Shown piece by piece: positions 1 through 64,000 of a stretch of DNA of 64,000 nt. A program made the translations under genes and the position numbers. A model generated the notes under the pieces. It had not been told where the DNA came from. It saw nothing but the letters and a program-made list of their open reading frames with translations, and ran no database searches. The stretch is taken from IMG/VR virus record IMGVR_UViG_3300025016_000004; one strand, given 5' to 3'. This DNA comes from a virus. Lineage: Duplodnaviria > Caudoviricetes. Positions within the stretch are counted from its first letter, which is position 1, and each line of letters starts with the position of its first letter.

Positions 1-670
1 ACTTGTAAGTGTATTTATTATTATGAACAAGATTAGCTTTTATTATGAATTCTGTGTTTGATAAAGTTAATTTAACTTTTGTAGATTCAATACCACAACT
101 AGGGCAGCCTTTACCTCTAATATGATTATAAGGTTGTTGTTTAAATTCACCATGAATTGGACATATAATTGTAACTTTTGTTTTTGAATCTACATAATTA
201 ACTTTGATGTAATCATATTTATTACCATGGGTATTTTCAGATTTAATTAAAAAATCAGTTAATGTTTCTTTTATATTTTTACGTTCTAAATGACATTTTT
301 GACAACCCGATTTATAATGACCATTTGGTAATTGTTCAAAATCACCATGTTTGGGGCATGTTATTATTAATTTATTTTCAGAACCGTTATACACTGTTTT
401 AGAATAATTATATTTATTACCATGAGTGTTTTTAGCTTTAATTAAAAACTCATCTAAATTAGTAACTTTACCACCACATAAAACACATTTTTTATAACCT
501 CTTAAATGTTCAATAGGTGTTTGTTTAAAATAAATTAAATGTTCATTACATAGGATATCTATTGGTGTTTGACTATCTAGGTAATTCATTTTTGAATAAT
601 CGAATTTATTTTTGAATTTATTTTTAACCTTTTCTAAAAATTTATCAACCTTTTTAATATTTTTTTTCAT
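1..670 (-). CDS. Putative free-standing homing endonuclease, N-terminal Zn-binding CPxHG repeat array (partial, runs off window start)
   Basis: Not in ORF track. Manual reverse-strand translation from ATG at 670 is open to base 1: MKKNIKKVDKFLEKVKNKF...ILCNEH...ITCPKHGDF...IICPIHGEFKQQPYNHIRGKGCPSC. Same repeat unit as ORF 33305-34930. Confidence 0.8.
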   Translation of the reverse strand, partial: MKKNIKKVDKFLEKVKNKFKNKFDYSKMNYLDSQTPIDILCNEHLIYFKQTPIEHLRGYKKCVLCGGKVTNLDEFLIKAKNTHGNKYNYSKTVYNGSENKLIITCPKHGDFEQLPNGHYKSGCQKCHLERKNIKETLTDFLIKSENTHGNKYDYIKVNYVDSKTKVTIICPIHGEFKQQPYNHIRGKGCPSCGIESTKVKLTLSNTEFIIKANLVHNNKYTYK

Positions 671-746
671 TTTTTTTATATTTATTATTAAATAACAATT
701 AGTATTTTACAATGATACTACAAAAAATTTAAAAAAACAAGAAAAT

Positions 747-1235
747 ATGTCAGATTTATTGATGAAAATGCCCGTACCATACGAGCCTAAGAAAAAAAAT
801 AGATGGTTAATGAGATTTCCAGCCGAATTAGGTATTCAACAATGGTGGTTGCAATCAGCATCACGTCCTTCAATAGAACAAAATGAAGTGGAGATTCCTT
901 TCTTGAATACTTCAACTTGGGTTATTGGTAGATTTACTTGGTCAACAATAGACGTTGTTTTCAGGGATGCAATTGGACCTTCATCTTCTCAAGCTATTAT
1001 GGAATGGGTAAGATTACAATCTGAGTCAGTAACTGGAAGACAAGGTTACGCTGCTGGATATAAAAAAGACGTTGAAATTGAAATGTTAGACCCAACTGGT
1101 GTTGTTGTTGAAAAATGGCAATTACAAGGAACGATGTTAACAAATGTTGGTTTTGGTGATTTAGCAATGGATGATGATGGTATCGCAGATATCACAGCTA
1201 CATTGAGATTTGACAGAGCAATATTAATATTCTAG
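747..1235 (+). CDS. Tail tube protein (T4 gp19-like)
   Basis: 162 aa; PYEPKKKNRW, GRFTWSTIDVVFRD and EKWQLQG motifs, C-terminal LRFDRAIL; lies upstream of chaperone and tape-measure genes. Confidence 0.8.
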   Translation: MSDLLMKMPVPYEPKKKNRWLMRFPAELGIQQWWLQSASRPSIEQNEVEIPFLNTSTWVIGRFTWSTIDVVFRDAIGPSSSQAIMEWVRLQSESVTGRQGYAAGYKKDVEIEMLDPTGVVVEKWQLQGTMLTNVGFGDLAMDDDGIADITATLRFDRAILIF

Positions 1236-1390
1236 TATCATACTGATTATCAGTTAGTTACAAATTAAAAAGTAAAATAGCTACGTCAAATATTAGGATT
1301 CTAAAATTTCAAATAATGATATACAATATGTCATGTGGTTTGAAATGAAAATAAACGGTTTAGGACCGATTATAGTCAAACGGCTATTAA

Positions 1391-1427
1391 AATCACTTAA
1401 GTTTCGCTACCTAAGTGATTTTTTTTT
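1391..1427 (+). terminator. Intrinsic terminator
   Basis: 9-bp stem AATCACTTA/TAAGTGATT followed by a T run. Confidence 0.7.
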
Positions 1428-1428
1428 A

Positions 1429-1435
1429 TATTTAT
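1429..1435 (+). promoter_or_regulatory. TATTTAT putative late-promoter motif
   Basis: 14 nt upstream of ATG 1450; recurrent motif. Confidence 0.5.
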
Positions 1436-1449
1436 ATTAAACAGATTTT

Positions 1450-1812
1450 ATGAAAATACCAATAGTTAAATACAGTGATAAATTCTTAGACTCAATTAGT
1501 TGGTTTATGAAAATAGGTGGCGTTACTTTATGGCCATATATCGTATTAAGAGAAAGATATAATAGCTCACAATATTATAAAAATGTGGCTAAAAAAATTA
1601 TTAATCACGAATCAATTCATATAAAACAACAACAAGAAATGTTAGTGATACCATTTTATTTATGGTATGGTATTGAATGGTTTATAAAACTTTTTAAATA
1701 CGGCACAAAGGCGTATAATAACATTTCATTTGAAAGAGAAGCGCATTCTAATGATGATAACCTAGATTATCTTAATGAAAGAAAATTCTGGGCATGGATT
1801 AAATATATATAA
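1450..1812 (+). CDS. Small HExxH-motif (zincin-like) protein
   Basis: 120 aa; IINHESIHIKQQQE motif, downstream FEREA and a hydrophobic segment. Confidence 0.6.
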   Translation: MKIPIVKYSDKFLDSISWFMKIGGVTLWPYIVLRERYNSSQYYKNVAKKIINHESIHIKQQQEMLVIPFYLWYGIEWFIKLFKYGTKAYNNISFEREAHSNDDNLDYLNERKFWAWIKYI

Positions 1813-1813
1813 A

Positions 1814-1969
1814 ATGACAAGAAGAAATGATAAAAAATCAGCAATGCGTGAAGCTAATAAGAGGTTTCAAGAAAGAATGAATGCTCAAAGTTTATATGCT
1901 GAAGAAAAAGTAGTTAAATACACTATTGTTCCAGATTTATACCCTCAATTGTCTAAAATCTTAAAATAA
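1814..1969 (+). CDS. Hypothetical protein (51 aa)
   Basis: ATG at 1814 directly after the upstream stop (track uses 1775); stop overlaps the next start (TAATG). Confidence 0.5.
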   Translation: MTRRNDKKSAMREANKRFQERMNAQSLYAEEKVVKYTIVPDLYPQLSKILK

Positions 1970-2238
1970 TGAAAACAAAATTAAAGATAACCGAAGCACA
2001 ATTTAAAAGATTAAAAGAAATTTTAATCAAAGAAACTAAATTTAGTTGGGATGGAAGATATGCCAACGAAGATGTGAACGAAATTATGCTGGGTAATGAT
2101 ATGGAATTACCATTAGAAGAAGATTTAGATGAAACATGTGGTTGTCCACTTAACCAACCAGAACCAACAGACGTTAAAAATAGTCAATGGTTTTCAAAAG
2201 AAGATGGTGAAAGAACTATCGATAATATCTACAATTAA
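1969..2238 (+). CDS. Hypothetical protein
   Basis: 89 aa; translationally coupled start; basic N-terminus (KLKITEAQFKRLKE) and acidic C-half. Confidence 0.6.
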   Translation: MKTKLKITEAQFKRLKEILIKETKFSWDGRYANEDVNEIMLGNDMELPLEEDLDETCGCPLNQPEPTDVKNSQWFSKEDGERTIDNIYN

Positions 2239-2299
2239 GAAAAAAAACTTTATTTTAAGTATTTATAGTATATAATATATTTAAATAAGTTTTTATAAA

Positions 2300-3406
2300 A
2301 TGGAAAAACCAAATGTATTCCCAGCATCAAAAATGACTGATGCTATGAAGGAAGCCAATGAAACTGGCACAAAAATAGCTCAACAAGCTAAAGAAGAATT
2401 AGCTATCATCGAAAAACACAAATCTAAAGGTGAAATGGAGGCTCAAGCTCAAATGAATAAAGAAAGTCTTGAGCGTTTAGAAGAACAATTAAGATTAAGA
2501 GATGAATTAATCGCACAAAGAAAGGCTGAAGCTCAAGGTCTAGAAATTGAAGCACCAATTGATGTTAAACCTAAAGTAAGTTATTCACAACCTGAAACAA
2601 AAGCGCATAAAAAAATTGAATTATCTAATGAAGATAGATATGCGGCTTTAAGTACTCCACAAGAAGACGTGCCTTATGACCTACTTAAATTACCAAGTGA
2701 AGGGTTATTATACAAAAAAGGTAAAAGTGCCTTAAAAGTGGCTTATTTGAATGCTATGGATGAGAATATCATTACCAACCCAAATCTTTTAAAGTCAGGA
2801 AAGTTTTTAGAGATATTAATCAATAGAAAAATATTAGATACTAACATTAGATATAAAGATTTACATGTTGGTGATAGAAATGCAATTATGATTTGGTTAC
2901 GTTCTACAGGTTTTGGACCAATGTATAAAATTAAATTGAATGACCCTAACGATGATTATAAAGAATTTGAGGTTGAACTTGATTTATCTAAATTAGGAAT
3001 TAAACATTTAGGTGTAAAACCTGATGAAAATGGTCATTTTACATTTAAATTACCTGTTGCTCAAACAACAATAAAATTTAGACTATTAAATACTGGTGAT
3101 GTTGAAGATATTGAAACTCATTTGGATGAAATGTCTAAAGAAATGGGACCTGAATTTACTGACGCTTCAACATACACACTTTTAAAGCAAGTTGTTGCAG
3201 TTGAAGATGATTATGATTCTGAAACAGTTAAAAACTTTGTTGAACAAAAAATGAGACTTGGAGATGTGAGAGCATTTAGAAAGTATGTGAACGAAATTGA
3301 ATCTGGCATTGATATGAATATCACAGTCGAGACTCCTGGGGGTGGGTCCCTTGCCACGTTTCTTCCCCTTAACTTTTCATTTTTTTGGCCTGACCTTGGA
3401 ATATAA
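2300..3406 (+). CDS. Tail/baseplate-hub assembly chaperone (T4 gp26-like, lambda gpG-equivalent position)
   Basis: 368 aa; LPSEGLLY and AYLNAMDENII motifs, C-terminal FFWPD; lies between tube and tape-measure genes. Confidence 0.7.
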   Translation: MEKPNVFPASKMTDAMKEANETGTKIAQQAKEELAIIEKHKSKGEMEAQAQMNKESLERLEEQLRLRDELIAQRKAEAQGLEIEAPIDVKPKVSYSQPETKAHKKIELSNEDRYAALSTPQEDVPYDLLKLPSEGLLYKKGKSALKVAYLNAMDENIITNPNLLKSGKFLEILINRKILDTNIRYKDLHVGDRNAIMIWLRSTGFGPMYKIKLNDPNDDYKEFEVELDLSKLGIKHLGVKPDENGHFTFKLPVAQTTIKFRLLNTGDVEDIETHLDEMSKEMGPEFTDASTYTLLKQVVAVEDDYDSETVKNFVEQKMRLGDVRAFRKYVNEIESGIDMNITVETPGGGSLATFLPLNFSFFWPDLGI

Positions 3407-3614
3407 GAGGCAGTTATTGGAAGAAATTTATGTTTGTAGACAACATTTAGGGTTTTCTTATGAAGATTTAATGAGAATGCCAACTTATGAAAGACGATTC
3501 TTTATGGTTACGTTACAAAACGAAGCTATTGACGCTGAAGAACGTAGAAGTAGTGGTTCTAGAGTTACAAAAACAGGTAAATGGTCACAAACTAGGAAAT
3601 ATTCACCTAAATAA
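3381..3614 (+). CDS. gp51-like / gpT-like chaperone segment, probably expressed by frameshift from 2300..3406
   Basis: +1 frame reads FFGLTLEYKRQLLEEI...GFSYEDLMRMPTYERRFF. No ATG lies upstream of the conserved part (the track uses GTG 3342). The frames overlap at a T7 run (3380-3386). Confidence 0.6.
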   Translation, partial: FFGLTLEYKRQLLEEIYVCRQHLGFSYEDLMRMPTYERRFFMVTLQNEAIDAEERRSSGSRVTKTGKWSQTRKYSPK

Positions 3615-3616
3615 GA

Positions 3617-3642
3617 AAAGCCCTTAATTATTAGGGGTTTTT
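3617..3642 (+). terminator. Intrinsic terminator
   Basis: AAAGCCCTTAA-TTA-TTAGGGGTTTT hairpin right after stop 3614. Confidence 0.6.
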
Positions 3643-3644
3643 AT

Positions 3645-3968
3645 AAAACGGAGCATAAAACCCACCCACCGTTTTTACGTGGGTGGGATATAAGCGACAA
3701 AAAAACTTGACCTTTTAACTATAGAGTTGTATATTTACAAATAATAAGTTATCGATAACCAAGATAACCTGTTCTTTGATGTATGATATGTGGTTGGCAA
3801 ACAAGGTTTTGTTTGCCATAAAATCATGGAAAGCAAATGAAAAGAATTTTCATGTCTGAATGCGGGACGCATTTCGGACAATAAGCAAAAACAAGTGGAG
3901 GTGTTGTCGTTGGGCAAGTCAATGAAACTTGAAGCCCATCCATCACGAAGTGTGGATGGGTAGTTCAC
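3645..3968 (+). mobile_element. Non-autonomous IS200/IS605-family (TnpB-type) element, 324 bp, no ORF
   Basis: Preceded by TTTAT; left hairpin CCCACCCAC/GTGGGTGGG (3661-3687) with ATAAAA at its foot; right hairpin GCCCATCCA/TGGATGGGT (3934-3961) preceded by TTGAA and ending AGTTCAC; both ends are shared with the element at 60032-60082. Confidence 0.8.
3706..3738 (+). promoter_or_regulatory. Host-type promoter inside the IS605-like element
   Basis: TTGACC-17 bp-TATATT; also reads as cTTG-N20-TAtaTTTAC, a near match to the Bacteroidota -33/-7 pattern. Confidence 0.55.
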
Positions 3969-3988
3969 TAGATATTTATATTAAAACG
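3742..3988 (+). ncRNA. Putative stand-alone TnpB omegaRNA (reRNA) scaffold plus flank-derived guide
   Basis: About 225 nt of consecutive hairpins downstream of the promoter. Retains a frameshifted tnpB-like 3' tail (SECGTH / SDNKQKQVEVLSLGKSMKLEAHP) and ends at TTCAC. The guide would be TAGATATTTATATTAAAACG. Boundaries are inferred. Confidence 0.5.
3973..3979 (+). promoter_or_regulatory. TATTTAT putative late-promoter motif
   Basis: 16 nt upstream of ATG 3996. Confidence 0.5.
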
Positions 3989-3995
3989 ATTCATT

Positions 3996-5216
3996 ATGAG
4001 TGATATGACATACGCATATAAAGTTATGGCTTCATTATTATTAGAAGCTGAACTAAAGGAAGTTTTACCAAATATACAACAAGAAAGTGTAATTAGATTG
4101 GTTTTAAAAGATAAATCTGAAAAAACATTTTTTGTTGAGTCAAATTTAGCTGGTAGAGTTATTATGGTTGATAAAAGTGATGGTAAAGAATACACTTTTA
4201 CCAAAGATGCGATTAGTGATGGTACTTTAACAATTTATAAATATGAAAAAAATTCACCAAGTGGTGAAGGTGCTAAAATCGTATTGAAAGTTGAAGAGTT
4301 TAGTACTGCTAAAAAAGGTGGCGAAATAAAACAAGTAGATATCGTTAAACCTATTGAAGAGAATCGTTTAGAGGAAAGAATGAATGAAATGAATGACATT
4401 ATAAAAACGGCTAAAAAAGGTTCTATAATCAACATTGCTTCAGAAGAAAAAATTGCTGAAAATGATGGTATAACAAATAATATTTTTTTAAGAGTTAATG
4501 AAATTACCCCTAAAAAATTAAGTTGTACGTTAGAAGATATCAATTCTGATGGTGAAAGTACTAAAATTAAAACTTTATTAAATACATTTAAAAATAGAAA
4601 TATATATATCAGCATTAATAGTTTAGTAAAAATTAAAAATAACGATTTAGTGTTAAATCTTTATAGGTCAGATAGAATTGTACAAATTACTGGGTTATTA
4701 AATATTGAAGTAGGTGGCGGTGGGGTTGATAACGGTGATAGTGATTACACACCAATGAGTAAACAAGAATTAATTGATAAAATCAAAAGTAGCCCACATA
4801 GTAAAGAATATTTAGAAGCTATGGATAAAACACCTGATTTTTGGGATACATTAATGAATGCATCACCAAAAGGTGTTAATCAATTAAACCAAATATTAGA
4901 TAAAGAGGTAACTAAAAATTCTTATTTAACCGTAGGAAGGCAAATTCAATTCGAAATAATTTCTGGGTCAGTTATAGTTGACAATAACATTAAATTATTG
5001 AATACTGATAAATTTAGAAGTCATAAATACCCTGGTAAAATAGAAAAAGGTAATATTATAATAAGTGGGCGTAGAAGAAGTACTAATGGACATTGGGAGT
5101 TAAAAATTTTAAAAGATTTAGGTGATGGTAATTTTAAAGTTAGGGTAAGTCATTGTGATATGGACCTTAATTGTAAAATAGTAGAGGATGAAGGCGCAAT
5201 AAGAATTGTTGAATAA
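3996..5216 (+). CDS. Hypothetical protein in tail module
   Basis: 406-aa open frame directly upstream of the tape-measure gene; no motif recognised. Confidence 0.8.
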   Translation: MSDMTYAYKVMASLLLEAELKEVLPNIQQESVIRLVLKDKSEKTFFVESNLAGRVIMVDKSDGKEYTFTKDAISDGTLTIYKYEKNSPSGEGAKIVLKVEEFSTAKKGGEIKQVDIVKPIEENRLEERMNEMNDIIKTAKKGSIINIASEEKIAENDGITNNIFLRVNEITPKKLSCTLEDINSDGESTKIKTLLNTFKNRNIYISINSLVKIKNNDLVLNLYRSDRIVQITGLLNIEVGGGGVDNGDSDYTPMSKQELIDKIKSSPHSKEYLEAMDKTPDFWDTLMNASPKGVNQLNQILDKEVTKNSYLTVGRQIQFEIISGSVIVDNNIKLLNTDKFRSHKYPGKIEKGNIIISGRRRSTNGHWELKILKDLGDGNFKVRVSHCDMDLNCKIVEDEGAIRIVE

Positions 5217-5224
5217 TATAAATA

Positions 5225-7828
5225 ATGGCTAAGAAAAATAAACTACAAGAAGAAGAACTTGCTGCCCATAAAGAGAGGGTTAGATTGATTAATGAAGCGT
5301 CAAAAAGTTTAAATGACTATAATAAGTTATTACACGAAACTGAAAGCCTCAATAAAAATCTATTATACATACAAGGTCAACGTGCTAAACTACAAGAAGA
5401 AGCTAAAAAGCTTCAAGATGAAATAACTAAACGTGAAGCTAACGGTCTTGCATTAACTGATAAAGAAATTGATGCCCGTAAGGTTAAAATAGGGTTAATA
5501 AATAATGAGGTTAATTCACTTACAAACGTTGAAATTCAAGCTGAGAAAAACCTTAAAATACACCAAGATGCAGTAAAAAGTGTTAAAGTCCATGCTTTAA
5601 CTGCAAAAGATATTGTTAGACAAACCAAAGAGTTAGGTAAAATATTATATGACCAACGTCATTATTGGTTAAAACAACAAAAATCTGTTAGAGAGACCGA
5701 ACTTCAAATGGGTATTCTTTCTAACCAAGCTGCTGGATTCAGAGATAACATATATAAATCTTCTATTACTACTGCTAAAATTGGTATTAACACTAAAGAT
5801 TTAGCACAACTTCAAGGTAGATATAGTGACAATATTGGGCGTAGTGTTCAATTATCTGGTGAGCAATTAGAGGCAATGTCTCAATTAGCTAAAGGTACTG
5901 TTTTAGGTGTTGAGGGTGCTGGTGAATTTGCCGCTGAAATGGAAAACTTCAATATTTCAGCAAAAGGTTCCGTAGCATTCGTTGAAGATATGCTTGCTAC
6001 ATCCACTAAAATGGGTGTTTCAAGTGGTAAAGTTATTAAGAATGTTCAAAATAACATGAAAATAGCTAACAAATATGCATTTAAAGGTGGTATTAAAGGT
6101 TTAGGTGAGATGGCTAACCTAGCTACCAAATTTAAAATTGAAATGCAAACTATTGCTGATTTCGCTGAAAACTTAATCACACCTGAAGGTGCGGTAGAAG
6201 CTGCGGCTAAATTACAAGTTTTAGGTGGTGCTTGGGCTAGATTAGGTGACCCATTCGAGTTGATGTATAGAAGTAGAAATGATATGAAAGGGCTAACTCA
6301 AGATATTATCAATGCTACTAAAGAAACGGCTAGATTTGATGAAGCTACTGGTGAAGTTACTATTGACCCAATGGAATTACATAGGTTAAGGGAAGTTGCC
6401 AATGCAACAGGAATGTCATTTGATGAATTAGCTAAATCAGCTAGGGAAGCTGCAAAATTTACTAAAATAGAAAGTGGTATATCTAGTATTTTCAGTGATG
6501 AAGATAAATCATTTATATCAAGTCTTGCTCAATTTGATAAAGATAGTGGTGAGTTCAAGGTTACCATGCAAGTAGGTAACGAAACGGTAACTGAAAGTGT
6601 TGATGCACTTCAAAGAATTACACCTGAAATTGTAAAATCACAACAAGAATACCAGAAAAGTCTTCAAGGAAGAGCTGAAGAAGCGATGACATTCAATGAA
6701 AGATTTGATGCGTTGAAAGATACCTTTAAATCTGGATTATTACCAGCATTTGAAAAGATTTCAGGTGTGATTGAAAGTTTAATTGCTACTTTCAGTCCTA
6801 TGGTCACAAATATAGCTGAATTTATGGCTGAATGGCCAAAAACATTTGCAGCTATTGGTGGTGTAGTTACTGGATTAGCATTGATTGGTAAAGAAGCTTT
6901 ATGGTTTGCTAGAGGTATTAAATTAGGTTTAGGTTTTAATAGTGTTGCTAATGCTGATGGTGGTATTAATAGCCTTTTAGATGATGCTAAAGGTGTTACT
7001 TCTAAACAATGGGGTGGTAAATTATTTGGTAATATGGCTAAAGGTGGTGGATTTAAAGGGTTACTTAGAAATGTAGGTAAAGGTTCAGTTTCTGGTGGTG
7101 CTATTGGTGCTGGTCTTTTAGCTGGTGGTTTAGCTGGTTATAATGAATGGTCTGAAAACAAAGAAGCTGGTATGGATACTGGTGAAAATATACATCGTAC
7201 TGCAATGACTGGCCTTGGTGGTGGCCTTGGTGCTTGGGGTGGTGCTGCTGCTGGTGCTGCAATTGGTTCAATTATTCCTGTAATTGGTACTACTATTGGT
7301 GGTATTGTTGGTGGTATTGTTGGTGGTTGGGGTGGTACTAAACTCGGTGATTTGGCTGGTGATGCTAGATATGGTGGTGAAGGTATGAATTATAGTATGC
7401 CACAAAATGATTTCATTGCTAGACCTAATCAAGATGCAATTCCATTTAATTCAAGTGATACATTGATTGGAGCTAAACCCGATGGACCTATTGATAGAAT
7501 ATTAGATAAAAACGGCATTGCTAAGCCAGGTAAAAATGACGATTCAATTGATAGTTCATCATTAATAAAAGCGATTGAAAAAGGTAAGAACATTGAAAGA
7601 TATATTAGTAAAGAAAAAGCTTATAACCATAGTGGTAGTAAGGTTTTAGTCGAATTTAATAAACCTTTAGCGGTTGAAGGAAAGTTAGAATTAACTACTA
7701 ATGATGGAAGTTTTAAAATTGATTTAAACGACCCATTTTTAATGAGAGAATTGAGTAGGAAGATACAAGAACAATTAACTTCGGCTATTAATGGAGGTAG
7801 AATACCTTCTAACCCAATTGTTGCTTAA
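5225..7828 (+). CDS. Tail tape measure protein
   Basis: 867 aa; N-terminal coiled coil, Ala/Gly-rich helical core, Gly-rich hydrophobic GGLGAWGGAAAG repeats; follows the chaperone genes. Confidence 0.75.
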   Translation: MAKKNKLQEEELAAHKERVRLINEASKSLNDYNKLLHETESLNKNLLYIQGQRAKLQEEAKKLQDEITKREANGLALTDKEIDARKVKIGLINNEVNSLTNVEIQAEKNLKIHQDAVKSVKVHALTAKDIVRQTKELGKILYDQRHYWLKQQKSVRETELQMGILSNQAAGFRDNIYKSSITTAKIGINTKDLAQLQGRYSDNIGRSVQLSGEQLEAMSQLAKGTVLGVEGAGEFAAEMENFNISAKGSVAFVEDMLATSTKMGVSSGKVIKNVQNNMKIANKYAFKGGIKGLGEMANLATKFKIEMQTIADFAENLITPEGAVEAAAKLQVLGGAWARLGDPFELMYRSRNDMKGLTQDIINATKETARFDEATGEVTIDPMELHRLREVANATGMSFDELAKSAREAAKFTKIESGISSIFSDEDKSFISSLAQFDKDSGEFKVTMQVGNETVTESVDALQRITPEIVKSQQEYQKSLQGRAEEAMTFNERFDALKDTFKSGLLPAFEKISGVIESLIATFSPMVTNIAEFMAEWPKTFAAIGGVVTGLALIGKEALWFARGIKLGLGFNSVANADGGINSLLDDAKGVTSKQWGGKLFGNMAKGGGFKGLLRNVGKGSVSGGAIGAGLLAGGLAGYNEWSENKEAGMDTGENIHRTAMTGLGGGLGAWGGAAAGAAIGSIIPVIGTTIGGIVGGIVGGWGGTKLGDLAGDARYGGEGMNYSMPQNDFIARPNQDAIPFNSSDTLIGAKPDGPIDRILDKNGIAKPGKNDDSIDSSSLIKAIEKGKNIERYISKEKAYNHSGSKVLVEFNKPLAVEGKLELTTNDGSFKIDLNDPFLMRELSRKIQEQLTSAINGGRIPSNPIVA

Positions 7829-7962
7829 TTATTTTATCTCTCAAAACCCTTATAAAATAAGGAAAAGTAAAATTTTTTAAAAAAAGTTGAGTTTTTCCTT
7901 GTATTTTTTTAATTTATTTTGTTTTTTATAAAGTATTAATAGAATATATTATATATTAAAAT

Positions 7963-8002
7963 TAATTTAAATACTAATAGTATACTAATTTAAATACTAA
8001 TA
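7963..8002. repeat. 17-bp direct repeat x2 in an AT-rich intergenic region
   Basis: TAATTTAAATACTAATA at 7963-7979 and 7986-8002 (period 23). Confidence 0.7.
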
Positions 8003-8080
8003 TTGCGTTTTTAAGTTTTCAACTAAACCCTACTGTTTTTAATGAATTAAAATTAAAATATAAAAAAAGAGTTAAATTAA

Positions 8081-8087
8081 TATTTAT
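8081..8087 (+). promoter_or_regulatory. TATTTAT putative late-promoter motif
   Basis: 14 nt upstream of ATG 8102. Confidence 0.5.
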
Positions 8088-8101
8088 AATAAAAGAAAAG
8101 C

Positions 8102-11100
8102 ATGGCTAATTCAATAAATTATTTATCTCCCAATTTTAGAGATTTGTTATTAAACAGAAATTTAATATTATCTGATACTGTAACTAATAACGGTTTAAGT
8201 GTTTCTGCTATTGGTTTAGGTTCTCAAGCGAATATATCCACTAATTTTGATTCCATTCAACCATCTGAAAATTTAGAAGATTCAGGTGTTAATTATCGTA
8301 ATGATGTTATTAGTAGAAATAGATATACTTCAACCGAAGATATGGTTGCCGCAACCATAATAAACAATTCTTATAGTTATGCTCAACGTGATGGTGGTTA
8401 TATTGATGAGAATAAAGATTTAAATCTTGGTGGTTATGGAACCAAAAGTTTGGATGTTTTAGATAGTATTCTATCTCAAGAAGGTTTTGGATTAGGAAAT
8501 GGTAGTTTCACTTCTCAAGGTGACATCAGAACAACATTAGCTGGGAGGGCTCTAGGAGCCACTGGGGGTATAAATGAGACACCTTTAGGTATAATAGGTG
8601 GTCAACAGTTACTTTTAGCTTTGGGTCAAAGAGCGACCTTTAATGCGCAAAGAGAGTTATTCGGTCAAGTTAATCTTCAACCGTTTAGTTTATTAAGTGG
8701 GTCTGACTTTATTGTACCCGATAATAGTATTACTGTTAGAGGTACAACTGCTGGTAGAATTGGTGATTTAGCTTTAGATATTACAGGATTCAATTTACCA
8801 ATTGATATTATTGATGAAAACGCTTCAATTTTTACGAATAATGTAGACGTTAATATGAGTGAAGCTAGTTTATTAAGAAACGTTTCTTTAATCAAATATA
8901 CAGGTAAAGGACAATTACTTAGATTATTTGATAATCTTAATTTAAATGAATTTAAACCTGCATATACTTCAGATGGTGCTGGTAGAAGTAAATTAGGTGT
9001 TACTGACCCTCGTGAATATAACGTAAATACTAGTGGTGTAACTTTAAATTCACTTGAGTTTAGTCCACTTAATGGTTTACCTGTTGCAAGTCAAACAGAA
9101 TTTAACGGAAGTGATTCAATTTGGAACCCAAATTCAACTTTTAGTGATACTGGTGATTTATTATCTAAAACTAAAGATTTATTCAATGATATTGTAAAAT
9201 ATAAAATTAATTTCGATGCTCAAGGTACACCTTTAGTTGATTTCTCACAATTAAACACACCATCAGGTAATAGATTATCTAAAAGTAGTGGGGTTTTAAG
9301 TCAAGATTATCTAATGGGTAGTTCTGATATTGATAATGTGTTTTGTAGAACATGGACATCAACTAAAACTTATGGTTCAGTTAGTGATTTACAAAAAAAT
9401 AGCGGGTTATTTAATTATAGAGATAAAATTAGGAATGATATTGAAGATTCTGTATTAGGTAGTAATGGTTTTGTTAAAATTTCACCTTATAAAATACCTG
9501 ATAGCGGTGCTGTTGACCCTTATGAGGCTAAGAAATTCATGTTTTCAATTGAAAACTTAGCTTGGAATGATTCATTAGAAAACTTACCTAAATTTGAAAT
9601 TGGTAATGGTGACCCTAAAACAGGAACTAAAGGTAGAATTATGTGGTTTCCACCATATGACATAAAATTTACTGACACAACAACAATTGATTGGGATTCA
9701 ACTAAATTCATTGGTAGAGGAGAACCAGTTTATACTTATAATAATACTGAAAGAAGTGGTACTTTAGCATTTAAAGTAATAATTGATTATCCTGATTATA
9801 TGAATAATAGTAAAATTATTACTAATGAATTAATGGCTAGTTTAGTTGCTGGTTGCACTGATTATAACCAATATTTTTCACAAAATGAATTAGCTCAATT
9901 ACAAGAAGAAATAAATGCTGATATTAAATTAGAAGAAGAATTTATAGCTACGGACGTTTATTTACCAGATAATTTTAACTTTTATTTCCCTAATGACGTT
10001 GCTTCGTTATATCCAGATTATGAAGATAACAATGCGATATCCCCACTTATTACATATTCTGAAGGTTACACATCAAGTGTAGGAACACCTTCCAATAACT
10101 GGACTCAATATGGATTAAATACTCGTTGGAATGTAGTAGGGTTTTCAGATTTAATTAAAGAGGCTGTATTACAAAATAATGGTATAGCTATTAAATTAAG
10201 TGGTTATGCAAGTAAAGTTGGGACTGCTGAATCAAATATAAGATTATCTGATGCTAGAATTGCAACAGTAAAACAATGGTTTCAAACTAATGTTAAAAGT
10301 GATATAAGATTTGTAGAAACAACATCAAGAGGTGATAAAGATGCTACTTCTGATGCTACTTATAGAGTAGATTCTGAGTTGGTTAAAAAAGAAAGAGCTG
10401 TGATAGTCGAATTCATTTATCAACCTGAATACGATGAACAAATATCAAATGTTACGGATATTAAGACAGAAAAAACAAATTCCGCAGCTAAAGAAATTAT
10501 ACGTAGAGTCACGAATAGATTCCATCGTGAAGATGAATATTTTGAGAAATTAAAGAAAAGTGATTCTCAAAGTGATAAAATTATTTATAATAATATTAGG
10601 GAGAAAATAAAATTCTTTCACCCAGCATTTCATTCAACAACACCAGAAGGATTTAATTCTAGATTAACATTTTTACAACAATGTACTAGGCAAGGCCCAA
10701 CTAATAAAACTAACAAGAGTAATAATTTAGCTTTTGGAAAACCACCAGTATGTATTTTAAGAATTGGTGATTTTTATCACACTAAAATAATAATTAATAG
10801 CCTTGGGATAGATTATGAACCATTGGTTTGGGATTTAAATCCAGAAGGTGTTGGAGTTCAACCAATGATAGCAAATGTTAATATATCATTTAAATTCATT
10901 GGTGGAAGTGCGTTAAATGGGCCTATAAATAAATTACAAAATGCTGTTTCTTTTAATTATTTTGCCAATTCGGGTGTTTATGACCCTAGAGCTGATAGAT
11001 GGGTTAGGAAAGAAAAAATAAACCCAACAAAACCAGAATTATTTGACCCTTTAGAAGGTGTTACTAATTTAAGAGAGTTTGCTGAAGAAGCTTATGACCC

Positions 11101-11569
11101 ATTTAAGAAACCAAAAACCTCACTAAAAAATGATGAAAATACTGTAGCTGAAGTTGAAGCTAAAAAACAAAGTGAAGTAAATGCAACTACCATTTCAGAT
11201 GAGCAGATATTTAAAAATCTTGGATGGACTGTAAAATTTAATAGTTTTGTAAATTTAGGTACCACAAATACTTTTGATTTAACTTATACTAGTGGAGGTA
11301 GTTACCCATTAACTAGTCTTTCTAAAAATTATGGCTATAAAATCGAAATTGGAACTTCAAGTGGGTTTAAAATAATTATGACTGGGCAATTTAATTCTAC
11401 GTCACCTAACAGTGCGGTTATAAATTCTTCAGCATCAATACCTAATACAACTTGGAATCAATCAGAGTATGGTACTGGTAATAAATCATTTAAATTTTCT
11501 TTAACGAGTGGTGGTCTTACTTATACTGAAACAATAATAGTTGATGTAGAAACTGGTTTAGAGATTTAA
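8102..11569 (+). CDS. Baseplate / tube-initiator-like protein (gp48/gp54-like segments) with inserted OmpA-like domain
   Basis: 1155 aa; tube-fold-like segments MWFPPYDIKFTDT...GRGEPVYTYNNTERSG and LRIGDFYHTKIII...WDLNPEG; OmpA-C-like GYASKVGTAESNIRLSDARIATV. Confidence 0.65.
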   Translation: MANSINYLSPNFRDLLLNRNLILSDTVTNNGLSVSAIGLGSQANISTNFDSIQPSENLEDSGVNYRNDVISRNRYTSTEDMVAATIINNSYSYAQRDGGYIDENKDLNLGGYGTKSLDVLDSILSQEGFGLGNGSFTSQGDIRTTLAGRALGATGGINETPLGIIGGQQLLLALGQRATFNAQRELFGQVNLQPFSLLSGSDFIVPDNSITVRGTTAGRIGDLALDITGFNLPIDIIDENASIFTNNVDVNMSEASLLRNVSLIKYTGKGQLLRLFDNLNLNEFKPAYTSDGAGRSKLGVTDPREYNVNTSGVTLNSLEFSPLNGLPVASQTEFNGSDSIWNPNSTFSDTGDLLSKTKDLFNDIVKYKINFDAQGTPLVDFSQLNTPSGNRLSKSSGVLSQDYLMGSSDIDNVFCRTWTSTKTYGSVSDLQKNSGLFNYRDKIRNDIEDSVLGSNGFVKISPYKIPDSGAVDPYEAKKFMFSIENLAWNDSLENLPKFEIGNGDPKTGTKGRIMWFPPYDIKFTDTTTIDWDSTKFIGRGEPVYTYNNTERSGTLAFKVIIDYPDYMNNSKIITNELMASLVAGCTDYNQYFSQNELAQLQEEINADIKLEEEFIATDVYLPDNFNFYFPNDVASLYPDYEDNNAISPLITYSEGYTSSVGTPSNNWTQYGLNTRWNVVGFSDLIKEAVLQNNGIAIKLSGYASKVGTAESNIRLSDARIATVKQWFQTNVKSDIRFVETTSRGDKDATSDATYRVDSELVKKERAVIVEFIYQPEYDEQISNVTDIKTEKTNSAAKEIIRRVTNRFHREDEYFEKLKKSDSQSDKIIYNNIREKIKFFHPAFHSTTPEGFNSRLTFLQQCTRQGPTNKTNKSNNLAFGKPPVCILRIGDFYHTKIIINSLGIDYEPLVWDLNPEGVGVQPMIANVNISFKFIGGSALNGPINKLQNAVSFNYFANSGVYDPRADRWVRKEKINPTKPELFDPLEGVTNLREFAEEAYDPFKKPKTSLKNDENTVAEVEAKKQSEVNATTISDEQIFKNLGWTVKFNSFVNLGTTNTFDLTYTSGGSYPLTSLSKNYGYKIEIGTSSGFKIIMTGQFNSTSPNSAVINSSASIPNTTWNQSEYGTGNKSFKFSLTSGGLTYTETIIVDVETGLEI

Positions 11570-11580
11570 AATTAAAAATT

Positions 11581-11901
11581 ATGGCACAAAAATATTTAGA
11601 TAGATACGATAGGTTTAGGAGTGACAATGACTATAAACCAATCCCTGGAATTAAGATACCAGAAAAAAATACAGATAAGTACTTGATTTATAAGGTTGGT
11701 AGCACTAGATTTGATGTGTTGAGTCAAAAATATTACGATACACCTTATTATGGGTGGTTAATTATGTTAGCAAACCCAGAATTTGGAGGTTTAGAATTCA
11801 ACATACCAAATAATAAAATAATTAGGGTACCATTCCCTTTCGTTACATCTATTAATGATTATTTAGATGAAATAGATATATATTTCAAATTGTATGGCTA
11901 A
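11581..11901 (+). CDS. LysM-like baseplate protein (T4 gp53 / P2 gpX-like)
   Basis: 106 aa; RFDVLSQKYYDTPYYGWLIMLANP motif; position before the hub gene. Confidence 0.7.
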   Translation: MAQKYLDRYDRFRSDNDYKPIPGIKIPEKNTDKYLIYKVGSTRFDVLSQKYYDTPYYGWLIMLANPEFGGLEFNIPNNKIIRVPFPFVTSINDYLDEIDIYFKLYG

Positions 11902-14900
11902 TTTAAAGTCGAATGTTAAAGTTACTAAAGTTAAGAATCTTTGGGTTATAGACCCAAATGGTGAAGACTCTACAGCAGCTAATTTAGAAGATTTAAATAT
12001 ATCTGTTGAGTTAGAAGTTTTAGTAAGAGGTGATGACCCTATAATTTATTCTAAAAATAATATAAACGCTACTAACCCTACCAGTAATGAAGTAACTAGA
12101 ATTAGTTTTATTGATGGTTCTGGTAATGAAGAAAAGTATTTAACAACTCACTACACTGAATTAAACACTAAATTTAATAGGGATAATAAAGATTTGGGTA
12201 CATTAGGTATCGAGACAATAGATATTAGTTTTAACACTTCATATGTACCTATTGTAAAAATCAAATTCAAAGATATAAGAGGTCAATTATTTGAATTAGG
12301 TGAAGAGTCACCATATTCATTTTTATTTAAAATGCCTTACCCAATATTTTATTTAACTGTTAAAGGTTATTACGGAAAACCCGTTCAATATGCTTTACAT
12401 ATGACTAAATTTAACGGTAATTTAGATAATGAAACGGGTAGTTTTATTATTACATGTGATTTTATTGGTTATACATATGCATTTTTATCTGATTTATTAA
12501 TGGGTATATTAAAAGGAACGCCTTACACACAAAAAGGTATTAATGCTATTAAATCCATTCAAGGGTTTACAACTTTTGAAGAATTACGAAGTATTGTTAA
12601 AAAATTGGAAGATTATATCATTAAATTCAGAGAAGATAATAAACAATTAAAGGCGTTAACCATTTATGATAAATTAAATACGAAATTACTTTCCATTGAA
12701 CAATCATTAACAAATGTGTTTCCATTAATATTTGAAGGTTATACTAAACTTACTGACACTGGGGTAACCACAGCTCAAAACATGGCTGTAGCTATGAATA
12801 CCAATGTAAATTATTTCACAAATAATCCTGATTATTTAAAACCATATACATTATCTGACACTACTAAAAAAGAATATAAAAATTCCACATTAAAATTAGT
12901 TGAAGAATATAATGAGTTAAACCAAGTTAAAGGGGATTCAAAAACTTTTAAGTTAAATATTGAAGATTTTCAATTGGATAGTAATGGAATATTTTATAAT
13001 AATTTTAAAGTAGCAGATTTTATTCGTAAAAACGAATTTAATATAGCTACTACATCATTTTATTCATTTGATGAATTTCAAAAAAGTAAGGATATTAAAA
13101 AATACCTTAATTTTAAAATAAAAGAACAAAATGACACTTTTATTAAAGAAATGTATGGGTATACGCTTGATATAATTAATAAAAAGTATAGAGATAATAA
13201 TTTAATAACCGACCCTTCAATAAAAAACATGGTTGATATTAGATTTGCATTAAATAAAGTTAGATTAACTAGGGAAAAATTACAAGAGGAATTTGATAAA
13301 AATAAAAAGTTAGTAACTGAATCTTTCACTCAAGATATTAACAGTTTCTTAAAAAAAGAAGGAACTAAATTTGACGCTTCAATAGGGTCTTTATTTAAAA
13401 TTTTATGTGACCATGTTGATTTATTTATTGATGTTGTTAAAAACCTTGAAGAAGAAATAGAAAATGACCGAAAAAATGGTAATAGAAATTTACAAGCAGC
13501 TGATAAAAGAAATTTTACTGAATTTATAAGCATTAACGGTTCTAATCAAATTGCGGTTGCACCATTTCCAGAATATGTAGAAGATGAAGGTAAAGACACC
13601 AACGGTGATGGTACTTTGGTTGAAAAATGGTTAGGTTCTAAGCGTAAATTTAGTGAATATGCTGAAGTTAAATTTATCAACGATTTATACGATTCTATTA
13701 AAATGGCCGCTAAAAAGGATAAAGAAATAATAGAGGGTATTTACGCTGACTCTAAAGCGTGGTTTCCAATAAACCCATTAGAAACATTAGCGTTTGATGA
13801 AAACAATGAAAATCCTTGGAATAGCGTAATCCATTCTAACATACAACCAGCCATGAAATTGATTGTTCAAAGAATGGCATTATTTTTAGGTTTTTCGCAT
13901 AAAAATTTAACTATTGAAGAAATTACTGAAGTAGCTAAAATTGAAGCTAATCAAGCCTATAACACTCTTATAGATGTTAAAAATGTTATAATAGAACCTA
14001 ACGGTAATATTGATACACAAATAAAAACATATTTTGGTGATAGTCAAGAAACATTTGGTAAAGTAGGCACATTTCATGGATTAAGATTATATTATAATAA
14101 AAGTTTTTTAGGTGGGGATAAAATTGTTTATCATCACGATAAACCAGATATTGGTAATGGTGGTTTTAAAAATTTTAATGATGCATTTAATAACAGACCA
14201 GAATTTATTCCAATTAACCAAACAACCAAATCTTTAGATAGTAAATTTAATGAATTAAATACAAATACTGGTAGAAGTTATTTTAATGGTACGTTTATTA
14301 GTAATGTAATATCTAATAGTCAATTGAATGAGGGTACAAATAATGAGATTGAATATGAAAAATTTATTAAAATAATAGATAAAAGTGATTATACTAAACA
14401 ATTAATTTACGAAAGTTATGTAACGGGTGGTGACGGTAATGGTGTTGTAAGCGAAATGGCTGAAAATGAGTTAGTGAGTACACATAATACATTACTTGGT
14501 GGTCGATATAGAACACATGAATTCATGACATACAAAACTCCAAAAAGTGAATCACCTTTATTTTATGAATTTTATGATATAAGATTAAAAGAAAATCTTA
14601 TAAGTAGAGCTGGTGATGAAGGTAAAAATTTTATTTTTAATTCAAATTTTAAAAGTAATAAAAAAATTTATAATTTATTTGGTTCTAGATTTTATTATAA
14701 TCAAACAGATAATTATAGTAAAGCTTTATTATTTTTACATTCAATACCTTTTGAAGGACTTTTATATAAAAATTCTTATGAAATTTTACCTTTAGGGTTA
14801 TTGAGTAATAAAACTTTAAAATATTTTAATGAAAGGGCTGGGTTTACTTCAATCCCATATTCTTGGATTTTGTTTATGGGTGGTTTATTATTTAGAAATT

Positions 14901-17206
14901 CTAAATCTTCAGATATTCTTAAATATAGTATAACAAAAATTGGTGATGAAAGTTTAATTCCTAATATAAATAATGTTGAAATCAATAAAGATGAATACTT
15001 AATTTATTCATCAATTAGTAGTACACCAATAAATTTTAATACTGTTAGTATAGGTTCTACTAAGTACGAACAACTTTCAGATGTAATTAAAAATTTACCA
15101 AATAGTGTTAAAGATATTTTCATCAATGAGTTTATTAATTGGGTTGATAGTGAAAATGGTTGGTTAAATATACAGAATAATTTAGAAATTTTTGATGATA
15201 CCACATCAGATGACCAAATAATTACAATTTGGAATAACTTAAAAGTCAACCCTAATGATACGACAGGATTTAAAACAAATGTTTCAACTAATTATAAAGT
15301 TATACCAAATAACGAAAAGGGTTATTTTGATTTAGAAATCATAACCGCTAGTCCAGCGTCAAATGATACATTCTTATTTCTTATTGATGAAAAAGTTTTA
15401 ATAAACGGAACTTATAGAATTTGGGAAGGTAAAACTGATAGAATTAGTAATTTTGAAATTCCATCAATTCAACAAAAAGAATATCTTAGTACATTTTTTT
15501 CCACATATAAAACCTTAAATGCTACATCAACTAACCCTGATGCAGAAATTAATAAAAATTTATTTGGCACTGATAAAGTTGATGATATTAAATTAGGGTT
15601 ATATAAAAATATTAAATCTATTTATAATAAATGGATTCTTGGTGTACATCCAAGTATGGAATCTATAATAACTGGTAATTTATACAAAAATTTTAACTTT
15701 CTAGATAGGGCTTATATTGATATTAGCGGTAAATTTAAAGTTTCACCTACTGGATTCGTAGATTACCTATCAAGTAATTCAAACATTAGTTTTTATAATT
15801 TTATTGCTAGAATACTTAGAGATAATAACTTTGATTTTATTCCATTACCAACATTTATTGATTATTCTTCTAAAGAAAGTGTTACTAGTATATTTGAACC
15901 ATATAATTTTAATGATTCAGTTACTGCCACTAACCCACAATTTATTTGTATGTATTTTGGTGAACAATCAAATCAATTAAACATTGATAAAAAAAACACA
16001 AAAAGACCTAATGATAGTTTTTCATTACCAAGTAAATATGACCCAAAAACTGGTGAATTAATAATCACAGATACGGAATTACCAACAGATTTTAAAGATG
16101 GTGGTCAAAACATACCTTATTTTTTAGTTAATTATGTAGACCAAAACCAATCAATATTTAAAGAAATTCATTTAGACCAAAGTGAATTTACTGAAACAAA
16201 TGAAAGTCTTGAAATTATCGATAGTCTTTCTAAATTGAATAGAAATAACTCAATTGGTCAAAACTTATTCGATATTTATAATAATAGAGCATACTCAGTT
16301 GAAGTTGAAATGTTAGGTTGTGCACAAATTCAACCATTTATGTTATTCCAAATTAATAATGTCCCTATTTTTGATGGTGCTTACACTATTATTAATACTA
16401 GACATCATATTAAAGCTAATCATATGACAACCACATTTAAAGGGGTTAGAATTAGAAGGATTAAAACTAAAATGGTTGATGATGAAACACTATATGCACA
16501 TTTATTAGCTAACTTAGATGAAGTCGATTCTAAGGGGGCTTCATTAAGCGATTTAAGTAATGTTGGTAGTAATACAAATTATATTTTTACTAAACCTACA
16601 ACAGCAGAACTCAACCAGAATCAAGTCGCTGTTAAACAATATTTTAAAGATAGAGGGTATAATAAAGAAATTGTTGCTGGAATCATGGGTAATATGGAGA
16701 TTGAATCAAGTTTTAATTTATCAGCCGTAAACTCAAGAGATACAAATGAATTAGTATCAATAGGTTTAATACAATGGAATTTTGGTTCATACCCCGATGT
16801 ATTTCAATTATATTCAAGTGGTATATTTTCAACTGTTGAACAACAATTAGATTATTTAACAAAAATGGAAACGTGGGATAAATTTATAAAAGAAGTAAAT
16901 ATAATCACACCACCTGTAACATATTATGATGAACAATATGTTGCATTTTTATTTGCTCATTATGTGGAAGTATGTTGTGGTTGCGCTAGAACTAAAGGTT
17001 ATAACACTTTAAATGAAATTTATAGTGGGCCATATACTAAAGGTTGGGGATGTCCACAAGATGACCCAAATGCTACCATATTTTTTCCACATAAACGAAG
17101 TCAAGCTGCATCATACTTTATGAAAAGATTTAATAACCCAAAAGATGCATTATATTGGAAAGAACCCACTGTAGAAATAAATCATGGATTTATTTCTTCA
17201 ATTTAA
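11894..17206 (+). CDS. Large baseplate hub protein with C-terminal phage tail lysozyme domain
   Basis: 1770 aa; hub-like C-proximal VEMLGCAQIQPFMLFQINNVPIFDGAYTII..TRH; lysozyme-like VAGIMGNMEIESSFN...SIGLIQWN. Confidence 0.7.
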   Translation: MANLKSNVKVTKVKNLWVIDPNGEDSTAANLEDLNISVELEVLVRGDDPIIYSKNNINATNPTSNEVTRISFIDGSGNEEKYLTTHYTELNTKFNRDNKDLGTLGIETIDISFNTSYVPIVKIKFKDIRGQLFELGEESPYSFLFKMPYPIFYLTVKGYYGKPVQYALHMTKFNGNLDNETGSFIITCDFIGYTYAFLSDLLMGILKGTPYTQKGINAIKSIQGFTTFEELRSIVKKLEDYIIKFREDNKQLKALTIYDKLNTKLLSIEQSLTNVFPLIFEGYTKLTDTGVTTAQNMAVAMNTNVNYFTNNPDYLKPYTLSDTTKKEYKNSTLKLVEEYNELNQVKGDSKTFKLNIEDFQLDSNGIFYNNFKVADFIRKNEFNIATTSFYSFDEFQKSKDIKKYLNFKIKEQNDTFIKEMYGYTLDIINKKYRDNNLITDPSIKNMVDIRFALNKVRLTREKLQEEFDKNKKLVTESFTQDINSFLKKEGTKFDASIGSLFKILCDHVDLFIDVVKNLEEEIENDRKNGNRNLQAADKRNFTEFISINGSNQIAVAPFPEYVEDEGKDTNGDGTLVEKWLGSKRKFSEYAEVKFINDLYDSIKMAAKKDKEIIEGIYADSKAWFPINPLETLAFDENNENPWNSVIHSNIQPAMKLIVQRMALFLGFSHKNLTIEEITEVAKIEANQAYNTLIDVKNVIIEPNGNIDTQIKTYFGDSQETFGKVGTFHGLRLYYNKSFLGGDKIVYHHDKPDIGNGGFKNFNDAFNNRPEFIPINQTTKSLDSKFNELNTNTGRSYFNGTFISNVISNSQLNEGTNNEIEYEKFIKIIDKSDYTKQLIYESYVTGGDGNGVVSEMAENELVSTHNTLLGGRYRTHEFMTYKTPKSESPLFYEFYDIRLKENLISRAGDEGKNFIFNSNFKSNKKIYNLFGSRFYYNQTDNYSKALLFLHSIPFEGLLYKNSYEILPLGLLSNKTLKYFNERAGFTSIPYSWILFMGGLLFRNSKSSDILKYSITKIGDESLIPNINNVEINKDEYLIYSSISSTPINFNTVSIGSTKYEQLSDVIKNLPNSVKDIFINEFINWVDSENGWLNIQNNLEIFDDTTSDDQIITIWNNLKVNPNDTTGFKTNVSTNYKVIPNNEKGYFDLEIITASPASNDTFLFLIDEKVLINGTYRIWEGKTDRISNFEIPSIQQKEYLSTFFSTYKTLNATSTNPDAEINKNLFGTDKVDDIKLGLYKNIKSIYNKWILGVHPSMESIITGNLYKNFNFLDRAYIDISGKFKVSPTGFVDYLSSNSNISFYNFIARILRDNNFDFIPLPTFIDYSSKESVTSIFEPYNFNDSVTATNPQFICMYFGEQSNQLNIDKKNTKRPNDSFSLPSKYDPKTGELIITDTELPTDFKDGGQNIPYFLVNYVDQNQSIFKEIHLDQSEFTETNESLEIIDSLSKLNRNNSIGQNLFDIYNNRAYSVEVEMLGCAQIQPFMLFQINNVPIFDGAYTIINTRHHIKANHMTTTFKGVRIRRIKTKMVDDETLYAHLLANLDEVDSKGASLSDLSNVGSNTNYIFTKPTTAELNQNQVAVKQYFKDRGYNKEIVAGIMGNMEIESSFNLSAVNSRDTNELVSIGLIQWNFGSYPDVFQLYSSGIFSTVEQQLDYLTKMETWDKFIKEVNIITPPVTYYDEQYVAFLFAHYVEVCCGCARTKGYNTLNEIYSGPYTKGWGCPQDDPNATIFFPHKRSQAASYFMKRFNNPKDALYWKEPTVEINHGFISSI

Positions 17207-17209
17207 TTA

Positions 17210-17243
17210 TTTGTTTTTTTAATTATTTTTTAGTATCTTTGCA
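17210..17243 (+). promoter_or_regulatory. Bacteroidota-type housekeeping promoter (-33/-7)
   Basis: TTTG (17210-13)-N20-TAtcTTTG (17234-41) then CA; ATG follows at 17246. Confidence 0.6.
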
Positions 17244-17245
17244 AT

Positions 17246-17857
17246 ATGGAAATAGCTAATATTGTTTGTACTGATGTAATAAATGTTGGCCCAGAGTTTA
17301 ACGTTGTTAAATCTTTGGACGATATTATATACACCAATTTACCAACTTTAATCATAGGGTATGAAACAGTGGTGGATTTATATGGTATTGACAATATCAA
17401 TGTATTAAATAGAAGTATTAATAAAAATATCTTTTGGACATTTAGACGAACTGTTGAACGTAAAATATATGAGCCAGACCTTGAGGACTTTATGAGGCAT
17501 GCATATAAAAAAGCTATTGAAAATATAAACTATGTAGATTTAGATGTAATTCAATTTGATAGAAGTAAATTATATAAAATTGTTAAAAAAATACTTAAAT
17601 TAAAAGACCCAATTTCTTATAAAAATGAGAATAATGTAATATATATTTATTCGGGTAATTTAATCTTTGGTGTTGACTTGAATTTATTGAATTTTGTAGG
17701 GTCTAATATTGAAAAAGCTGAGAAAAAAATAATTAAGAAAAGCAAGGTGTTTCTGGAAGGTAGTGAGATACTTATTGAATATAATAACCATTTGGAACGA
17801 TTAAATTACGATTGTAAGTATGTTCCATTGTTATATTCAATTAATCCACATGAATAA
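17246..17857 (+). CDS. Hypothetical protein
   Basis: 203-aa ORF behind a host-type promoter. Confidence 0.75.
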   Translation: MEIANIVCTDVINVGPEFNVVKSLDDIIYTNLPTLIIGYETVVDLYGIDNINVLNRSINKNIFWTFRRTVERKIYEPDLEDFMRHAYKKAIENINYVDLDVIQFDRSKLYKIVKKILKLKDPISYKNENNVIYIYSGNLIFGVDLNLLNFVGSNIEKAEKKIIKKSKVFLEGSEILIEYNNHLERLNYDCKYVPLLYSINPHE

Positions 17858-18254
17858 AAAAATATTAATAGCCTCTTTTATAGATAAGGAGGTGTTAAAA
17901 GAGTTCTTAATATATATTCAAAACACCTTTGAGGTAGATTCAGATAAAGTTTTTATATTTGAAAGCCTCCAAGATAAATCCCAATATATCTTAACTTTTT
18001 TTATAGAATTACCGCTAGGGGGACATATAAACCTTAGAAAACACTTCAAAAACGCCTTAATAGTTCATAAAAAGAAAAAGACTTTTTATACGATAAATGC
18101 GTTAAATACGTTAATAGAAACTGAATTTGATTTACCAAAAGGTAATATCAATTATAAACAGTGGAAGATTGATTGGAGTAAATATGAAAACCAATTAATA
18201 ATAAATAGTAACAATAATTTGGTTTTAATAGACTTAAAACGGTTTTTTTGCTAA
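17850..18254 (+). CDS. Hypothetical protein
   Basis: ATG 17850 overlaps the upstream stop and is preferred over track start 17820; HKKKKTFYTINALN motif. Confidence 0.7.
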   Translation: MNKKILIASFIDKEVLKEFLIYIQNTFEVDSDKVFIFESLQDKSQYILTFFIELPLGGHINLRKHFKNALIVHKKKKTFYTINALNTLIETEFDLPKGNINYKQWKIDWSKYENQLIINSNNNLVLIDLKRFFC

Positions 18255-18300
18255 TTTCTCTCTATTTATATTAAAATAAGTACTTTAAATATTTAATATT

Positions 18301-18477
18301 ATGGAGAAAAATAAATTAGACGATTTAAATAGGTTTTTGGAAGGTGATAATGAAGAAGGAACTGTTTGTGATTTAGATGGTAATTGCAGACCTAAACTTA
18401 TTAAGGTTGATAAGAGTATTGTTGAAAGAGTCAACAAAAAAATAATAATTGAAGACGGAAGACAACTTTTAATGTAA
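18301..18477 (+). CDS. Small hypothetical protein (58 aa)
   Basis: Not in track; MEKNKLDDLNRFLEGDNEEGTVCDLDGNCRPK...EDGRQLLM; TATTTAT upstream; stop overlaps the next ATG. Confidence 0.65.
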   Translation: MEKNKLDDLNRFLEGDNEEGTVCDLDGNCRPKLIKVDKSIVERVNKKIIIEDGRQLLM

Positions 18478-19178
18478 TGAAAAAATATACAAACGAAGAT
18501 AATAAAAAAGATAGAGATAAATTCAGGTTATTATTTGAATATGATTTCTATGTAGAAGAAGAAGAGGTTTACGACCCTGAATTGGACAATGAAACTGGCG
18601 AAATTATTACCGAAGAGCCACCAGAAGGTGAAGCTCCAGAAGGTGGTGAAGATATGGGTGATGAAGAATTTCCTGAAGCTGGTAGTGAAGATATGGGTGA
18701 TGAAGAATTTCCTGAAGCTGGTAGTGAAGAATTACCAGAACCAGAAGCAATGGAAGATGAAGTTGAATTAGATGTAACTGAATTAGTACAAGGCACGGAA
18801 GAAGCAAAAGCGTCTTCTGATAGAGCTAGTCAACAAATTGATATATTAATGGGTAAATTTGAAACATTATCTCAATCATTAGAAAAAATGACAGCAATTA
18901 ATCAAAAAATTGATGATTTGGAACATGAAATTGAAAAAAGAAATCCAACACCACAAGAAAGATTAGAAATGCAATCATTAAATTCATTTCCATATAGCTT
19001 AAAATTAACAGATTATTGGTCAGAAAAAGAAGGTAATTATGACGCAATGGGTGGACAAAAAGAAGATGAAGAATATGTACTAACTCAAGATGAAGTAGAT
19101 AGAGATTATAATGCAATTGAAATTAAAGATTCGTTTGTAAATCCAAATGAAGATGAATTTATTAAAAAGAAATTTTAA
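18477..19178 (+). CDS. Highly acidic protein with internal repeat
   Basis: 233 aa; Glu/Asp/Pro-rich linker, coiled coil, conserved-looking SFPYSLKLTDYW. Confidence 0.75.
   Translation: MKKYTNEDNKKDRDKFRLLFEYDFYVEEEEVYDPELDNETGEIITEEPPEGEAPEGGEDMGDEEFPEAGSEDMGDEEFPEAGSEELPEPEAMEDEVELDVTELVQGTEEAKASSDRASQQIDILMGKFETLSQSLEKMTAINQKIDDLEHEIEKRNPTPQERLEMQSLNSFPYSLKLTDYWSEKEGNYDAMGGQKEDEEYVLTQDEVDRDYNAIEIKDSFVNPNEDEFIKKKF
18646..18730 (+). repeat. 39-bp in-frame tandem repeat (about 2.2 copies)
   Basis: GTGAAGATATGGGTGATGAAGAATTTCCTGAAGCTGGTA repeated; encodes EDMGDEEFPEAGS. Confidence 0.9.
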
Positions 19179-19206
19179 CCTATAAAACATTAAAAAAGAG
19201 ACTATT

Positions 19207-19240
19207 AAAGTGTGGTATGAAAATATCACACTTTTTTTTT
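19207..19240 (+). terminator. Intrinsic terminator
   Basis: 12-bp stem with GAAA loop followed by a T run. Confidence 0.8.
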
Positions 19241-19259
19241 GAAAAAACTTTAAAAAATA

Positions 19260-19293
19260 CTTGTAATAATTTCTTTTCTGTAGTATAATTGCA
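19260..19293 (+). promoter_or_regulatory. Host-type early promoter of the replication operon
   Basis: TTGTAA-17-TATAAT; also cTTG-N20-TAtaATTGCA, a near Bacteroidota -7 match. Confidence 0.65.
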
Positions 19294-19422
19294 TCACGTT
19301 ACTTAAATTCAGTTTAATTAACTAAAGATTGCCGCTGATGAATTATAACTGGTGGTAATACAAATAAAGACCCCGATATTAAAAAACGAAGTCGGGCCAT
19401 TAAAAACAATTAATAAATTATT

Positions 19423-20355
19423 ATGGAAACACAAAAAAACTCAGTGTTAGACGCAATGCTTTCTCAGTATGAAAAAGCTACATCATTCTCAAGTGAAAAT
19501 TCATTTGATATTAAAAACTATTTTACAACTTTCTTACCTGATGGTATTGATAGTAAAATGAAACACATCAGAATTTTACCTGTAAACGGTTCTCCTTTTC
19601 AAGAAGTTCACGTTCATAGTGCAAAAGTTGATGGTAAAAATCGTAAATTTACATGTATCGCTAAATTAGAAGACGTACCATGTCCTTTCTGCGAAGCAAG
19701 AGAGAGACTTATGGCTACTGGCGAAAAAAGTGACGATGAATTAGCGAAAAGCTATAAATCTAGGTTAATGTATGTTGTTAAAGTAATTGATAGAGAAAAT
19801 GAGGCTGACGGCCCAAAATTCTGGAGATTCCCAATCAACTATAAGAAAGAAGGTATCATGGACAAAATCATGGCATCTGTTCAAATGGTTGGTGAAGATA
19901 TCACTGATGCAGAAACTGGAAGAGATTTAGTTCTTAACGTTGTAAGAGTTAAAAACCCAAGAGGTGGAACATATCCAGCAGTAAATTCAGTACAAGCAAT
20001 GGACAGAAAACCATTAAGTTCTGATGCTAAATTATCTAAAAAATGGGTTGAAGACAAAAAAACATGGCAAGATGTTTATTCAGTGAAAGATTATGATTAT
20101 TTAAAATTAATCGTGATGGGAGAAGTTCCAGCTTGGAGTAAAAAACTTGAAAAGTTTGTTGCTAAATCAAGCTTATCTCCTGAAGACGAACAAGATACCG
20201 CTGAAGACTTAGATTCTAAAGTGAGTATGGGTGCAAATGCACAAAAAAAATCTGAAACTCCAATTGAAACTGAAGTTCCAGTTGCCTCTAAAGAGACAAC
20301 ATATGTGGCTGATGTTGATATTGATGAAGAAGAAGATGATGATTTACCATTTTAA
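19423..20355 (+). CDS. ssb: Single-stranded DNA-binding protein (T4 gp32-like)
   Basis: IRILP, CIAK...CPFCE Zn ligands, GPKFW, GRDL motifs; acidic tail ending DDDLPF. Confidence 0.8.
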   Translation: METQKNSVLDAMLSQYEKATSFSSENSFDIKNYFTTFLPDGIDSKMKHIRILPVNGSPFQEVHVHSAKVDGKNRKFTCIAKLEDVPCPFCEARERLMATGEKSDDELAKSYKSRLMYVVKVIDRENEADGPKFWRFPINYKKEGIMDKIMASVQMVGEDITDAETGRDLVLNVVRVKNPRGGTYPAVNSVQAMDRKPLSSDAKLSKKWVEDKKTWQDVYSVKDYDYLKLIVMGEVPAWSKKLEKFVAKSSLSPEDEQDTAEDLDSKVSMGANAQKKSETPIETEVPVASKETTYVADVDIDEEEDDDLPF

Positions 20356-20381
20356 TTAACGGTAAATTAAATAAGAAGTGA

Positions 20382-20412
20382 AAGGGGGTGAGGTTACCTA
20401 CCCCCTTATTTT
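20382..20412 (+). terminator. Hairpin / probable terminator
   Basis: AAGGGGGT/ACCCCCTT 8-bp stem followed by ATTTT. Confidence 0.55.
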
Positions 20413-20470
20413 AGCTCTAATAATAACGAAATAGGGTTAAAATTAAATAAACTCAGGGGGCTCAATAATT

Positions 20471-21568
20471 ATGGCTAAAAAACCATCAAAAACGACTGTA
20501 GCAAAGACCGAATACAGTTTAGAAGATTTTAAAAAATCACAAGGCATTCAAAAAACAATAAAAGATAAAGATTTAACTTGGGTTCCATTATCAAAAGCAT
20601 GGCATGATGCGATTAAATTACCAGGATTTGCTAGAGGTTTTGTAAACTCAGTAAGAGGTTACTCAAACACTGGTAAATCAACTGCGTTTTATGAGGCAAT
20701 TGCTGGGGCGCAAAGAATAGGTGACTTACCAGTTATATTTGAAACTGAAGGTAACTTTAATTGGACTCACGCTAGGTTATGCGGAATGCAATTTGAGGAA
20801 GTAGTGGATGAAGAAACGGGTGAAATCACTTATGGTGGTAATTTCCTGTTTATGGGTAATAAAGATTTACTTGATAGGTATCAAAATTATGACCACCAAC
20901 ACAGTAAAGAAGGTAAAACACCATTAAGATATGAACCAGTTTTGGAAGATATCGCTTTATATATGACAGAATTATTAGATTTACAAGCTGAAGGAAAATT
21001 AAATGAAAACCTATGTTTCTTATGGGATTCCATCGGAACTTTAAATGGTTTTAAATCTGCAATATCTAAAACAACTAACAATATGTGGAATGCTGGTTCA
21101 ATGAAAGTATTTCAAGCAATTGTTAATTTTAGAATACCAACTTCTAGAAGAGAAGATAGTGAATTTACAAATACATTTATTTGTGTACAAAAAATTTGGT
21201 ATGATAGTATGAATATGAAGATTAAACACAGTTGTGGTGAATTTATGTTCTTTAACTCTAGATTAATAGTTCATATGGGTGGCATTATTTCACATGGCAC
21301 ATCTAAACTTAAAGCAACTGCTTTAGGAAATGAATTTCAATATGGAACTGAAGTAAAAATTTCTTGTGAAAAGAATCATATTAATGGTATTGAAAAGAAA
21401 GGTAGTATTGCTTCAACACCGCATGGTTTCTGGAACCCAGATGAATTAGACGCTTATAAGAAAGAAAAAAGAGATTTCATACATGAAAATCTAAATGTGT
21501 CTTATGATGTTGAAATAGCATATACGACTGAAGAGGGTGAAAAATCTGTTGAAGATTTAGGAGCTTAA
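20471..21568 (+). CDS. recA: RecA/UvsX-like recombinase
   Basis: Walker A GYSNTGKST, Walker B FLWDSIG, 365 aa. Confidence 0.8.
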   Translation: MAKKPSKTTVAKTEYSLEDFKKSQGIQKTIKDKDLTWVPLSKAWHDAIKLPGFARGFVNSVRGYSNTGKSTAFYEAIAGAQRIGDLPVIFETEGNFNWTHARLCGMQFEEVVDEETGEITYGGNFLFMGNKDLLDRYQNYDHQHSKEGKTPLRYEPVLEDIALYMTELLDLQAEGKLNENLCFLWDSIGTLNGFKSAISKTTNNMWNAGSMKVFQAIVNFRIPTSRREDSEFTNTFICVQKIWYDSMNMKIKHSCGEFMFFNSRLIVHMGGIISHGTSKLKATALGNEFQYGTEVKISCEKNHINGIEKKGSIASTPHGFWNPDELDAYKKEKRDFIHENLNVSYDVEIAYTTEEGEKSVEDLGA

Positions 21569-21590
21569 TATTAACGTTAAAAAAAGGATT

Positions 21591-22664
21591 ATGGCTAATA
21601 AGCCGAGAAAATTTAATACTCTTAGTAGTAATACTAAGAATATTTTACTTGTTGATGGAAACGCCCTATTTAAGTTGGGATTTTTTGGGGCGAAAGATAT
21701 GTTTACTAGGGATGGTAAACACATAGGTGGACTCTATGCGTTTATTACCATCCTTAGAAAACTTCTTGAAGAAAAACTGTATCATAGGGTCTTTGTATTT
21801 TGGGATGGTAAATTTAGTGGTAAGATGAGATGGCAATTATACTCAGATTACAAAGTAGACCGAAATAAAGATTACATCAATGGTACGCACCCAGTTGACA
21901 TACAAGAGGTAACTGAAAAATTTTTAATAAGACAATATCTAGAAGAATTATGTATTAGACAAATGATTGATAATACTAATGCTGGTGTTGAAGCTGATGA
22001 TTTCATAGCTTATTATTGTAAAATTAAAAGTGCTGATGAAAAAATTACTATTTGTACAACGGATAGAGATTTGTGTCAATTAATTAATGAAGATGTTAGG
22101 ATATATTTGTGTGATAAGAAAGCGTATATCGATACCAAAAATTATCGAGAGCATTTCAAACATCACCATAAAAATAGTAAACTGATAAAAATTATTGGTG
22201 GTGATAATAGTGATTGTATTAAGGGAATTAGCGGTGTTAAAGAAACTACATTACTAAAATACTTCCCTCAATTAGCTGAAAGAGAAATATCATTACAAGA
22301 AATAATTACTTTAGCTAAGGAATATCAAGAGGAAAGGATTAAAGAAAAGAAAAAACCAATAAAAGCATTGACAAATATTATTGAATCTAACACTGATGGT
22401 GTACAGGGTAAGGATATTTACAAAATCAATGAAGTGATTATTGATTTAAGTAATCCTTTAATTGATAAAGTAAATCAACAGTTATTGAAATATAACAAAG
22501 GGTCTATGGGTGATTTTGAAGAACGTGGAATTAAAAACGTTTACACATATATGAAACGTGATGGTGTTGCAAAACAAATTGAATCATTCAGTACCAACTA
22601 TCTTTTACCTTTTAAACAACTGATAGAAAGAGAGAAAAAAGAAGCGAATTTAATAAATAATTAA
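21591..22664 (+). CDS. 5'-3' exonuclease / flap endonuclease (T4 RNase H, Pol I N-terminal-like)
   Basis: LLVDGN, VFWDG, EADDFIA, TTDRDLCQL, GDNSDCIKGISGV motifs. Confidence 0.9.
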   Translation: MANKPRKFNTLSSNTKNILLVDGNALFKLGFFGAKDMFTRDGKHIGGLYAFITILRKLLEEKLYHRVFVFWDGKFSGKMRWQLYSDYKVDRNKDYINGTHPVDIQEVTEKFLIRQYLEELCIRQMIDNTNAGVEADDFIAYYCKIKSADEKITICTTDRDLCQLINEDVRIYLCDKKAYIDTKNYREHFKHHHKNSKLIKIIGGDNSDCIKGISGVKETTLLKYFPQLAEREISLQEIITLAKEYQEERIKEKKKPIKALTNIIESNTDGVQGKDIYKINEVIIDLSNPLIDKVNQQLLKYNKGSMGDFEERGIKNVYTYMKRDGVAKQIESFSTNYLLPFKQLIEREKKEANLINN

Positions 22665-22666
22665 TT

Positions 22667-23227
22667 ATGGAAAAAAGGACAGGCATCGTAAAACCATTTG
22701 AGTTTTCATTAAAGATTAATGATAATATCATTTGTCAAAGATTTTTTAGTATCAAAAATTATAATAGTGATAGTAGAGAGTCTTTAGAGATTAAAGAAAT
22801 GATGGATGAAATCATGGGAGTAAATCAAAATTTAACATTAGGCCTTATACCTGAATTTTTCAAGTACCAATGTATTGATAATTCATATAAACCTTACAAT
22901 TTACAAAACAACAATTTGTTTAACAAAGATGATTATTTTACATTAGAAGTGTCCAAAAATAATGTGAATAAATTGAAAAATAAAAACGGTCAGTTTGATA
23001 TTACGGATTTAAAAAAAGACGTTATAGCTTCAGGAACGTTTGATGGTAATTTATTCCACCCAAATGTGAGGTATGAGATTGATATTAGAGGTATTATCCC
23101 AGAGATTATTAATATAATCTCAAAGTATTTGAGCCTGAAGGAATATACACATCATTTTGGTAGTGTTAAATTAACTAGGCTTAATAGACTAAGTGCTTAT
23201 GATTTAGAGAGAATAAAACAAGATTAA
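22667..23227 (+). CDS. Hypothetical protein
   Basis: 186-aa ORF tightly packed between exonuclease and helicase. Confidence 0.75.
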   Translation: MEKRTGIVKPFEFSLKINDNIICQRFFSIKNYNSDSRESLEIKEMMDEIMGVNQNLTLGLIPEFFKYQCIDNSYKPYNLQNNNLFNKDDYFTLEVSKNNVNKLKNKNGQFDITDLKKDVIASGTFDGNLFHPNVRYEIDIRGIIPEIINIISKYLSLKEYTHHFGSVKLTRLNRLSAYDLERIKQD

Positions 23228-23228
23228 T

Positions 23229-25679
23229 ATGAGTGACATCAACAAGCAAGATGGTTTTGGATTTTTAGGAATTCCTTACCAAAGAAGACTTATAACCCAA
23301 TTAATCACAGACCATAAATTTGCTACAAATATAATGGGGATAGTAGACCCAAACTACTTCACAGATTTATATTTGAGAATTATAGCATCTGAAATAAAAA
23401 ATGCGTTTGAGACTGATGAAGTTATACCAGATATTGAAAGCTTAGAATTTAGGTTAAATGGTAGAAAAGATAATGAAACTACTAAACTATATATCAAAGC
23501 ATCAATAGCTGAAATTAAAGATGGTAACCTGAACGATTCAGAATATGTTCAGGATATGGCCATGAAATTTTGTAAACAACAAGAATTAAAGAAATCAGTT
23601 CATGAAATTCAAGAAATAATAGATAAAGGTGATTTAGATTCATATGATGAATGTGAAGAAATATTAAAAAGAGCGTTAGAAGTCGGAAGTGATAAAGATT
23701 CTGGAATTGATGTTTTTTTTAATATTGAGGCAGTTCTAGAGGATGATTTTAGAAAACCAATACCTACAGGTATTGCTGGTTTAGATGATAAAATGGGTGG
23801 TGGTTTATCAAAAGGTGAATTGGGTGTTATATTAGCACCGTTTGGTGTTGGTAAAGCACAACCATTACATTCTAAAATATTAACACCTAATGGTTGGACT
23901 ACTATGGGTGAGATACAAGTTGGTGATGAAGTTATAAGTAGGGATGGTAAAGCGACTAAAGTCACTGGAGTGTTTCCACAAGGCGTTAGACCAATTTATG
24001 AGGTTAGATTTAATGATAATACTAAAACTTTATGTGATGCTGAACATTTATGGTCAGTTAATACAATCAATCAACGAAATAGAAAAACTAAAAAAAATGG
24101 TGTGATGGTTAAATTAGAACCTGATAATTCATTTAAAACTTTAAAAACTATTGATATGGTTGATAAAGTTAGGGTTTGGGGTAATAAGCGTTTAAATTAT
24201 AAAATACCAAATATCTTACCCGTAAATTTTAATAAAAATGAATTAATTATTAACCCATATTTATTAGGTGTTATATTAGGTGATGGATGTATAACTGAAC
24301 ATAATCAACCCCATATTACAACTAAAGATGTTGAATTAATAGATGAAATTGAAAAATATCATAATAATATTAATATTACTGAGCAAACACGAATGTTTGA
24401 AGTTTACAAAAATGGGAAATTTGAAAATGTAGAAAGAACCTTAACAAAAATTTCTTTATTAGGTATTAAAGATGATTTAAGTAGTTTAAAATTATATGGT
24501 TGTAATTCAGAAACTAAATTTATCCCACATAACTATCTATATTCTTCAGTTGAAGATAGAGTTTCGTTATTACAAGGATTAGTAGATACTGATGGTTATA
24601 TTGGTAACAATAGAATTGAGATTTGTACCGTATCAAAAATGATGTCGGAACAAATCAAAGAATTAGTATTGTCATTAGGTGGTACTTGTAATATAGGTGT
24701 AAAAATTGGTAGTTATTTGAAAGAGGGGGTTAAAATTAGATGTAAAAAAGCATATCGAGTTTATTTTAGTTTACCAACACAAATAAAATTTAATCCATGT
24801 AGACTTGAAAGGAAGTTGAATAATTTAAGTAAAAGGTCTAAATATGCTAATAATAAATTTATTACTAGTATTGAATATTCACATGAGGAAGAAGCTCAAT
24901 GTATTATGGTTGATAATCCAGAACATTTATATATAACTGATGATTATATAGTAACACATAACACAACCATGGTCACCAAAATAGCCAACGAAGCTTTTAA
25001 TCATGGATATAATGTTCTTCAAATATTTTTTGAAGATATTCCTAAAGTGATTCAAAGAAAACATTTATCATGTTGGACTGGGATAGCTCAAAACGATTTA
25101 CCATTAAAAGCAAACAGACCCATCATTGATGAAGTCATGAAAGAAAAAAATGATGGTAAAGGGTATTTAGAATTGAAAAAATTTCCTAGTGATGGAACAA
25201 CAATTCCTATGATTAAAAATTATATTAGAAAACTAGCAGCCGCTGGTAGAAAACCTGATGTAATTTTAATTGATTACATTGATTGTGTATCATCAACCAA
25301 ACATTACGATAAGGGATATGAGGCTGAAGGGCCAATTATGAGACAATTCGAATCATTATTGAGCGAATTTGATTTGGTTGGATGGACTGCAATTCAAGGT
25401 AATCGATGTGTTTCATTAGATACTATTATTGAAGATTCTAAACGTGGTAAAATTGAAATTAGAGATGTTAAGTTAGGGGATGAAATTTTAACTCATAAGG
25501 GTTACAAAAAAGTTACCCATATATTTCCTATTGCTAAGCAACCAGTTTATAAAATAAAATTAAAATCTGGTAAAACCATTAAAGTATCTAAAAAACATAA
25601 GTTCCCAACAAAAGATGGTGAAATGTTATCAATTGAAGATGGTTTAAAAGTTGGAAACATACTTTTAGGTAAAAAATAA
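23229..25679 (+). CDS. dnaB: Replicative helicase DnaB/gp41-like, N-terminal fragment (contiguous intein plus split-intein N half)
   Basis: Walker A APFGVGK|TT interrupted by an intein; Walker B ILIDYID; ends in a 90-aa IntN after TAIQGNR. Confidence 0.9.
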   Translation: MSDINKQDGFGFLGIPYQRRLITQLITDHKFATNIMGIVDPNYFTDLYLRIIASEIKNAFETDEVIPDIESLEFRLNGRKDNETTKLYIKASIAEIKDGNLNDSEYVQDMAMKFCKQQELKKSVHEIQEIIDKGDLDSYDECEEILKRALEVGSDKDSGIDVFFNIEAVLEDDFRKPIPTGIAGLDDKMGGGLSKGELGVILAPFGVGKAQPLHSKILTPNGWTTMGEIQVGDEVISRDGKATKVTGVFPQGVRPIYEVRFNDNTKTLCDAEHLWSVNTINQRNRKTKKNGVMVKLEPDNSFKTLKTIDMVDKVRVWGNKRLNYKIPNILPVNFNKNELIINPYLLGVILGDGCITEHNQPHITTKDVELIDEIEKYHNNINITEQTRMFEVYKNGKFENVERTLTKISLLGIKDDLSSLKLYGCNSETKFIPHNYLYSSVEDRVSLLQGLVDTDGYIGNNRIEICTVSKMMSEQIKELVLSLGGTCNIGVKIGSYLKEGVKIRCKKAYRVYFSLPTQIKFNPCRLERKLNNLSKRSKYANNKFITSIEYSHEEEAQCIMVDNPEHLYITDDYIVTHNTTMVTKIANEAFNHGYNVLQIFFEDIPKVIQRKHLSCWTGIAQNDLPLKANRPIIDEVMKEKNDGKGYLELKKFPSDGTTIPMIKNYIRKLAAAGRKPDVILIDYIDCVSSTKHYDKGYEAEGPIMRQFESLLSEFDLVGWTAIQGNRCVSLDTIIEDSKRGKIEIRDVKLGDEILTHKGYKKVTHIFPIAKQPVYKIKLKSGKTIKVSKKHKFPTKDGEMLSIEDGLKVGNILLGKK
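23856..24962 (+). mobile_element. Class 3 intein (369 aa) with LAGLIDADG endonuclease in the DnaB P-loop
   Basis: Starts AQPL (Ala1); block B CDAEHLW, block F AQCIMV, block G VTHN|T give the Trp-Cys-Thr triplet; LLGVILGDG and LQGLVDTDG motifs. Confidence 0.88.
25407..25676 (+). mobile_element. Split intein N half (DnaB), 90 aa
   Basis: Block A CVSLDT, block B VSKKHKFPT, ends GLKVGNILLGKK then stop. Confidence 0.88.
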
Positions 25680-25725
25680 TAATAATCTTTTTTGTATTGC
25701 ACTTAAACTTTTACATTATCGGTGA

Positions 25726-25732
25726 TATTTAT
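25726..25732 (+). promoter_or_regulatory. TATTTAT putative late-promoter motif
   Basis: 14 nt upstream of the endonuclease ATG 25747. Confidence 0.5.
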
Positions 25733-25746
25733 ATTAAAATATTATC

Positions 25747-26889
25747 ATGATTAAAATTGACGTAGAAAATGTAATTAATAGAAAAACCATAAAACCCCTT
25801 TATCTAAAAGGGGTTTTAACTCAAAGACATAAAAATGAAATAAATAATATTTGTGATGTATATAATAGTGTTACTATAAAAAATAGAATTAAAAATATAC
25901 ACGATTTTATAAAATATGATGTTGACGGTACAATCCCTTGGGTTAAAAGGTTGGAAATTATACAGAAAGAATTGAATAATGATATTGCTAGTAAGTATGC
26001 CTTAGAAATAAGATATGGTAAGTGTAATGTAGATAAAAAGAGGTTTGAATTGGGGGTTAAGTTTTCTCATACTTTGGAAAAGTATATTGAAAAATATGGT
26101 AAAATAATCGGTAATGAAAAGTATGATGAATATTTAAGAAAATCTAAAACACCTTGGGGTTTAAAAGGTTGTGTGGATAGATATGGTGAAATAGAAGGTA
26201 AAAAAAAATGGGTGGAAAGGTTAAATAAAAAAATAAACACTCAAAATGAAAGAAAAAAAATAAAACCATATAGGAATGGTAGGACATTGAATGAATATCA
26301 AAATAAATATGGTGTAAAACTTGGTTACTTTAAGTGGAAAAAAAGAAATGAAAAGCAGAGTTATAGATTCTCAAAAAAATATTATATAAATACTTATGGT
26401 AGTGAAAAAGGTAATATTAAATGGGTTGAGTATAAAAAAAGTATGGATAAAACTTCCTTAAAAAGTTTTATCAATAGGTATGGAGAAAAAGATGGGATTA
26501 ATAAATATGAATCTTATTTAAGTAAAATTAATGATAGTGGTGTTTTTTATAGTAAAAGTTCACAAAAGTTATTTTGGTTAATTTATAATCAATTAAGTGA
26601 CGATAAGAAAAAACTTTGTCGTTTTGCAAAATTAAATGGTGAAGAATATTTCATAGTAAATAAATTTGGTTTTAACAATATTTTAGTAGATTTTAAATGT
26701 GAGAATAAAATAATCGAATTTGATGGAGATTATTGGCATTTAAATAAAAAACAAATTGAAATTGATAAATTGAGGGATGAGTTTTTAACTTCTAAGGGTT
26801 ATCAGATTTTAAGGGTTAGAGATAGTGAATTTGAGGTTAATAAAGAAAAAGTAATTAAAGAATGTATAAAATTTATAAAAAATGAATAA
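25747..26889 (+). CDS. Free-standing Vsr/DUF559-like homing endonuclease between the DnaB split-intein halves
   Basis: [KR]YGxxxG repeats plus C-terminal VDFKCENKIIEFDGDYWH...DKLRDEFL...GYQILRV. Confidence 0.8.
   Translation: MIKIDVENVINRKTIKPLYLKGVLTQRHKNEINNICDVYNSVTIKNRIKNIHDFIKYDVDGTIPWVKRLEIIQKELNNDIASKYALEIRYGKCNVDKKRFELGVKFSHTLEKYIEKYGKIIGNEKYDEYLRKSKTPWGLKGCVDRYGEIEGKKKWVERLNKKINTQNERKKIKPYRNGRTLNEYQNKYGVKLGYFKWKKRNEKQSYRFSKKYYINTYGSEKGNIKWVEYKKSMDKTSLKSFINRYGEKDGINKYESYLSKINDSGVFYSKSSQKLFWLIYNQLSDDKKKLCRFAKLNGEEYFIVNKFGFNNILVDFKCENKIIEFDGDYWHLNKKQIEIDKLRDEFLTSKGYQILRVRDSEFEVNKEKVIKECIKFIKNE
25790..25818. promoter_or_regulatory. Perfect 12-bp hairpin inside the 5' end of the endonuclease ORF
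   Basis: TAAAACCCCTTT-ATCTA-AAAGGGGTTTTA. Confidence 0.5.
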
Positions 26890-27025
26890 AAATGAAATTA
26901 TGAATCTAGAGGGGTTTACTTTAGATGAAATAGAGAGTATTGACTTAATAGGTGAAGAAGATACCATAGATATAACTGTGGATGATACCCATATGTTTTT
27001 CGCTAATGATATATATACACATAAT
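26882..27025 (+). mobile_element. Split intein C half (DnaB), 48 aa
   Basis: Block F EDTIDITV, block G FFANDIYTHN, +1 Ser. Confidence 0.88.
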
Positions 27026-27397
27026 TCATCGATTAATGCTGAAAATGTTGATTCAAGTATGATTGGTGGGTCAATCAAAAAAGGTCAAATTGGGCATTTT
27101 ATTGTTTCAATAGCTAAAGATTTAGACCAAAAAGAGGGTGGTAGAGCTAATATGGCGATATTAAAATCTAGGTTTGGTGTAGATGGAATTATTTTTACTG
27201 ATGTAGTATTTGATAACTCCAAAATACAAATAACTATTGATGAAGGTAAAGTATTAAAAGCTTCAGAAATGGATGACTATAAGAATGAACAAGTTAAAGG
27301 AAGAATGAAAGATTTGTTCGAACAATATGAAAAAACTAAAGAAGTTTTAATCACTTCTGAAGTTGATAAAAAAGAAAAAACAGAGGATGTTAACTAA
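26882..27397 (+). CDS. dnaB: DnaB C-terminal fragment with split-intein C half
   Basis: 48-aa IntC ending IYTHN|S, then helicase SSINAE...GGSIKKGQIG...ILKSRFG. Confidence 0.9.
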   Translation: MNKNEIMNLEGFTLDEIESIDLIGEEDTIDITVDDTHMFFANDIYTHNSSINAENVDSSMIGGSIKKGQIGHFIVSIAKDLDQKEGGRANMAILKSRFGVDGIIFTDVVFDNSKIQITIDEGKVLKASEMDDYKNEQVKGRMKDLFEQYEKTKEVLITSEVDKKEKTEDVN

Positions 27398-30300
27398 AAA
27401 AGAAAAAAGAGTTAAATATTTTAGCGGTGATGATTTAGCCGCAACGGTTTGGAATGATAAATACAAACTAGGGGATGAAGGTTCGGAAATTGAAGAATCT
27501 ACGCCAGCTGATATGCACTTAAGAATGGCAAAAGAATTTGCTAGAGTTGATGGTAAATATCAAGTAAAAGAATTAAAAAAATTATTGGATAATCCAGAAA
27601 TTAAACTTAGTGATTATGGATTTAATCGTAAAGATTTAACAGTTAAAGAAATATACGCTTTATTGGAGAATTTTGGTAAAATAGTTCCACAAGGTTCTGT
27701 TATGTCACAGTTAGGTAATGACGAACAAATTGGTTCATTATCTAATTGTTTTGTTATAGGACAACCTGAAGATTCTTATGGTGGAATTATGCTTAAAGAC
27801 CAAGAATTGGTTCAATTGATGAAACGTAGAGGTGGTGTAGGTATCGATATATCGTCATTAAGACCTAGTGAAACTCCAACATCAAATGCGGCCAAGAGTT
27901 CAACTGGTGCAGTTTCTTTTATGGAAAGATTTAGTAACTCAACTAGAGAAGTTGCTCAAAATGGTCGTAGAGGTGCACTTATGCTTTCAATTGATGTAAG
28001 ACATCCAGATGTAGCTGATTTCGTTAAGATTAAGAATGATAGAACCAAAGTTACTGGTGCTAACATATCAGTTTCATTAAGAGATGATTTCATGAAAGCG
28101 GTTAAAGCTGATGGGGATTATATTTTAAGATATCCAATTAATGAAGAAATACACCCTGAATGGGATGGATTGAATGAATATGAATATAATAAATTATATA
28201 CGCTAGAAGATGCTAATAACGTTAAAACTTGGGTTAAAAAAATTAAAGCTAAAGAATTATATGACCTTATAATTGAGAATGCTTGGGACAACGCTGAACC
28301 TGGTCAGATTTTCATTGATAGACACTGGGATTATAGCCCTGATGGTGTTTATCCAGAATATAGAGGTATAACTACAAACCCTTCATTGCGTCATGATACA
28401 TTAATACAAACTGATTTAGGGTTATACCCTATAAAGGAATTAGCTGAAAGTGATGGGTTAACAATCGTTAAAAATATTAAAAATGAATGGCAAGTTGGTA
28501 AAGTGTTTTTATCTGGTAAAGGTAAAGAATTGTATAAAATTACTTTTACTAATGGATATGAAGTATATTGCACTGCTGAGCATAAATGGCCGATATTGAA
28601 TTCACAGAAAAATATTTTTAATAAAGTGAATGGTTCGGTTTTGAAAAAAAGGACTGATGAGTTAATGTTTGGACACCCAAAACTTGGTGGTGATAGAACA
28701 CATTTAGAGTTTAACCCTAATTATGAGGGTAATGTGAGTTGTAAATTAACAAAAAATGATGGATTTTTAAGTGGTTATTGGTTAGGTGATGGACACACTT
28801 CGATAACAACTGAGGGAGTTAAACAATACGGATTTATAGTATCTGATGATGAATTATTAGATTGTGGCGATAAATTACTTAATATAATCGGTGAAAATAA
28901 AATAAAAAACACTAACAATAATTTTAATAGAGACCATGAAAGTGAAGCATACTCACTATATATTAGCGAGATTGGATTCAGAGAGTATTGTGATAGATTA
29001 AAATTAGGGTATGATAAAATTAATGGGATACCCGAAACAGTTTTCAAAAGTGGTAATAAATTTATAAAAGGGTTTATAGATGGATTGTTTTCTGCTGATG
29101 GCTCTGTGTGGGCTAATGAAGATTTAGTACATAGTAGAGTTACATTAACAAGTAGTAGATTTAACATAGTAAAAGACGTTCAAAAATTATTAAATTTATT
29201 TGGAATTTCTAGTAATATACAAGAGCGTAAAGATAAGTTAAATGATAAAACGTTTACTGGGTATAATTTAGTTATTAGTGGGGTACACAGTAGGAAATTT
29301 GCAACGTGTTTTACTTTAACTTCTAAAGATAAACAAGATAAATTAGATACTATATTAAATTATGAAAACACATATAAAGATAATAGAGAGTATTTAATTA
29401 TTAAAAATGTTGAACCAACTGGTATTTTTGAGGATGTGTATGATATAACAGTATTTGATGATACACACACTTTTAAAGGAGAGTTTGGTACGACTGGTAA
29501 TTGTGGTGAAATATTTATGCAACCATATGATGCTTGTAGATTAATGGCATTGAATTTTTATTCATTTGTAGATAACCCATTTACTAAAAACGCTAGAGTC
29601 AATTATCAAGCTGTATATGAAGCGGCCTACGAGCAACAAAGATTAGCTGATGATTTAGTTGATTTAGAATTAGAAAAAATTGATAGAATTATCGCTAAGG
29701 TTAAAAATGACCCTGAAAGCGAAATGACAAAAGCTGTTGAATTACAACTTTGGGAAAATATCCGTAAAGTTGCAGCTTCTGGTAGAAGAACTGGATGTGG
29801 TTTTACTGGGTTAGGTGATATGATTGCGGCCACTGGTGTTGATTATGATTCTGAAGAAGGGTTAGATATCATTGATAAGGTTATGAGGGCTAAAATGAGC
29901 GGTGAGTTAGACTGTACTATCGATTTAGCAGCTCTTAGAGGTCATTTCGATGGATATAACAACGAATTAGAGTATTCTGATGGTGTAGGCACCAATGAGT
30001 TCTTTAAGATGCTTAAAACTGAGTTTAAAGAGCAATATGATAGAATGATTATTTATGGAAGAAGAAACGTATCATTCTCAACGGTTGCACCTACAGGTTG
30101 CTTAGTTAAAGAAACTAAACTAAAAACAAATCGAGGTATCATTGAATTGAAAGATTTATTTTTAATTAATGGTATTGATATAGATAAATTAAAAAATGAA
30201 AAAAATATTTGGTTTGATATTGAAGAAGAAATAATGGTTTATGATATTAATGGTGGTGAACATAAAATAAATAAATTATATTGGAATGGTTATAGTAAAA

Positions 30301-30443
30301 CTAAAAAAATTAAATTGGGTAATAATGAAAGTGTTGAATCTAGTACCGAACATAAGTGGTTGGTTAGGGTTTCTGAAACTGAGGCTAAATGGGTTAGAGC
30401 TGACGAATTGAAAATTTCTGATAAAATTATTAAAATAAATTAA
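27363..30443 (+). CDS. nrdJ: Class II (B12-dependent) ribonucleotide reductase, N-terminal fragment (contiguous intein plus split-intein N half)
   Basis: SLSNCFV, RRGGVG, QNGRRGALM, EPG, TNP|CGE, RRTGCG, TVAPTG motifs. Alternative start at 27387. Confidence 0.9.
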   Translation: MIKKKKQRMLTKKEKRVKYFSGDDLAATVWNDKYKLGDEGSEIEESTPADMHLRMAKEFARVDGKYQVKELKKLLDNPEIKLSDYGFNRKDLTVKEIYALLENFGKIVPQGSVMSQLGNDEQIGSLSNCFVIGQPEDSYGGIMLKDQELVQLMKRRGGVGIDISSLRPSETPTSNAAKSSTGAVSFMERFSNSTREVAQNGRRGALMLSIDVRHPDVADFVKIKNDRTKVTGANISVSLRDDFMKAVKADGDYILRYPINEEIHPEWDGLNEYEYNKLYTLEDANNVKTWVKKIKAKELYDLIIENAWDNAEPGQIFIDRHWDYSPDGVYPEYRGITTNPSLRHDTLIQTDLGLYPIKELAESDGLTIVKNIKNEWQVGKVFLSGKGKELYKITFTNGYEVYCTAEHKWPILNSQKNIFNKVNGSVLKKRTDELMFGHPKLGGDRTHLEFNPNYEGNVSCKLTKNDGFLSGYWLGDGHTSITTEGVKQYGFIVSDDELLDCGDKLLNIIGENKIKNTNNNFNRDHESEAYSLYISEIGFREYCDRLKLGYDKINGIPETVFKSGNKFIKGFIDGLFSADGSVWANEDLVHSRVTLTSSRFNIVKDVQKLLNLFGISSNIQERKDKLNDKTFTGYNLVISGVHSRKFATCFTLTSKDKQDKLDTILNYENTYKDNREYLIIKNVEPTGIFEDVYDITVFDDTHTFKGEFGTTGNCGEIFMQPYDACRLMALNFYSFVDNPFTKNARVNYQAVYEAAYEQQRLADDLVDLELEKIDRIIAKVKNDPESEMTKAVELQLWENIRKVAASGRRTGCGFTGLGDMIAATGVDYDSEEGLDIIDKVMRAKMSGELDCTIDLAALRGHFDGYNNELEYSDGVGTNEFFKMLKTEFKEQYDRMIIYGRRNVSFSTVAPTGCLVKETKLKTNRGIIELKDLFLINGIDIDKLKNEKNIWFDIEEEIMVYDINGGEHKINKLYWNGYSKTKKIKLGNNESVESSTEHKWLVRVSETEAKWVRADELKISDKIIKIN
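28383..29501 (+). mobile_element. Intein (373 aa) with LAGLIDADG endonuclease at the NrdJ catalytic Cys
   Basis: TNP|SLRHDT...YCTAEHKW...LSGYWLGDG...IDGLFSADG...DVYDITV...TTGN|CGE. Confidence 0.88.
30099..30440 (+). mobile_element. Split intein N half (NrdJ), 114 aa
   Basis: APTG|CLVKET...SSTEHKW...WVRADELKISDKI then stop. Confidence 0.88.
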
Positions 30444-30487
30444 CTAAAACGCCCTTTGTTTTATACTTATTACAAAGGGCGTTAGTT
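30442..30487 (+). promoter_or_regulatory. Hairpin over the endonuclease initiation region with a TACTTAT motif in its loop
   Basis: Perfect 12-bp stem AACGCCCTTTGT/ACAAAGGGCGTT (30448-59/30472-83), extendable to the base before ATG 30488. Confidence 0.6.
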
Positions 30488-31600
30488 ATGAAAATAAAAT
30501 ATGTAGAATATTATAATGAATTGGTTAGTAAATATGGTGAAGAAGATGGGTTAAAAAAATATAAATCATTTTTGAGGTCATCAACATTAGAAACTTATAT
30601 TATTAAATTTGGTGAAAAGCGTGGTACAGATAAATTCAATAATAAGAAAAAGTCAGGAATATCACTAGAAAAAATGATTGAGAAATATGGTGAAAAAGAC
30701 GGTACTAATAGATATAATAATTGGTTATCTAAAATTAGGCAAGATTTACCAAATTTTATTAAGAGATATGGTGAAAAAGACGGATTAAAAAAATATAATG
30801 AATTTAAAGATAATTGTATTGTTAAAACAAAAATAAAAGAAAACCCCAACTCAAAATATAATAATAGGTTACATAATACTAGATATGAATTTTTTTTAGA
30901 AGAAAATAATGGTGATATTAATAAAGCTAAAAAACAATTAATTAAAAGACAAAGAACGAGTGATTTAAAATCTTTCATTAAAAAACACGGCTTAATAGAG
31001 GGTGAAAAAAAATATAAATTAGCTAATAAAAAAAAATCTAATAATATTAAGAATTTTATTAGATTATATGGTGATGTTGAAGGTAATAGACGATATTTTA
31101 ATTATATTAAAAAACTAAAATATATTCATAGTGAAAAATATTATTTAGATAAGTATGGTGAAATAGAAGGTAAAGTTAGGTGGGTAGAATTGATTAATAA
31201 AAAAACTAATAATTTTATTAATGGTCAATCTAAAATTGGTGATGAATTTTGTAATAATTTATTTAATGAAATAAAAAAAGATGTTGATGATAAATATTAT
31301 TTTTCTGAAAATGAATATAAATTCTTTATTCATGATGAAGAATATAAAATAATTCAGCCAGATTTTTTAATTAAAGAAAGTAAAATAGTTGTTGAATTTT
31401 ATGGTGATTACTGGCATAGAAATCCAGAAATATATAATGATGATATTTCAAAAATAATTAGGGAAAAAGATGAAGAAAGGATAAAAAAAATAGAATCTTT
31501 AGGGTATATCATATATATTATATGGGAAAAGGAATATCGTTTAAATAAAATTGGAGTAATAAAAAATTTAAGTAATAAAATAATTAATAAAATAAAATAA
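30488..31600 (+). CDS. Free-standing Vsr/DUF559-like homing endonuclease between the NrdJ split-intein halves
   Basis: About 7 [KR]YGxxxG repeats plus PDFLIKESKIVVEFYGDYWH...KDEERIK...GY...IWE. Confidence 0.8.
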   Translation: MKIKYVEYYNELVSKYGEEDGLKKYKSFLRSSTLETYIIKFGEKRGTDKFNNKKKSGISLEKMIEKYGEKDGTNRYNNWLSKIRQDLPNFIKRYGEKDGLKKYNEFKDNCIVKTKIKENPNSKYNNRLHNTRYEFFLEENNGDINKAKKQLIKRQRTSDLKSFIKKHGLIEGEKKYKLANKKKSNNIKNFIRLYGDVEGNRRYFNYIKKLKYIHSEKYYLDKYGEIEGKVRWVELINKKTNNFINGQSKIGDEFCNNLFNEIKKDVDDKYYFSENEYKFFIHDEEYKIIQPDFLIKESKIVVEFYGDYWHRNPEIYNDDISKIIREKDEERIKKIESLGYIIYIIWEKEYRLNKIGVIKNLSNKIINKIK

Positions 31601-31752
31601 TGAAGGAAAATAACGAAATAATTGATATTAGTAATGTTAATTACAGTGAATGTGAAATATTAGATATTGTAGATGGATATGATTATACTATGGATTTTGA
31701 GGTGGGTGATACACATTACTATACATTAGAAAATGGTTTAGTGAGTCATAAT
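31600..31752 (+). mobile_element. Split intein C half (NrdJ), 51 aa
   Basis: DYTMDFEV...YTLENGLVSHN, +1 Ser. Confidence 0.88.
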
Positions 31753-32811
31753 AGTGTGAGTATTCTTACTCAAACTACTTCGGGGTTAGAGCCAGTATTT
31801 TCCGTATTCCCTTATTTAAGACGTAAAAAGTTAAACCCTAACGATAAAAACGCTAGAGTAGATTTTACTGATGATAATGGTGACCAATGGCAAGAGTTTT
31901 CAGTAACTCATAAACCGCTTATGGATTATATCAAAATCAATAAATTGGATGAAGCAATCACTGAATTAAATGATAAAATGAATAAAACCAAAGCTGAAGA
32001 AGAAGATTTAGTTTCTAAAGTGGTGATGTTCATAACCAATAACCCTAATCCGTATAGCAATAGTAGTGCTAATGACATTGATTGGATTGAAAGGGTTAAA
32101 ATTCAATCAATAATTCAGAAATATACAACCCATTCAATTAGTTCAACAATTAATTTACCTACTGATGTAACTAAAGAGGAAGTTTCTGAAATTTACATCA
32201 AAGCTTGGGATATGAATTTGAAGGGTGTTACTATTTATCGTGATGGTTGTAGAACTGGAGTTTTAGTTACTAAAACTGACCCTAAAGAAGATGAAATTGT
32301 TTATACAGACGCACCAAAAAGACCTGAAAAATTAGAATGTGAAATTTATCATTCTAAAGTAAAAGGTAAAATTTATACAGTAATAATTGGATTATTAAAA
32401 GGTAAAGTTTATGAAGTATTTGCTAGTGATGAAGAAATTGGTAAAGGTTATACTGAAGCTTATAATAAGAAAATTAAATCTGGTCATTATAGTCTTATAA
32501 CTAGAGGTACTGAAGAAATGATTTATGATAATATCGGTAGCAATATGACTGATGAAGAAGAGATGTTCACAAGAGGGTTATCAGCTGCATTAAGACATGG
32601 TATGCATGTTAAATTCGCTGTTGAAATGTGTAACAATGGGAAGGGTGATATCACTTCATTTACAAAGGTTATTGCTAGAACTCTTAAGAGATATATTGAG
32701 GATGGAACTTCTTCATCTAAAAAATGTCTTGATTGCGGTGCAGAAAATAGTATTATTTATGAAGAAGGTTGTCAGCGATGTAAAATCTGTGGTAGTTCTA
32801 AATGTGGTTAA
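31600..32811 (+). CDS. nrdJ: NrdJ C-terminal fragment with split-intein C half; TSCPD-like domain and C-terminal Zn ribbon
   Basis: 51-aa IntC ending LVSHN|S, then SGLEPVF, THSISSTINLP, LKGVTIYRDGCR, CLDCG...EGCQRCKICGSSKC. Confidence 0.9.
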   Translation: MKENNEIIDISNVNYSECEILDIVDGYDYTMDFEVGDTHYYTLENGLVSHNSVSILTQTTSGLEPVFSVFPYLRRKKLNPNDKNARVDFTDDNGDQWQEFSVTHKPLMDYIKINKLDEAITELNDKMNKTKAEEEDLVSKVVMFITNNPNPYSNSSANDIDWIERVKIQSIIQKYTTHSISSTINLPTDVTKEEVSEIYIKAWDMNLKGVTIYRDGCRTGVLVTKTDPKEDEIVYTDAPKRPEKLECEIYHSKVKGKIYTVIIGLLKGKVYEVFASDEEIGKGYTEAYNKKIKSGHYSLITRGTEEMIYDNIGSNMTDEEEMFTRGLSAALRHGMHVKFAVEMCNNGKGDITSFTKVIARTLKRYIEDGTSSSKKCLDCGAENSIIYEEGCQRCKICGSSKCG

Positions 32812-32847
32812 TTTTTAACAGCTTCCCTTATCATTTATGTTAAGGCC

Positions 32848-32892
32848 AAGAGGTGTAAGTCATATAGAATTAGACTTACACCTCTTTTTTTT
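32848..32892 (+). terminator. Intrinsic terminator ending the replication operon
   Basis: Perfect 14-bp stem AAGAGGTGTAAGTC/GACTTACACCTCTT plus a T run. Confidence 0.85.
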
Positions 32893-32913
32893 GTTTAAAA
32901 CTTTACTTTTAGA

Positions 32914-32920
32914 TATTTAT
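32914..32920 (+). promoter_or_regulatory. TATTTAT putative late-promoter motif
   Basis: 14 nt upstream of ATG 32935, just after the terminator. Confidence 0.55.
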
Positions 32921-32934
32921 TAGTAAATAAAGTC

Positions 32935-33318
32935 ATGGCAAATAAGAGTATTAATATTAACTTCCCCTTTAAAGATAGTCCAAAAGGGTTCTTTTTAGAT
33001 TTAAATACCGTTGATAATAAAGCAATCAAGGCTGATTTATTACATTTAATTCTAACCAATAAGGGTGAACGTTTATATTTACCTGATTTTGGAACCAATT
33101 TAAGAAAATATTTATTTAATCCTTATGATGGAATTACTGAAAGTGAGATAAAATCTGAAATTAGTGAAGCCATTAAAAAATACATTCCTAATTTGAAAGT
33201 AAATTCAATAACTTTCGAAGAAGCACCTCAAAGTCAATATGGTGCTGTAGTTAAATTAGAGTACACTATCACTGAAGATGTATTCGAAACTCGTGACATG
33301 ATTATTATTCAGTTATAA
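32935..33318 (+). CDS. Baseplate wedge subunit (T4 gp25-like)
   Basis: LILTNKGERLYLPDFGTNLRKYLF motif; 127 aa. Confidence 0.9.
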   Translation: MANKSININFPFKDSPKGFFLDLNTVDNKAIKADLLHLILTNKGERLYLPDFGTNLRKYLFNPYDGITESEIKSEISEAIKKYIPNLKVNSITFEEAPQSQYGAVVKLEYTITEDVFETRDMIIIQL

Positions 33319-34930
33319 TTTCATATTTTAAATTACCAGAATCGTAAATCCTATATAAACCTAATTTTTGTGTAATCTCATTTTCTGTTAAGTTTGAATC
33401 ATAACCCATTTTAACTAATTTATGTTTTTGATATTTAAATCTATTCTCTCTTATTTTTAAAACATCATTAAATAATGTGTAATTAGGTAACGAAGCATGT
33501 TTAAATTCAAACCCTAAATTTTTATATAAATTACCAGAACTCCACCTTCTATCAGCATAGGATATAATTGATTTGGGTTTATAAGTTTTAACAAAGTATT
33601 TAAATAACTTACTAGCACCACCAATGACTGTAGTATCTAATTTATTACAAAATCTAATTAATTCCCACTCAGAGTTACCAAATATTTTTCTTTTACCAAA
33701 AGTCATTAGACTAATTAACTCATCATCATAATATAACCCTAATTTAATTTTAGAATTAACATTACCTTGAATATGGTTATTATCTAAAAATATCTTACTT
33801 GTTTTACTATCTATTAATTTTACAATAGTGTTTCTACCATAAATTCTATTCTTACTTAATCCCAATAAATTTTTCAATCTTGATTTAACAATTTCTTTTT
33901 TATAAACCCATTCATCTTCGAATAGGTGAATTAATTGAATACCTTTAGATTCACATAATTTAGTTTTATTTAAGTGATATTTTTTATCTTTATATATTTC
34001 TGAATGCCAATACAACCCATTAATTTCAATACCTATTTTTTTAGATGGTATGTAAATATCTAATTCTTTACCACCCAATACAGACCTATCATTTTTAATA
34101 AAATTTAAATCAATTGATTTAATAAAATCAATAACTTCCATTTCAATTATTGATGTTGAATTGGTACACTTTTTACAACCATAGTTATTTATATGGTATA
34201 AGGGTGTTTCTTTTACTAATCCGTGAGTTTTACAAATAATATCAACTTCAGTGGTCAAATCAATATATTTTACTTTAGAATAATCATATTTATTACCATG
34301 AATTTTTTTAGCTTTAGTTATAAATGATTTAGTGTCAAATACTCTACCTAAACAACTTAAACAACCTTGACCTTTTGATAAATGATTATTCGGTAATATA
34401 TCAAACTCACCATGTTTAGGGCAAATAATTGTTATATTAGTTTTAGTGTCAACATATTTTACTTTAGAATAATCATATCTATCACCATGAATTTTTTTAG
34501 CTTTAGTTATAAAAATTTTGGTATCTAATTTAGCAGTTCCACCACAATATTTACACCCTTTACCTTTTATATGATTATCAGGTATTTGTTGAAATTCACC
34601 ATGTTTAGGACAAATTATTATAACTTTATTCTTATTTCCAGAGTATTTTACTTTAGAATAATTATATCTATCACCATGAATTTTTTTAGATTCATTTATA
34701 AATTCTTCATTTGTTTTTAATTGAGATAACCCAAATTCTATATTTTTACATTTTGGACAACCTTGATTTCTATTTAAATGGTGCACTGGGGTTTTATAAA
34801 ATTCACCATGTTTAGGGCAAACTATAATAACTTTATCATTATTTCTAACATACACTACTTTAGAATAATCATATCTATCACCATGAATTTTTTTAGATTC
34901 ATTTATAAATTTTTTAGTTGTTTTTTTCAT
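33305..34930 (-). CDS. Putative free-standing homing endonuclease (Zn CPxHG repeats plus Hef-like PD-(D/E)xK domain)
   Basis: The track strand label is wrong: CAT at 34928-34930 and TTA at 33305-33307 place the protein on the - strand. Four C-x-x-HG repeats; ELDIYIP...IEINGLYWH...HLFEDEW. Confidence 0.8.
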   Translation of the reverse strand: MKKTTKKFINESKKIHGDRYDYSKVVYVRNNDKVIIVCPKHGEFYKTPVHHLNRNQGCPKCKNIEFGLSQLKTNEEFINESKKIHGDRYNYSKVKYSGNKNKVIIICPKHGEFQQIPDNHIKGKGCKYCGGTAKLDTKIFITKAKKIHGDRYDYSKVKYVDTKTNITIICPKHGEFDILPNNHLSKGQGCLSCLGRVFDTKSFITKAKKIHGNKYDYSKVKYIDLTTEVDIICKTHGLVKETPLYHINNYGCKKCTNSTSIIEMEVIDFIKSIDLNFIKNDRSVLGGKELDIYIPSKKIGIEINGLYWHSEIYKDKKYHLNKTKLCESKGIQLIHLFEDEWVYKKEIVKSRLKNLLGLSKNRIYGRNTIVKLIDSKTSKIFLDNNHIQGNVNSKIKLGLYYDDELISLMTFGKRKIFGNSEWELIRFCNKLDTTVIGGASKLFKYFVKTYKPKSIISYADRRWSSGNLYKNLGFEFKHASLPNYTLFNDVLKIRENRFKYQKHKLVKMGYDSNLTENEITQKLGLYRIYDSGNLKYEIITE

Positions 34931-34947
34931 ACCTATTTAAATATACC

Positions 34948-34954
34948 ATAAATA
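34948..34954 (-). promoter_or_regulatory. TATTTAT putative late-promoter motif (minus strand)
   Basis: ATAAATA on the + strand, 17 nt upstream of minus-strand ATG 34930. Confidence 0.5.
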
Positions 34955-35014
34955 TACTAAAAAATAATTAAAAAACCTAATTTACTTTATTTTTTATAAA
35001 AATTATTTATCTTA

Positions 35015-35021
35015 TATTTAT
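35015..35021 (+). promoter_or_regulatory. TATTTAT putative late-promoter motif
   Basis: 13 nt upstream of ATG 35035; second copy at 35004-35010. Confidence 0.5.
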
Positions 35022-35034
35022 AATAAAACAAATT

Positions 35035-36852
35035 ATGAGTAAAGGAATTGCATATTCAAGTAGAAATTTTGCTGATGTAAGAACAGAATTAATAGATTTT
35101 GTAAAACAATATTACCCTGATATTTTATCGGATTTCAATGATGCATCTATTGGTATGCTTTTAATTGAGTTAAATGCTGCGGTTAGTGACATGCTTTCAG
35201 TAAACACTGATAGAATGTTTCAGGAAACTCAAATTGACTACGCACAACAAAGAAGTTCAGTATTATCAATGGCTAGAACTTTTGGTCTTAAAATTCCAGC
35301 TAAAAGGCCATCTATAAGTATCGTAGATTTTTCAGTTACTGTTCCAGTACTTGGAGATTCATTTGATGTTAGATATGCGCCTTTAGTTAGAGTTGGCGCA
35401 CAAGTAGCTGGTGGTGGTAAAGTGTTTGAAACGATAGATGATATTGATTTCTCAAATCCTTTTACTACAGGTGGTTTACCTAATAGGTTAATAATACCTA
35501 ATTTAGATAGCAACAATAACATCACCAACTATACATTAACAAAAAGAGAAATAGTTTTAAATGGTATTACTAAAACATTTAAGAAAACAATTTCAACTTC
35601 GGATGTAGTACCTTTTTATGAATTGGTATTACCAGATAACGATATTTTATCAATTACTTCAATTATAACGAAAAATGGCACTTCATATTCAACTGAACCA
35701 ACCATTGATGAATTTTTAAATTTTGATAATAGATGGTTTGAAGTTGATGCTTTAGCTGAAGACACTAAATTTATTGAAGATGTAAATGCTAGTTCAGATA
35801 ATGCTGGTATTCGACCAGGTAAATGGGTTAGAATTACTAGAAAATTTATAAAAGAATATACAGACAATGGCTTTATAAAAATAATTTTTGGTGGTGGCAG
35901 TTCAGATGTGACATCCTTATCAGAATTTAATGTTAATGGTTCATTAACAGATAGAATAGGTGATTTCATCAATAACTTATCATTGGGTGAAACTCTTAAA
36001 GCTGGAACAACATTATTTGTGCAGTATAGAGTCGGTGGTGGCTCAAACACAAATTTAGGTTCTAACACAATCACTACAACTAATTTGATTAATATGTTTA
36101 TTAATGGGCCAATCGATGCAACCAACAATTCAGTTAGGCAATCATTAACAGTTAATAATCCAGTTCCAGCATTAGGTGGTAGAGATGAACCTACAGTTGA
36201 TGAAATTAGAAATTTAGTTAGATATAATTTCGCTTCACAAAATAGAGCGGTAACAATTAAAGATTATCAAGCTAGAGTTAGTCTTATGCCTGGTGAATTT
36301 GGTGTTCCTTTTAGAACTGGTGTCTTTGAAGAACAAAACAAGATATTAATTTATATTCTAGGTTTAGATGGTAGTAGTAAATTAACCAATTCATCAACTA
36401 GCACGTTAAAACAAAATATTTCCAATTATTTAGCTGATTATCGAATGTTGAATGATTATGTAGCCATTGCTGATGGCCAAATCGTTAATCTAGGGTTTGA
36501 ATTTGATTTATTGGTAGAAAAAGATTACCCACAATCACAAATCATTTCAAATGTAATTAATAATGTAAAAGATTTCATGGATATTAATAAACATCATATG
36601 GGTGAAAATATCTATTTGGGTCAATTGATTGAAAATGTAAATAATGTTGGTGGGGTAACCAACGTAATAGATATTAGAGTTTTTAACAAAGTAGGTGAAG
36701 GAAAATATTCAATGAATGAAATTGAACAACCTTATGTAGATACTACCACAAGACAAATTATGGTTTCAGATGAATACACATTATTCGGAAATCCTAAAAG
36801 TATGTTTGAAGTCCGTTTCCCAGAGAAAGATATCCGCATCCGTGTGAAGTAA
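35035..36852 (+). CDS. Baseplate wedge subunit (T4 gp6 / baseplate J-like)
   Basis: YSSRNFADVRTEL, YRVGGG, GGRDEPT, FASQNRAVTIKDY motifs. Confidence 0.88.
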   Translation: MSKGIAYSSRNFADVRTELIDFVKQYYPDILSDFNDASIGMLLIELNAAVSDMLSVNTDRMFQETQIDYAQQRSSVLSMARTFGLKIPAKRPSISIVDFSVTVPVLGDSFDVRYAPLVRVGAQVAGGGKVFETIDDIDFSNPFTTGGLPNRLIIPNLDSNNNITNYTLTKREIVLNGITKTFKKTISTSDVVPFYELVLPDNDILSITSIITKNGTSYSTEPTIDEFLNFDNRWFEVDALAEDTKFIEDVNASSDNAGIRPGKWVRITRKFIKEYTDNGFIKIIFGGGSSDVTSLSEFNVNGSLTDRIGDFINNLSLGETLKAGTTLFVQYRVGGGSNTNLGSNTITTTNLINMFINGPIDATNNSVRQSLTVNNPVPALGGRDEPTVDEIRNLVRYNFASQNRAVTIKDYQARVSLMPGEFGVPFRTGVFEEQNKILIYILGLDGSSKLTNSSTSTLKQNISNYLADYRMLNDYVAIADGQIVNLGFEFDLLVEKDYPQSQIISNVINNVKDFMDINKHHMGENIYLGQLIENVNNVGGVTNVIDIRVFNKVGEGKYSMNEIEQPYVDTTTRQIMVSDEYTLFGNPKSMFEVRFPEKDIRIRVK

Positions 36853-36892
36853 TTTATTTCACACATGATAATTGTTTTTTATAAATTTTTGA

Positions 36893-36899
36893 TATTTAT
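36893..36899 (+). promoter_or_regulatory. TATTTAT putative late-promoter motif
   Basis: 14 nt upstream of ATG 36914. Confidence 0.5.
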
Positions 36900-36913
36900 T
36901 AATAAATAAAAAA

Positions 36914-37810
36914 ATGAAGTGTAGTGAATGTAGTAATAAAGTGCAAAAATTTGGCAAAGTTAATAATGAACAAAGATATTTTTGTGTTAAATGTAATAAA
37001 ACATTTTCAAAAAAATCAATTAAAAGGGAAGTAGAACGTAAAGAAAAATATGAAAGAATTAAAAAAATGTATATAGAAGATAATTTATCTACAATTGAAA
37101 TTGCTAAAATATTAGGTGTTAGTTCCACAGTACCACAGAGAATTATTAAAAAAATGGGAATATCTAAAACAATAAGTGAAGCTAAAAAAGGTAAGGTTAG
37201 AATAAGTAAATTACCAGCACAAAAAATAATCAATTTTTATTTAGATGGTGATTCATCAATAGAAATAAGTGAAAAATTAAATATATCTAAAAGGTCAGTA
37301 TTAAATATTTTAGAAAAACATGGAATTGAAAGAAATAATATTTATGAATATAAACATGATAAGATTGATGAAATTAAAAAATTATATTTAAATGGAAATT
37401 CAATGAATAAGGTTAGTGAAAAATTAAATATACCTTATACTACAATTAACACTAATTTACATAAATTGGGTATTGTAAGAACCGAGGATAAATTTAGAAT
37501 TGGTATTAATTATGAAGAATATTTAGAAGTATTACCAGCTTTTAAAAAATATAGAAGTGATGTTATGAAAATTACAAATAAACAAAAAATATATAAATTG
37601 GTTAATTTTGATAGAAGGGGTTTATGCGGTGTTGATGGTGTGTACCAATTAGACCATAAATTTTCAATTTTAGAAGGTTTTAAACAAGGTATTGAACCAG
37701 AAATTATTGGTGATATTAAAAATTTAGAATTTATTCCTTGGGAAGAAAATTTAAACAAAGGGTCAAAATGTTCAATAACGGAAAAAGAATTAAGAAAGGG
37801 AGTAAAATAA
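36914..37810 (+). CDS. Putative HNH homing endonuclease with N-terminal Zn ribbon and three HTH repeats
   Basis: CSEC...CVKC; STIEIAKILG, SSIEISEKLN, SMNKVSEKLN; YQLDHKFSI...IKNLEFIPWEENLNK. Confidence 0.75.
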   Translation: MKCSECSNKVQKFGKVNNEQRYFCVKCNKTFSKKSIKREVERKEKYERIKKMYIEDNLSTIEIAKILGVSSTVPQRIIKKMGISKTISEAKKGKVRISKLPAQKIINFYLDGDSSIEISEKLNISKRSVLNILEKHGIERNNIYEYKHDKIDEIKKLYLNGNSMNKVSEKLNIPYTTINTNLHKLGIVRTEDKFRIGINYEEYLEVLPAFKKYRSDVMKITNKQKIYKLVNFDRRGLCGVDGVYQLDHKFSILEGFKQGIEPEIIGDIKNLEFIPWEENLNKGSKCSITEKELRKGVK

Positions 37811-37816
37811 AAAGTT

Positions 37817-38143
37817 ATGGGATGTGGATGTAAAGGTGATAAAGTTTCACCACAAATAGAAAACGAAGAAAAAACTAAATTAACATTAGGTGGTCAATTA
37901 TTAAAAATACTAACCATAATTTTATTAAGTATTTTGATAATTGTGTTATCACCAATATTACTTATTATTTCTTGGTATATTGCATTTAGAGCGGTATTTA
38001 GTGATAATTTTAATATTGTAAATTTCATATTAAAGCATTTTACAATTCTCTATTCTGATAAAGAATTTAATAAAGATGATTTTAATGAGCAAGAATTTAA
38101 TGAAGACAATTATGAAATTGTTGGTGTAGATGTAATAAAATAA
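37817..38143 (+). CDS. Small membrane protein
   Basis: MGCGCK N-terminus and a long hydrophobic helix. Confidence 0.7.
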   Translation: MGCGCKGDKVSPQIENEEKTKLTLGGQLLKILTIILLSILIIVLSPILLIISWYIAFRAVFSDNFNIVNFILKHFTILYSDKEFNKDDFNEQEFNEDNYEIVGVDVIK

Positions 38144-38147
38144 ATAA

Positions 38148-41100
38148 ATGTCAAAAAATATAAGAATACGTACAACCCCTAATGGTGGTGATAACCATGT
38201 AAAAATTCAATTAAATCAAGATTTTGATTTTCTTGAAATTTTATCTTTAAAAATATCACAAGAAGATGTATACCGTAGTTTTTACTCAGACTATGGTGTT
38301 GTTGTTGGGCGTGTTATTATGAATAGTGGTGTTGGTGTACCTAATGCTAGAATTTCGATATTCATCCCACTTACAGATGATGATGCAGCCAACGAGCAAA
38401 TAGCTCAATTATATCCATATAAAGATTTACAAGATGTTAATTCTGATGGTATTAGATATAACACTTTACCTAAAGATGCTCAAGGTGAATGTCACGTACC
38501 TATTGGTACATTCCCAACAAAAAGAGAATTAGTTGATAATGAAGAGCTAATGTCTATTTATGAAAAATATTATAAATACACTACTACAACAAATGATGCT
38601 GGTGATTTTATGTTATTTGGAGTTCCAGTTGGAAATCATATTGTGAATGTTGATGTGGATTTATCTGATATTGGTATATTTTCTCAAAGACCTTATGATT
38701 TTATAGAGCAAGGAAATCCTGAACGTTTGTTTGATTCCCCAACTAAATTTAGAACTAATACAAATTTAAATAATTTAACGCAAATTAAAAATAGACAAGT
38801 AGGTATTAATGTAATACCATTTTGGGGTGAAAAGGAAAGTAATGAAGTTGGAATATCAAGAATTGATGTTGATTTAAATTATAATATTAAACCTAAAGCT
38901 ATTTTTATGGGCTCTATTTTTGGGGATAATGAAAAAAATAGTGTTAATAAAACTTGTACCCCTAGAAAAAAATTAGGTAGAATTTGTGAAATTAATGAAG
39001 GTGAAGGTTCAATTCAAATGTTAAGAAAAAATTTATTTGGACTTAATGAAAGATTTGATGTTGATGGCGGTAGGGTTATAAATGAAAATGGTAGTTGGGC
39101 TTATCAAATACCCATGAATTTAGATTATGTGGTTACCAATGAATTTGGTGATTTAGTAAAAACTGAAGATACAACTAGGGGAATTGCGACTAGAGCTAGT
39201 GTTCGTTTTAAAATAAATATGGATGAAACTGGTGACGAAGGGCGATTAAGGAGTAGGGCCAAATTTTTAGTACCTCACAACCCATCGACTACAAACGAAA
39301 TTGATTATTCTTTTGATGAATCAACTCCCGATACGCAATTTACTGATATATATTGGAATAAAATTTATACTGTTAAAAACTTCGTTTCTAGATTTCAAAG
39401 CAACGATAATAAACAAAATAGAAATTTTGTTGGTTTTAAAGATGTTGATAATTGTGTTGGGTCTAAATCACCATTACCATTTAATACAATAGATGGGGAT
39501 TGGAACCCATTGTTTGTTGTGTTATGTATTATTATTGAAATAATCGTAACTTTAGCTAGAATTCTAGCTATTGTTAAAAAAGTTAGGCTACCATGTGACG
39601 GCACTAACATTAGAATTAGGGCGAGCTCATCAAAGGGGGCTAGGCAATGGACAAAATGTACGAAATTAAACTTAGCTGAATCATTAAATGTTTATGAAAT
39701 GGATTTTTATAATGATTGGTTAAATGGGTCGTTATACGCCTATTTATTCAAATATAAACGTAAAAAAAGTGATGAAAAATTCTGTGGTGATGGAGATGGA
39801 GATGGAACTAATAAAGTAATAAATAGTAATTCATTTACGCATTATGCTTCACAGGGTGTACAATCAGCTAATGTCACAAAAGGGTTAATTGCTAGTTATG
39901 AAGGTGAATTATTTTATAAACCTATGTCACCAGAAGGTTGGAAATTATACCCAACTGATTTACATTTTTTAGGTTCAGTTTTTAATTGTGATTGGCAAGC
40001 TAAACCAAAAATTAACCAAAAATTAACTCCAACAACATATGAATTTCCAAGTTGGACAGATGTAAGTTTATTATTTGATTTAACTTGTCTTGGTGGAGTT
40101 AAAATCAATCAAAGAAATTCTATAAACATTAGAAGGATGTGTGAGATTGGGGTTGACATTAATGAAAATACTGATAATGAAATTAATGAAGAAGATTTGA
40201 AGGATGCGTTAGTTAGAAATCAATTAATGATATTAAATGATGATATTTTTAGAGGTTTAGATGTAACTCAAGTGGATTCATTGTTTACATCAAATGATTA
40301 TATAGATTATAGATTATATGATTCATCTAAAAGTCTATATCAATCTAATGGCAACTCATTTTATTATTATTTCGGTAGTAAGCCAAATAATACAGCACTT
40401 GATTTAATGAATTCAAGGTATTTCACTGATTGTACTAGAATAGTAAAAAGTAATATTACTATTTTAGGTGTTGTTACTAATGTATCAACAATTAATGGTA
40501 GTAATGGGTCTATTAATGTTACAGTAAATGGTGGTATACCTGATTATACTTATACATGGTATGATTTAGCTGGTCAAAGGGATGGGAATGGTCAATTATT
40601 ACCAATAAGTGTTTCAACTGAGTCACCAGACATCGCTAATTTAAGTGGTGGTACATATTATATTATAGTAACGGATGATAATGGTACTGGTACACAAGTT
40701 AAAAAAACCTTTATAGTTGAAAATCTTAAACCATTATCCGCTAATATAACAACTATTAATACGAATGCAGCAGGTGCATTCAATGGTAAAATAAAAATTC
40801 AATCAATTACGGGTGGTGTTAAACCTTATGATGTGGAAATAACAGGGCCAATATCAACTCCATTGATTTTTAATGACATTTCTTATTCATTATTAGTAGA
40901 AGGGTTAAGAGATGGCACATATATAGTTAAAATAACAGATAACACTGGAAGTGTAGTAACATATAGCGTAGTTATAAGTATACCTGATACAATATCAGTC
41001 AATTTAATATCAATATCTGACCCAAGTTGTATTGGTTTTGGTGATGGTAGTCTTGTAATTCAAATTAATGGTGGTACGCCAGATTTTAGTGTTCAACTTA

Positions 41101-41468
41101 CTGATGGAGTTTCAACATATCAACCTAATAATACAGGTGATACTATATATACATTTACTAACTTAACACCAAATCCCCAAACATTAACCGTGGTTGATTT
41201 ATATGGTCAAACATTAACTAGAAATTATACAATAAATGAACCTCTTGAATTAGTTTTAACTTGGGATAGTTTAGGTACAACTTCCAGACGATTTACACTT
41301 TCAAATACAATTATTGGTATAGAATATAATTTTGAAGACGATGGTGGTAATATTTTTGAAACAATAGTGGCTACTAGCAATACAATTGTTTTTACTAAAG
41401 TACCATTCACTAATGTAACGGGTGTACAAGCTATAAGTCAATATGGTTGTACAAGTAATATTTTATAA
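38148..41468 (+). CDS. Large baseplate/tail structural protein with C-terminal SprB-like repeats
   Basis: 1106 aa; N-terminal GVPNARISIF...TNDAGDFMLFGVP; C-terminal NGSINVTVNGGIPDYTYTW-type repeats. Confidence 0.7.
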   Translation: MSKNIRIRTTPNGGDNHVKIQLNQDFDFLEILSLKISQEDVYRSFYSDYGVVVGRVIMNSGVGVPNARISIFIPLTDDDAANEQIAQLYPYKDLQDVNSDGIRYNTLPKDAQGECHVPIGTFPTKRELVDNEELMSIYEKYYKYTTTTNDAGDFMLFGVPVGNHIVNVDVDLSDIGIFSQRPYDFIEQGNPERLFDSPTKFRTNTNLNNLTQIKNRQVGINVIPFWGEKESNEVGISRIDVDLNYNIKPKAIFMGSIFGDNEKNSVNKTCTPRKKLGRICEINEGEGSIQMLRKNLFGLNERFDVDGGRVINENGSWAYQIPMNLDYVVTNEFGDLVKTEDTTRGIATRASVRFKINMDETGDEGRLRSRAKFLVPHNPSTTNEIDYSFDESTPDTQFTDIYWNKIYTVKNFVSRFQSNDNKQNRNFVGFKDVDNCVGSKSPLPFNTIDGDWNPLFVVLCIIIEIIVTLARILAIVKKVRLPCDGTNIRIRASSSKGARQWTKCTKLNLAESLNVYEMDFYNDWLNGSLYAYLFKYKRKKSDEKFCGDGDGDGTNKVINSNSFTHYASQGVQSANVTKGLIASYEGELFYKPMSPEGWKLYPTDLHFLGSVFNCDWQAKPKINQKLTPTTYEFPSWTDVSLLFDLTCLGGVKINQRNSINIRRMCEIGVDINENTDNEINEEDLKDALVRNQLMILNDDIFRGLDVTQVDSLFTSNDYIDYRLYDSSKSLYQSNGNSFYYYFGSKPNNTALDLMNSRYFTDCTRIVKSNITILGVVTNVSTINGSNGSINVTVNGGIPDYTYTWYDLAGQRDGNGQLLPISVSTESPDIANLSGGTYYIIVTDDNGTGTQVKKTFIVENLKPLSANITTINTNAAGAFNGKIKIQSITGGVKPYDVEITGPISTPLIFNDISYSLLVEGLRDGTYIVKITDNTGSVVTYSVVISIPDTISVNLISISDPSCIGFGDGSLVIQINGGTPDFSVQLTDGVSTYQPNNTGDTIYTFTNLTPNPQTLTVVDLYGQTLTRNYTINEPLELVLTWDSLGTTSRRFTLSNTIIGIEYNFEDDGGNIFETIVATSNTIVFTKVPFTNVTGVQAISQYGCTSNIL

Positions 41469-41469
41469 T

Positions 41470-43185
41470 ATGGAAGATAAAAAATTTAGATTAAATAGTG
41501 CATCATCTCAATTGGCAGCCAATGAGGATATTTTTGATAAGATTAATATCGAATCAAAAAGTAATCCAATACCTGTTGGTGAAACCAATAAAGTAATAAA
41601 TTTAGGTGAACAATTTAATCAAGAAAGACAAAATTCTAAATTATATAGATTAACTGGTACATTTAATACCTTATTTACTAATGTTCTATTTAATACAACT
41701 GGGGCGAATAGTTGGACATCATTTAATAGTACTATTTTTAGGGATGGGACTTTTCCACCAGCAGCGATAATTTCATTAAATGATGTTGAAGATTTAACTT
41801 ATAAAGAAGCGGTTTCTAAATATCTAAAGGAAGAAAACGGTTGGTTTGGTTATTATAATCCAGACCCATCACAAACAACTTTATGTACTTGGGTTGATAT
41901 GGAGCCTAGACGAGAATTATTCTCAATGGCACCTAGAAGTGGAATTAAGAACTGGGAAGTCACGATAACTTACCCATCACCATTAGGTAATCGAGTTGGT
42001 GATTATAACCATCCAATTGTTAAAGATGGTGGTTTATTGTTAATCGATGTTTCTATCTCAATTATTGGTAATAGAAGTATGTTAACATTCGCAACACCAG
42101 TTAAACATAATTTAGTTCAAGGTGATAGTATTAAATTAAAAGGGTTAAGGTTAGCTAGTAATAGTGGTGCCTTAAGCCCTTATAATGGTGAATATAGTGT
42201 AATTAGATTAGGTAAAGATAATGGTGATGATATGAACTATTATTTTAGTGTCGATATTGGTGAATTGGTTTCAATAGATACTAATTCAAGAATGACTAGG
42301 TTAGTGAATGGTAACCCATCGGAATATTATTTTAGGGTTTTTAAAAAAATTAACACAAAAGTTGGTGTTATAGAAAATGACGATTATGAAATATATCCGT
42401 TAGCGTTTGGACAAACTATTTATGAAGATAAATCATATCAATTTGTATTTAATGAAGATATTGACATAACATCATTAACAGATAATAGAGGGAGGCCGTT
42501 AAGTGAAATATATATAACTATAATTAAAACAGATAGTGATAATATTTTCACATCCGTAAAATCAGGAGTTAAAATGCCATTTTTCACCGATAATAATGCG
42601 GGAATCTCTGATATAAATAGAATTACAAATAATTTGTCAACAACTCACAATCCTTTACCTGATTCAGATGGTGGTGTTGTAATAGATGATGAAAATTTTT
42701 ATGGTGATGTTGCTGAATATAATATATTAGGTTCCAAGGAAATTATTTTAGGTGAAGTCTACCACAGATTTAATTCAATAAAGAGAGAAATTAATGCGGC
42801 TATTGGCACCGACTCTTTAGGTGTTAGATATGAAGGTTATATGTATAAACCACACCATAAAATTAAAATAAGAGAATACTCAAATTATATTGAGCAAGGA
42901 ACTTATAATACTTTAGATAGGCCAACTTATTCAGATACTCTTGGTGATGGAAGATATTTTTGGAGAGACTTACTAGATATTGGGTTAAATGACACTAAAA
43001 AAACTTATTTAGACTACCCATTTTTAAATGGTTGTCATTACATAAATAGTTCAATTACATTACCGTTGTTTAGACAGGACCCATTTGGGTTTTATGGTTT
43101 GAGGTGGGATGGTTTTTCACCAGATAGACAAGGTATTTTAATGGAAGATAAATTAATAATTAAAACCTCACAAGATGTCTGTTAA
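41470..43185 (+). CDS. Putative virion structural protein
   Basis: ATG 41470 follows the upstream stop (track uses 41443); N-terminal ERQNSKLYRLTG. Confidence 0.7.
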   Translation: MEDKKFRLNSASSQLAANEDIFDKINIESKSNPIPVGETNKVINLGEQFNQERQNSKLYRLTGTFNTLFTNVLFNTTGANSWTSFNSTIFRDGTFPPAAIISLNDVEDLTYKEAVSKYLKEENGWFGYYNPDPSQTTLCTWVDMEPRRELFSMAPRSGIKNWEVTITYPSPLGNRVGDYNHPIVKDGGLLLIDVSISIIGNRSMLTFATPVKHNLVQGDSIKLKGLRLASNSGALSPYNGEYSVIRLGKDNGDDMNYYFSVDIGELVSIDTNSRMTRLVNGNPSEYYFRVFKKINTKVGVIENDDYEIYPLAFGQTIYEDKSYQFVFNEDIDITSLTDNRGRPLSEIYITIIKTDSDNIFTSVKSGVKMPFFTDNNAGISDINRITNNLSTTHNPLPDSDGGVVIDDENFYGDVAEYNILGSKEIILGEVYHRFNSIKREINAAIGTDSLGVRYEGYMYKPHHKIKIREYSNYIEQGTYNTLDRPTYSDTLGDGRYFWRDLLDIGLNDTKKTYLDYPFLNGCHYINSSITLPLFRQDPFGFYGLRWDGFSPDRQGILMEDKLIIKTSQDVC

Positions 43186-44017
43186 TAAGTTTAAAATAAG
43201 ATTAGTTGATTTCGAAAATACTGATAAATTAAAAATTCCGTTATCATTAGATTTCAATTCAGTAGACCAAGCTGAAATAGTTAACAGAGATTTTATTTCG
43301 GTTGAAACTGAAAAGGCTATAAATCCAATTGTTGACTATGAGAGGGTTAGGTTTACACCTAAATTAAATAACGGTAATCTAGTTCAAGATTTAATATTTA
43401 AATTAAATTTTCTATTAGATGATTCATACCTATCTCCAACTTATTATGGTAATATTGGATTTACTGATGATGACATACAATTTAGAAAAAATAGATTTTT
43501 AAATTCATTTTTAAAGTTAAGTTTTTATGATTCAGATATTCCAACCAATCAAAATTTAGTATCATATATTACCATTTATTCTAAAATTACATCGCTTGAT
43601 ATAATAGAATTCACAGATGAATTTGGTAATGTGCGAGTTGGTTCAGGATTACCTGTAAATGCAAATGAATTTTTAGTTAGATTTATATTAAATAACCCAG
43701 TAACAAAACCCGAAGGTTTCGCTGAAGGATTTTATATTTATCACTATAAAAGTGATGTTAATTCTACCACACCAACAGCTTTATATATGAGGGCTGAATT
43801 TAATAATGCGTCAACAGGTAAAAGCACTAAATTTATTACAACAAATGAATTATTAGATATTAATTCAGTAATTAAAAAATTACATGTAAGGTATTTATTA
43901 ACAAGGAACGCTACTGGTTATTATTACACGATAGATAATTCTTATAATAATGCGTCAAATATCAATGAAACAACCACTGGCCTTAATGTAGACTTATACG
44001 AAATAAGAGTTGAATAA
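43175..44017 (+). CDS. Putative virion structural protein
   Basis: 280 aa; overlapping cluster within the baseplate operon. Confidence 0.7.
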   Translation: MSVNKFKIRLVDFENTDKLKIPLSLDFNSVDQAEIVNRDFISVETEKAINPIVDYERVRFTPKLNNGNLVQDLIFKLNFLLDDSYLSPTYYGNIGFTDDDIQFRKNRFLNSFLKLSFYDSDIPTNQNLVSYITIYSKITSLDIIEFTDEFGNVRVGSGLPVNANEFLVRFILNNPVTKPEGFAEGFYIYHYKSDVNSTTPTALYMRAEFNNASTGKSTKFITTNELLDINSVIKKLHVRYLLTRNATGYYYTIDNSYNNASNINETTTGLNVDLYEIRVE

Positions 44018-44709
44018 TGGAAATAATTAAAAGAAAAATATTATTTAGTGAATTGCAAGATAAGATTTATCTTAAAATTCCATTATATCAAAATATTGAT
44101 AATATGGGGTTAAGAACTGATATGCCTTATGGTAGTAATGTAATCACTGAATCAGTTAGTAATTATTTTAAACAAGGTGGTATTATTATTAGTGCTTCAG
44201 ATTCTAAATTATCTCAATTAAAATCTTATGATGAAACTGAACAATATAAAATTGATTTTAATATTAAAAGAGAAAATTATGTAAATTATCAAGGTAACCC
44301 GATTATAGGTGTTGATAGAGTGACAAATATTGATGGTGAAACCATTACATATGTTTTTGATACAGTTAGAGATTCTTTTATTGGTACCACAGGACAAACA
44401 ACAGGGATTTTATATCAAGATAACCCAATTAATGGAGTGGATATCCCAGAAGAATTAGATGGTGATATAACAAAAACACGAGTACAATATCAAAGCGAAG
44501 GTTGGAATGAAACCAACACTTCAATAGAGGCTCAAATTCAAGAAGAATATTTATTAGGCATTATTAGTGCACCAGAAGTTGAAAGTGATGTATTTATAGA
44601 TAGAAGCACATTTAGTGTGTTGGATAAACATTTAAGATTATCTGAAGTAGAAAGTCTAGACCATTTATCTAGATACGGTAACGGATTTTATAATATTAAT
44701 AGAGATTAA
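44017..44709 (+). CDS. Putative virion structural protein
   Basis: 230 aa; C-terminal PEVESDVFIDRS...HLRLSEV...YGNGFY. Confidence 0.7.
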   Translation: MEIIKRKILFSELQDKIYLKIPLYQNIDNMGLRTDMPYGSNVITESVSNYFKQGGIIISASDSKLSQLKSYDETEQYKIDFNIKRENYVNYQGNPIIGVDRVTNIDGETITYVFDTVRDSFIGTTGQTTGILYQDNPINGVDIPEELDGDITKTRVQYQSEGWNETNTSIEAQIQEEYLLGIISAPEVESDVFIDRSTFSVLDKHLRLSEVESLDHLSRYGNGFYNINRD

Positions 44710-44712
44710 AAA

Positions 44713-45670
44713 ATGGTAAATCAATATACAATGAAAAAATATAATAATAATGAAATAAATGAAATTATTTTATTATATGATGGTGGTATGTCATTCACAA
44801 TGATTGGTAAAAAATTAAATAGGCAAAAAAACACAATAAAAAAAATATTAATTGAAAATGGTGTTTGGGTTGATGGTAGAGACATTAATTTAAAGAAGTT
44901 TAATAGTATCGAGATAGAAAAAGTGATTTCTTTATATAACCAAGGGTTATCGGCAACTAAAATAAGTAAAATCTATGATATTAGTAGACCAAAAATAGTT
45001 AGGTTGTTAAAAGATAATGGGATTAACGTTAAGAGTTTTAGTGATGGTAAAAAAATAAATTTATGTGAAGATAAAAAACGTGACATAAAGGATTTATATT
45101 TAAATGAAGGTAAAAATACTTACGAAATAGCAGAAATGGTGCAATTAACTCAAGGTTTTATTTCTAAACACATATTTGATAATGGTTACATAAGAAATAA
45201 AAGCCAAGCAATTTCTATAGCACGAAAAGGTAAGAAAGCTTCTGTAGAAGCTAAGAGAAATATGAAAATAGCACAAATGAAATTAGCTAGAAGTGGAAAA
45301 AGAAAACAAACGGGTGGTTATTGTAAATTTCACAAAGTTCACGGTTTAAGATACCAAGGTACTTATGAAAAAAAAATATATAGAATACCTTAAAAATAAA
45401 AATAATAAGTTACCTAATAACACAAATTCGATAAATACTCCACATGGGGTTTATTATCCAGATTTTGAATATGATGATAAATTTATAGAAATAAAATCTT
45501 CATATACTTATGATGTGTTGTTAGGTAAAATACCGAGTAGGTTTAATGGTAAATATGATTTTAAGCAAATCAAAAAAATTAAATGGGTTAATGAAAATGT
45601 TAAACCAGTTGATGTTATTATAGTTAGTCGAAATGGTAATAAATTAATTAAAAAAGATATAAAAAAATGA
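44713..45670 (+). pseudogene. Putative homing endonuclease (HTH repeats plus PD-(D/E)xK-like domain) split by a +1 frameshift at an A9 run
   Basis: ORF 44713-45393 (HTH repeats, ARKGKKASVEAK) joins ORF 45365-45670 (YYPDFEYDDKFIEIKS) if A9 at 45368-45376 is read as A8. Confidence 0.65.
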
Positions 45671-46581
45671 GCGGAAATTACGGGACAGTTAGACCAGCCG
45701 ATGTATCATTAGATGATATTGAAGTTTTCTTGCATTACACCCCATCTAGAAATCAAATAGGTGACACTACATTAACGAAATTAAACACGAATGATGTTTT
45801 ATCACAAATGAATAACCCAAATAATACAGGTTCTGTAGAAATTTTTGGTGGAATGTATACATTAACTTTATCTAAAACAGTTTTTAGTGAAAAGGGTATA
45901 TATACCATCTCAATCAAGCCAATTGAGATTAGAACTACTATTTTAGATTGTGGTGTATTAGCCGCTAAGTCAGATGTTAAAGGGTTGATATTTGATACGG
46001 CATCAGCTAATTTAAGTGGTCAGTTCTCATCAAGATTTAGAAATAACGGTTTAGTTGGGTATAGAGTGGAATATTTAAGCAATGATAACGCTGATGGTGA
46101 TGTTAAAGTTAGGAATTTCTTTAGAATAATCACATCAAATAACAGGGTGGATGTAGTTAACCAAAATTTAACCAATACAAATCAAAAAGCTGTGAGATAT
46201 AATTTTAATGATAATTCTACTTTAGTTTTTTGTACAGTAACCCCAAGTTCAAGTTCTAGTGTAAAACCTAATGTATTGCCATTTATAGGTGAGCCTAATC
46301 AAGATGTAATTATAACTAATACTTTTTTTAACCCAATTCAAATTGAGATTGAAATGGTTGAGCATGATATAGAAACAATAGCATATGGTATATATGGACC
46401 ACAAAGCAAGTCAATGGAAGATGGTGTTTTCACGAATTATACATTTGATAAACAAATTTATAAACAATATAATTTATTTGAAATTAAAGACCAATTTACT
46501 GGTGAGCCTTTATTTGAAATAAGAGAACCTAAAACAAATATTGATTTTAGCAAAGATTTTGATAATATCAGTAATGTGTAA
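45667..46581 (+). CDS. Putative virion structural protein
   Basis: 304 aa; YGTVRPADVS N-terminus; baseplate operon context. Confidence 0.7.
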   Translation: MSGNYGTVRPADVSLDDIEVFLHYTPSRNQIGDTTLTKLNTNDVLSQMNNPNNTGSVEIFGGMYTLTLSKTVFSEKGIYTISIKPIEIRTTILDCGVLAAKSDVKGLIFDTASANLSGQFSSRFRNNGLVGYRVEYLSNDNADGDVKVRNFFRIITSNNRVDVVNQNLTNTNQKAVRYNFNDNSTLVFCTVTPSSSSSVKPNVLPFIGEPNQDVIITNTFFNPIQIEIEMVEHDIETIAYGIYGPQSKSMEDGVFTNYTFDKQIYKQYNLFEIKDQFTGEPLFEIREPKTNIDFSKDFDNISNV

Positions 46582-46624
46582 TTATAAATTAACTGAATAA
46601 AATAGTAATGTTAAATGAAATTAT

Positions 46625-49558
46625 ATGAGTCGTATTAAAGTAGTAGGTTATGCTAAAAAAGAAGTTTTTGGCAATGGAATAGAGTATAGAAATTTCTCAC
46701 CAGATTTAGTTGGAAATCAATTTGGTGCAGCTGAAGGTACCCCTATTTTTACTTCTGGAAGTTTTAATATATCAACAAATATTGATAGTAAGGTTGATAA
46801 AAACTTTGTTACTAATAATTTCACTAATTTTTTATCTTTAGAAACATTAAATTTAGACTCAACACTAGAAAGTGTTATTACTAAATACTCTAAAAACGCA
46901 AAACTTAATTTAGATTATAATGACGCTTTAACATTTGCGTTTTTTGGGTCATTAAGAGAATATATTAGAGTTTCTTTAGAAAATATAATAATAAAATGGC
47001 CAGCATCGTTATACATTAGAGAAGTTGATGAAACTGACCCTTCATTAACAGGTAACACTGTAACTGATTATATATATAACCCATCATCAAATTCAAGTAC
47101 GTTTAATATTGATACAGCTAGAATAGAAAATAAATTCAGTATAAATTTTCTAAGTGGTGGTACAATCGAAAATACATTTAATGAGAGTAATACGTTAAGA
47201 AATTTAGTTTTAAATTATAGTAGTTATGTAATTTCAACGTCAGGTGGAACATACCCGATAATAAGTTTATCTGGAGCTTCAGCTTTAACAAACTCAATTA
47301 TTTCAGTGGCAGTAAATGGGAATCCATTCCCTGATTCTGGAACTACCATAATAAATTACCATATAAAACCTAACGACACTAGAATTGAAGAATTTTTCTT
47401 CAATATAAATGAGTTTGAGAATAATTTACTAAACCGTTTAACGATTCCATTATACACTAGTAGTTTTAAAGTTTACAATGAAAGTCAAACTGGTGATATT
47501 ATTGAAACTATTAAAAAATTAACATGGCCAATATCAGATGGGTATAATATTGATTTTAATTCGATATCGTATGTTAATTTTGTAAATCAATTATTAAATA
47601 TAGCGGACATCAACGATAATTCAAAATCTAATTTAATGGTTAGATTCTTGGTATCTACATCTATTTCAGAATTCGATAGTATTGCTGATATTAATGGCAC
47701 ATACCCAGATTCAAATGGCCAAAAAATGACCAGTACTCTTAAAATTTATGGTAGAGAATTTGATGAGATTAAAAAATATTCGGATGGTATTAGATTTGCT
47801 AATACGGTTACTTATGATAAGAAAAATAACACACCTGATGCAGTGCTTAAAAACCTCGCAAGAATATTAGGTTGGGAATTAACTTCTTCTATATCACAAG
47901 TTGACGTGTTAGGTAATTTTTTATCATTAAATAATAGTTATTATGATGGTCATTCTAGAGGTTATAGCGATGCTGAATCTGAAATTGAATTATGGAGAAG
48001 AGTTGTTCTAAATACACCTTGGCTTTGGAAATCTAAAGGTACTAGGAAGGCGATTGAATTCTTATTTAAATTCATAGGTGCTCCAGATGGTTTAGTGGCC
48101 TTTAATGAGTACCTATACGTTGCTGATAAACCAGTAAATGTTGAGTTGGTAACTGAAATGATGAACCATTTCAATAATACCACTGATATTTCAACAATAC
48201 ACATCGATTCTGAAGGGTATCCAAAAGTATTTCCTGATACACCAGACATGTATTTCCAAAAAGCTGGTTTATGGTATAGACAAACAGGTGGCCCTGCGCC
48301 AGATATAGATATTTTAGCTGGAAATAACCCACATATCGGGCCTTATGATGGTGGCCAAGCATATATAGACCAATTTAGAGGTTGTTTAGTACCTAATTAT
48401 AGTGCTACTACCGCTGAAGAAGTAAATATTGATGCTGAAATCAATTTATTTACTAATTATGCAAATGGAACATTCGATGAATGCTGTGATGCTGATGTTT
48501 TAGTGGTACTTGACACTGACCATGATTTTGATTCAATATTAACAACAAACTTAAATCAAATATATGATAATAATCCAGTTAATGAAACTGGGTGTACTAT
48601 AACAAATATTTGGACCTTAACAGCGTCATTAACTGGTGAAACATTCCATACTTATATATTCCCTGTGACTGGTTCTACTGCAATAACGCAAGGTGAATAT
48701 GTTACTGGATTGTTTTCTATAGCTGAATCACCTTTAAGTGCATCAACATTAAGTGGTGCTACATATACTAGTGGTGATACAACATTTACAATTACAGGTC
48801 CAAACGGTTGTGATAGTGAATTATTAAACACCTATTTTAAAATCCAATTATGTCTTGATTCAACTTATGATTGTATTGATTTAACCCCATTAAGTGCTTT
48901 AACGGCATTTAATGTTAGTTTGCAAACAGATGACGCATGTAATCCAGTGGCTGCTTTACCTTTAATAAGGACTTATTATCATAATGGTAGCGGTATATTA
49001 CCAACATTTGGTGATACAGTATATTCAGATATAAATGGAATAAACACTGTAAGTCATTCAGCTGCAACTCAAGTTTATATGGGTGGTAATTATACTAGCG
49101 TAGCTAATTGGTTACAAACAAACACTAGTGGTGTCAGAGAAGTAATAATTTGCCCAGTAATTACTTGTGATGTAGACGTTAAGATACTTACTAATATAAA
49201 TACTGGGGTTAAATCATTCACTATTGATGGCCTTACCGCCACAACTTACGCTACAATTACGTTTAATTTAAGTAATGTGGTTAAAAGTCCAGAAACAAAG
49301 TTAAGAATAGCAATATCTAATTCATCTTACATTTTTACTTTAAATCCAACAAATACGGTGCATACATTAACTAATATTCCATTAACCCCTAATTCAGAGT
49401 ATAATGGCGTTTACGATTTCTTTATAACACCAGTAATAACAGCAACTGGAGCTGCAAGTGGTAAGGTAACCATGCATTTAGATTCATTGAATTCAGGTTC
49501 TCAATGTGTTGGTGTTACATCTAAATCAATAGATTTAAGTATTAATAATTTACAATAA
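46625..49558 (+). CDS. Baseplate wedge-like protein (gp7 / P2 gpI-like segment) with long C-terminal extension
   Basis: ELWRRVVLNTPWLWKSKGTRKAIEFL motif; Thr/Ser/Gly-rich beta-type C-terminus. Confidence 0.6.
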   Translation: MSRIKVVGYAKKEVFGNGIEYRNFSPDLVGNQFGAAEGTPIFTSGSFNISTNIDSKVDKNFVTNNFTNFLSLETLNLDSTLESVITKYSKNAKLNLDYNDALTFAFFGSLREYIRVSLENIIIKWPASLYIREVDETDPSLTGNTVTDYIYNPSSNSSTFNIDTARIENKFSINFLSGGTIENTFNESNTLRNLVLNYSSYVISTSGGTYPIISLSGASALTNSIISVAVNGNPFPDSGTTIINYHIKPNDTRIEEFFFNINEFENNLLNRLTIPLYTSSFKVYNESQTGDIIETIKKLTWPISDGYNIDFNSISYVNFVNQLLNIADINDNSKSNLMVRFLVSTSISEFDSIADINGTYPDSNGQKMTSTLKIYGREFDEIKKYSDGIRFANTVTYDKKNNTPDAVLKNLARILGWELTSSISQVDVLGNFLSLNNSYYDGHSRGYSDAESEIELWRRVVLNTPWLWKSKGTRKAIEFLFKFIGAPDGLVAFNEYLYVADKPVNVELVTEMMNHFNNTTDISTIHIDSEGYPKVFPDTPDMYFQKAGLWYRQTGGPAPDIDILAGNNPHIGPYDGGQAYIDQFRGCLVPNYSATTAEEVNIDAEINLFTNYANGTFDECCDADVLVVLDTDHDFDSILTTNLNQIYDNNPVNETGCTITNIWTLTASLTGETFHTYIFPVTGSTAITQGEYVTGLFSIAESPLSASTLSGATYTSGDTTFTITGPNGCDSELLNTYFKIQLCLDSTYDCIDLTPLSALTAFNVSLQTDDACNPVAALPLIRTYYHNGSGILPTFGDTVYSDINGINTVSHSAATQVYMGGNYTSVANWLQTNTSGVREVIICPVITCDVDVKILTNINTGVKSFTIDGLTATTYATITFNLSNVVKSPETKLRIAISNSSYIFTLNPTNTVHTLTNIPLTPNSEYNGVYDFFITPVITATGAASGKVTMHLDSLNSGSQCVGVTSKSIDLSINNLQ

Positions 49559-50649
49559 TGAGTATAACAGGGAGAACAAATACATGTCAAATTTTAACTA
49601 ACACACCATTTGTGTTATCAGGGTTATCACAAACCAATCTATCAACTATTAATATAACTGATGTAAATGGTTTAGATGTTTCTCAATGCTTTGGTATTAC
49701 ATCAAAAATAGTTACTGTATCAGGCACTAATGTTATTTTAAGCGGTGATTGTAATACTAGTTTAGAAATTAATATAACAGAAGGTGTTACGAATCCAGTT
49801 GAATGTTTGTATACTGCTGTTACACAACAACAAAATGGTATACTTTTATTTAATTTTGTTGATGGGACAATTTCAGATAATATTCACCCAGAATGTTGTA
49901 CAGCGTTAGAAGGTTTCCCTGAAATAGGACCTAAAAATTATTATATTTGTAGAACAGTACCAGAAATATGTATTGAATGCTGTTCAGCTTACACACCAAC
50001 AAATACATTTGAGGGTCTATACCAAATATTTGATTTTGTAACTGGTGGTACCGTAACTACAGTTCCTAGTGCGCAATGTTGTTATGATTATGGATTTGTT
50101 GAAAGTATCGTAGGTGACCAAATTAAATGTATTGAATATGTGACGCCTGACCCATGTGAAGGATTAATAATTGTTGAGCCAGTACCACAGTATGGTGACA
50201 TTACTTTCGTAAATCCATCAACTAACGTTCAAACTACTTTGGTACCAACAGCTGAATGTTGTACTTCATTAGGTTATAGTTATGCTATTAGTGGAACTAA
50301 ATTTACATGTTTCAATTCAATAGCTTCACCACCAACGGTAATTATAACAAACGACTCATGTTGTTTACAGACTCAAATAACTTATTATTATGCTTTCGCT
50401 AGAGAATGCACCGATAGTGCTAGAGTAAGTGATGGTGTATTAGGTGATGTGGTAGTTAGAACTACAACAAATATAACAAATTGGAGTCATATTTTAATTC
50501 CTAGATATTTTGGAGATACAGGAGCTGTTTTTGAATTTTATGCGGGATTAACAACTAAAGATAATTATGATAATAATGCTGGGGATTACCCATCTATTGA
50601 TTTGGATACAATAACAGGCGTTGAAGAAAGAACCTCATGTTCTAATTAA
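49558..50649 (+). CDS. Cys-rich tail-associated protein
   Basis: 363 aa with five CC-containing repeats. Confidence 0.7.
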   Translation: MSITGRTNTCQILTNTPFVLSGLSQTNLSTINITDVNGLDVSQCFGITSKIVTVSGTNVILSGDCNTSLEINITEGVTNPVECLYTAVTQQQNGILLFNFVDGTISDNIHPECCTALEGFPEIGPKNYYICRTVPEICIECCSAYTPTNTFEGLYQIFDFVTGGTVTTVPSAQCCYDYGFVESIVGDQIKCIEYVTPDPCEGLIIVEPVPQYGDITFVNPSTNVQTTLVPTAECCTSLGYSYAISGTKFTCFNSIASPPTVIITNDSCCLQTQITYYYAFARECTDSARVSDGVLGDVVVRTTTNITNWSHILIPRYFGDTGAVFEFYAGLTTKDNYDNNAGDYPSIDLDTITGVEERTSCSN

Positions 50650-50662
50650 ATAATATAAAAAT

Positions 50663-51298
50663 ATGTGTGTAATAAATATATCATTAAACCCAACTACACC
50701 AGCTGGTACAACGATAACTAACAGAAATGGTAGGTATAGGAAAGTTGGTACGACAACATGGACTAATTTTACCATATCATCAAACTCTTATACACTTAAT
50801 GTAAATGATTTAGGTCAATATGAATTACAAGTTAATGTAACTAACAGTCTAGGTGTTGTTAGCTCTTGGGCTTCAAGCACATTTTCGGTAACAACTGATT
50901 GTGGTGCAACAACTACTACTGCCACTACGGTCACTAATTCTGGTATTTTTAATAATGGAACAACACTTACACATAGTCATGTTTTACCATCAGCAGACCC
51001 AGCTTCTACAATAAAAACTGGTACTTTAACGGTAACAGGTAGTAAAACATATAAAATTACTGTCAAAAATAATTTTAATTATAATAATCTAGGTACAGGT
51101 AGTTTAAAATTAGAAAGAAATGGTGGCACTATTTTAGGTACAATAACAGTATCTACAGATGGTACTTCTAATACAAAAACATCAGTTAGTAGTTTAGTGG
51201 TGCCAGCTGGAACTTATACTTATACATTAACTTCTTGGTTAGATATCATACCATCAGCCACATCTGGTGCAGTAACAGTTAATATTATAGAAGCATAA
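50663..51298 (+). CDS. Thr-rich tail-associated protein with Ig/FN3-like N-terminal domain
   Basis: GRYRKVGTTTW...YELQVNV pattern. Confidence 0.6.
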   Translation: MCVINISLNPTTPAGTTITNRNGRYRKVGTTTWTNFTISSNSYTLNVNDLGQYELQVNVTNSLGVVSSWASSTFSVTTDCGATTTTATTVTNSGIFNNGTTLTHSHVLPSADPASTIKTGTLTVTGSKTYKITVKNNFNYNNLGTGSLKLERNGGTILGTITVSTDGTSNTKTSVSSLVVPAGTYTYTLTSWLDIIPSATSGAVTVNIIEA

Positions 51299-51311
51299 AA
51301 AGAAATATAGA

Positions 51312-51318
51312 TATTTAT
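51312..51318 (+). promoter_or_regulatory. TATTTAT putative late-promoter motif
   Basis: 12 nt upstream of ATG 51331. Confidence 0.5.
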
Positions 51319-51330
51319 TAAAAAAGCATA

Positions 51331-53001
51331 ATGGAAGTAACAAACTGTACAGATATTAACGGAGTCGCATTAAATGAAGTTCAATTTAATGTAGATGGTA
51401 CTGTTGTTGGGATAATTGATAACAATGGGGTTCCAGCAACAAGTAAACTTAGTTATGATTGCTGTATAGCTCAAGGATATACATTTGACCCAAATGATGC
51501 AAAATGTTATTGGGCACCTAGTTGTTTGAGTGGTGGTACATTTAATATAGTATTAGACCCAGAAGGTAATACAGGTGCGTTATTCCAAGTTGATGATATT
51601 GAACAAACATTATGTCATTTAGAAATTAGTTTTAAGTTTTTATTGAAAATTGATTGCGAAAGTATACCAGTAGATGGTTTACGAGACCTATTAGAAACAC
51701 TTAAATTAACGGTTAATCTTGATAAAGTTATTTATAATGAAGCTTTACCTATACCTAATAATTTGCAAAATGTATCATCACAAGATTTATTCAATATAAC
51801 AGATATTTTCAATTTTTTAAGCGGAAACACAAACACAGGTATATTATTAAATGGTAATTGTGATTATGTAATTACAAATTTTTTAAATTCATTATCACCA
51901 AATCAAAGCGTTGTAAATGAATTCTCACTTAATTCAGATTGGTTAGAATTTAAGATGGTGGTTGATAATCCACCTATATTACAATCAATTTTTAATGAAA
52001 GACTTAAGGTTTCAATAACAGGTAATCAATTAAAGAATTTTTCCATATTACTTGATGATGTGCAATTAAATAGAGTATGTGATGTACCAACACCACCTAA
52101 AGCATTTAATGAAGCATGCCCTCAATTTGAATTAAAACGAATTATTGATAATAAAAAATCTTGGGTTAAAAATACTGAATTAGAATTAAGGCAATTTGAT
52201 TTAGAAAGAAGAATAACTACCTACAATATAAACCATGAAAACCTATCAATCAACACAAAGGAAGTTGATTTAGCAATTAACCCAGCACAAGCAATTGAAA
52301 ATGATGTGGTTAATACAGTGGTTAATAACGATTGTATATTAGGGCCGCTTACTGGAGTTACTGGTGCAACAAGTCATGAATATATTGATTTAAGACCTTT
52401 AATTACAACTGAAGTTATTAATAATGACGATTTAATTTCGATGCTAATTGACGTTAAAAATAGGAAAACTATTAATGGTTATCCAACATTAGATTTAGTT
52501 TATTATAGATACCTAAATGCTGATGTACGTTGTAGTGGTTCTACCAGCAATACACTAAATTCAGATTCAATAAATCAATTCATTGAGTTAATTGGTACAT
52601 ATTGGTTAGATTTATTAGAACAAATAGTTCCAGCAACAACAATTTGGGGTTCATCATTAACCAATAGTGATTCTGGTGTATTTAATGGTGGTGGAAGTGG
52701 AACCAATAAATTTGTTTATAGAAAAGGCACAACATTATTTTGTAATGCAATAAATTATTCAGTACCTAGCCCAGTTTCAGGTGGAACAGTTTATTATGAT
52801 GTAGTGACAGAAGATATAACAGATACTACAACTATCACTACAACTACTTGTAATTTAATAGCCGTTAGACAGTTGAATTATGGTTCAGAATTTATAGGCA
52901 CCGTTAATATAATAGGCGATGGTGAAGGTCCTGTTACAGGTGATACAATTTCAATAACTGAAACAATTGAAGATTCTTGTAATTTATACGAAACTTGTTA
53001 G
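51331..53001 (+). CDS. Putative virion structural protein
   Basis: 556 aa; LSINTKEVDL and WLDLLEQIVPATTIW motifs. Confidence 0.7.
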   Translation: MEVTNCTDINGVALNEVQFNVDGTVVGIIDNNGVPATSKLSYDCCIAQGYTFDPNDAKCYWAPSCLSGGTFNIVLDPEGNTGALFQVDDIEQTLCHLEISFKFLLKIDCESIPVDGLRDLLETLKLTVNLDKVIYNEALPIPNNLQNVSSQDLFNITDIFNFLSGNTNTGILLNGNCDYVITNFLNSLSPNQSVVNEFSLNSDWLEFKMVVDNPPILQSIFNERLKVSITGNQLKNFSILLDDVQLNRVCDVPTPPKAFNEACPQFELKRIIDNKKSWVKNTELELRQFDLERRITTYNINHENLSINTKEVDLAINPAQAIENDVVNTVVNNDCILGPLTGVTGATSHEYIDLRPLITTEVINNDDLISMLIDVKNRKTINGYPTLDLVYYRYLNADVRCSGSTSNTLNSDSINQFIELIGTYWLDLLEQIVPATTIWGSSLTNSDSGVFNGGGSGTNKFVYRKGTTLFCNAINYSVPSPVSGGTVYYDVVTEDITDTTTITTTTCNLIAVRQLNYGSEFIGTVNIIGDGEGPVTGDTISITETIEDSCNLYETC

Positions 53002-53066
53002 AGTTTAAAGCTAAGTAATTTCAAACCTTTCTTATCAATTTTCAAGTATTTTAATCTAAATTTTTA

Positions 53067-53073
53067 TATTTAT
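53067..53073 (+). promoter_or_regulatory. TATTTAT putative late-promoter motif
   Basis: 14 nt upstream of ATG 53088. Confidence 0.5.
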
Positions 53074-53087
53074 ATAAAAAGTAACTG

Positions 53088-56000
53088 ATGAGTATAGAAT
53101 CCATTTACAATAAAATAAATAACATTACTGATGGCGGTAGGAATACTGCCGCTGAAATGAGAGCTGTTTTAAGTGATATAACAGAACAATTTTCAGCTAC
53201 AACCGCATTTTCAGGTACTACAGATAACGTACCAGAAGGTAGTGGTAATTTATATTATACTGACACTAGAGTTGACGCCAAATTACTTGATTATTCATTA
53301 ACTGGTCATACACATAATTTATCTGAATTAAATAATGACGTAGGATATTTAACTGGTGCAACAAGTACAGCTGATGATTATGTAACAGGTTCTACTTTCA
53401 ATACAACCACTGGGTTATTAGAATTTACTAGATTATCTGGCGATACTTTTAACGTTAACCTTGATGGTAGATACCTAACAGGTTATACCCCAACTGTAAA
53501 TACTGATGATTACATAACTTCAGCCACTTTCAATTCATCAACTGGCGAAGTAACACTTACAAGAGTTTCAGGTGGAACTGTTGTAACTAATTTAGATAAT
53601 AGATATTCATTAACTGGCCATACTCATACTGATTATGTATTAAATAGTTATTTTAATACTCACACTGGTGATACAAGCGTTCATTACACTAAATCATCAA
53701 TAAATTTATCTGATTTAGGTGCAACTGGCCACACACATACAGTATCTAATATAACAGACTTCCCAACAAATTTAAGTTATTTTACAAATGATAGTGGTTA
53801 TTTAACTGGTGCAACAAATACAACTGATTTTATTAGTCATACAGGTGATACTACAATACATTATGCGATGAGTGGTATTAGTATTAATGAATCTCAAATA
53901 TCAGATTTAGGGTCATATACAGATGATACAAACTTAAATGCGCATACAGGTGATACAAGTATACATTTCACCAAATCTTCAATAAATTTATCTGATTTAG
54001 GCTCAAGTGCACATACACATACTGAATATTCATTAATTGGTCATAATCATGATATATCTGAAATAACTGGGTTTACTGATAATTCAACTAATTGGAACAC
54101 TGCTTATAGTGATTCAATAACTGGTGTTACAGTAACAGGTTCTGGGACTAAAACTCTTACATTAACTCAAAGAGATGGTAGTACAATAGTAACTAATTTC
54201 ACTGATTTACAAGGCTCAGGTGGTGGAACTGGTGAGGAAATAACTGGCGCAACATTTAACCTATCAACTGGTGATTTAACCCTTATAACAAACTCAGGTA
54301 GTACGATAATAGCTAGTTTAGATGGTAGGTATGCTTTTGATTCTCAATTCATAACACATACTGGTGATACAACAATACATTTTACAAAAGGTAGTATTAA
54401 TTTATCAGACCTAGCTTCAACTGGTCATACACACAATTTATCATTATTAAATAATGATATTGGATTTATAACTGGGTATACAGACACAAATGATAATATA
54501 TATGTTACGGGTTCAACATTTAACACTGGTAACGGTGTATTAACCTTTTCAAATATTTCAGGTGGAACATTTACGGTTGATTTAGATGGAAGATACCTTA
54601 CAGGTTATACTGAGACATCAAATACAGACGATTACGTAAGCTCTGCTGCATTTAATACAACAAATGGTATACTAACCTTAACTAGAATTTCAGGTGGCAC
54701 AGTGACTGTTGATTTGGATGATAGATATAGCCTTACAGGCCATACTCATACAGCATCACAAATAACAGATTTTAGTGATGCGGTAACTGGAAATACAGCG
54801 GTTTTAGCTAATACTGATAAAATATCTTATACAGACGCTACATTAGTTGCTAACACAGCAAGTGGTTTAGTGAGTCATACTGGTGATACAAGTATTCACT
54901 TTACAAAAGGTTCAATTAACCTTAGTGATTTAGGTGCAACTGGTCATACACATAGTGAATATACTTTAAATGCTGTATTGAATAGTCATACTGGTGACAC
55001 TTCTATTCATTATACAAAAGGGTCAATTAATCTTAGTGATTTAGGCTCATCAGCACATACACATACCGTATCTAATATAAGCGATTTCCCAACAAATGTA
55101 AGCTCATTTACAAATGATTCAGGATATATAACTGGATTCACAGATACAAATAATAACGATTATGTAACAAGTGGAGCTTTTGATACTGGAAATGGTAATT
55201 TAACACTTACTAGAGTTTCAGGTGGAACAGTTGTCACTAATTTAGATAATAGATACAGCCTTACAGGACATACACACTCTATTTACGCTTTAGACAGTGA
55301 GTTTACTAGTCATACTGGTGATACATCTATTCATTACGCTAAAAATACAATTAATTTAAGTGAATTAGGTTCTTCAGCTCATACACACGCTATAAGTGAA
55401 TTAAGCGATTTCCCTACAAATGTAAGTTCATTCACAAATGATGCGGGCTATTTAACTGGTTATACTGACACAAATGTATATTTAACTGGAGCAACCGTAA
55501 CTGGTACAACAACCAAATCTATTAATTTATTCCAAAGTGATGGTAGTTTGGTTCAAGCTAGTTTTACAGATTTACAAGGCTCAGGCGGTGGTGGTGACAC
55601 TATAACTGGAGTTACATTTAATACATCAACTGGTGATTTAGATTTAGTAAGTACAGGTAGTACAATTACAGCTAATTTAGATGGAAGATATTCATTAACT
55701 GGTCATACACATAGTGAATATACCTTAGATTCAATATTCAATTCACATACTGGTGATACAAGCATTCATTTTACAAAAGGTAGTATTAATTTATCTGATT
55801 TAGGTAGTTCAGCACATACTCATACTATAAGTAACATAACAGACTTCCCAACCAACGTAAGTTATTTTACTAATGATAGTGGGTATTTAACTGGTTATAC
55901 AGATACAAATGAGTATATTACTGATGGTACGTTTAATACATCAACTGGTAATTTAGACCTTATAACCAATTCAGGTACTACAATTACAGCTAATTTAGAT

Positions 56001-56573
56001 GGAAGGTATTTGGACCTTTCAGCAGCAACAACTATAGTTGAAACATTAGTGGCGACTGGTGGTGAAACACAATGGGTTTTATCATCAACACCATCAAGTG
56101 GGTATTCTCGTACTCTGTTTAATGAAAATATTTACTTGGTTGAAAATGTTGATTGGTCCTTATCAGGTAATACCATAATATTCTCAGGAAGTTCATCACC
56201 TTTAATTTCTGGCGATGTAATTACATTTTATTATCATGATGTTAGCGCACCATTAGCTCAGTTAAATACATATGGTAGAGTTTTTGAAGATAGCGCACTT
56301 TCAGGGACTACAGATATAGATTGGGGTAGTTATGAAACATTTGTTTATACTCTATCAGGGGCAACTGTGTTTAGTGACATAAATCTACCATCAAATGGTA
56401 AAAGTAAAACAATAACAGTATATATGACAGGTAATTTTGCGCCAACATACCCGTCAGGCTGGAGTACATATATTAATGGTACATACAATGGGCTTGTTTT
56501 AAATACCATTGTGGTTGAATATGTAGCATCAAGCACCCCATTTTATAAAGTAATGATAACACAACCCGATTAA
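53088..56573 (+). CDS. Long tail fibre protein with shuffled His-rich repeat modules
   Basis: 1161 aa; 13 H-[TN]-H motifs, 8 HTGDT[ST][IV]H motifs, repeated TFNxxTGxLxLxxxSGxTxxxxLDxRY modules. Confidence 0.8.
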   Translation: MSIESIYNKINNITDGGRNTAAEMRAVLSDITEQFSATTAFSGTTDNVPEGSGNLYYTDTRVDAKLLDYSLTGHTHNLSELNNDVGYLTGATSTADDYVTGSTFNTTTGLLEFTRLSGDTFNVNLDGRYLTGYTPTVNTDDYITSATFNSSTGEVTLTRVSGGTVVTNLDNRYSLTGHTHTDYVLNSYFNTHTGDTSVHYTKSSINLSDLGATGHTHTVSNITDFPTNLSYFTNDSGYLTGATNTTDFISHTGDTTIHYAMSGISINESQISDLGSYTDDTNLNAHTGDTSIHFTKSSINLSDLGSSAHTHTEYSLIGHNHDISEITGFTDNSTNWNTAYSDSITGVTVTGSGTKTLTLTQRDGSTIVTNFTDLQGSGGGTGEEITGATFNLSTGDLTLITNSGSTIIASLDGRYAFDSQFITHTGDTTIHFTKGSINLSDLASTGHTHNLSLLNNDIGFITGYTDTNDNIYVTGSTFNTGNGVLTFSNISGGTFTVDLDGRYLTGYTETSNTDDYVSSAAFNTTNGILTLTRISGGTVTVDLDDRYSLTGHTHTASQITDFSDAVTGNTAVLANTDKISYTDATLVANTASGLVSHTGDTSIHFTKGSINLSDLGATGHTHSEYTLNAVLNSHTGDTSIHYTKGSINLSDLGSSAHTHTVSNISDFPTNVSSFTNDSGYITGFTDTNNNDYVTSGAFDTGNGNLTLTRVSGGTVVTNLDNRYSLTGHTHSIYALDSEFTSHTGDTSIHYAKNTINLSELGSSAHTHAISELSDFPTNVSSFTNDAGYLTGYTDTNVYLTGATVTGTTTKSINLFQSDGSLVQASFTDLQGSGGGGDTITGVTFNTSTGDLDLVSTGSTITANLDGRYSLTGHTHSEYTLDSIFNSHTGDTSIHFTKGSINLSDLGSSAHTHTISNITDFPTNVSYFTNDSGYLTGYTDTNEYITDGTFNTSTGNLDLITNSGTTITANLDGRYLDLSAATTIVETLVATGGETQWVLSSTPSSGYSRTLFNENIYLVENVDWSLSGNTIIFSGSSSPLISGDVITFYYHDVSAPLAQLNTYGRVFEDSALSGTTDIDWGSYETFVYTLSGATVFSDINLPSNGKSKTITVYMTGNFAPTYPSGWSTYINGTYNGLVLNTIVVEYVASSTPFYKVMITQPD
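53290..56010 (+). repeat. Degenerate coding repeats within the tail fibre
   Basis: Recurring DNA units such as CATACTGGTGATACAAGTATTCA and AATTTATCTGATTTAGG-like sequences. Confidence 0.8.
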
Positions 56574-56576
56574 ATT

Positions 56577-57329
56577 ATGGTAGGAATTATAATAACACAA
56601 GAATTAAAAGATTTAAACATCGAATTGTTTAAAAATAACACAGTAAATAGCATCAGAATATTTTCAACAATACCTTCATCATTTTACTCAATAACATATT
56701 TTAATGGAAGTAGAACTGATGGTTATCACACATTAGATACTTCTATACATCAAGCTGATGGGTTTTATGAAGTAATAATACCAGTTTATGATAGTAGTAT
56801 AGAAAAGCTCGGTGATATATTTTTTAGTCAGAGTAGTTTTACATATCCAGTAATAAGTAAAACAGAAATTGAAATTCAAAATGAAATATTAGCAACTTCA
56901 GATGAAAATAAACAAAATTTAATTAGAATTAAAACTGAAAAACTAATAATAACAAATGCACAAACTTATGATGATACGACAGCATTAGATAATTTTGGTT
57001 TATTTCCAATGTGGAAATATCCATTTGATTACCCTTTAGCTTATAAATGTCAAGATTTTAGTGGTACAACATTAAATCTTTACAAATGTGTACAAGCACA
57101 TACAAGTCAAGCAGATTGGCGTCCAAAAGATGTTCCAGCGTTATTCACCAAAGTGGCTTATCCAGGTCAAATTCCTGTTTGGGTACAACCAACTGGAGCA
57201 CAAGACGCCTATAATATTGGGGACCGAGTATATTATCCAACTGCTAATGATAGTGTATATGAAAGTTTAATAAATGCTAACGTTTGGAGTCCAACAGGAT
57301 ATCCAGCTGGATGGCAATTAATACCGTAA
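56577..57329 (+). CDS. Tail-fibre-associated protein with C-terminal carbohydrate-binding (CBM5/12-like) modules
   Basis: LYKCVQAHTSQADWRP; WVQPTGAQDAYNIGDRV...YESLINANVWSPTGYPAGW. Confidence 0.7.
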   Translation: MVGIIITQELKDLNIELFKNNTVNSIRIFSTIPSSFYSITYFNGSRTDGYHTLDTSIHQADGFYEVIIPVYDSSIEKLGDIFFSQSSFTYPVISKTEIEIQNEILATSDENKQNLIRIKTEKLIITNAQTYDDTTALDNFGLFPMWKYPFDYPLAYKCQDFSGTTLNLYKCVQAHTSQADWRPKDVPALFTKVAYPGQIPVWVQPTGAQDAYNIGDRVYYPTANDSVYESLINANVWSPTGYPAGWQLIP

Positions 57330-57332
57330 GTT

Positions 57333-57911
57333 ATGAGTAAGAAAAAAATGTTATTAAATCCAACAATTGGAACTACTACTGATAGTTTGATGTTGTCTGC
57401 TGGCAACTTACAATTAAATCCTAATGATTTTACTGTTTATCCTTGGACTAGACCTTCAACAATAGTTACTCCAAATGTATTTGAAGGAAATACTATAAAT
57501 GACGCACATAAATTGTCAGCGAGCATAAGCACATCTCAGCATGAATTGACTTCTTCTTCATCGCCTGTAATTGTTGGAAATATTTATGAATTTGTGGTTT
57601 TTGCAAAAGCAAACGAGTATGGTTATGTATCAGTAAACTGCGGATTTACAACATTTAGTGGTTGGAAAGTTGCTTCGTTTAACCTTTTTACTGGAACAGT
57701 AAATGGGGGCAACATGTCTAATATGACTATAGAGTCAAAAGGTAACGGATGGTACAGGTGTTCTGCTAGAGCAACTTGCACAAACAGCGGAAATACATCT
57801 TTTGGCATGAAACTAAGTGACAACGCATCTCAAGATTCGCAAGGGCCATTTTTTACAGGAGATGGTATTAGCGGAATTCAAATATGGGGTGCCGAATATT
57901 TTCAAGTATAA
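57333..57911 (+). CDS. Tail/spike-associated jelly-roll (carbohydrate-binding-like) domain protein
   Basis: VVFAKANEY...ASFNLFTG...KGNGWYRCS...IQIWGAE pattern. Confidence 0.6.
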   Translation: MSKKKMLLNPTIGTTTDSLMLSAGNLQLNPNDFTVYPWTRPSTIVTPNVFEGNTINDAHKLSASISTSQHELTSSSSPVIVGNIYEFVVFAKANEYGYVSVNCGFTTFSGWKVASFNLFTGTVNGGNMSNMTIESKGNGWYRCSARATCTNSGNTSFGMKLSDNASQDSQGPFFTGDGISGIQIWGAEYFQV

Positions 57912-57913
57912 AA

Positions 57914-58072
57914 ATGAAACCAACCCTATTAAGCAACGAGAACCTATGGTGCGGTTATTTTTTAACCTATGCGCAAAAACGAGAATTGTTAAACCAAACA
58001 CCATGTACAGGAACCCCAGATTGTACATGTCCAGTAAAAGATTTATCAACAAATTGTTCTATATATAGCTAG
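57914..58072 (+). CDS. Small Cys-rich hypothetical protein (52 aa)
   Basis: ATG 57914 two nt after the upstream stop; PCTGTPDCTCP. Confidence 0.45.
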   Translation: MKPTLLSNENLWCGYFLTYAQKRELLNQTPCTGTPDCTCPVKDLSTNCSIYS

Positions 58073-58113
58073 TACGGGTGATTTAAAACAAGTAATATAA
58101 CTATTTATAATAA

Positions 58114-58530
58114 ATGATAGACGCTAGACACTTAAGACCTAATTTAACACCATCAAAATTGTTAGATTTACCCCAACATTTTGGTTGGGGTTTAAGTGCT
58201 TTTGATATGACACCAACGTCTGGGTTTGTTGAAACAGATATAATACCAAATAGATTTACATGTTCTGAAGTTAGAATATCGTTAACAAGTGGTGATACTA
58301 GCAGTATCGTTAGTGTTGATATTTATAGAAATGGAACTTCAATATTTGAAGTTCCAGTATCAATTGATATATCAGGCACAACAAGTGTTGGTTCGACAGC
58401 ACCATACCTTTTTAATCTTAGTGCGTCAACTTTTAATTTTTTAGAGAATGATAGAATATATTTTTATGTATCAGGGGCAACTAATTGCTTAGGCTTAAAA
58501 GTTAAATTAATTGGTAATAGAATAATATAA
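58114..58530 (+). CDS. Tail-associated protein, paralog 1
   Basis: 138 aa; VSVDIYRNGTSIF; full-length homolog of 58534-58956. Confidence 0.75.
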   Translation: MIDARHLRPNLTPSKLLDLPQHFGWGLSAFDMTPTSGFVETDIIPNRFTCSEVRISLTSGDTSSIVSVDIYRNGTSIFEVPVSIDISGTTSVGSTAPYLFNLSASTFNFLENDRIYFYVSGATNCLGLKVKLIGNRII

Positions 58531-58533
58531 ATA

Positions 58534-58956
58534 ATGATAGATAGTAAACATTTAAAACCGAATATACCTTCATCTAAATTCATTGAAATGCCCCAAGAAT
58601 TTGGATGGGCGTTATCGTCTGCATTTGGGGTACCTACATCTGGGTTAACCGTTTCAGATAGGTTACCAAATGGTTTTGAATGTTCTGAAATAAAATTAAC
58701 ATTAACTAGCGGTGATACCAGTGGTATAGTATCAGTTGATATCCATAAAAATGGAACTTCTATATTTGAAGTTCCAGTATCAATTGATGTATCAGGTACA
58801 ACTAGCGTTGGAGCAACCACACCATTTTTATTTACAAGTAGTGCAACTACTACAACCTTTTTAGATAATAATGAAGTTAAATTTTATGTTAGTGGTGCAA
58901 CAGATTGTTTAGGGTTAAAGGTTAGAATGATTGGTAATAAAATAATAAATGGCTAA
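58534..58956 (+). CDS. Tail-associated protein, paralog 2
   Basis: 140 aa; VSVDIHKNGTSIFEVPVSID; full-length homolog of 58114-58530. Confidence 0.75.
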   Translation: MIDSKHLKPNIPSSKFIEMPQEFGWALSSAFGVPTSGLTVSDRLPNGFECSEIKLTLTSGDTSGIVSVDIHKNGTSIFEVPVSIDVSGTTSVGATTPFLFTSSATTTTFLDNNEVKFYVSGATDCLGLKVRMIGNKIING

Positions 58957-58972
58957 GTAGATAAGTATAAAG

Positions 58973-59932
58973 ATGAGTTTAATAATAAATACATACAAGA
59001 GTTTTCCAAAAAATATTAACATTAATATTAATATTAATATTGATACCTTGTCATTGATTTATACCATTGAAATTGTGGGAGTTGTAATTTATTCAAACCC
59101 AAATGTAGATGTAAATACTTTAGAATTAACATATACAGCTTTAGACGCAACCGTTATTATCAATACAACAGTATTGATTGATACATTAGAATTAATATAT
59201 TCTGTTGAAACAGTTGAAACAGTTGTAGTAATTACAGACCCAATACAAATGATTTCTGGGTTGATAGTTGATTTGAATAGTGCAAATATACTTAATGCTT
59301 CAGGTGATACAGCAACTGAAGGTCAAGAAATATACAATTGGGTTAATGCGGTAAATGATAATGGTGTGACAGGTGCAACTCAATATAGAACTGGTAGATA
59401 CCCAATTATGCAAACAGTTAATGGTAATAAAGAAGTTAAATTTAATGGTAGCACTACTTTTTTAGAATTTGAAGTTGTACCCGATTTACATTTTGAAACT
59501 ACCGATAGTTGGACTGTGTTATTTTTATTGGGTAGTGTAGTTGGTAATGGACCAATGTACCATAAAGGTGGTTCTGGTAACAGGCATATAGGAATATTTA
59601 ATTTTAGTGTGTTTACATCATATACTTATCATCAATCAAATCAGCTAACCTCTAATTTATTAGCTAATGAGGTTGGTGCAGTTGACCATAATGGTGGTAC
59701 AAGGCAAATGCGTATTTTTAGGGAGAATGTAACTGAATTAGATTATACAAATCTTAGTACTGTAACAAATACGCAAAATACCTTAATTGGTTGTAGACAA
59801 AATAATAGTGCTGATAACACTTCTTGGGCATTCTTTTATGGAGGTTCAATTAGAAGATTGTTAGTTTTTAATAGAGTGTTAACACCTGAAGAGAGAACAA
59901 CCATATATAACGAATTAAAGGGCAGTTTATAG
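58973..59932 (+). CDS. Tail protein with C-terminal LamG/concanavalin A-like domain
   Basis: N-terminal ININININ and three [IV][DN]TLxLxY repeats; C-terminal VKFNGS...LIGCR...GSIRRLLVFNRVLTPEE. Confidence 0.7.
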   Translation: MSLIINTYKSFPKNININININIDTLSLIYTIEIVGVVIYSNPNVDVNTLELTYTALDATVIINTTVLIDTLELIYSVETVETVVVITDPIQMISGLIVDLNSANILNASGDTATEGQEIYNWVNAVNDNGVTGATQYRTGRYPIMQTVNGNKEVKFNGSTTFLEFEVVPDLHFETTDSWTVLFLLGSVVGNGPMYHKGGSGNRHIGIFNFSVFTSYTYHQSNQLTSNLLANEVGAVDHNGGTRQMRIFRENVTELDYTNLSTVTNTQNTLIGCRQNNSADNTSWAFFYGGSIRRLLVFNRVLTPEERTTIYNELKGSL

Positions 59933-60031
59933 TAAAGTATTATCAGCTTCTGAAATAACTGATATTATAAATACTCATAGGGTAAATTAAAACATAGATT
60001 GGTAAACTAAACATTTACTTTACCTATTTAT

Positions 60032-60082
60032 AAAACGGAGCATAAAACCCATTCATCGCTTTAGCGTGGATGGGCAGTTCAC
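60032..60082 (+). mobile_element. 51-bp single-hairpin miniature derivative of the IS605-type element
   Basis: TTTAT plus AAAACGGAGCATAAAACCCA is identical to 3640-3664; ends GTGGATGGGCAGTTCAC (16/17 match to 3952-3968). Confidence 0.8.
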
Positions 60083-60113
60083 AATGTATAATAAATAAAT
60101 AAATAAAACGAAA

Positions 60114-60539
60114 ATGGCAAATGCAATTTACAACTCTTTTAAGAGAGACATCCAAAATGGAACTATCAATTTAACAGCTGATACCATTAATGTGATGTTA
60201 GTTACGAGTACTTACACTCCTAACATTGATACGCACACAAAGCGTTCAGATATAACAAACGAAGTTTCAGGTTCTGGATATACTTCTGGCGGTACTTCTT
60301 TAGTAACAACTGTAGTTAGTGCTGACACAACAAATGACAAAGGTGTTTTTGATGCCGATGACGTTTCTTGGACAGGCTCAACAATTACAGCAAGAGGTGC
60401 AGTTCTTTACAAATCTAGAGGTGGCGCAGCATCAGATGATGAATTAATCGCTTATTTAGATTTTGTAACGGATAAGGTATCAAGCGGTGGTAATTTTAAT
60501 CTAGTATTTAACGTTAATGGTATATTGACTCTGGCGTAA
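60114..60539 (+). CDS. Putative virion structural protein
   Basis: 141 aa; MANAIYNSFK...SGYTSGG...ITARGAVLY...LIAYLDF. Confidence 0.7.
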   Translation: MANAIYNSFKRDIQNGTINLTADTINVMLVTSTYTPNIDTHTKRSDITNEVSGSGYTSGGTSLVTTVVSADTTNDKGVFDADDVSWTGSTITARGAVLYKSRGGAASDDELIAYLDFVTDKVSSGGNFNLVFNVNGILTLA

Positions 60540-60570
60540 ATAATAAATGTTGTTATTATTTAATAACGTA

Positions 60571-60577
60571 TATTTAT
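60571..60577 (+). promoter_or_regulatory. TATTTAT putative late-promoter motif
   Basis: 12 nt upstream of ATG 60590. Confidence 0.5.
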
Positions 60578-60589
60578 AAATAAAGGAAT

Positions 60590-60850
60590 ATGCCAATATT
60601 ATTAAAGAAAATAGATGGAAGTATACTATCATTAATTGGGCCTGATGGTGCTGATTACATAGGTAGTGTAATATTCATACAAAGTATTGTAGGTGAACTT
60701 GGTGTAGAAGATTACATCAAATTAACAGCATTGGAAGCTCTAACACAAGACTTTGGAAGTGTTGGCGATGCTGAATATTATGAAACAACACCAGTTTTAT
60801 TTGGTCCTAACACATGCTCTAGTTATACAAATTTAAATTTATCGTTTTAA
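60590..60850 (+). CDS. Hypothetical protein
   Basis: 86 aa; stop overlaps the next ATG. Confidence 0.6.
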   Translation: MPILLKKIDGSILSLIGPDGADYIGSVIFIQSIVGELGVEDYIKLTALEALTQDFGSVGDAEYYETTPVLFGPNTCSSYTNLNLSF

Positions 60851-62316
60851 TGAGATATCAAGAAAGAACATATATACAAACACCAATCAGTTGCGTTAGA
60901 AATAAGGTAATCAATATTGTTAGCATGAGTTCAGATTTATGTGAATTCAATGAACCCACATATGTAATGACTGGTGCTACAAATATATTTAGTGCTGATA
61001 CGAGTGGTAATACAATTATGATAACAGGTGCTACAAGCTCTGATGATTATATTCATATTATTGATAGTGGAACCACATTTGATTTATCATTCGCATTTAC
61101 TGGCAATGTGGAAACTTTCATTAATACTGATGCTTCATTTAAATATAACATTTATCGTTATACCCCAAATACTAACGTATTTACAACGCCAGCAATTTTT
61201 TCATCTGGCCCTATTGAGTGGTCAACCTTTAGCGCATCAACTGGGTTTACTGATAGTTTATTAGAAAGTGAATTTGTTGTTGATGGTCAATATATAATAA
61301 AAGGTAGTTACGAATTTACGTCTTGCACTGATTATTTATTTGAATTAGGTGATACCAAAGATACAACTTTACCATTGGTTGGGGATTATTATAATATATA
61401 TAACTCTAATTTTGATAATTATTTTGCTTTAATAAGCAAAGCTATAAAACCAATTTTTAGTTCAACCCCAACAGACCCAACTAGTATAGGTACGTTAATT
61501 GTTGAATCAACAATATTTGATGGTGTTGATGTACCCGTAGTTGATGAAGTAACCACGGAAAATACATGGGTTGGAAATGTAATAGTGTCATTAAATGGTA
61601 TTACATTAGCTGAAGATGAAGATTTTACTACCGTAGACGACACAATATTTTTTGGGGCACCGATAAGTTTAGATGACGTAGTAACTGTAGCGTATGTTAA
61701 TAGTGGAACTGGCAATGGCCTTACTTCTGAATCATTTATTGTAACAGCACCAATAGCTTCGGGTGCAACCGATGGTGAGGGTACTAATATATATTATTAC
61801 AATACTGACATAAATAAAATTGAGATTTATATGTTAACGGAACCAGTAATTTTTAATGATGTTATAGTAACACTTAACGGTGTTACATTAGCTAATGGAG
61901 TTGACTATTATCAATCAACGGCAAACCCTAAGAGGATAATACTTAATGGTCTTATATACGATACGGATGTAATGACTATTTCATATAATGCATATGCTGG
62001 TATTTCTGGAATTATTTATACTAACATTTTTGATATCTACTGGGGTGTAGACCCAGCACCAATAAATATCAATGGGTTATTTACCGCTTTGGTAGCAACT
62101 GACAATTCATTTTCTGCTGGAACTGTAGTATATAGTGCGACAACACCTTATGTTGCAAATGAGAGTACGTATTCAGTTAATATTAATTTAAGTGGTTATA
62201 CTGGAACAACAGTGGTATATAAAGTAATAAACCAAAAAGACTTTACATTAATCAACGGTGATGTAATTTCAACAATAACAGATAGTGATATTATACCAAT
62301 AACACTTCAATTATAA
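60850..62316 (+). CDS. Putative tail/baseplate structural protein
   Basis: 488 aa; repeated VxLNGxTLAxxxD...D[DV]xxTxxY Ig-like units. Confidence 0.7.
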   Translation: MRYQERTYIQTPISCVRNKVINIVSMSSDLCEFNEPTYVMTGATNIFSADTSGNTIMITGATSSDDYIHIIDSGTTFDLSFAFTGNVETFINTDASFKYNIYRYTPNTNVFTTPAIFSSGPIEWSTFSASTGFTDSLLESEFVVDGQYIIKGSYEFTSCTDYLFELGDTKDTTLPLVGDYYNIYNSNFDNYFALISKAIKPIFSSTPTDPTSIGTLIVESTIFDGVDVPVVDEVTTENTWVGNVIVSLNGITLAEDEDFTTVDDTIFFGAPISLDDVVTVAYVNSGTGNGLTSESFIVTAPIASGATDGEGTNIYYYNTDINKIEIYMLTEPVIFNDVIVTLNGVTLANGVDYYQSTANPKRIILNGLIYDTDVMTISYNAYAGISGIIYTNIFDIYWGVDPAPININGLFTALVATDNSFSAGTVVYSATTPYVANESTYSVNINLSGYTGTTVVYKVINQKDFTLINGDVISTITDSDIIPITLQL

Positions 62317-62382
62317 AAAAAATAAAATAATTTATTGATTTATTTATATTTATAAGTAAGATACATATACAACAGAAACGTT

Positions 62383-64000
62383 ATGAGTTATATAATTAAA
62401 AGTACATCACCCTTTGCTAGTACAAAGTTAACCGAAACAGGTAGAGAAAAAATTGCCAGAGGACAATTAAATTTCACTAGTTGGTCTATTGGTGACTCTG
62501 AAATTAATTATGTTAGAGAAGGAGAAATTCAAGATGCAGTTATAACTGGCACTACCAGTAAAATACTAAGACCTAAAGATAAACAGCCTAATTTAAAATA
62601 TTTTATTAGTAATTCTTCAGGTACAGCCGCATTTAATTTTGGTTCTGGCGATATTAGATGTATAAAAGCTACAGTGAATAATCAAGCCGCTGAAAGAGGA
62701 TTTTTTAGTGGTACTTCGTTATATGACTATACAGCAATTACAGGTGAAACTATGTCAAATTATATTAGACTAGTTAGAGAATTACCAGCTACCACACTTG
62801 CTGGTGGTACTACATTAAATCTTGGAGCTTCTGATGCCGCTGTAGGTGATGTAATATTATTAAAAATAGGTTATTCTGATTTAACCAACGTAACCCCAAC
62901 GGCACATTTATGGTTTAAAGTTCAAGCGACTGGTGCTACATCAGTAACAGTAGATAGAGTATTACCTACAATAGGTAGTGATGCAACAATGGCCATTGTT
63001 TATAAAGGTGGTGAATTAGATACTTTAGAAGCCCCACAAATTGCTTATTGGGATACAGGTACATTATCATTTGATGCTTCAGGTTGTACAACAACAATGA
63101 TTGATGTCCCAATTTGGAATATGAACATTCCTTTTGCTGAAAATATTCTTGGAACACCAACAACTGGAACAACTGAAGAATTTAATCGTTATGGTTCATA
63201 TGATTTAATGGGTGAAAAAAATAATTATTTATATCCATCAACAGATGCTTTCCTTAAATCAGTTGCAATTATACATTATTCAAATAAAACAATTTCAAAC
63301 CTATATGGTGAGTTTTTACATATAGATGGTATAACAAAAAGCGTTAAATTACATTTACCTACTTTGATGTATCATAGAAGAGATGTATTTACTGGAACTA
63401 CAGGTGGTGAAATGGGAATGACATTTATTGCTAGTGGTACTTCAGTATCAGTAGGTTCTAATGGTTTATCATATGTTCCATTAATAGAAGATGCGACTTA
63501 TGTCACTGGCAGTACAGTAACTTCAGTTGGTAGAGTTTATCCAGATTTAAAAATAGTTGTTATAGACAACCCAGAAGTAGTTGCAGCAATTTCGTACAAA
63601 TCAAATAGAAATTGGACGTTACCAGCGTTAAATTTAGCACTTACAAACGCAACATCAGGACCAACCAATGGTTTATTACCTGTTAATTCAACAATATATG
63701 TTACATATGCAGTAGATAATGAAAGTGGAAGTGGAATAACTCCAGCATTACCAAGTCAAAATTTTGCAACAATAACAAATACAACTACATCATCTAAAGA
63801 CGTATCATTTAATATTGAAGCTACTGATTTATTTCCTTATATGCAAAGTGGTACAACAAGTGGTGGTTTTTATGCTGATACATTTAAAGTGATATATCAA
63901 ATAACTACCGATGGTGCTAGACCTACATCTGGTAATTGGAAAGTGTTGGATTATACCACATCAGTTGTTGCTGGTGGTGGAATTATGAATCCAGCTGATT
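62383..64000 (+). CDS. Putative baseplate/tail structural protein (partial, runs off window end)
   Basis: Not in track; begins MSYIIKSTSPFASTKLTETGREKIARG...SIGDSEINY; no stop found on manual reading. Confidence 0.8.
   Translation, partial: MSYIIKSTSPFASTKLTETGREKIARGQLNFTSWSIGDSEINYVREGEIQDAVITGTTSKILRPKDKQPNLKYFISNSSGTAAFNFGSGDIRCIKATVNNQAAERGFFSGTSLYDYTAITGETMSNYIRLVRELPATTLAGGTTLNLGASDAAVGDVILLKIGYSDLTNVTPTAHLWFKVQATGATSVTVDRVLPTIGSDATMAIVYKGGELDTLEAPQIAYWDTGTLSFDASGCTTTMIDVPIWNMNIPFAENILGTPTTGTTEEFNRYGSYDLMGEKNNYLYPSTDAFLKSVAIIHYSNKTISNLYGEFLHIDGITKSVKLHLPTLMYHRRDVFTGTTGGEMGMTFIASGTSVSVGSNGLSYVPLIEDATYVTGSTVTSVGRVYPDLKIVVIDNPEVVAAISYKSNRNWTLPALNLALTNATSGPTNGLLPVNSTIYVTYAVDNESGSGITPALPSQNFATITNTTTSSKDVSFNIEATDLFPYMQSGTTSGGFYADTFKVIYQITTDGARPTSGNWKVLDYTTSVVAGGGIMNPAD

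Follow-up and report, generated by a model that had tools for sequence, protein, structure and literature searches.

The window analysed here is a stretch of 64,000 nucleotides of viral DNA (IMG/VR record IMGVR_UViG_3300025016_000004). Near its beginning, between a tail tube gene and a gene for a tape-measure-like protein, lies a gene whose reading frame closes at 3406 and whose last codons overlap a second segment that is open in the +1 frame. This arrangement raises the question of whether a single tail chaperone gene gives rise to two proteins of different length and, if so, by what kind of frame change, at which bases, and in what relation to the chaperones of other long-tailed phages. The first-pass annotation of this DNA had proposed a programmed +1 or -2 frameshift linking two tail chaperones that resemble gp26 and gp51 of phage T4. 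Judging from the sequence comparisons described below, one tail chaperone gene very probably makes both a short and a long protein via a +1 slip near the gene end.

The junction and its surroundings

The features of the locus are collected in Table 1. The short form consists of an N-terminal coiled coil (residues 15-78), a core (112-362) and the tail FFWPDLGI; its frame reads TCA TTT TTT TGG CCT GAC CTT GGA ATA TAA, so that the protein ends in SFFWPDLGI at the stop codon 3404-3406. The +1 frame is open from GGC 3387 (GGC CTG ACC TTG GAA TAT AAG) and encodes the peptide GLTLEYKRQLLEEIY...MPTYERRFF..., and with TGGC read as one step a +1 fusion of 437 aa (P0003) is obtained. The -1 frame closes two codons past the T7 run (TTG GCC TGA), and the geometry thus excludes a -1 shift, as had been pointed out in the first-pass annotation, whose account of the frames, of the T7 run at 3380-3386, of the stop at 3406 and of the 437-aa fusion agrees with the sequence.

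Table 1. Features of the chaperone locus and of its neighbours, in window coordinates
Feature	Coordinates	Strand	Remarks
Tail tube protein gene, 162 aa	747..1235	+	phrog_4542, E 9e-29; Pfam Phage_T4_gp19 weak
Zero-frame ORF, short form, 368 aa, gp26-like	2300..3406	+	phrog_150 baseplate hub, positions 8-215 of 282
GGGGGTGGG, Shine-Dalgarno-like purine run, Gly codons	3338..3346	+	alignment columns 19-27; GGR, not usual GGT, at Gly347
TTT CTT C, candidate +1 slip site (a)	3359..3365	+	P-site UUU to UUC; non-preferred CUU in A site
T7 run TTT TTT T, candidate +1 slip site (b)	3380..3386	+	invariant in 106 distinct junctions
+1-frame extension, 75 aa, GLTLEYK...MPTYERRFF..., gp51-type C-terminus	3387..3614	+	including stop TAA 3612-3614
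406-aa ORF of unknown family	3996..5216	+	between chaperone gene and tape measure
Tape-measure-like protein, 867 aa	5225..7828	+	phrog_28, phrog_23574 tail length tape measure; glycine zipper

The junction is strongly conserved. Eighty related loci were fetched from IMG/VR, of which 76 reach the gene end, and in all 76 of these complete loci the N-part ends at residue 362 and the C-part begins 2 nt further on, in the +1 frame, which bears out the proposal of a programmed +1 shift in a gene at the chaperone position upstream of the tape measure. It had also been suggested that homologous loci be aligned for a conserved T7 run and +1 offset, and both are kept in 106 distinct junctions (60 from a first scan and 46 from a second, at 38-72% identity), which retain TTTTTTTGGCCT, with TTT TTT TGG CCT unvarying across both sets. 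A search of 5.8 billion proteins yielded 1044 homologues, the best 120 of which (41-84% identity, on contigs of up to 360 kb) all terminate at the shift point and cover 82-84% of the fusion. Five distant phages, each with a tube gene, a gp26-like gene and a tape measure, likewise continue in +1: the Microcystis phage Mel-JY01, taken as outgroup (AAC TTT TTT TGG CCT), the Flavobacterium immuto phages (TTT CTT TGG CCT), the uncultured 484-kb phage LR756508 (TTT CTA TTC CCT), Bacillus phage HSE3 (TTC TTT CGT) and Thornevirus LIS04 (TTT TTT AGT). The joined gene is annotated in none of the records of these five phages, and in every public record examined the extension has been left out or called a small hypothetical protein.

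The order of tube, chaperone, an intervening gene and tape measure is the same in six phage records, and the tube protein, which is 83-97% identical in 46 relatives, is always encoded 54-2110 nt upstream of the chaperone gene. The 406-aa ORF that precedes the tape measure matched no family in Pfam or PHROG. The interval between tube and chaperone genes (1236-2299) holds small ORFs at 1450-1812 (phrog_15610), 1775-1969 and 1969-2238 and looks like an insertion hot spot, and an ORF resembling HNH or homing endonucleases (2-670, minus strand; phrog_681, E 3.6e-36) lies just upstream of the tube gene. The 380-nt gap from the extension to the next gene contains a repeated element, with loose contig ends at 3646, 3687 and 3698; short contigs of one run match only 3646-3698 and then pass into unrelated sequence. 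Farther along, an 816-aa ORF (23229-25679), whose P-loop region matches PHROGs of both DnaB-like helicase/primase and large terminase, is probably a replicative helicase-primase, so that the window passes from tail genes into replication genes.

Family identity of the short and long forms

The affiliation of both parts of the fusion is given by a single profile. The short form matches phrog_150 with an E-value of 4.3e-7, and in the +1 fusion the match extends to positions 8-276 of 282, at E 1.6e-8. The T4 proteins divide in the same manner, gp26 (208 aa) matching positions 14-235 of phrog_150 and gp51 (249 aa) positions 13-280, with residues 147-246 of gp51, its C-terminal 100, also matching phrog_634. 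This pattern of phrog_150 and phrog_634 matches makes the zero-frame product a gp26-like short form and the +1 fusion a gp51-like long form. The link to gp26 and gp51 drawn in the first-pass annotation thus holds as regards the family, phrog_150. It does not hold as a link between two different chaperone genes, since gp26 and gp51 are themselves paralogues (BLASTP 2e-6), and what had been taken for a gp51-like second gene has a gp51-like C-terminus indeed but is an extension of about 75 aa that marks the long form, and no separate gene.

Further matches concern the family at large or its extensions. PF12322 (T4_baseplate) is precomputed on the homologue cluster, and a Pfam scan of the 368-aa short form at E<=0.01 listed no family. 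Among the extensions of 49 relatives, 5 match phrog_634 (best E 2.6e-5), a profile not matched by the window's own extension, and hhalign aligns the profile of the relatives' extensions with residues 223-247 of T4 gp51 at E 0.017. Comparison of the fusion with T4 gp26 by BLASTP, and of the family with single T4 sequences by hhalign, is not significant by itself, and the link to the T4 proteins therefore rests on the PHROG profiles. The extension is matched by Pfam DUF6760, a family of unknown function, in 21 of the 49 relatives (best E 1.6e-5), and DUF6760 may be the long-form C-terminal module of tail chaperones.

The two parts also occur as one natural, uninterrupted protein. When the extension profile was searched exhaustively with HMMER, 544 proteins matched, almost all being gene-caller fragments of 51-117 aa with scattered start positions in the profile, and it was this search that supplied a long-form relative of 293 aa (P0231); a homologue search with the same profile limited to longer proteins gave no match. 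The fusion aligns with this relative in a single HSP (residues 126-408 against 3-275, E 8e-35), in which there is no gap between SFF and GL at the junction and six residues separate the conserved Pro from the conserved Gly. The spacing is thus that of a +1 and not of a -2 shift, since the latter would add a residue. On the same contig (L087), a short paralogue of 252 aa lies directly upstream of the long form (BLASTP 1e-16 between the two), matches phrog_150 at positions 10-236 and ends in FFYPNTN; the pair sits between the tube gene and a tape-measure-like gene, with a 297-aa ORF in place of the 406-aa ORF, and from its sequence this is a tandem two-gene version of the chaperone locus. In one other relative, a 335-aa protein (P0192) carries an extension-like segment, LNYKTYLLEEIYYC..., at its N-terminus, which may mean that the extension frame there continues into the next gene, or that the gene was called wrongly.

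The predicted fold points in the same direction, if faintly. The model of the core (residues 112-368, pLDDT 90) matches predicted T4-like baseplate hub subunit and assembly proteins in BFVD with E-values down to 1e-22. Its matches among solved structures are weak, all with Z below 6 and short of the tool's reliable level: over core residues 11-104 the best are 3fgx_B (Z 5.6, rmsd 4.5, 83 aligned), YqbN of B. subtilis (3klu_A, Z 5.1) and the tail assembly chaperone of HK97 (2ob9, Z 4.5-4.8), followed by 5ir0_B (Z 3.9), after which the score drops to 3.2. In its prophage, yqbN presumably stands between the genes for the tube and the tape measure. The likeness of the modelled core to these small phage and prophage proteins may be called weak but on target. 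With the whole model, Foldseek found nothing significant in the PDB, and a wide structure comparison was set aside as being dominated by the N-terminal coiled coil; a search of solved structures with query A1 gave no match. A complex prediction for the tail tube protein with the 75-aa extension returned 'no answer', with a score of 0.00.

Candidate slip sites and rival explanations

These comparisons can be brought together in a proposal for how the locus works. The phage, an uncultured giant myophage with a genome of some 315 kb, would encode its tail assembly (baseplate-hub) chaperone in the gene at 2300-3406. There, most ribosomes would stop at 3406 and release a short form of 368 aa, equivalent to T4 gp26 and lambda gpG, and a minority would slip one base forward within 3359-3386, the peptidyl-tRNA-Phe re-pairing from UUU to an overlapping UUU or UUC, and read on to 3614. 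The resulting 437-aa long form, with its extra 75 residues equivalent to the C-terminus of T4 gp51, would be the counterpart of lambda gpGT, and the two forms may act on the tape measure or the hub as G and GT do. A ribosomal slip is the most likely event, and we consider it likely overall that one gene and a ribosomal +1 slip within 3359-3386 together provide the short and the long chaperone.

Two P-site codons in this interval are able to re-pair one base forward, namely UUU_C at 3359-3362 and UUU_U within 3380-3386. The first-pass annotation had placed the slip on the T7 run, and this run is indeed invariant in the 106 junctions; TTT serves for both of its Phe residues in 60 of 60 loci, compared with about 80% TTT at other conserved Phe columns. 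A slip at the upstream UUU CUU would, however, force the same T7 run, because Phe-Phe is then encoded in both frames, and TTT CTT is equally good as a candidate slip site. It is present in 58 of 60 and in 46 of 46 loci of the two scans, the remaining two loci carrying TTT C one codon later. Around it, synonymous choice is similarly constrained: Leu355 is CTT in 58 of 58 loci, with TTA mostly used at other conserved Leu columns, Asn358 is AAC in 44 of 44 (other Asn columns being 57-80% AAT), Pro356 is CCC in 35 of 60, and in 43 of 60 the codon that follows ends in C.

The +1 frame upstream of the junction accounts for TTT CTT as a second candidate site, for downstream of it this frame is free of stops and conserved. 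Within the nine codons before GGC, no +1-frame stop occurs in any of the 60 loci, against 41.7 expected from resampling of synonymous codons, and in three control regions further upstream the observed +1 stops agree with those expected. The +1-frame residues upstream of the junction are conserved as F, F, x, L (60 of 60), T, S, x, F, F, and in 20 loci a +1 stop stands exactly at codon -12, just ahead of the stop-free stretch. A UUU followed by a non-preferred codon that begins with C is also seen at the junctions of the Flavobacterium phages (TTT CTT), LR756508 (TTT CTA) and HSE3 (TTT CGT). The stop-free upstream +1 frame and the second candidate slip site are new here. It is possible, and we hold this tentatively, that the slip occurs not, or not only, on the T7 run and that it falls 21 nt upstream, at the invariant UUU CUU, as a hungry-codon site.

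Pointing to the T run are the outgroup Mel-JY01, in which it is the sole slippery site, and Pro356, which is invariant in frame 0 and is Pro in the +1 frame at 35 of 60 loci only, the natural long form having Pro. Both sites may also be used, their products being equal in length. The junction peptide expected from a slip on the T run is FLPLNFSFFGLTLEYK, that from a slip at UUU CUU is FFPLTFHFFGLTLEYK, and that from a -2 shift is FLPLNFSFFFGLTLEYK. If the slip takes place at UUU CUU, one piece of DNA would be read in two frames, as the final 14 codons of the short form and as residues 355-368 in the long form, and selection would keep both readings, FLPLNxxFFWP... and FFxLTSxFFGL.... In that case the gp26/gp51 family, together with relatives that have a -1 site or two genes, would form a natural series in which at least three ways of decoding have answered a single requirement for a short and a long chaperone. 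Over about 40 nt ahead of the T run (3338-3375), synonymous sites are frozen (GGR at Gly347, TTT CTT, CCC, nTT, AAC, nTC), in part because the +1 frame is open; the preference for C over T at positions equivalent to 3376, and the GGRGG run, are not explained by the open frame.

The codons and surroundings of the two sites differ in what they offer a slipping ribosome. Codon usage in the window, per 1000, is 9.5 for UGG, 3.0 for GGC, 11.0 for CUU, 8.2 for UUC and 56.7 for UUA. At site (a) the A-site codon is CUU and the +1 codon UUC, the usual Leu codon being UUA, and at site (b) the A-site UGG is more frequent than the +1 codon GGC, so that the T7 site lacks the usual hungry-codon logic. No tRNA genes were found in the window. 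No conserved RNA structure was found downstream (RNAalifold -1.1 kcal/mol; mean z 0.14) or upstream of the junction. An upstream hairpin of GGRGG with CUUCC is not supported, as it pairs in 91.9% of cells, which is no better than in shuffled and slid controls, and shows no covariation. A Shine-Dalgarno-like element at the spacing found in prfB is absent, the only such run being GGRGG at 16 nt before site (a) and 37 nt before site (b), a distance too great for it to act as in prfB.

The same fusion could in principle arise during transcription, if RNA polymerase dropped one U or added two on the T7 run and the fused-frame mRNAs were translated normally. The product would be the same as that of a +1 ribosomal shift, no stimulatory RNA structure has been found, and TTTTTTT is invariant in the 106 junctions even at the synonymous third positions of both Phe codons. 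Phe-Phe in both frames would also force that invariance, however, and the stop-free, conserved +1 frame upstream of the run would not be needed. Seven T are short for efficient slippage by bacterial-type polymerases, and distant relatives keep the +1 join with interrupted runs (TTT CTT T, TTT CTA and TTC TTT C); it is because the Flavobacterium phages, LR756508 and HSE3 do so without a long homopolymer that we favour a ribosomal event and regard transcriptional slippage as unlikely. The first-pass annotation had left the shift as +1 or -2, and of these the +1 is the one favoured. Were the ribosome to move by -2 on the T run, in the manner of phage Mu, one extra Phe would be added (SFFFGL, in the junction ...FSFFFGLTLEYK); six or more U do permit re-pairing two bases back, and the first Phe codon is always TTT, but the 293-aa natural long form has the +1 spacing, ungapped, and in relatives without a U run such a shift is impossible, which leaves it highly unlikely here.

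There might also be no fusion, the extension being made as a small separate protein from GTG 3342, from TTG 3396 or by reinitiation after 3406. Both start codons are present in the window, a GTG stands at the same place in 34 of 60 loci, and depositors annotate a small ORF in some phages. The GTG at 3342, however, arises as a by-product where Gly codons are conserved, and 26 of the 60 loci lack it. When the +1 frame is followed from its upstream stop as far as the tenth codon beyond the junction, ATG, GTG and TTG are all absent in 18 of the 60 loci and ATG is absent in 57. The extension has, as had been observed at the outset, no ATG of its own, and no conserved start of any kind. Conservation of the +1 peptide begins exactly at the junction, or upstream of it; the called fragments have scattered starts; and the fusion corresponds to one natural single protein and to one PHROG profile. 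Independent initiation is on these grounds extremely improbable. A last reading is that the sequence is wrong, through faulty reads or assembly, or that the gene is a decaying pseudogene. Certain sequencing chemistries do make errors in homopolymers, but the independently assembled contigs from four metagenome runs, with aquifer, groundwater and hot spring as sources and depths of 6.6 to 77, are identical over 3200-3700 and free of indels at the T run, the +1 offset recurs in 106 distinct loci, and purifying selection acts on both the N-part and the C-part; the probability of this reading is next to nil, and the comparative data refute it already. A ribosomal +1 slip thus remains the preferred account of the junction.

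Relation to known tail-chaperone systems

The production of short and long tail chaperones by frameshifting is, to our knowledge, a near-universal rule of long-tailed phages. Work by Levin et al. in 1993 and by Xu, Hendrix and Duda in 2004 is said to have described lambda gpG/gpGT and the conservation of the tail assembly chaperone frameshift; other such pairs are E/E+E' of P2 and gp41/42 of Mu, and for a long time T4-like phages did not fit the rule, before gp26 and gp51 came to be seen as a version of it with two genes. The present locus resembles lambda G/GT in lying between the tube gene and the tape measure, in having overlapping frames of which the second is without its own start, in its conserved slippery site and in the logic of a short and a long form. 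Unlike lambda, it would use a +1 shift instead of a -1 shift on an X XXY YYZ heptamer (or, in Mu, a -2 shift), it encodes a larger protein with a core of about 250 aa, and it has no detectable sequence homology to G/GT and no downstream structure.

Forward shifts are known elsewhere. In Escherichia coli, prfB has a programmed +1 frameshift at CUU UGA C, and cps and tsh of Listeria phage PSA are reportedly made by +1 programmed frameshifts (Zimmer et al. are said to have described them in 2003). The likeness to prfB and PSA lies in a P-site tRNA that would re-pair one base forward on a codon of the YUU_Y type, and the Flavobacterium relative has CUU U in the equivalent place. The differences from prfB are that the A site here holds no stop codon, being CUU at site (a) or UGG at site (b), and that no Shine-Dalgarno-like element stands 3 nt upstream. 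A site that has neither a stop codon nor a Shine-Dalgarno-like stimulator nor an RNA structure would offer a clean natural test of forward ribosome slippage in bacteria.

Table 2 of Leiman et al. 2010 (PMC3004832) gives T4 gp26 and gp51 as hub assembly chaperones. Their identification as the tail assembly chaperones of the T4-like phages is credited in PMC10885494 and PMC12846349 to Vladimirov, Gautam and Davidson (Virology 2022;566:9-15), and the latter cites this work also for TAC-N and TAC-NC isoforms and for poly-T slippery sequences that T4-like phages have in their TAC-N genes. By these citations, the connection of gp26/gp51 with the G/GT scheme that the first-pass annotation had drawn is not new. 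According to the relevant part of PMC10885494, some of these phages have a short gene and a long fused gene, with no frameshifting. The tandem 252-aa and 293-aa paralogues found here likewise need no recoding; by that account, those phages differ from the present locus in their protein family and in that the window uses one gene.

With T4 itself, the present locus shares the family (phrog_150; PF12322), a short and long pair that differ by a C-terminal extension (phrog_634) and a role in hub and tape-measure assembly, which for the window is suggested by sequence. It differs in that the paralogous genes of T4 are two separate ones, transcribed divergently and without recoding, where the window would have one gene and a +1 shift, and in that the proteins of the clade described here have an additional coiled coil of about 110 aa at the N-terminus. 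An uncultured clade of giant phages would thus equip the gp26/gp51 family with a single gene and the rarer, forward direction of shift, and as far as sequence can tell, the junction is a real, strongly conserved recoding site, at which the tail-chaperone frameshift takes a +1 form within the gp26/gp51 family.

Follow-up and report, generated by a model that had tools for sequence, protein, structure and literature searches.

How might an uncultured aquifer phage obtain a working replicative helicase from a gene that it encodes in two pieces? In the IMG/VR record IMGVR_UViG_3300025016_000004, of which we analyzed a stretch of 64,000 nucleotides (hereafter, the window), a DnaB-type helicase is specified by two ORFs on one strand, each bearing one half of a split intein, and a gene for a Vsr-like nuclease lies between them. 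Our reading, to which we assign a probability of roughly 0.88, is that a DnaB/gp41-type helicase gene has been fractured at QxNR/S (here and below, a slash marks a junction) by a split class 1 intein of the gp41-8-site family, together with a Vsr-like (EDxHD) homing-endonuclease gene, and that the products would be trans-spliced to a helicase of 480 aa. This reading is built on the anatomy of the locus, its exact junctions, its homology to fast trans-splicing inteins, its conservation, and its patchy distribution.

What does the locus contain?

The first ORF (23229-25679, 816 aa) comprises extein 1, a contiguous intein, extein 2, and the N-terminal half of the split intein (IntN); the second (26882-27397, 171 aa) comprises the C-terminal half (IntC, 48 aa) and extein 3 (123 aa). 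The features are as follows:

23229-23855, plus strand: extein 1, 209 aa, from the helicase N-terminal domain halfway into the Walker A loop, ending GVGK
23856-24962, plus strand: contiguous, putatively cis-splicing intein in the P-loop, 369 aa (AQPL...VTHN), with a LAGLIDADG endonuclease
24963-25406, plus strand: extein 2, 148 aa, from TTMV... to ...AIQGNR
25407-25679, plus strand: IntN, 90 aa (coding 25407-25676), starting CVSLDT, with Cys1 and block B VSKKH; stop codon TAA at 25677
25680-25746, plus strand: non-coding spacer, 67 nt, with the promoter-like motif ATATTTAT at 25725-25732 and an AU-rich hairpin
25747-26889, plus strand: free-standing nuclease gene, 380 aa, with N-terminal helical repeats and a Vsr-fold domain at residues 267-380
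26882-27025, plus strand: IntC, 48 aa, ending NDIYTHN; its first 8 nt, with the ATG, lie within the end of the nuclease gene and its stop
27026-27397, plus strand: extein 3 and stop codon, 123 aa, starting SSINAE

The ORF lengths and the QGNR/C and THN/SS junctions given by an initial annotation of the window were reproduced when the ORFs were recomputed. Its sum of 209 + 148 + 123 = 480 aa for the helicase holds once both inteins are removed, and a recount returned the same charges (IntN, 21 K/R versus 11 D/E; IntC, 13 D/E versus 1 K). That annotation also stated that the arrangement had already been described from marine metagenomes, and the layout does fit the fractured genes of Dassa et al. 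2009 (PMC2677866), in which an N-terminal part with IntN is followed by a free-standing endonuclease, of the GIY-YIG or Vsr-like type, and then by IntC with the C-terminal part, all on one strand. The layout has been known since 2009, and this locus adds another case. The pattern is not a product of chance, because both intein halves match gp41-1, the nuclease passes Pfam thresholds, and the exteins abut in intein-free alleles.

Directly upstream of the helicase gene is a 186-aa ORF without a PHROG match, preceded by an exonuclease gene. Downstream lies a second fractured gene, nrdJ, whose split pair is found 3 kb away in the same phage.

As the sequence is metagenomic and relatives co-occur in the same samples (joint 23915-24924, with other letters between), one might suspect an assembly artefact or a chimera of two phage variants. 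We regard this as practically negligible, since the same ORF set recurs in separately filed ENA, JGI, and Logan assemblies, the 171-aa protein has index entries in 126 assembly blocks, and the architecture is common to 14 other loci. Furthermore, single contigs of two runs, which are possibly the source samples, span 22600-33000 with 0 and 3 differences.

Where is the helicase gene interrupted?

Uninterrupted alleles answer this to the base. In one of them (L010), with exteins 84-86% identical to those of the window, the three extein pieces occupy 4945-5571, 5572-6015, and 6016-6357 and adjoin base for base; extein 2 runs straight into extein 3 there, as it does in L009, L014, and others. Neither intein half is present in 58 of 80 related viral loci, where exteins 2 and 3 likewise adjoin. 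Because these alleles of related viral contigs carry the three extein pieces exactly adjoining, both junctions are proved.

The intact L010 allele is a DnaB-like helicase (PF03796, 42.2 bits against a cut-off of 27; phrog_19, E 6e-53). The interrupted 816-aa ORF by itself reaches only 19.2 bits against PF03796 (cut-off 27), and the spliced window sequence aligns with L010 from end to end. By sequence, then, the host gene belongs with the DnaB-like helicases, its DnaB_C domain with Walker A and B motifs being predicted to become continuous once the inteins are removed.

To which insertion site does the split intein belong?

The initial annotation likened IntN to gp41-1. The likeness is real (E 2.7e-14 and ~43% identity over 77 residues against the solved gp41-1 intein, 6qaz; for IntC, E 7e-4), but gp41-1 is not the closest relative. 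In a comparison with published split inteins, the junction GNR/SS corresponds to the gp41-8 site, and the halves resemble gp41-8 (~55% by eye) more than gp41-1 (~43%). The split intein is assigned to the gp41-8 insertion-site family, directly after the Arg of QxNR and before Ser. Both gp41-1 and gp41-8 trans-splice rapidly in vitro (PMC7090010).

The correspondence with gp41-8, whose fractured phage-like gp41 locus comes from Dassa et al. 2009 (PMC2677866), extends to the type of host enzyme, the insertion point xNR/S (LNR/SAY there, GNR/SSI here), the split position (N half ~89-90 aa, C half 45-48 aa), and a free-standing putative endonuclease between the halves; a basic N half and an acidic C half are common to gp41-8, gp41-1, and the present locus. 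Counted by eye against the printed gp41-8 sequence, identity is ~55% over 84 positions for IntN and ~58% over 36 for IntC, whereas a tool-made comparison with P0259, a close relative of gp41-8, gives 46% and 57%. The sub-lineages are nonetheless separate (QGNR/C...NDIYTHN/SS here versus QLNR/C...NGILTHN/SA in gp41-8). Unlike the gp41-8 host, the helicase here has a second, class 3-type intein; the upstream genes differ too, the gp41-8 locus having a primase-like ORF in place of the 186-aa ORF and exonuclease gene.

Membership in the gp41-1 allelic family (SGY/SSS; in P-SSM2, SGF355/A356) was considered and rejected, as an alignment with P-SSM2 gp41 puts the present site at R352, three residues upstream. 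The gp41-1 system (PDB 6QAZ, 6RIZ; cyanophage-like gp41) has homologous HINT halves in the same kind of locus, but its host helicase is only ~22% identical to the one described here.

Are the two halves likely to splice?

All the residues expected of a class 1 split intein are present, namely C1, VSKKH, the terminal YTHN, and S+1. Among 16 aligned alleles, with extein identity down to 35%, Cys1, the block B motif (S or C)-x-x-H, THMFFANDIYTHN, and the +1 Ser are invariant. YTHN/S is kept in 119 of the 120 C-half proteins listed, and at least 374 C-half proteins are found in public metagenomes at E ≤ 1e-3. Homology and conservation together suggest that IntN and IntC splice in trans.

A predicted complex of the two halves scored 0.69, against 0.00 for the best of three controls, with contact agreement between runs of at least 93% and a partner pLDDT of at least 71; of 78 solved complexes, 51 attain the mark applied, as do 2 of 108 mismatched pairs. 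As similar complexes have already been solved, this pass may merely reproduce structures known to the predictor, and the prediction is best read as a likeness to those complexes, in which the halves would associate into one HINT fold.

Association is also all that such a prediction indicates, and the halves could in principle be a non-covalent dimerization module that does not splice, in the manner of the Aeh1 NrdA genes-in-pieces; fragmented phage enzymes can function unligated (PMC3045599). We think this improbable: Cys1, the block B His, the terminal His-Asn, and the +1 Ser are the residues of splicing chemistry and are invariant, and the closest characterized relatives splice rapidly.

In the trans-splicing reading, two polypeptides would be made from the helicase locus. 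The basic IntN (strand VYKIKLK) would zip with the acidic IntC (strand DEIESIDL) into one HINT domain, and splicing would join ...IQGNR to SSINAE..., giving a ligated form of ~849 aa. The upstream class 3-type intein would splice in cis and restore the Walker A loop GVGK/TT, leaving the 480-aa helicase as the final product.

That 369-aa intein has the class 3 signature, with Ala1, a block B Trp (EHLW), a block F Cys (AQCIMV), a Thr-His-Asn end, and a +1 Thr, and it matches the Pfam families LAGLIDADG_3 and Hom_end. Among solved structures, it is closest to mini-inteins of DnaB helicases (6rix, 6riy, and 6bs8; E 2e-16). With class 3 inteins of the Msm DnaBi1 type (PDB 6BS8, 6RIX) it shares the Walker A site, a residue 1 other than Cys, the block F Cys, and the block B Trp; those solved relatives are mini-inteins, whereas the present intein has a LAGLIDADG domain. 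It occurs in the related loci L003-5, L008, L024, L031/32, L052, and L061 and is missing from most of the others.

What is the gene between the halves?

A 380-aa Vsr-like nuclease had been named in the initial annotation, and the protein passes Pfam gathering scores (PF18741, 40.3 bits against a cut-off of 38.2; PF04480, 37.4 against 20.6). Its structure model (pLDDT 92.7) superposes in VIA-align on 1cw0 (Z 11.1, rmsd 1.8 Å, 97 aligned) and on 3r3p (Z 11.1, rmsd 2.5 Å, 92 aligned). The latter is also matched by sequence (E 1e-3) and is the top Foldseek match, at E 0.03 only. Across 84 nuclease homologues, D315, E324, H331, and D340 never vary, and at least 90% retain D326. The modeled domain thus has a Vsr-type fold with the composite Glu/Asp/His/Asp motif of EDxHD endonucleases; its activity and target are presumptive.

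The prototype EDxHD (Vsr-like) homing endonuclease is I-Bth0305I (PMC3239194; PDB 3R3P), with which the protein shares the C-terminal Vsr-fold domain, conserved acidic and His catalytic residues, and the order of a putatively DNA-binding N-terminus followed by the nuclease. I-Bth0305I sits inside a group I intron and has two NUMOD motifs, whereas the gene here is free-standing between intein halves and the N-terminal region is modeled as helical hairpin repeats with ~six YGxxxG units. Over residues 1-290, Pfam at E ≤ 5 returned no family beyond one chance-level match. The nuclease would be a selfish passenger occupying the place of an intein's own endonuclease, and it probably cuts intein-free alleles so that the whole cassette is copied in during co-infection.

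How might the nuclease and IntC be expressed?

The spacer before the nuclease gene is longer (67 nt) than the 27-51 nt of published fractured genes, in which the nuclease 5' UTR forms a hairpin, often with a late-promoter-like element (PMC2677866). Here, the 3' arm of the hairpin extends beyond 25746, with the ATG of the nuclease gene (25747-25749) among its paired bases. The fold of 25700-25752 (53 nt; -8.5 kcal/mol, z -3.5) is AU-rich and weak, with a z of only -1.3 on an 84-nt piece. In 12 related loci, hairpins likewise cover the ATG and the TATTTAT motif. Of 45 ORF starts, 11 have the promoter-like motif at a distance of 12-16 nt upstream, versus 1.1 expected. The nuclease gene carries its own promoter-like motif and start-codon hairpin, which may regulate it.

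The IntC start often overlaps the nuclease end by 6-69 bp in fractured genes (PMC2677866); the overlap here is 8 nt (ATGAATAA) and is identical in six related loci. The overlap hints at translational coupling between IntC and the nuclease, itself probably repressed, which would be awkward for an essential early gene.

What do related alleles say?

Across alleles, the insertion site is found empty, with a contiguous mini-intein, split with the nuclease, split with a decayed nuclease, and split without one. The L001 nuclease has four in-frame stops and both L001 intein halves are intact. In L003-5, L008, and L012, which lack a nuclease gene, a stop is followed by a new ATG; in L008 and L012 that ATG is in another frame. 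On the extein tree, at least six changes are needed to account for the split state, and the site is empty in the nearest relatives of the window. No co-conversion tract was seen around the insertion site.

These alleles bear on whether the nuclease ORF is instead removed as a group I or II intron, giving one continuous helicase-intein message, an outcome that the initial annotation named as a refutation. Vsr-like endonucleases do occur within group I introns, as I-Bth0305I does in a phage recA. Yet when 22500-33000 was scanned against Rfam at E ≤ 1, no group I or II intron was returned, only a single snoRNA-like chance match at 32405-32461, outside the locus, and the IntN stop and the IntC ATG are conserved in all alleles. 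In L008 and L012, moreover, nothing is left to splice at the RNA level, because the halves lie a few bases apart in different frames. The one RNA library containing the phage gave only five short contigs, none of them across the junctions or with an intron joint, at a coverage too thin to count. We consider RNA-level removal extremely unlikely.

Only slightly more credit is due to the idea that insertion of the nuclease destroyed the helicase, leaving decaying remnants while another helicase is active. The ORFs are interrupted twice, and a second intact helicase is possible elsewhere, because 64 kb of a ~315-kb genome were inspected. Against this, both ORFs are open with every helicase and intein motif intact, and the arrangement is maintained even in alleles whose exteins are as little as 35% identical. 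The intein halves are no less conserved than the exteins (identity to L001, 82% for IntN versus 69-74% for the exteins), and it is the nuclease that is lost or decayed while the halves remain.

What does the locus mean for fractured genes?

Nothing here alters existing knowledge in kind. The group of gp41-1, gp41-8, NrdJ-1, and IMPDH-1 is among the fastest protein-ligation tools, and many ready-made variants would be available from a new natural lineage that occupies the gp41-8 site and is already deeply sampled. Tentatively, and with more doubt than confidence, we suggest that the QGNR/C...YTHN/SS lineage, with its hundreds of natural alleles, comprises uncharacterized split inteins that are fast and show no cross-reactivity toward gp41-8, gp41-1, or the NrdJ pair, and that the nuclease recognizes DNA by ~six YGxxxG helical hairpins, forming a new kind of modular array, rather than by NUMOD motifs. 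The nearby nrdJ pair must coexist with the helicase split intein in one cell.

As all the stages predicted by the 2009 gene-breaking model are present at one insertion site, that model can be tested on real alleles. For the phage itself, maturation of an essential helicase appears to depend on two splicing reactions that differ in mechanism.

Organization of the helicase locus

The part lengths and junctions given in the initial annotation were reproduced exactly, using an ORF map and a script that cuts the proteins at motifs.

Features of the split helicase locus
23229-25679, +, helicase N-part ORF, 816 aa
within 23229-25679, +, extein 1 (first helicase piece), 209 aa, last residues GVGK
23856-24962, +, contiguous P-loop intein, 369 aa, AQPL...IVTHN
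within 23229-25679, +, extein 2, 148 aa, TTMV...AIQGNR
25407-25676, +, IntN (N-terminal half of the split intein), 90 aa, first residues CVSLDT, then stop TAA
25747-26889, +, free-standing nuclease ORF, 380 aa, beginning 67 non-coding bases 3' of the IntN stop
26882-27397, +, helicase C-part ORF, 171 aa: IntC (C-terminal half, 48 aa, ending NDIYTHN), then SSINAE and 117 further helicase residues

The overlap between the nuclease stop and the IntC ATG is 8 nt. The three exteins add up to the proposed 480-aa helicase (209+148+123), and the charge split stands as well, with 21 K/R versus 11 D/E in IntN and 13 D/E versus 1 K in IntC. As a region of phage replication and structural genes, the window also encodes an SSB, a UvsX-like recombinase, an exonuclease, and baseplate and tape-measure proteins.

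That the arrangement is an assembly artefact has a negligible probability, given that an identical ORF set occurs in separately filed ENA, JGI, and Logan assemblies, that the 171-aa C-part protein turns up in 126 indexed blocks of assemblies, and that single contigs of two runs span 22600-33000 with 0 and 3 differences (though these runs, from aquifer and spring samples, may be the source of the window itself and belong to one campaign). The 171-aa protein is also encoded on a contig of 314,960 bp.

The upstream P-loop intein carries a class-3 signature (Ala1, block B Trp, block F Cys, and Thr preceding the terminal His-Asn), and its nearest solved relatives are the DnaB mini-inteins 6rix and 6bs8 (E 2e-16). 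With this intein and the split intein on one polypeptide, maturation would need both class-3 cis-splicing and class-1 trans-splicing. A co-occurring contig in DNA runs X1 and X23 (29.5 kb with a depth of 82 in X1) matches the P-loop intein at its two ends only (window 23872-24965), with 993 other letters in between; judged by sequence, it is from a related phage in the same samples that has a different intein body at the same P-loop site.

Intein-free relatives

Scanning viral contigs with the 171-aa protein yielded 80 related loci, on each of which the seven parts were placed by tblastn. No intein of any sort is present in 58 of them, and two others (L052 and L061) have only the P-loop intein, the split-intein site being empty. 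In the closest allele, L010, whose exteins are 84-86% identical to those of the window, the extein pieces lie head to tail and in frame at 4945-5571, 5572-6015, and 6016-6357. The uninterrupted L010 protein scores 42.2 bits against PF03796 (cut-off 27) and E 6e-53 against phrog_19, and is by these matches a DnaB-like replicative helicase. The spliced window sequence aligns with it end to end; since the exteins abut in intein-free alleles, cutting out both predicted inteins leaves a normal helicase with its Walker A loop (GVGK|TT) made whole.

No cultured relative can be named, because a megablast search of 50,697 phage records with the locus gave no match and the intact helicase allele is at best 28% identical to helicases of isolates. 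At one empty site (L009, 2257-2265) the junction reads GNR|GS, with Gly replacing Ser at +1. An intein inserted there would be without a nucleophile, and this may be a resistant target variant.

Relationship to gp41-8 and gp41-1

The initial annotation likened IntN to gp41-1. The homology is real: IntN matches the gp41-1 crystal-structure sequence at E 2.7e-14 over 77 residues (~43% identity), and IntC its final 37 residues (E 7e-4). The insertion site and the closer identity, however, are those of gp41-8. Position 356 of P-SSM2 gp41 is the insertion point of gp41-1 to gp41-7, with gp41-8 lying elsewhere (Dassa et al. 2009, PMC2677866), and the native junctions are SGY|SSS for gp41-1 and LNR|SAY for gp41-8 (PMC7090010 supplement). 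We found gp41 in the P-SSM2 record and aligned it with the spliced window helicase. R352 aligns with the residue just before the window junction, whereas the gp41-1 site, SGF355|A356, is three residues downstream; together with GNR|SS against LNR|SAY, this identifies the window insertion point as that of gp41-8, a characterized intein. By-eye counts on the printed supplement sequence give ~55% identity to gp41-8 over 84 IntN positions and ~58% over 36 IntC positions. A tool comparison with P0259, the helicase protein of locus L085 and a close gp41-8 relative, gives 46% for IntN and 57% for IntC.

This kind of fractured-gene locus is an established one, as the annotation stated; it has been known since 2009 (PMC2677866), and the site is already represented by gp41-8; the allele itself is new.

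Conservation and predicted function of the intein halves

The C-terminal THMFFANDIYTHN and the +1 Ser, like Cys1 and the block B Ser/Cys-x-x-His, are (near-)invariant in 16 distinct alleles with extein identity as low as 35%. The C-half matches 374 proteins at E<=1e-3; 120 listed ones of 150-220 aa were inspected for the motif, and YTHN|S is present in 119. Against L001, the closest cassette-bearing allele, IntN is 82% identical and the exteins 69-74%. Such conservation of intein halves and motifs speaks against a decaying pseudogene, a reading we consider very unlikely. Fragments held together non-covalently, without ligation, are possible in principle, but this would leave the invariance of residues needed only for the chemistry unexplained.

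The predicted IntN/IntC complex scored 0.69, versus 0.00 for the best of three controls. Among solved complexes 51 of 78 reach this mark, and among mismatched pairs 2 of 108 do. Contact agreement between runs was >=93% and partner pLDDT >=71, the contacts of least predicted error joining IntN around YKIKLK with IntC around DEIESIDL. Structures of the gp41-1 and DnaE inteins already exist, so this is a likeness rather than independent proof. In vitro, gp41-1 and gp41-8 reach >75% of maximum splicing within an hour (PMC7090010). The finding of a split intein is correct; trans-splicing of this allele is only predicted.

In five alleles (L003-L005, L008, and L012) IntN ends in a stop and IntC begins at a new ATG, with no gene in between, like the nuclease-free gp41-7 of the 2009 paper (PMC2677866). 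From IntN stop to IntC start there are 63 nt in L003-L005, while the two overlap by 1-4 nt in L008 and L012, where IntN and IntC are in different frames. These nuclease-free, out-of-frame alleles leave RNA splicing nothing to join, and no intron was found when 22500-33000 was scanned with Rfam at E<=1, so that excision of the nuclease ORF as an intron, which the annotation had named as a refutation, is extremely improbable. In the cold-spring RNA library X24, 7% of sampled words were present; within 22600-33000 the library yielded five short contigs, all of them in the nuclease genes and nrdJ, with no joints and none over the helicase or the junctions, coverage too thin to show transcription or exclude RNA processing.

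The free-standing nuclease

The middle ORF scores above the Pfam gathering thresholds for PF18741 (REase_MTES_1575) and PF04480 (DUF559), and its best solved sequence relative is the I-Bth0305I catalytic domain (3r3p, E 1e-3). A fold modeled from an alignment of 84 homologues has a mean pLDDT of 92.7. Foldseek of this model against the PDB returned nothing at E<=0.001, 3r3p being top-ranked at E 0.03. By VIA-align, model residues 267-380 superimpose both on 1cw0, the Vsr of E. coli (Z 11.1, rmsd 1.8 A, 97 aligned), and on 3r3p (Z 11.1, rmsd 2.5 A, 92 aligned), which settles the Vsr fold of the modeled C-terminal domain. D315, E324, H331, and D340 are invariant among the 84 sequences and D326 is present in >=90%; these correspond to the composite EDxHD motif defined for the I-Bth0305I-type family (PMC3239194).

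The N-terminal 265 residues (25747-26540) are all-helical in the model, forming ~six helix-hairpin units with invariant YGxxxG glycines and a spacing of ~28 aa. They differ from the NUMOD motifs of I-Bth0305I, and no Pfam family matches the region; DUF7487, a sub-threshold Atlas feature lead (score 0.86), was unconfirmed by Pfam. From the model, the repeats may be a modular DNA-binding array.

Neighboring elements and putative control signals

Elements downstream of the helicase locus
27363-32811, second fractured gene, nrdJ, directly downstream
about 28383-29501, contiguous LAGLIDADG intein of nrdJ
30099-30440, IntN of nrdJ, 114 aa, TVAPTG|C
30488-31600, Vsr-like nuclease of nrdJ, 370 aa, paralogous to and 26% identical with that of the helicase locus
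31600-31752, IntC of nrdJ, 51 aa, VSHN|S
33305-34930, minus, third nuclease-like ORF, 541 aa, free-standing, between nrdJ and the baseplate genes

The 541-aa ORF combines four repeats of the DUF723/treble-clef zinc-ribbon kind with a Vsr/MTES_1575-like domain (weak Pfam matches) and a Mom-like C-terminal region.

In the helicase spacer, the nuclease ATG folds into the 3' arm of an AU-rich hairpin (-8.5 kcal/mol, z -3.5 for 25700-25752, but z -1.3 over a longer stretch of 84 nt). Hairpins also cover the ATG in L002, L006, L007, L011, L013, and L024, and that at the nrdJ nuclease start is much stronger (-23.2 kcal/mol, z -7.8).

TATTTAT(A) lies 10-25 nt 5' of the nuclease ATG in 12 loci. Within the window, ATATTTAT is found 12-16 nt 5' of the ATG at 11 of 45 plus-strand ORF starts, where random placement would give 1.1; these include 1450, 3996, 8102, 25747 (the helicase-locus nuclease, with a perfect copy), 32935, 35035, 36914, 51331, and 53088, baseplate genes among them. 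Bare TATTTAT is not enriched across the whole window (86 found versus 81.5 expected), only its placement before ORF starts being non-random. ATATTTAT is probably a late-promoter-like element of this phage. Hairpin, promoter-like motif, and gene overlap all have parallels in the fractured genes of 2009 (PMC2677866), and the functions of the hairpin, the motif, and the 8-nt overlap are inferred.

Mobility of the insertion site

A maximum-likelihood tree built from 54 distinct extein sequences requires 7 changes of the split-plus-nuclease state (>=6 on well-supported branches), and the window's nearest neighbors, L010 and L009, have empty sites. This pattern would fit repeated invasion or repeated loss, in either direction. 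Sliding nucleotide identity of the window exteins against L001 (with cassette) and L010 and L009 (empty) revealed no co-conversion tract near the junction. The L001 nuclease (4860-5985) has four in-frame stops clustered at residues 127-152, with IntN and IntC intact, and resembles a homing endonuclease in decay.

A search seeded with IntN found P0259 (L085 882-2612), in which IntN-like and IntC-like parts are fused in one frame, QLNR|C...GILTHN|SAV, without a stop or nuclease. Going by its sequence, this is a gp41-8-type mini-intein in contiguous form and looks like a cis-splicing counterpart of the split form. The same DnaB-like helicase has a further mini-intein in its P-loop. Taken with P0259, the related alleles present one insertion site in five states: empty, occupied by a contiguous intein, and split with a nuclease, with a decayed nuclease, or with none. 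Together they make up the stages of the gene-breaking model that the 2009 paper discusses (PMC2677866).

Follow-up and report, generated by a model that had tools for sequence, protein, structure and literature searches.

The region from position 23229 to 32811 of the window, the 64,000-nt stretch of DNA analysed here, comprises two adjacent fractured genes, one for a helicase of the gp41/DnaB type and the other for NrdJ, a class II ribonucleotide reductase. They belong to an uncultured, T4-like groundwater phage with a genome of roughly 185-195 kb, whose T4-like markers within the window are SSB, a UvsX-like recombinase, an exonuclease and a baseplate wedge protein. In our best reading, to which we assign a probability of about 0.8, selfish inteins and homing endonucleases have piled up in the helicase-NrdJ module of this phage. 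The locus contains six open reading frames, all on the plus strand, in the order helicase-N, nuclease, helicase-C, NrdJ-N, nuclease and NrdJ-C (a slash marks a splice junction):

23229..25679, plus strand: helicase N-fragment ORF (extein 1, cis intein, extein 2, IntN), 816 aa
23856..24962, plus strand: class 3 cis intein with LAGLIDADG domain in the P-loop GVGK/TT, 369 aa, Ala1...THN/T
25407..25676, plus strand: helicase IntN, 90 aa, Cys1 after QGNR, net charge +10
25747..26889, plus strand: nuclease gene 1, free-standing Vsr-like (EDxHD) homing endonuclease, 380 aa
26882..27025, plus strand: helicase IntC, 48 aa, net charge -12, ends THN/S; its ATG overlaps the nuclease gene 1 stop
27026..27397, plus strand: helicase C-extein, 123 aa
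27387..30443, plus strand: NrdJ N-fragment ORF (extein 1, cis intein, extein 2, IntN), likely start ATG 27387
28383..29501, plus strand: NrdJ cis intein, LAGLIDADG, 373 aa, at TNP/CGE just before the thiyl-radical Cys
30099..30440, plus strand: NrdJ IntN, 114 aa, Cys1 after APTG, net charge +1, lysine-rich strand before block B
30441..30488, plus strand: strong hairpin in the 44-nt spacer, 3' arm reaching the nuclease gene 2 ATG
30488..31600, plus strand: nuclease gene 2, free-standing Vsr-like (EDxHD) homing endonuclease, 370 aa, paralogue of gene 1
31600..32811, plus strand: NrdJ-C ORF (IntC and C-extein)
31600..31752, plus strand: NrdJ IntC, 51 aa, net charge -11, ends SHN/S; its ATG overlaps the nuclease gene 2 stop
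31753..32811, plus strand: NrdJ C-extein with a C-terminal zinc-ribbon-like Cys cluster, 352 aa

The original prediction of two adjoining fractured genes with four inteins and two trans-splicing pairs agrees with this anatomy in ORF positions, motifs and domains. Each N-fragment ORF carries one split-intein IntN and one LAGLIDADG cis intein. Pfam domains in the region are those of intein splicing, LAGLIDADG, DnaB_C, the RNR barrel and a Vsr-like nuclease; the DnaB_C match in the helicase N-fragment is weak (E 8e-4), and PF03796 is present in intact relatives. Removal of the four inteins in silico yields a helicase of 480 aa and an NrdJ of 891 aa, sizes that are normal for both proteins. The helicase and NrdJ genes overlap on the same strand, as had been claimed, by 11 nt when NrdJ-N is taken to start at ATG 27387, the equivalent of which is used by relatives, or by 35 nt with the TTG at 27363 given by the ORF tool.

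The layout of fractured genes was described in 2009 (Dassa, London, Stoddard, Schueler-Furman and Pietrokovski, PMC2677866) and occurs here twice. In both genes the halves lie on the same strand, the IntN with blocks A and B ends the first ORF, the IntC with blocks F and G begins the second, and a free-standing nuclease gene on the same strand separates the halves, preceded by a spacer of 67 nt (helicase) or 44 nt (NrdJ). Both IntN begin with Cys, and both IntC are strongly acidic (12 D/E versus 1 K for NrdJ) and end in HN/Ser, exactly as first described.

The helicase IntN matches the gp41-1 intein (6qaz, E 2e-14), and the insertion is at the gp41-8-type site NR/S, i.e. QGNR/SSI here compared with LNR/SAY at the native gp41-8 junction. 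Identity of the helicase split intein to gp41-8 is very approximately 55-60%, as judged by eye against a machine-read sequence from a supplement. The gp41-8 locus (PMC2677866) likewise involves a gp41-type helicase and the order IntN, same-strand Vsr-like nuclease, IntC, and both split inteins combine a basic IntN with an acidic IntC. In contrast to the gp41-8 locus, the P-loop of the helicase N-fragment here is additionally interrupted by a class 3 LAGLIDADG intein, the gene that follows is also fractured, and the genome context is known. The helicase cassette is found in at least 15 IMG/VR contigs. Neither tblastn with helicase-C nor megablast with the region gave a match in the phage collection.

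The two N fragments had been expected to carry second inteins of different chemistry, and this is supported by the motifs, which point to class 3 with Ala1 in the helicase and to Ser1...GN/C in NrdJ. The P-loop intein has no nucleophile at position 1 and carries the Trp-Cys-Thr triplet of class 3 (B:12, F:4 and G:5), visible in the motifs CDAEHLW (Trp after the block B His), AQCIMV (block F Cys) and VTHN/T. This signature is kept in five phage alleles, and the best solved relatives are the mycobacterial DnaBi1 class 3 inteins 6rix, 6riy and 6bs8 (E 2e-16). The DnaB of Mycobacterium smegmatis (PMC6195587) harbours the class 3 DnaBi1 in the P-loop and the class 1 DnaBi2 in the H4 motif; similarly, the phage helicase has a class 3 P-loop intein, a sequence relative of DnaBi1, and a class 1 intein further on. 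Unlike in M. smegmatis, the phage P-loop intein has kept its LAGLIDADG domain, and a free-standing nuclease gene divides the second intein, which leaves the helicase dependent on one reaction in cis and another in trans.

The NrdJ split intein is inserted at APTG/SVS. The split intein at APTG/S recurs in other phages, and no description of a split intein at this RNR site was found in the literature searched. The complete cassette of IntN, nuclease and IntC occurs independently in LR756500.1 and in four metagenome lineages with an extein identity of only 40-50%. These relatives were found by searching with the C-fragment rather than with the IntN, for which an IMG/VR scan gave no confirmed relative and a PDB search gave only chance-level matches. 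An assignment as NrdJ-1 was rejected, since both insertion site and charge polarity differ. NrdJ-1 is inserted at NPC/SEI, one residue past the thiyl-radical Cys, its IntN being acidic and its IntC basic, whereas the split intein here lies about 200 extein residues further on and has the reversed polarity; the TNP/C position is occupied here by a contiguous intein of another lineage.

This contiguous intein has Ser1, block B CTAEH, a penultimate Gly, a terminal Asn and a +1 Cys, and thus the position 1 nucleophile, the block B Thr-x-x-His, the Asn and the +1 nucleophile of class 1, with Gly instead of the penultimate His. It is matched by 236 cluster representatives at E<=1e-10, and nearly all of the approximately 130 representatives that were aligned end to end start with NP/S and end with TGN/C. 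Based on this conservation the penultimate Gly is a lineage trait and not a sign of decay.

The catalytic motifs of all inteins are intact and, by sequence comparison, conserved in relatives, and the halves of both proteins are therefore predicted to be joined by protein trans-splicing. At least one intein might instead be dead, with the genes decaying or with the halves assembling non-covalently, as known for the nuclease-split NrdA of phage Aeh1. The lack of the usual penultimate His in the NrdJ cis intein and the scores of the short intein halves below the Pfam cut-off could be read in this way. We consider this quite improbable: nucleophiles, block B His and terminal Asn are all present and conserved among diverged alleles, including the catalytic residues of both the helicase and the NrdJ split intein, a Gly-Asn end is the norm in a large family, none of the six ORFs is interrupted, and the phage is abundant, with a sequence that is invariant across many samples.

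The locus is stable in nature, with an identical sequence in more than 20 aquifer-metagenome runs. The source is metagenomic, which raises the question of an assembly artefact or a chimeric contig, but the entire 9.6 kb are contained in single contigs of 14.4-15.8 kb from three runs, with 0-2 differences and a depth of about 18-78, and the same genes are present in independent JGI and ENA assemblies. An artefact is thus considered virtually negligible. The RNA run X24 contributes five short contigs, which cover parts of NrdJ and of the two nuclease genes; since RNA-library contigs can be DNA carry-over and gaps in coverage prove nothing, these contigs were not taken as evidence of expression.

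Both nuclease genes encode a C-terminal nuclease domain with the conserved Glu, His and Asp of the EDxHD/Vsr-like enzymes. Nuclease gene 1 corresponds to phrog_22677, exceeds the cut-off for PF18741 (40.3 bits) and DUF559 (37.4 bits), and has I-Bth0305I as its best solved match (3r3p, E 0.0011). Nuclease gene 2 also matches phrog_22677 (E 1.9e-23) and shares 26% identity with gene 1 over some 300 aa, KYG repeats occurring in both; PF18741 is under the cut-off and Vsr structures are weak matches, while the motifs PDF...VEFYGDYWH...KDEE are visible. The C-terminal Vsr-like domain of the I-Bth0305I/EDxHD family (PMC3239194) can be aligned with nuclease gene 1 at the Glu, His and Asp, and the two-domain build and the location between intein halves are shared. 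The N-terminal halves differ: that of the phage nucleases is made up of KYG-type repeats and matches nothing in Pfam, that of the I-Bth0305I family contains NUMOD motifs; a further difference is the presence of at least three paralogues in one phage genome. The patchy distribution of the cassette among relatives provides indirect support for the notion that the nucleases cleave the cassette-free allele and thereby drive homing.

A short spacer before the endonuclease gene, often with a hairpin, has been noted before (PMC2677866). The hairpin in front of nuclease gene 2 has a dG of -23.2 kcal/mol and a z of -6.9, and 0 of 200 shuffled sequences were as stable; 5' of nuclease gene 1 in the helicase no significant hairpin was found (z -1.0). 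A scan for sigma-70 promoters gave fewer sites than shuffled sequences did and therefore carries no information for this phage. Long transcripts would probably have their nuclease genes silenced by such 5' hairpins. Separately, the C-halves start inside the stop regions of the nuclease genes, and their expression might be nuclease-coupled, a feature that lies outside the model proposed here.

The arrangement is not singular. Where a split helicase and an RNR gene are both visible, NrdA is in two or three pieces in 5 of 8 distinct loci, showing that modules with several fractured genes recur. Loci with a three-piece NrdA in IMG/VR (L005-L007, L008 and L010) share the helicase split intein of the present locus (IntN 61-73% identical) and, as here, an RNR gene cut by split inteins beside the split helicase; in L005-7 and L010 the class 3 P-loop intein is present too, which brings the count to four inteins in two neighbouring genes. 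In contrast to the present locus, their RNR is a class I NrdA in three pieces, nrdB lies between RNR and helicase, and the intein at the homologous NrdA site PTAS/S has a charge polarity opposite to that of the NrdJ split intein. The layout described here is therefore unusually dense yet not unique. A third fractured gene, SbcC, is located about 41 kb downstream together with a paralogous nuclease of phrog_22677, on a contig that is 100% identical to the end of the window; it was reached by stepwise protein look-ups, and exact-match scans of viral and metagenome contigs for the end of the window found nothing. In the relatives closest in extein identity (L084, L085, L011 and L012, 63-86%) the helicase is uninterrupted and the interruptions of NrdJ or RNR are different, which argues that the inteins were gained horizontally.

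From sequence divergence we infer, with fair confidence, that the helicase and NrdJ pairs are mutually orthogonal. Their IntN are 24% identical over 41 aa and their IntC 34%, and divergent split inteins have been found to be orthogonal in the laboratory, including gp41-1 and gp41-8 of the same polarity. Both pairs share the N-basic/C-acidic polarity, and charge alone can thus not separate them; with an acidic IntC and a lysine-rich strand in the IntN of each pair, initial electrostatic capture would not tell cognate from non-cognate halves. Real cross-reactivity between the pairs is possible. In a complex prediction with helicase IntN, NrdJ IntN and NrdJ IntC a control outscored the query, so that the prediction speaks neither for nor against cognate or cross binding.

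The original prediction went further and regarded the split inteins as a co-selected orthogonal pair, with the four splicing steps possibly serving replication as a post-translational timer or checkpoint. The overlapping genes are probably co-expressed, selection against chimeras is conceivable given the same polarity in both pairs, and in mycobacteria a class 3 DnaB intein has been documented to splice conditionally. However, the NrdJ allele keeps its acidic IntC in L001, L086, L090 and L091, all of which are without a fractured helicase, and the helicase allele is unchanged in phages whose RNR is intact or arranged differently. As polarity and motifs are the same where each allele is found without the other intein, co-selection is not supported. 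The reversed polarity of the NrdA homologues in genomes with the same helicase intein indicates that there is no consistent pairing rule. Furthermore, the closest relatives manage without the helicase and NrdJ inteins, and orthogonality is the default for inteins of such divergence. We consider this combined reading of co-selection and a timer unlikely.

In the favoured reading, accumulation of selfish elements, inteins would have colonised the helicase-NrdJ module four times, and paralogous Vsr-like (EDxHD) nuclease genes would later have invaded two of these, so that each host gene was broken in two. Maturation of each N-fragment would involve excision of the LAGLIDADG intein in cis, presumably by the class 3 route via the block F Cys in the helicase and by Ser1 with Cys+1 in NrdJ. 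Each IntN would then react in trans with its own IntC to give QGNR-SS in the helicase and APTG-SV in NrdJ. The pairs would be kept apart by their descent from different, independently mobile intein lineages and not by mutual tuning, and the spread of the cassettes would be driven by the nuclease genes.

The split inteins gp41-1, gp41-8, NrdJ-1 and IMPDH-1 from the fractured-gene loci of 2009 are now standard tools for protein ligation, and there is a demand for mutually orthogonal sets. We consider it somewhat more probable than a coin toss that at least three co-resident split inteins (helicase, NrdJ and SbcC) work side by side in one cell, as an orthogonal toolbox in one cytoplasm. If the helicase and NrdJ pairs are truly non-cross-reactive, their specificity must lie outside the charge zipper. 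The locus supplies a full genomic context for such elements, in one phage with several fractured essential genes and paralogous nucleases, where two polypeptides would each have to splice once in cis and once in trans. In one phage group inteins have settled repeatedly in the helicase-RNR module, and this bears on how homing endonucleases convert contiguous into split inteins.

The locus occupies the plus strand from 23229 to 32811, in DNA of low GC (about 29% across the window) and in a T4-like phage context, with SSB, a UvsX-like recombinase and an exonuclease encoded upstream and baseplate genes downstream. Six ORFs encode helicase-N, nuclease 1, helicase-C, NrdJ-N, nuclease 2 and NrdJ-C. 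In Pfam searches helicase-N shows intein-splicing, Hint and LAGLIDADG domains and a weak DnaB_C match, while NrdJ-N covers profile positions 1-390 of the RNR barrel, together with LAGLIDADG and intein-splicing domains, and NrdJ-C supplies the remainder (positions 390-523). Nuclease 1 carries PF18741 and DUF559 Vsr-like domains, both above cut-off; nuclease 2 matches PF18741 alone, below cut-off. The intein boundaries are as follows.

23856-24962, plus strand: helicase cis intein, GVGK|AQPL...VTHN|TT
25407-25676, plus strand: helicase IntN, QGNR|CVSLDT..., 90 aa, net charge +10
26882-27025, plus strand: helicase IntC, ...YTHN|SS, 48 aa, net charge -12
28383-29501, plus strand: NrdJ cis intein, TNP|SLRHD...TTGN|CGE
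30099-30440, plus strand: NrdJ IntN, APTG|CLVKET..., 114 aa
31600-31752, plus strand: NrdJ IntC, ...VSHN|SV, 51 aa, 12 D/E and 1 K

With all four inteins removed, the helicase is 480 aa long and NrdJ 891 aa. Every observed point of the original prediction, i.e. two fractured genes, four inteins and the acidic composition of the NrdJ IntC, holds on ORFs, Pfam domains and boundaries. The locus is real DNA: 99-100% of the sampled words are present in each of over 20 runs with the label aquifer metagenome and in 2 with the label hot-springs metagenome, the whole locus lies inside single contigs with 0-2 differences in the three runs compared, and independent JGI and ENA assemblies encode an identical NrdJ-C.

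The helicase IntN matches the gp41-1 intein structure 6qaz (E 2e-14). The junction NR|S is nevertheless of the gp41-8 type (native LNR|SAY), unlike gp41-1 (SGY|SSS), and identity to gp41-8 is approximately 55-60% in a by-eye comparison with a machine-read supplement sequence. The helicase cis intein is assigned to class 3 on its sequence signature (Ala1, Trp 2 residues past the block B His, block F Cys and Thr-His-Asn), which is retained in 5 phage alleles; among solved structures, the intein is closest to the mycobacterial DnaBi1 class 3 inteins (E 2e-16). The helicase of M. smegmatis is already known to combine a class 3 intein in the P-loop with a class 1 intein (PMC6195587). A 29.5-kb contig, with a depth equal to that of the phage in three runs, matches the class 3 intein at its ends only (23872-23915 and 24924-24965) and has 993 letters of different sequence between these ends; this may be a second class 3 allele, inserted in a different gene either of this genome or of a phage that co-occurs.

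The NrdJ cis intein is one of a large lineage inserted at NP|C of RNRs, with 236 cluster representatives matching it at E<=1e-10. Nearly all representatives aligned end to end start with Ser and finish in Thr-Gly-Asn|Cys, and because the Gly-Asn ending is near-universal, the missing penultimate His is a family trait and not damage. For the NrdJ split intein a sequence search found no solved relative. Identity with NrdJ-1 was ruled out, as the insertion site of that intein is NPC|SEI and its charges are of opposite polarity. Inteins at the NrdA site homologous to APTG|S (L003:9494-10597, L005:13735-14230 and L008:14496-15310, in phage contigs with a split helicase) have an IntN 30-36% identical to that of the window and reversed polarity, i.e. 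an acidic IntN and a basic IntC.

The two nucleases are paralogues (about 26% identity) with KYG repeats in common, and one PHROG, phrog_22677, covers both. Nuclease 1 can be aligned to I-Bth0305I, the prototype EDxHD homing endonuclease (PMC3239194). The spacer ahead of nuclease 2 folds over its length into a strong hairpin (dG -23.2, z -6.9), a feature also drawn by Dassa et al. The N-terminal halves of both nucleases (26079-26530 and 30517-31205) are built from KYGE-x-DG-x-KY repeats (families D8, D12 and D16) and gave no Pfam match; they may form a DNA-binding repeat module. Directly after NrdJ-C, a large free-standing HNH homing-endonuclease gene (33305-34930, minus strand; phrog_559, E 1e-166) contains 189-nt repeats, and the window start (2-670, minus strand) holds a partial copy related to it.

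Contig L097, which continues the same genome, matches the last 4151 bases of the window at 100% identity and carries a third fractured gene about 41 kb downstream of the helicase-NrdJ locus (L097:14609-18506). The gene codes for an SbcC/gp46-like ATPase, and the break, made by an atypically split intein, falls in Walker A (ANQGGK|...|TTFS).

SbcC-N: ends ...ANQGGK|CLRGDS, IntN of 29 aa
SbcC nuclease: 339 aa, between the halves, phrog_22677 like nucleases 1 and 2
SbcC IntC: 128 aa, ends SHN|TT, SbcC homology from residue 129

At L097:10001-12128 a 589-aa ORF joins an exonuclease-like N-terminus to a LAGLIDADG/intein-like region, followed directly on the opposite strand by a 108-aa LAGLIDADG ORF; it is possibly a further intein-bearing gene of this phage.

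Of the 8 distinct loci where the helicase is split and an RNR gene is visible, 5 have a fragmented NrdA, in two pieces (L003, L004) or three (L005-7, L008, L010). L005-7 and L010 also have the class 3 intein and thus four inteins. At every intact-helicase locus checked the RNR large-subunit gene is single-frame, a contrast confounded by relatedness.

In the phages whose exteins are most similar, the helicase is uninterrupted and still lies in a helicase-NrdJ or helicase-RNR neighbourhood. In L084 (7866-11773) and L085 (8437-11791) NrdJ is broken at TNP|C, the cis-intein site of the window, by a different split intein, whose IntC in L084 is 45% identical to the helicase IntC of the window; the ORF between the halves is 255 aa long in L084, where it matches no known family, and only 51 aa long in L085. 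The interruption in L011 is a contiguous insert near residue 130. As the helicase of these relatives is intein-free and their RNR interruptions differ, the inteins were acquired by horizontal transfer, and the helicase-RNR module is a hot spot for them. At APTG|S/T, the 462-kb phage LR756500.1 and four other metagenome lineages have the NrdJ cassette too (IntN 43-49%, nuclease 35-43%, IntC 46-55% and exteins only 40-50% identical), in one case beside an intact DnaB. At least 15 IMG/VR contigs have the helicase cassette, and the nuclease is absent from some of them, as in gp41-7 of Dassa. Just upstream of NrdJ in LR756500.1 (L001:623-3981) and contig L091 (3437-4855) a 472-aa family B DNA polymerase ORF ends short, in the former before a 647-aa nuclease-like ORF with about 9 'ERYGVE' repeats; the polymerase gene is possibly broken.

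The helicase and NrdJ split inteins are distant (IntN 24% identity over 41 aa, IntC 34%). In both pairs IntC is acidic and IntN has a lysine-rich strand, so electrostatics cannot separate them, and this shared polarity is the one sharp point of the original prediction. Three observations speak against its proposal that the pairs were co-selected for orthogonality: gp41-1 and gp41-8 share the same polarity and cross-react in vivo by just a few per cent; NrdJ alleles keep their polarity where the helicase intein is absent; and the NrdA-site homologues are reversed in genomes with the same helicase intein. We see in these sequences what would be the default orthogonality of unrelated mobile elements rather than tuning. 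The post-translational timer suggested in the original prediction is speculative.

The locus is confirmed as an unusually dense case of a known arrangement. New are the tandem fracture, the combination of one cis and one trans event in each polypeptide, the split intein at APTG|S, and a single genome in which three or more genes are fractured and the nucleases are paralogous.

Follow-up and report, generated by a model that had tools for sequence, protein, structure and literature searches.

A 51-nt element lying between a promoter-like motif and the start of a phage gene is probably an immobile solo-hairpin (terminal-only) scar of an IS200/IS605 transposon, formed when a repeat-mediated deletion removed the transposon core. 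Together with its TTTAT target it occupies positions 60027-60082 of the window, by which we mean the whole stretch of 64,000 nucleotides that was analysed. Three steps could account for its present form. First, a Y1 TnpA would have put a long-form copy, either a PATE or a TnpB-bearing IS, into single-stranded DNA directly 3' of TTTAT, with the TATTTAT upstream motif on one side and the start of gene 60114 on the other, an event that we infer from the family and from the alleles of the site. Second, replication slippage or recombination between the similar end hairpins, at the 3' foot (..TGGG), would have deleted the entire core, so that only the leader and hairpin of the left end and the 8-nt tail of the right end were left. 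Third, this remnant would retain the left cleavage site, the left guide and the TnpA-binding hairpin, while the second hairpin, the right guide (GAAG) and whatever guide-RNA (omega RNA) scaffold there was would be gone, so that, by analogy with characterised elements, a two-hairpin synaptic complex for excision would not form. What persists would most likely be a scar that no longer moves and decays neutrally within the 5' leader of gene 60114.

The window is AT-rich (~29% G+C) and has 50 called ORFs, 47 of them on the + strand, with T4-type structural and replication genes that include gp19, gp25, gp32 and an intein-bearing ribonucleotide reductase. It derives from a large uncultivated phage, probably one of Bacteroidota. 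No Y1 gene was found among its 50 ORFs. The short element, referred to here as a mini, probably lies inside the 5' untranslated region of gene 60114. Around it, a tblastn search with the 488-aa neighbour gene gave no match and the upstream 319-aa protein has no relatives in IMG/VR; two adjoining ORFs at 58114-58530 and 58534-58956, 138 and 140 aa long, form a pair of tandem paralogues with 73% identity across 300 nt. The features needed to follow the analysis are these:

60025-60031, + strand: TATTTAT, gene-upstream (promoter-like) motif, enriched 5' of gene starts
60027-60031, + strand: TTTAT, transposon target and left cleavage site (CL = TTAT), the last five bases of TATTTAT
60032-60047, + strand: left-end leader AAAACGGAGCATAAAA, 16 nt, identical to 3645-3660 of the 324-bp element
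60044-60047, + strand: left guide GL = AAAA, the leader's last four bases, directly 5' of the hairpin foot
60048-60074, + strand: subterminal hairpin CCCATTCATCGCTTTAGCGTGGATGGG, a 27-nt imperfect palindrome CCCATTCATCGC-TTTA-GCGTGGATGGG
60075-60082, + strand: right-end tail CAGTTCAC, 8 nt, minority C variant, part of a 16/17 match to 3952-3968
60079-60082, + strand: right cleavage site CR = TCAC, the element's last four bases
60083-60113, + strand: right flank AATGTATAATAAATAAAT..., up to the ATG of gene 60114; joined to 60031 it gives the empty site
60114-60539, + strand: downstream gene, 141 aa, phrog_644, function unknown, relatives found
3640-3968, + strand: sibling copy, TTTAT (3640-3644) followed by a 324-nt ORF-less PATE (3645-3968) with two hairpins
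Predicted donor joint of the mini's site: CCTATTTAT joined to AATGTATAAT

The first-pass annotation had described a 51-bp IS605 derivative composed of a leader, one hairpin and a right tail. Its coordinates are right: TTTAT is followed by a 16-nt leader, a 27-nt bulged hairpin and an 8-nt tail, and the same ends flank TnpA/TnpB elements elsewhere. The hairpin consists of 8 bp (one T.G pair included), a bulged T and then 3 bp, and folds as DNA at -7.6 to -7.8 kcal/mol (z = -1.7). This energy alone is unexceptional, and the significance of the hairpin lies in its sequence identity and its family, since the same bulged imperfect-palindrome design is found in 59 long-form left-end and 39 right-end hairpins. 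It is presumed from its sequence to be a TnpA binding hairpin of the left-end type. As had been noted, the right guide GAAG, which stands 5' of every long-form right-end hairpin, is absent. The mini thus has a single hairpin with its left guide AAAA, where a competent IS200/IS605 substrate has two hairpins and two guides. Other classes of structured element were considered as well. A reading as an intrinsic terminator was rejected, the hairpin being followed by CAGTTCACAATG, which has no T-run. Rfam returned no family at gathering score anywhere in the window, and an E-value search of 3600-4000, around the 324-bp sibling, gave a sole match of 19 bits, at chance level.

The relation to this sibling can be read within the window. 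The 25-mer TTTATAAAACGGAGCATAAAACCCA, which starts at TTTAT, occurs exactly twice (3640 and 60027; 0 expected from 100 shuffles), and the 17-mer GTGGATGGGCAGTTCAC that forms the terminus of the mini matches 3952-3968 with one mismatch (16/17; 0.03 expected), in agreement with the shared 25 bp and 16 of 17 terminal bp already reported for the pair. No other match to the 17-mer at up to 3 mismatches was found in the window, where loose searches likewise found no further family copies, so that the window holds two. Internally, the 324-bp element combines a left-end hairpin with a sigma70-like TTGACC-17-TATATT, a 3' part of marked structure (fold z = -4.2), and GAAG with a right-end hairpin; blastn of the element against INPHARED phages gave no match. 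Both window copies have the leader variant GCATAAAA (3645-3660 and 60032-60047), and the other sampled members have GCGTAAAA, which explains why IMG/VR has no exact match to the 20-mer that forms the window's left end. With the same leader variant, the two copies nevertheless have hairpins of different subtypes, a combination that suggests recombination or gene conversion between copies inside the genome.

A separate observation concerns the left hairpin of the sibling (3661-3687), in which C replaces the family's bulged, extrahelical T: the 324-bp element has CCCACCCA-C-CG, and L311, L316, L329 and L376 have CCCACCCA-T-CG. TnpA of IS608 contacts the extrahelical T of its hairpin. By analogy, the 324-bp copy may bind TnpA poorly.

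To place both copies in a family, IMG/VR viral contigs were scanned with the right-end 17-mer and with a left-end pattern, and other fetched loci were added. The scans of the collections use exact patterns, and their counts are samples, among the matches listed. At least 95 distinct left ends were gathered from the scans and the other loci, together with at least 26 distinct minis of 47-55 nt, a form for which a search of genome and metagenomes had been proposed. Distances from a left end to the nearest right end fall, among the matches listed, into classes of 49-55 nt (17), 196-358 nt (14), ~0.8-0.9 kb (3), ~1.35 kb (2), 1.76-1.80 kb (5) and 2.5 kb (1). The 1.76-1.80-kb elements (~1.79 kb) agree with the mini in both ends and in the TTTAT target. 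They encode a 136-aa ORF adjoining the left end on the opposite strand, exemplified by L315:10000-10407 (+), with a full-length Y1_Tnp domain (PF01797, E 6e-33), and a 399-aa TnpB that stops ~5 nt before the right end and contains the domains HTH_OrfB_IS605, OrfB_IS605 and Cas12f1-like_TNB (PF12323, PF01385, PF07282). TnpB-only copies form the ~1.35-kb class and are seen in L015, L019, L296 and L379, and the 200-360-nt class consists of ORF-less PATEs, the window's 324-bp element included. Among the matches listed, TTTAT precedes the left end in 81 of 85 cases, 76 of the 85 have a leader of 16 nt, and insertion is 3' of TTTAT without repetition of the target at the right flank. Immediately 5' of the hairpin foot, left ends have the four bases AAAA and right ends have GAAG, and the cleavage sites are TTAT on the left, outside the element, and TCAC on the right, its last four bases. 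Since the ends are shared with TnpA/TnpB elements and follow the IS608 design, the family is a bona fide IS200/IS605 lineage.

This lineage looks largely phage-resident in the collections searched. Scanning bacterial and archaeal genomes (one per species, 185,579 species) with the right-end 17-mer gave 93 matches, only 2 of which have the family architecture; both (L249 and L270) are minis on contigs of Bacteroidetes metagenome-assembled genomes. The matches of the same 17-mer in IMG/VR are mostly family members, the comparison covering loci L001-L037 and L291-L384, and no bacterial host reservoir was revealed by the scan of bacterial and archaeal genomes. Among named phages, the best match of the family TnpB is in a Parabacteroides phage (63%).

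Two side observations came out of this collection. Three loci have a GIY-YIG/NUMOD homing-endonuclease gene between IS605 ends: L304 (2415-3235, +), L349 (3277-5793, +) and L383, whose element of ~865 nt lies on the - strand. The endonuclease stands in place of TnpB in L304 and L383, and after TnpA and TnpB in L349. A protein-guided homing nuclease in a TnpA transposon, at the usual place of the RNA-guided TnpB, may merit separate study. Also, the record of L378 (G004) has a PATE-sized copy at 14122-14456 and a copy from 9199 (9199-9450) with a left end and no right end. Both retain C-terminal tnpA fragments on the opposite strand beside the left end, and they show stepwise decay from a full element.

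The hairpin itself indicates how the core would have been lost. In long forms, leader and hairpin are followed by ATGTAAGCGAC; in minis, they are followed directly by TAGTTCAC. Four long-form copies (L306, L313, L342 and one more) have a left-end hairpin that agrees with that of the mini at 0 mismatches; the nearest right-end hairpin is 9 mismatches away. Given this identity, the junction falls at the 3' foot of the hairpin, and the mini reads as a complete left end up to this foot plus the last 8 nt of a right end. The earlier proposal, in which one hairpin replaced two by recombination between similar CCCA...TGGG stems, stands as far as two similar hairpins recombined. A hybrid between the pair of hairpins in the 324-bp neighbour was rejected, because the mini hairpin matches neither of them and is identical to the left-end hairpin found in other copies. 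With ~50 bp, fused termini, a single palindrome and a sequence that can be derived from the long form, the mini has the properties of a terminal-only PATE.

Related phages preserve other states of the same site. In L118, whose downstream gene has 82% amino-acid identity, the site is uninterrupted (CTATTTAT joined to AATATAT...), and the window minus the mini aligns to it gap-free across the junction on both sides; this is the empty allele for which the first-pass annotation had suggested looking. L153 and L156 come from two further metagenome samples and match window 60065-60290 (226 nt) at 96% identity, and both the right flank of the mini and its minority tail CAGTTCAC are present there. Directly 5' of this tail they have ~85 nt of a long-form right end, ...CAAGTGGAGGCGTTGACATTGG...GAAG followed by the right-end hairpin. 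A deletion through 9 nt of microhomology (AACAAGTGG) to a copy of window 58221-58292 has truncated this right end on its 5' side, and no left end remains at the site. Two independent insertions at one of several hundred TTTAT sites, both with the same rare tail, are much less likely than descent, and we therefore favour an ancestor that had a long form here, which decayed differently in two lineages. A second pair of alleles in IMG/VR is of the same kind: L357 and L374 have a mini where L336 and L343 have a 354-nt form, with flanks 97-100% identical and the rare tail TAGTTTAT common to both.

The forms at these sites have some features of their own. In L153 (2641-2974; the same in L156), the 72-nt copy of window 58221-58292 is joined via AACAAGTGG to the transposon right-end part, and the junction yields a chimeric ORF of 97 aa that reads into the transposon remnant. 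The 354-nt form (L336:13420-13767, also in L343) has no recognisable left-end leader, and it has a different internal hairpin and a reverse-strand ORF of ~70 aa.

Could the shared ends simply be a regulatory repeat of the phage, without any transposon? Both window copies are intergenic and co-oriented with the genes, as such a repeat would be. However, the same ends bound TnpA/TnpB elements in many unrelated phage contigs, they always lie 3' of TTTAT with unrelated flanks, and the empty allele in L118 exists. These observations refute the non-mobile reading, to which we give hardly any credence, and uphold the mobile origin that the first-pass annotation had set against it.

A more serious alternative is that the mini arrived at its present size, as a terminal-only, REP-like PATE moved by TnpA in trans. 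Several observations speak for mobile minis. L376 has two identical minis 1.8 kb apart with different flanks, and the minis L034 and L037 differ by 1 nt and lie 104 kb apart in one 120-kb record, which is without a long form in the part examined. For such pairs mobilisation is simpler than two parallel collapses. Minis also make up about a quarter of the sampled left ends (21 of ~85, among the matches listed), and three of the four CR/GL positions (TCAC against AAAA) would, as we read them, be compatible with IS608-type pairing. In Haloquadratum, six strain-specific 52-bp ISHwa23 insertions have suggested mobilisation (Dyall-Smith et al., PMC3119063). Against this, the mini has one hairpin and no right guide, and the IS608 transpososome needs both ends and GR, removal of which prevents robust synaptic complex formation (PMC3201880). 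Carried over by analogy, the same GR requirement would hold for the family TnpA. Furthermore, the 96%-identical L153 and L156 have a long-form right end at the very same junction.

The composition of the minis argues in the same direction. Among the matches listed, the hairpin of 8 of the 26 minis coincides exactly with one of 5 long-form left-end subtypes, and 3-5 minis have hairpins of the right-end type, for which the crossover would lie at the 5' rather than the 3' foot. The minis thus appear polyphyletic, with a recurrent origin and varying crossover points. Hairpin decay is also commoner in minis than in long forms: when one 5' anchor is used for both, weak hairpins (dG above -4) are found in 8 of 22 minis and 2 of 60 long-form left ends among the matches listed (Fisher p = 2.8e-4). 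The hairpin at 60048-60074 is itself still perfect, so the window's own copy has no visible decay. Finally, copy number is low, with 1-2 copies per phage record, including two complete genomes (310 and 334 kb), which is unlike REPs or MITEs. Where scar and mobile mini-element had both been offered before, the long-form alleles, polyphyly, decay and low copy number now favour the scar; arrival of the window's copy as a ready-made mini is unlikely.

The position of the mini raises the question of whether its insertion or its survival was guided by the upstream motif. On the sense strand, TATTTAT occurs at -50 to -6 of gene starts in 15 of 50 copies, with 1.7 expected (p = 6e-11), usually 12-16 nt from the ATG, and its total count in the window is at chance level. 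Sense-strand examples of (A)TATTTAT(A/T) are at 1429, 3973, 8081, 25726, 32914, 35015, 36893, 51312, 53067 and 60571. This motif is a candidate phage promoter and corresponds to the T4 late-promoter sequence TATAAATA in reverse complement. The mini directly abuts the 3' end of one TATTTAT (60025-60031), so the observation that its TTTAT is part of a motif found upstream of genes was correct. The predisposition to late promoters deduced from it is not supported. TA precedes TTTAT in 11 of 81 targets among the matches listed, and ~12-13 are expected from base composition, so that a tally of insertions reveals no excess at TATTTAT, and a family preference for it over plain TTTAT was rejected. The overlap of mini and motif follows from TTTAT being part of TATTTAT; a preference is not demonstrated. 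As to the sparing of ORFs, also claimed, 22 of 26 minis have no spanning open frame of at least 100 aa (among the matches listed); as for its cause, the position of minis mostly outside long ORFs may reflect selective survival of insertions rather than targeting.

A remnant in such a position might have been put to use, either at the RNA level, as a hairpin in the leader of gene 60114 that controls its stability or translation, or as an allele immune to TnpB re-homing, the insertion having destroyed the TTTAT-plus-flank target of the TnpB-guide RNA complex from the former right end. The intact hairpin, its sense orientation and its place between the promoter-like TATTTAT and the ATG agree with the first variant, and free-standing IS605 stem-loops conserved at the RNA level are known from Borrelia (PMC2775950). 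For the second, TnpB cuts the donor joint (TAM plus right flank) and so drives homing (PMC10055086), and the mini separates TAM from flank. Yet L118 is without the element and L153/L156 have a different hairpin at the position, the missing T-run speaks against a terminator, and minis often decay and point either with their neighbouring genes (~15) or against them (8), among the matches listed. Co-option of this copy is therefore very unlikely in our judgement. For the 47-55-nt forms in general, we hold it doubtful that they are the smallest mobilisable substrates, in which one hairpin would serve both ends, or that they are kept for immunity to TnpB cutting. If the former were true, TnpA acting in trans would move solo-hairpin forms between TTTAT sites of phage genomes; if the latter, the site would be protected in co-infection from the TnpB-guide RNA cutting that drives long-form homing.

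The solo-hairpin scar has its closest counterpart in Haloquadratum walsbyi, where 52-bp terminal-only PATEs arise by deletion between near-terminal palindromes (Dyall-Smith et al. 2011, PMC3119063). HqIRS46 has lost its core and ISHwa23 was cut from ~1500 bp to 52 bp, which the authors credit to repeat-mediated deletion while asking if the 52-bp form is still mobilised (PMC3119063). Both systems have ~50-bp forms with termini fused around one near-terminal palindrome, palindromes that are directly repeated, the same proposed mechanism and the same question of whether short forms are mobilised. They differ in the organism, a haloarchaeon there and a phage here, in their unrelated sequences, and in the parent family, which here encodes TnpA and TnpB and targets TTTAT.

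The design of the ends is that of IS608 and ISDra2. The imperfect palindromes are subterminal and have an extrahelical T, inverted repeats and target duplication are both lacking, and insertion is 3' of a short target that stays outside the element. Cleavage is ~16-19 nt from the left hairpin on its 5' side and 8-10 nt from the right hairpin on its 3' side, with 4-nt guides 5' of each hairpin foot. In ISDra2, tnpA and tnpB are divergent, as they are in full copies of this family. The mini's CL/GL pair TTAT/AAAA parallels TTAC/AAAG of IS608, whose CR, TCAA, lies 3' of the right hairpin (PMC3201880). The mini differs from both elements in having one hairpin, no right guide and no genes, and its target is the pentanucleotide TTTAT. 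ORF-less PATEs of Geobacillus stearothermophilus carry guide-RNA (omega RNA) scaffolds (Meers et al. 2023, PMC10055086). They are non-autonomous, with conserved ends and a reliance on TnpA/TnpB in trans, a type to which the 324-bp sibling belongs, and they keep both hairpins and usually the scaffold, whereas the 51-nt element has neither a second hairpin nor a scaffold. The free-standing IS605 stem-loops of Borrelia plasmids (Delihas 2009, PMC2775950) similarly persist without transposase genes after their element has dissipated; in the mini, both termini are still attached to the hairpin.

Two further comparisons are looser. REPs are high-copy sequences, usually paired as REPINs or BIMEs, with a GTAG or CGTC tag and a single-copy RAYT gene. 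Like them, the mini is a short extragenic palindrome evolutionarily linked to Y1 (IS200-like) transposases, but the high copy number, the tag and the RAYT gene are lacking: each genome has 1-2 copies, the GTAG tag is missing, and an ordinary TnpA/TnpB IS is the parent. Solo LTRs form when recombination between direct terminal repeats removes the interior and leaves one repeat. The likeness is by analogy only, one terminal repeat being left at the insertion site; the two belong to unrelated classes of element, and the repeats are hairpins of 25-29 nt in the one and LTRs of hundreds of bases in the other.

Since the core deletion and its ~52-bp product have already been described in Haloquadratum, the conceptual gain is small, and what is new is the setting in a phage-resident IS605 lineage. 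The point of wider interest is whether TnpA can still move a single-hairpin element. The mini offers a clean, database-supported example of the death of an IS200/IS605 element, related phages showing one and the same site in three states: empty, occupied by a truncated long form, or reduced to the 51-nt solo hairpin. In annotation, ~50-nt hairpins of this kind upstream of phage genes are to be taken as transposon scars rather than as regulators or terminators.
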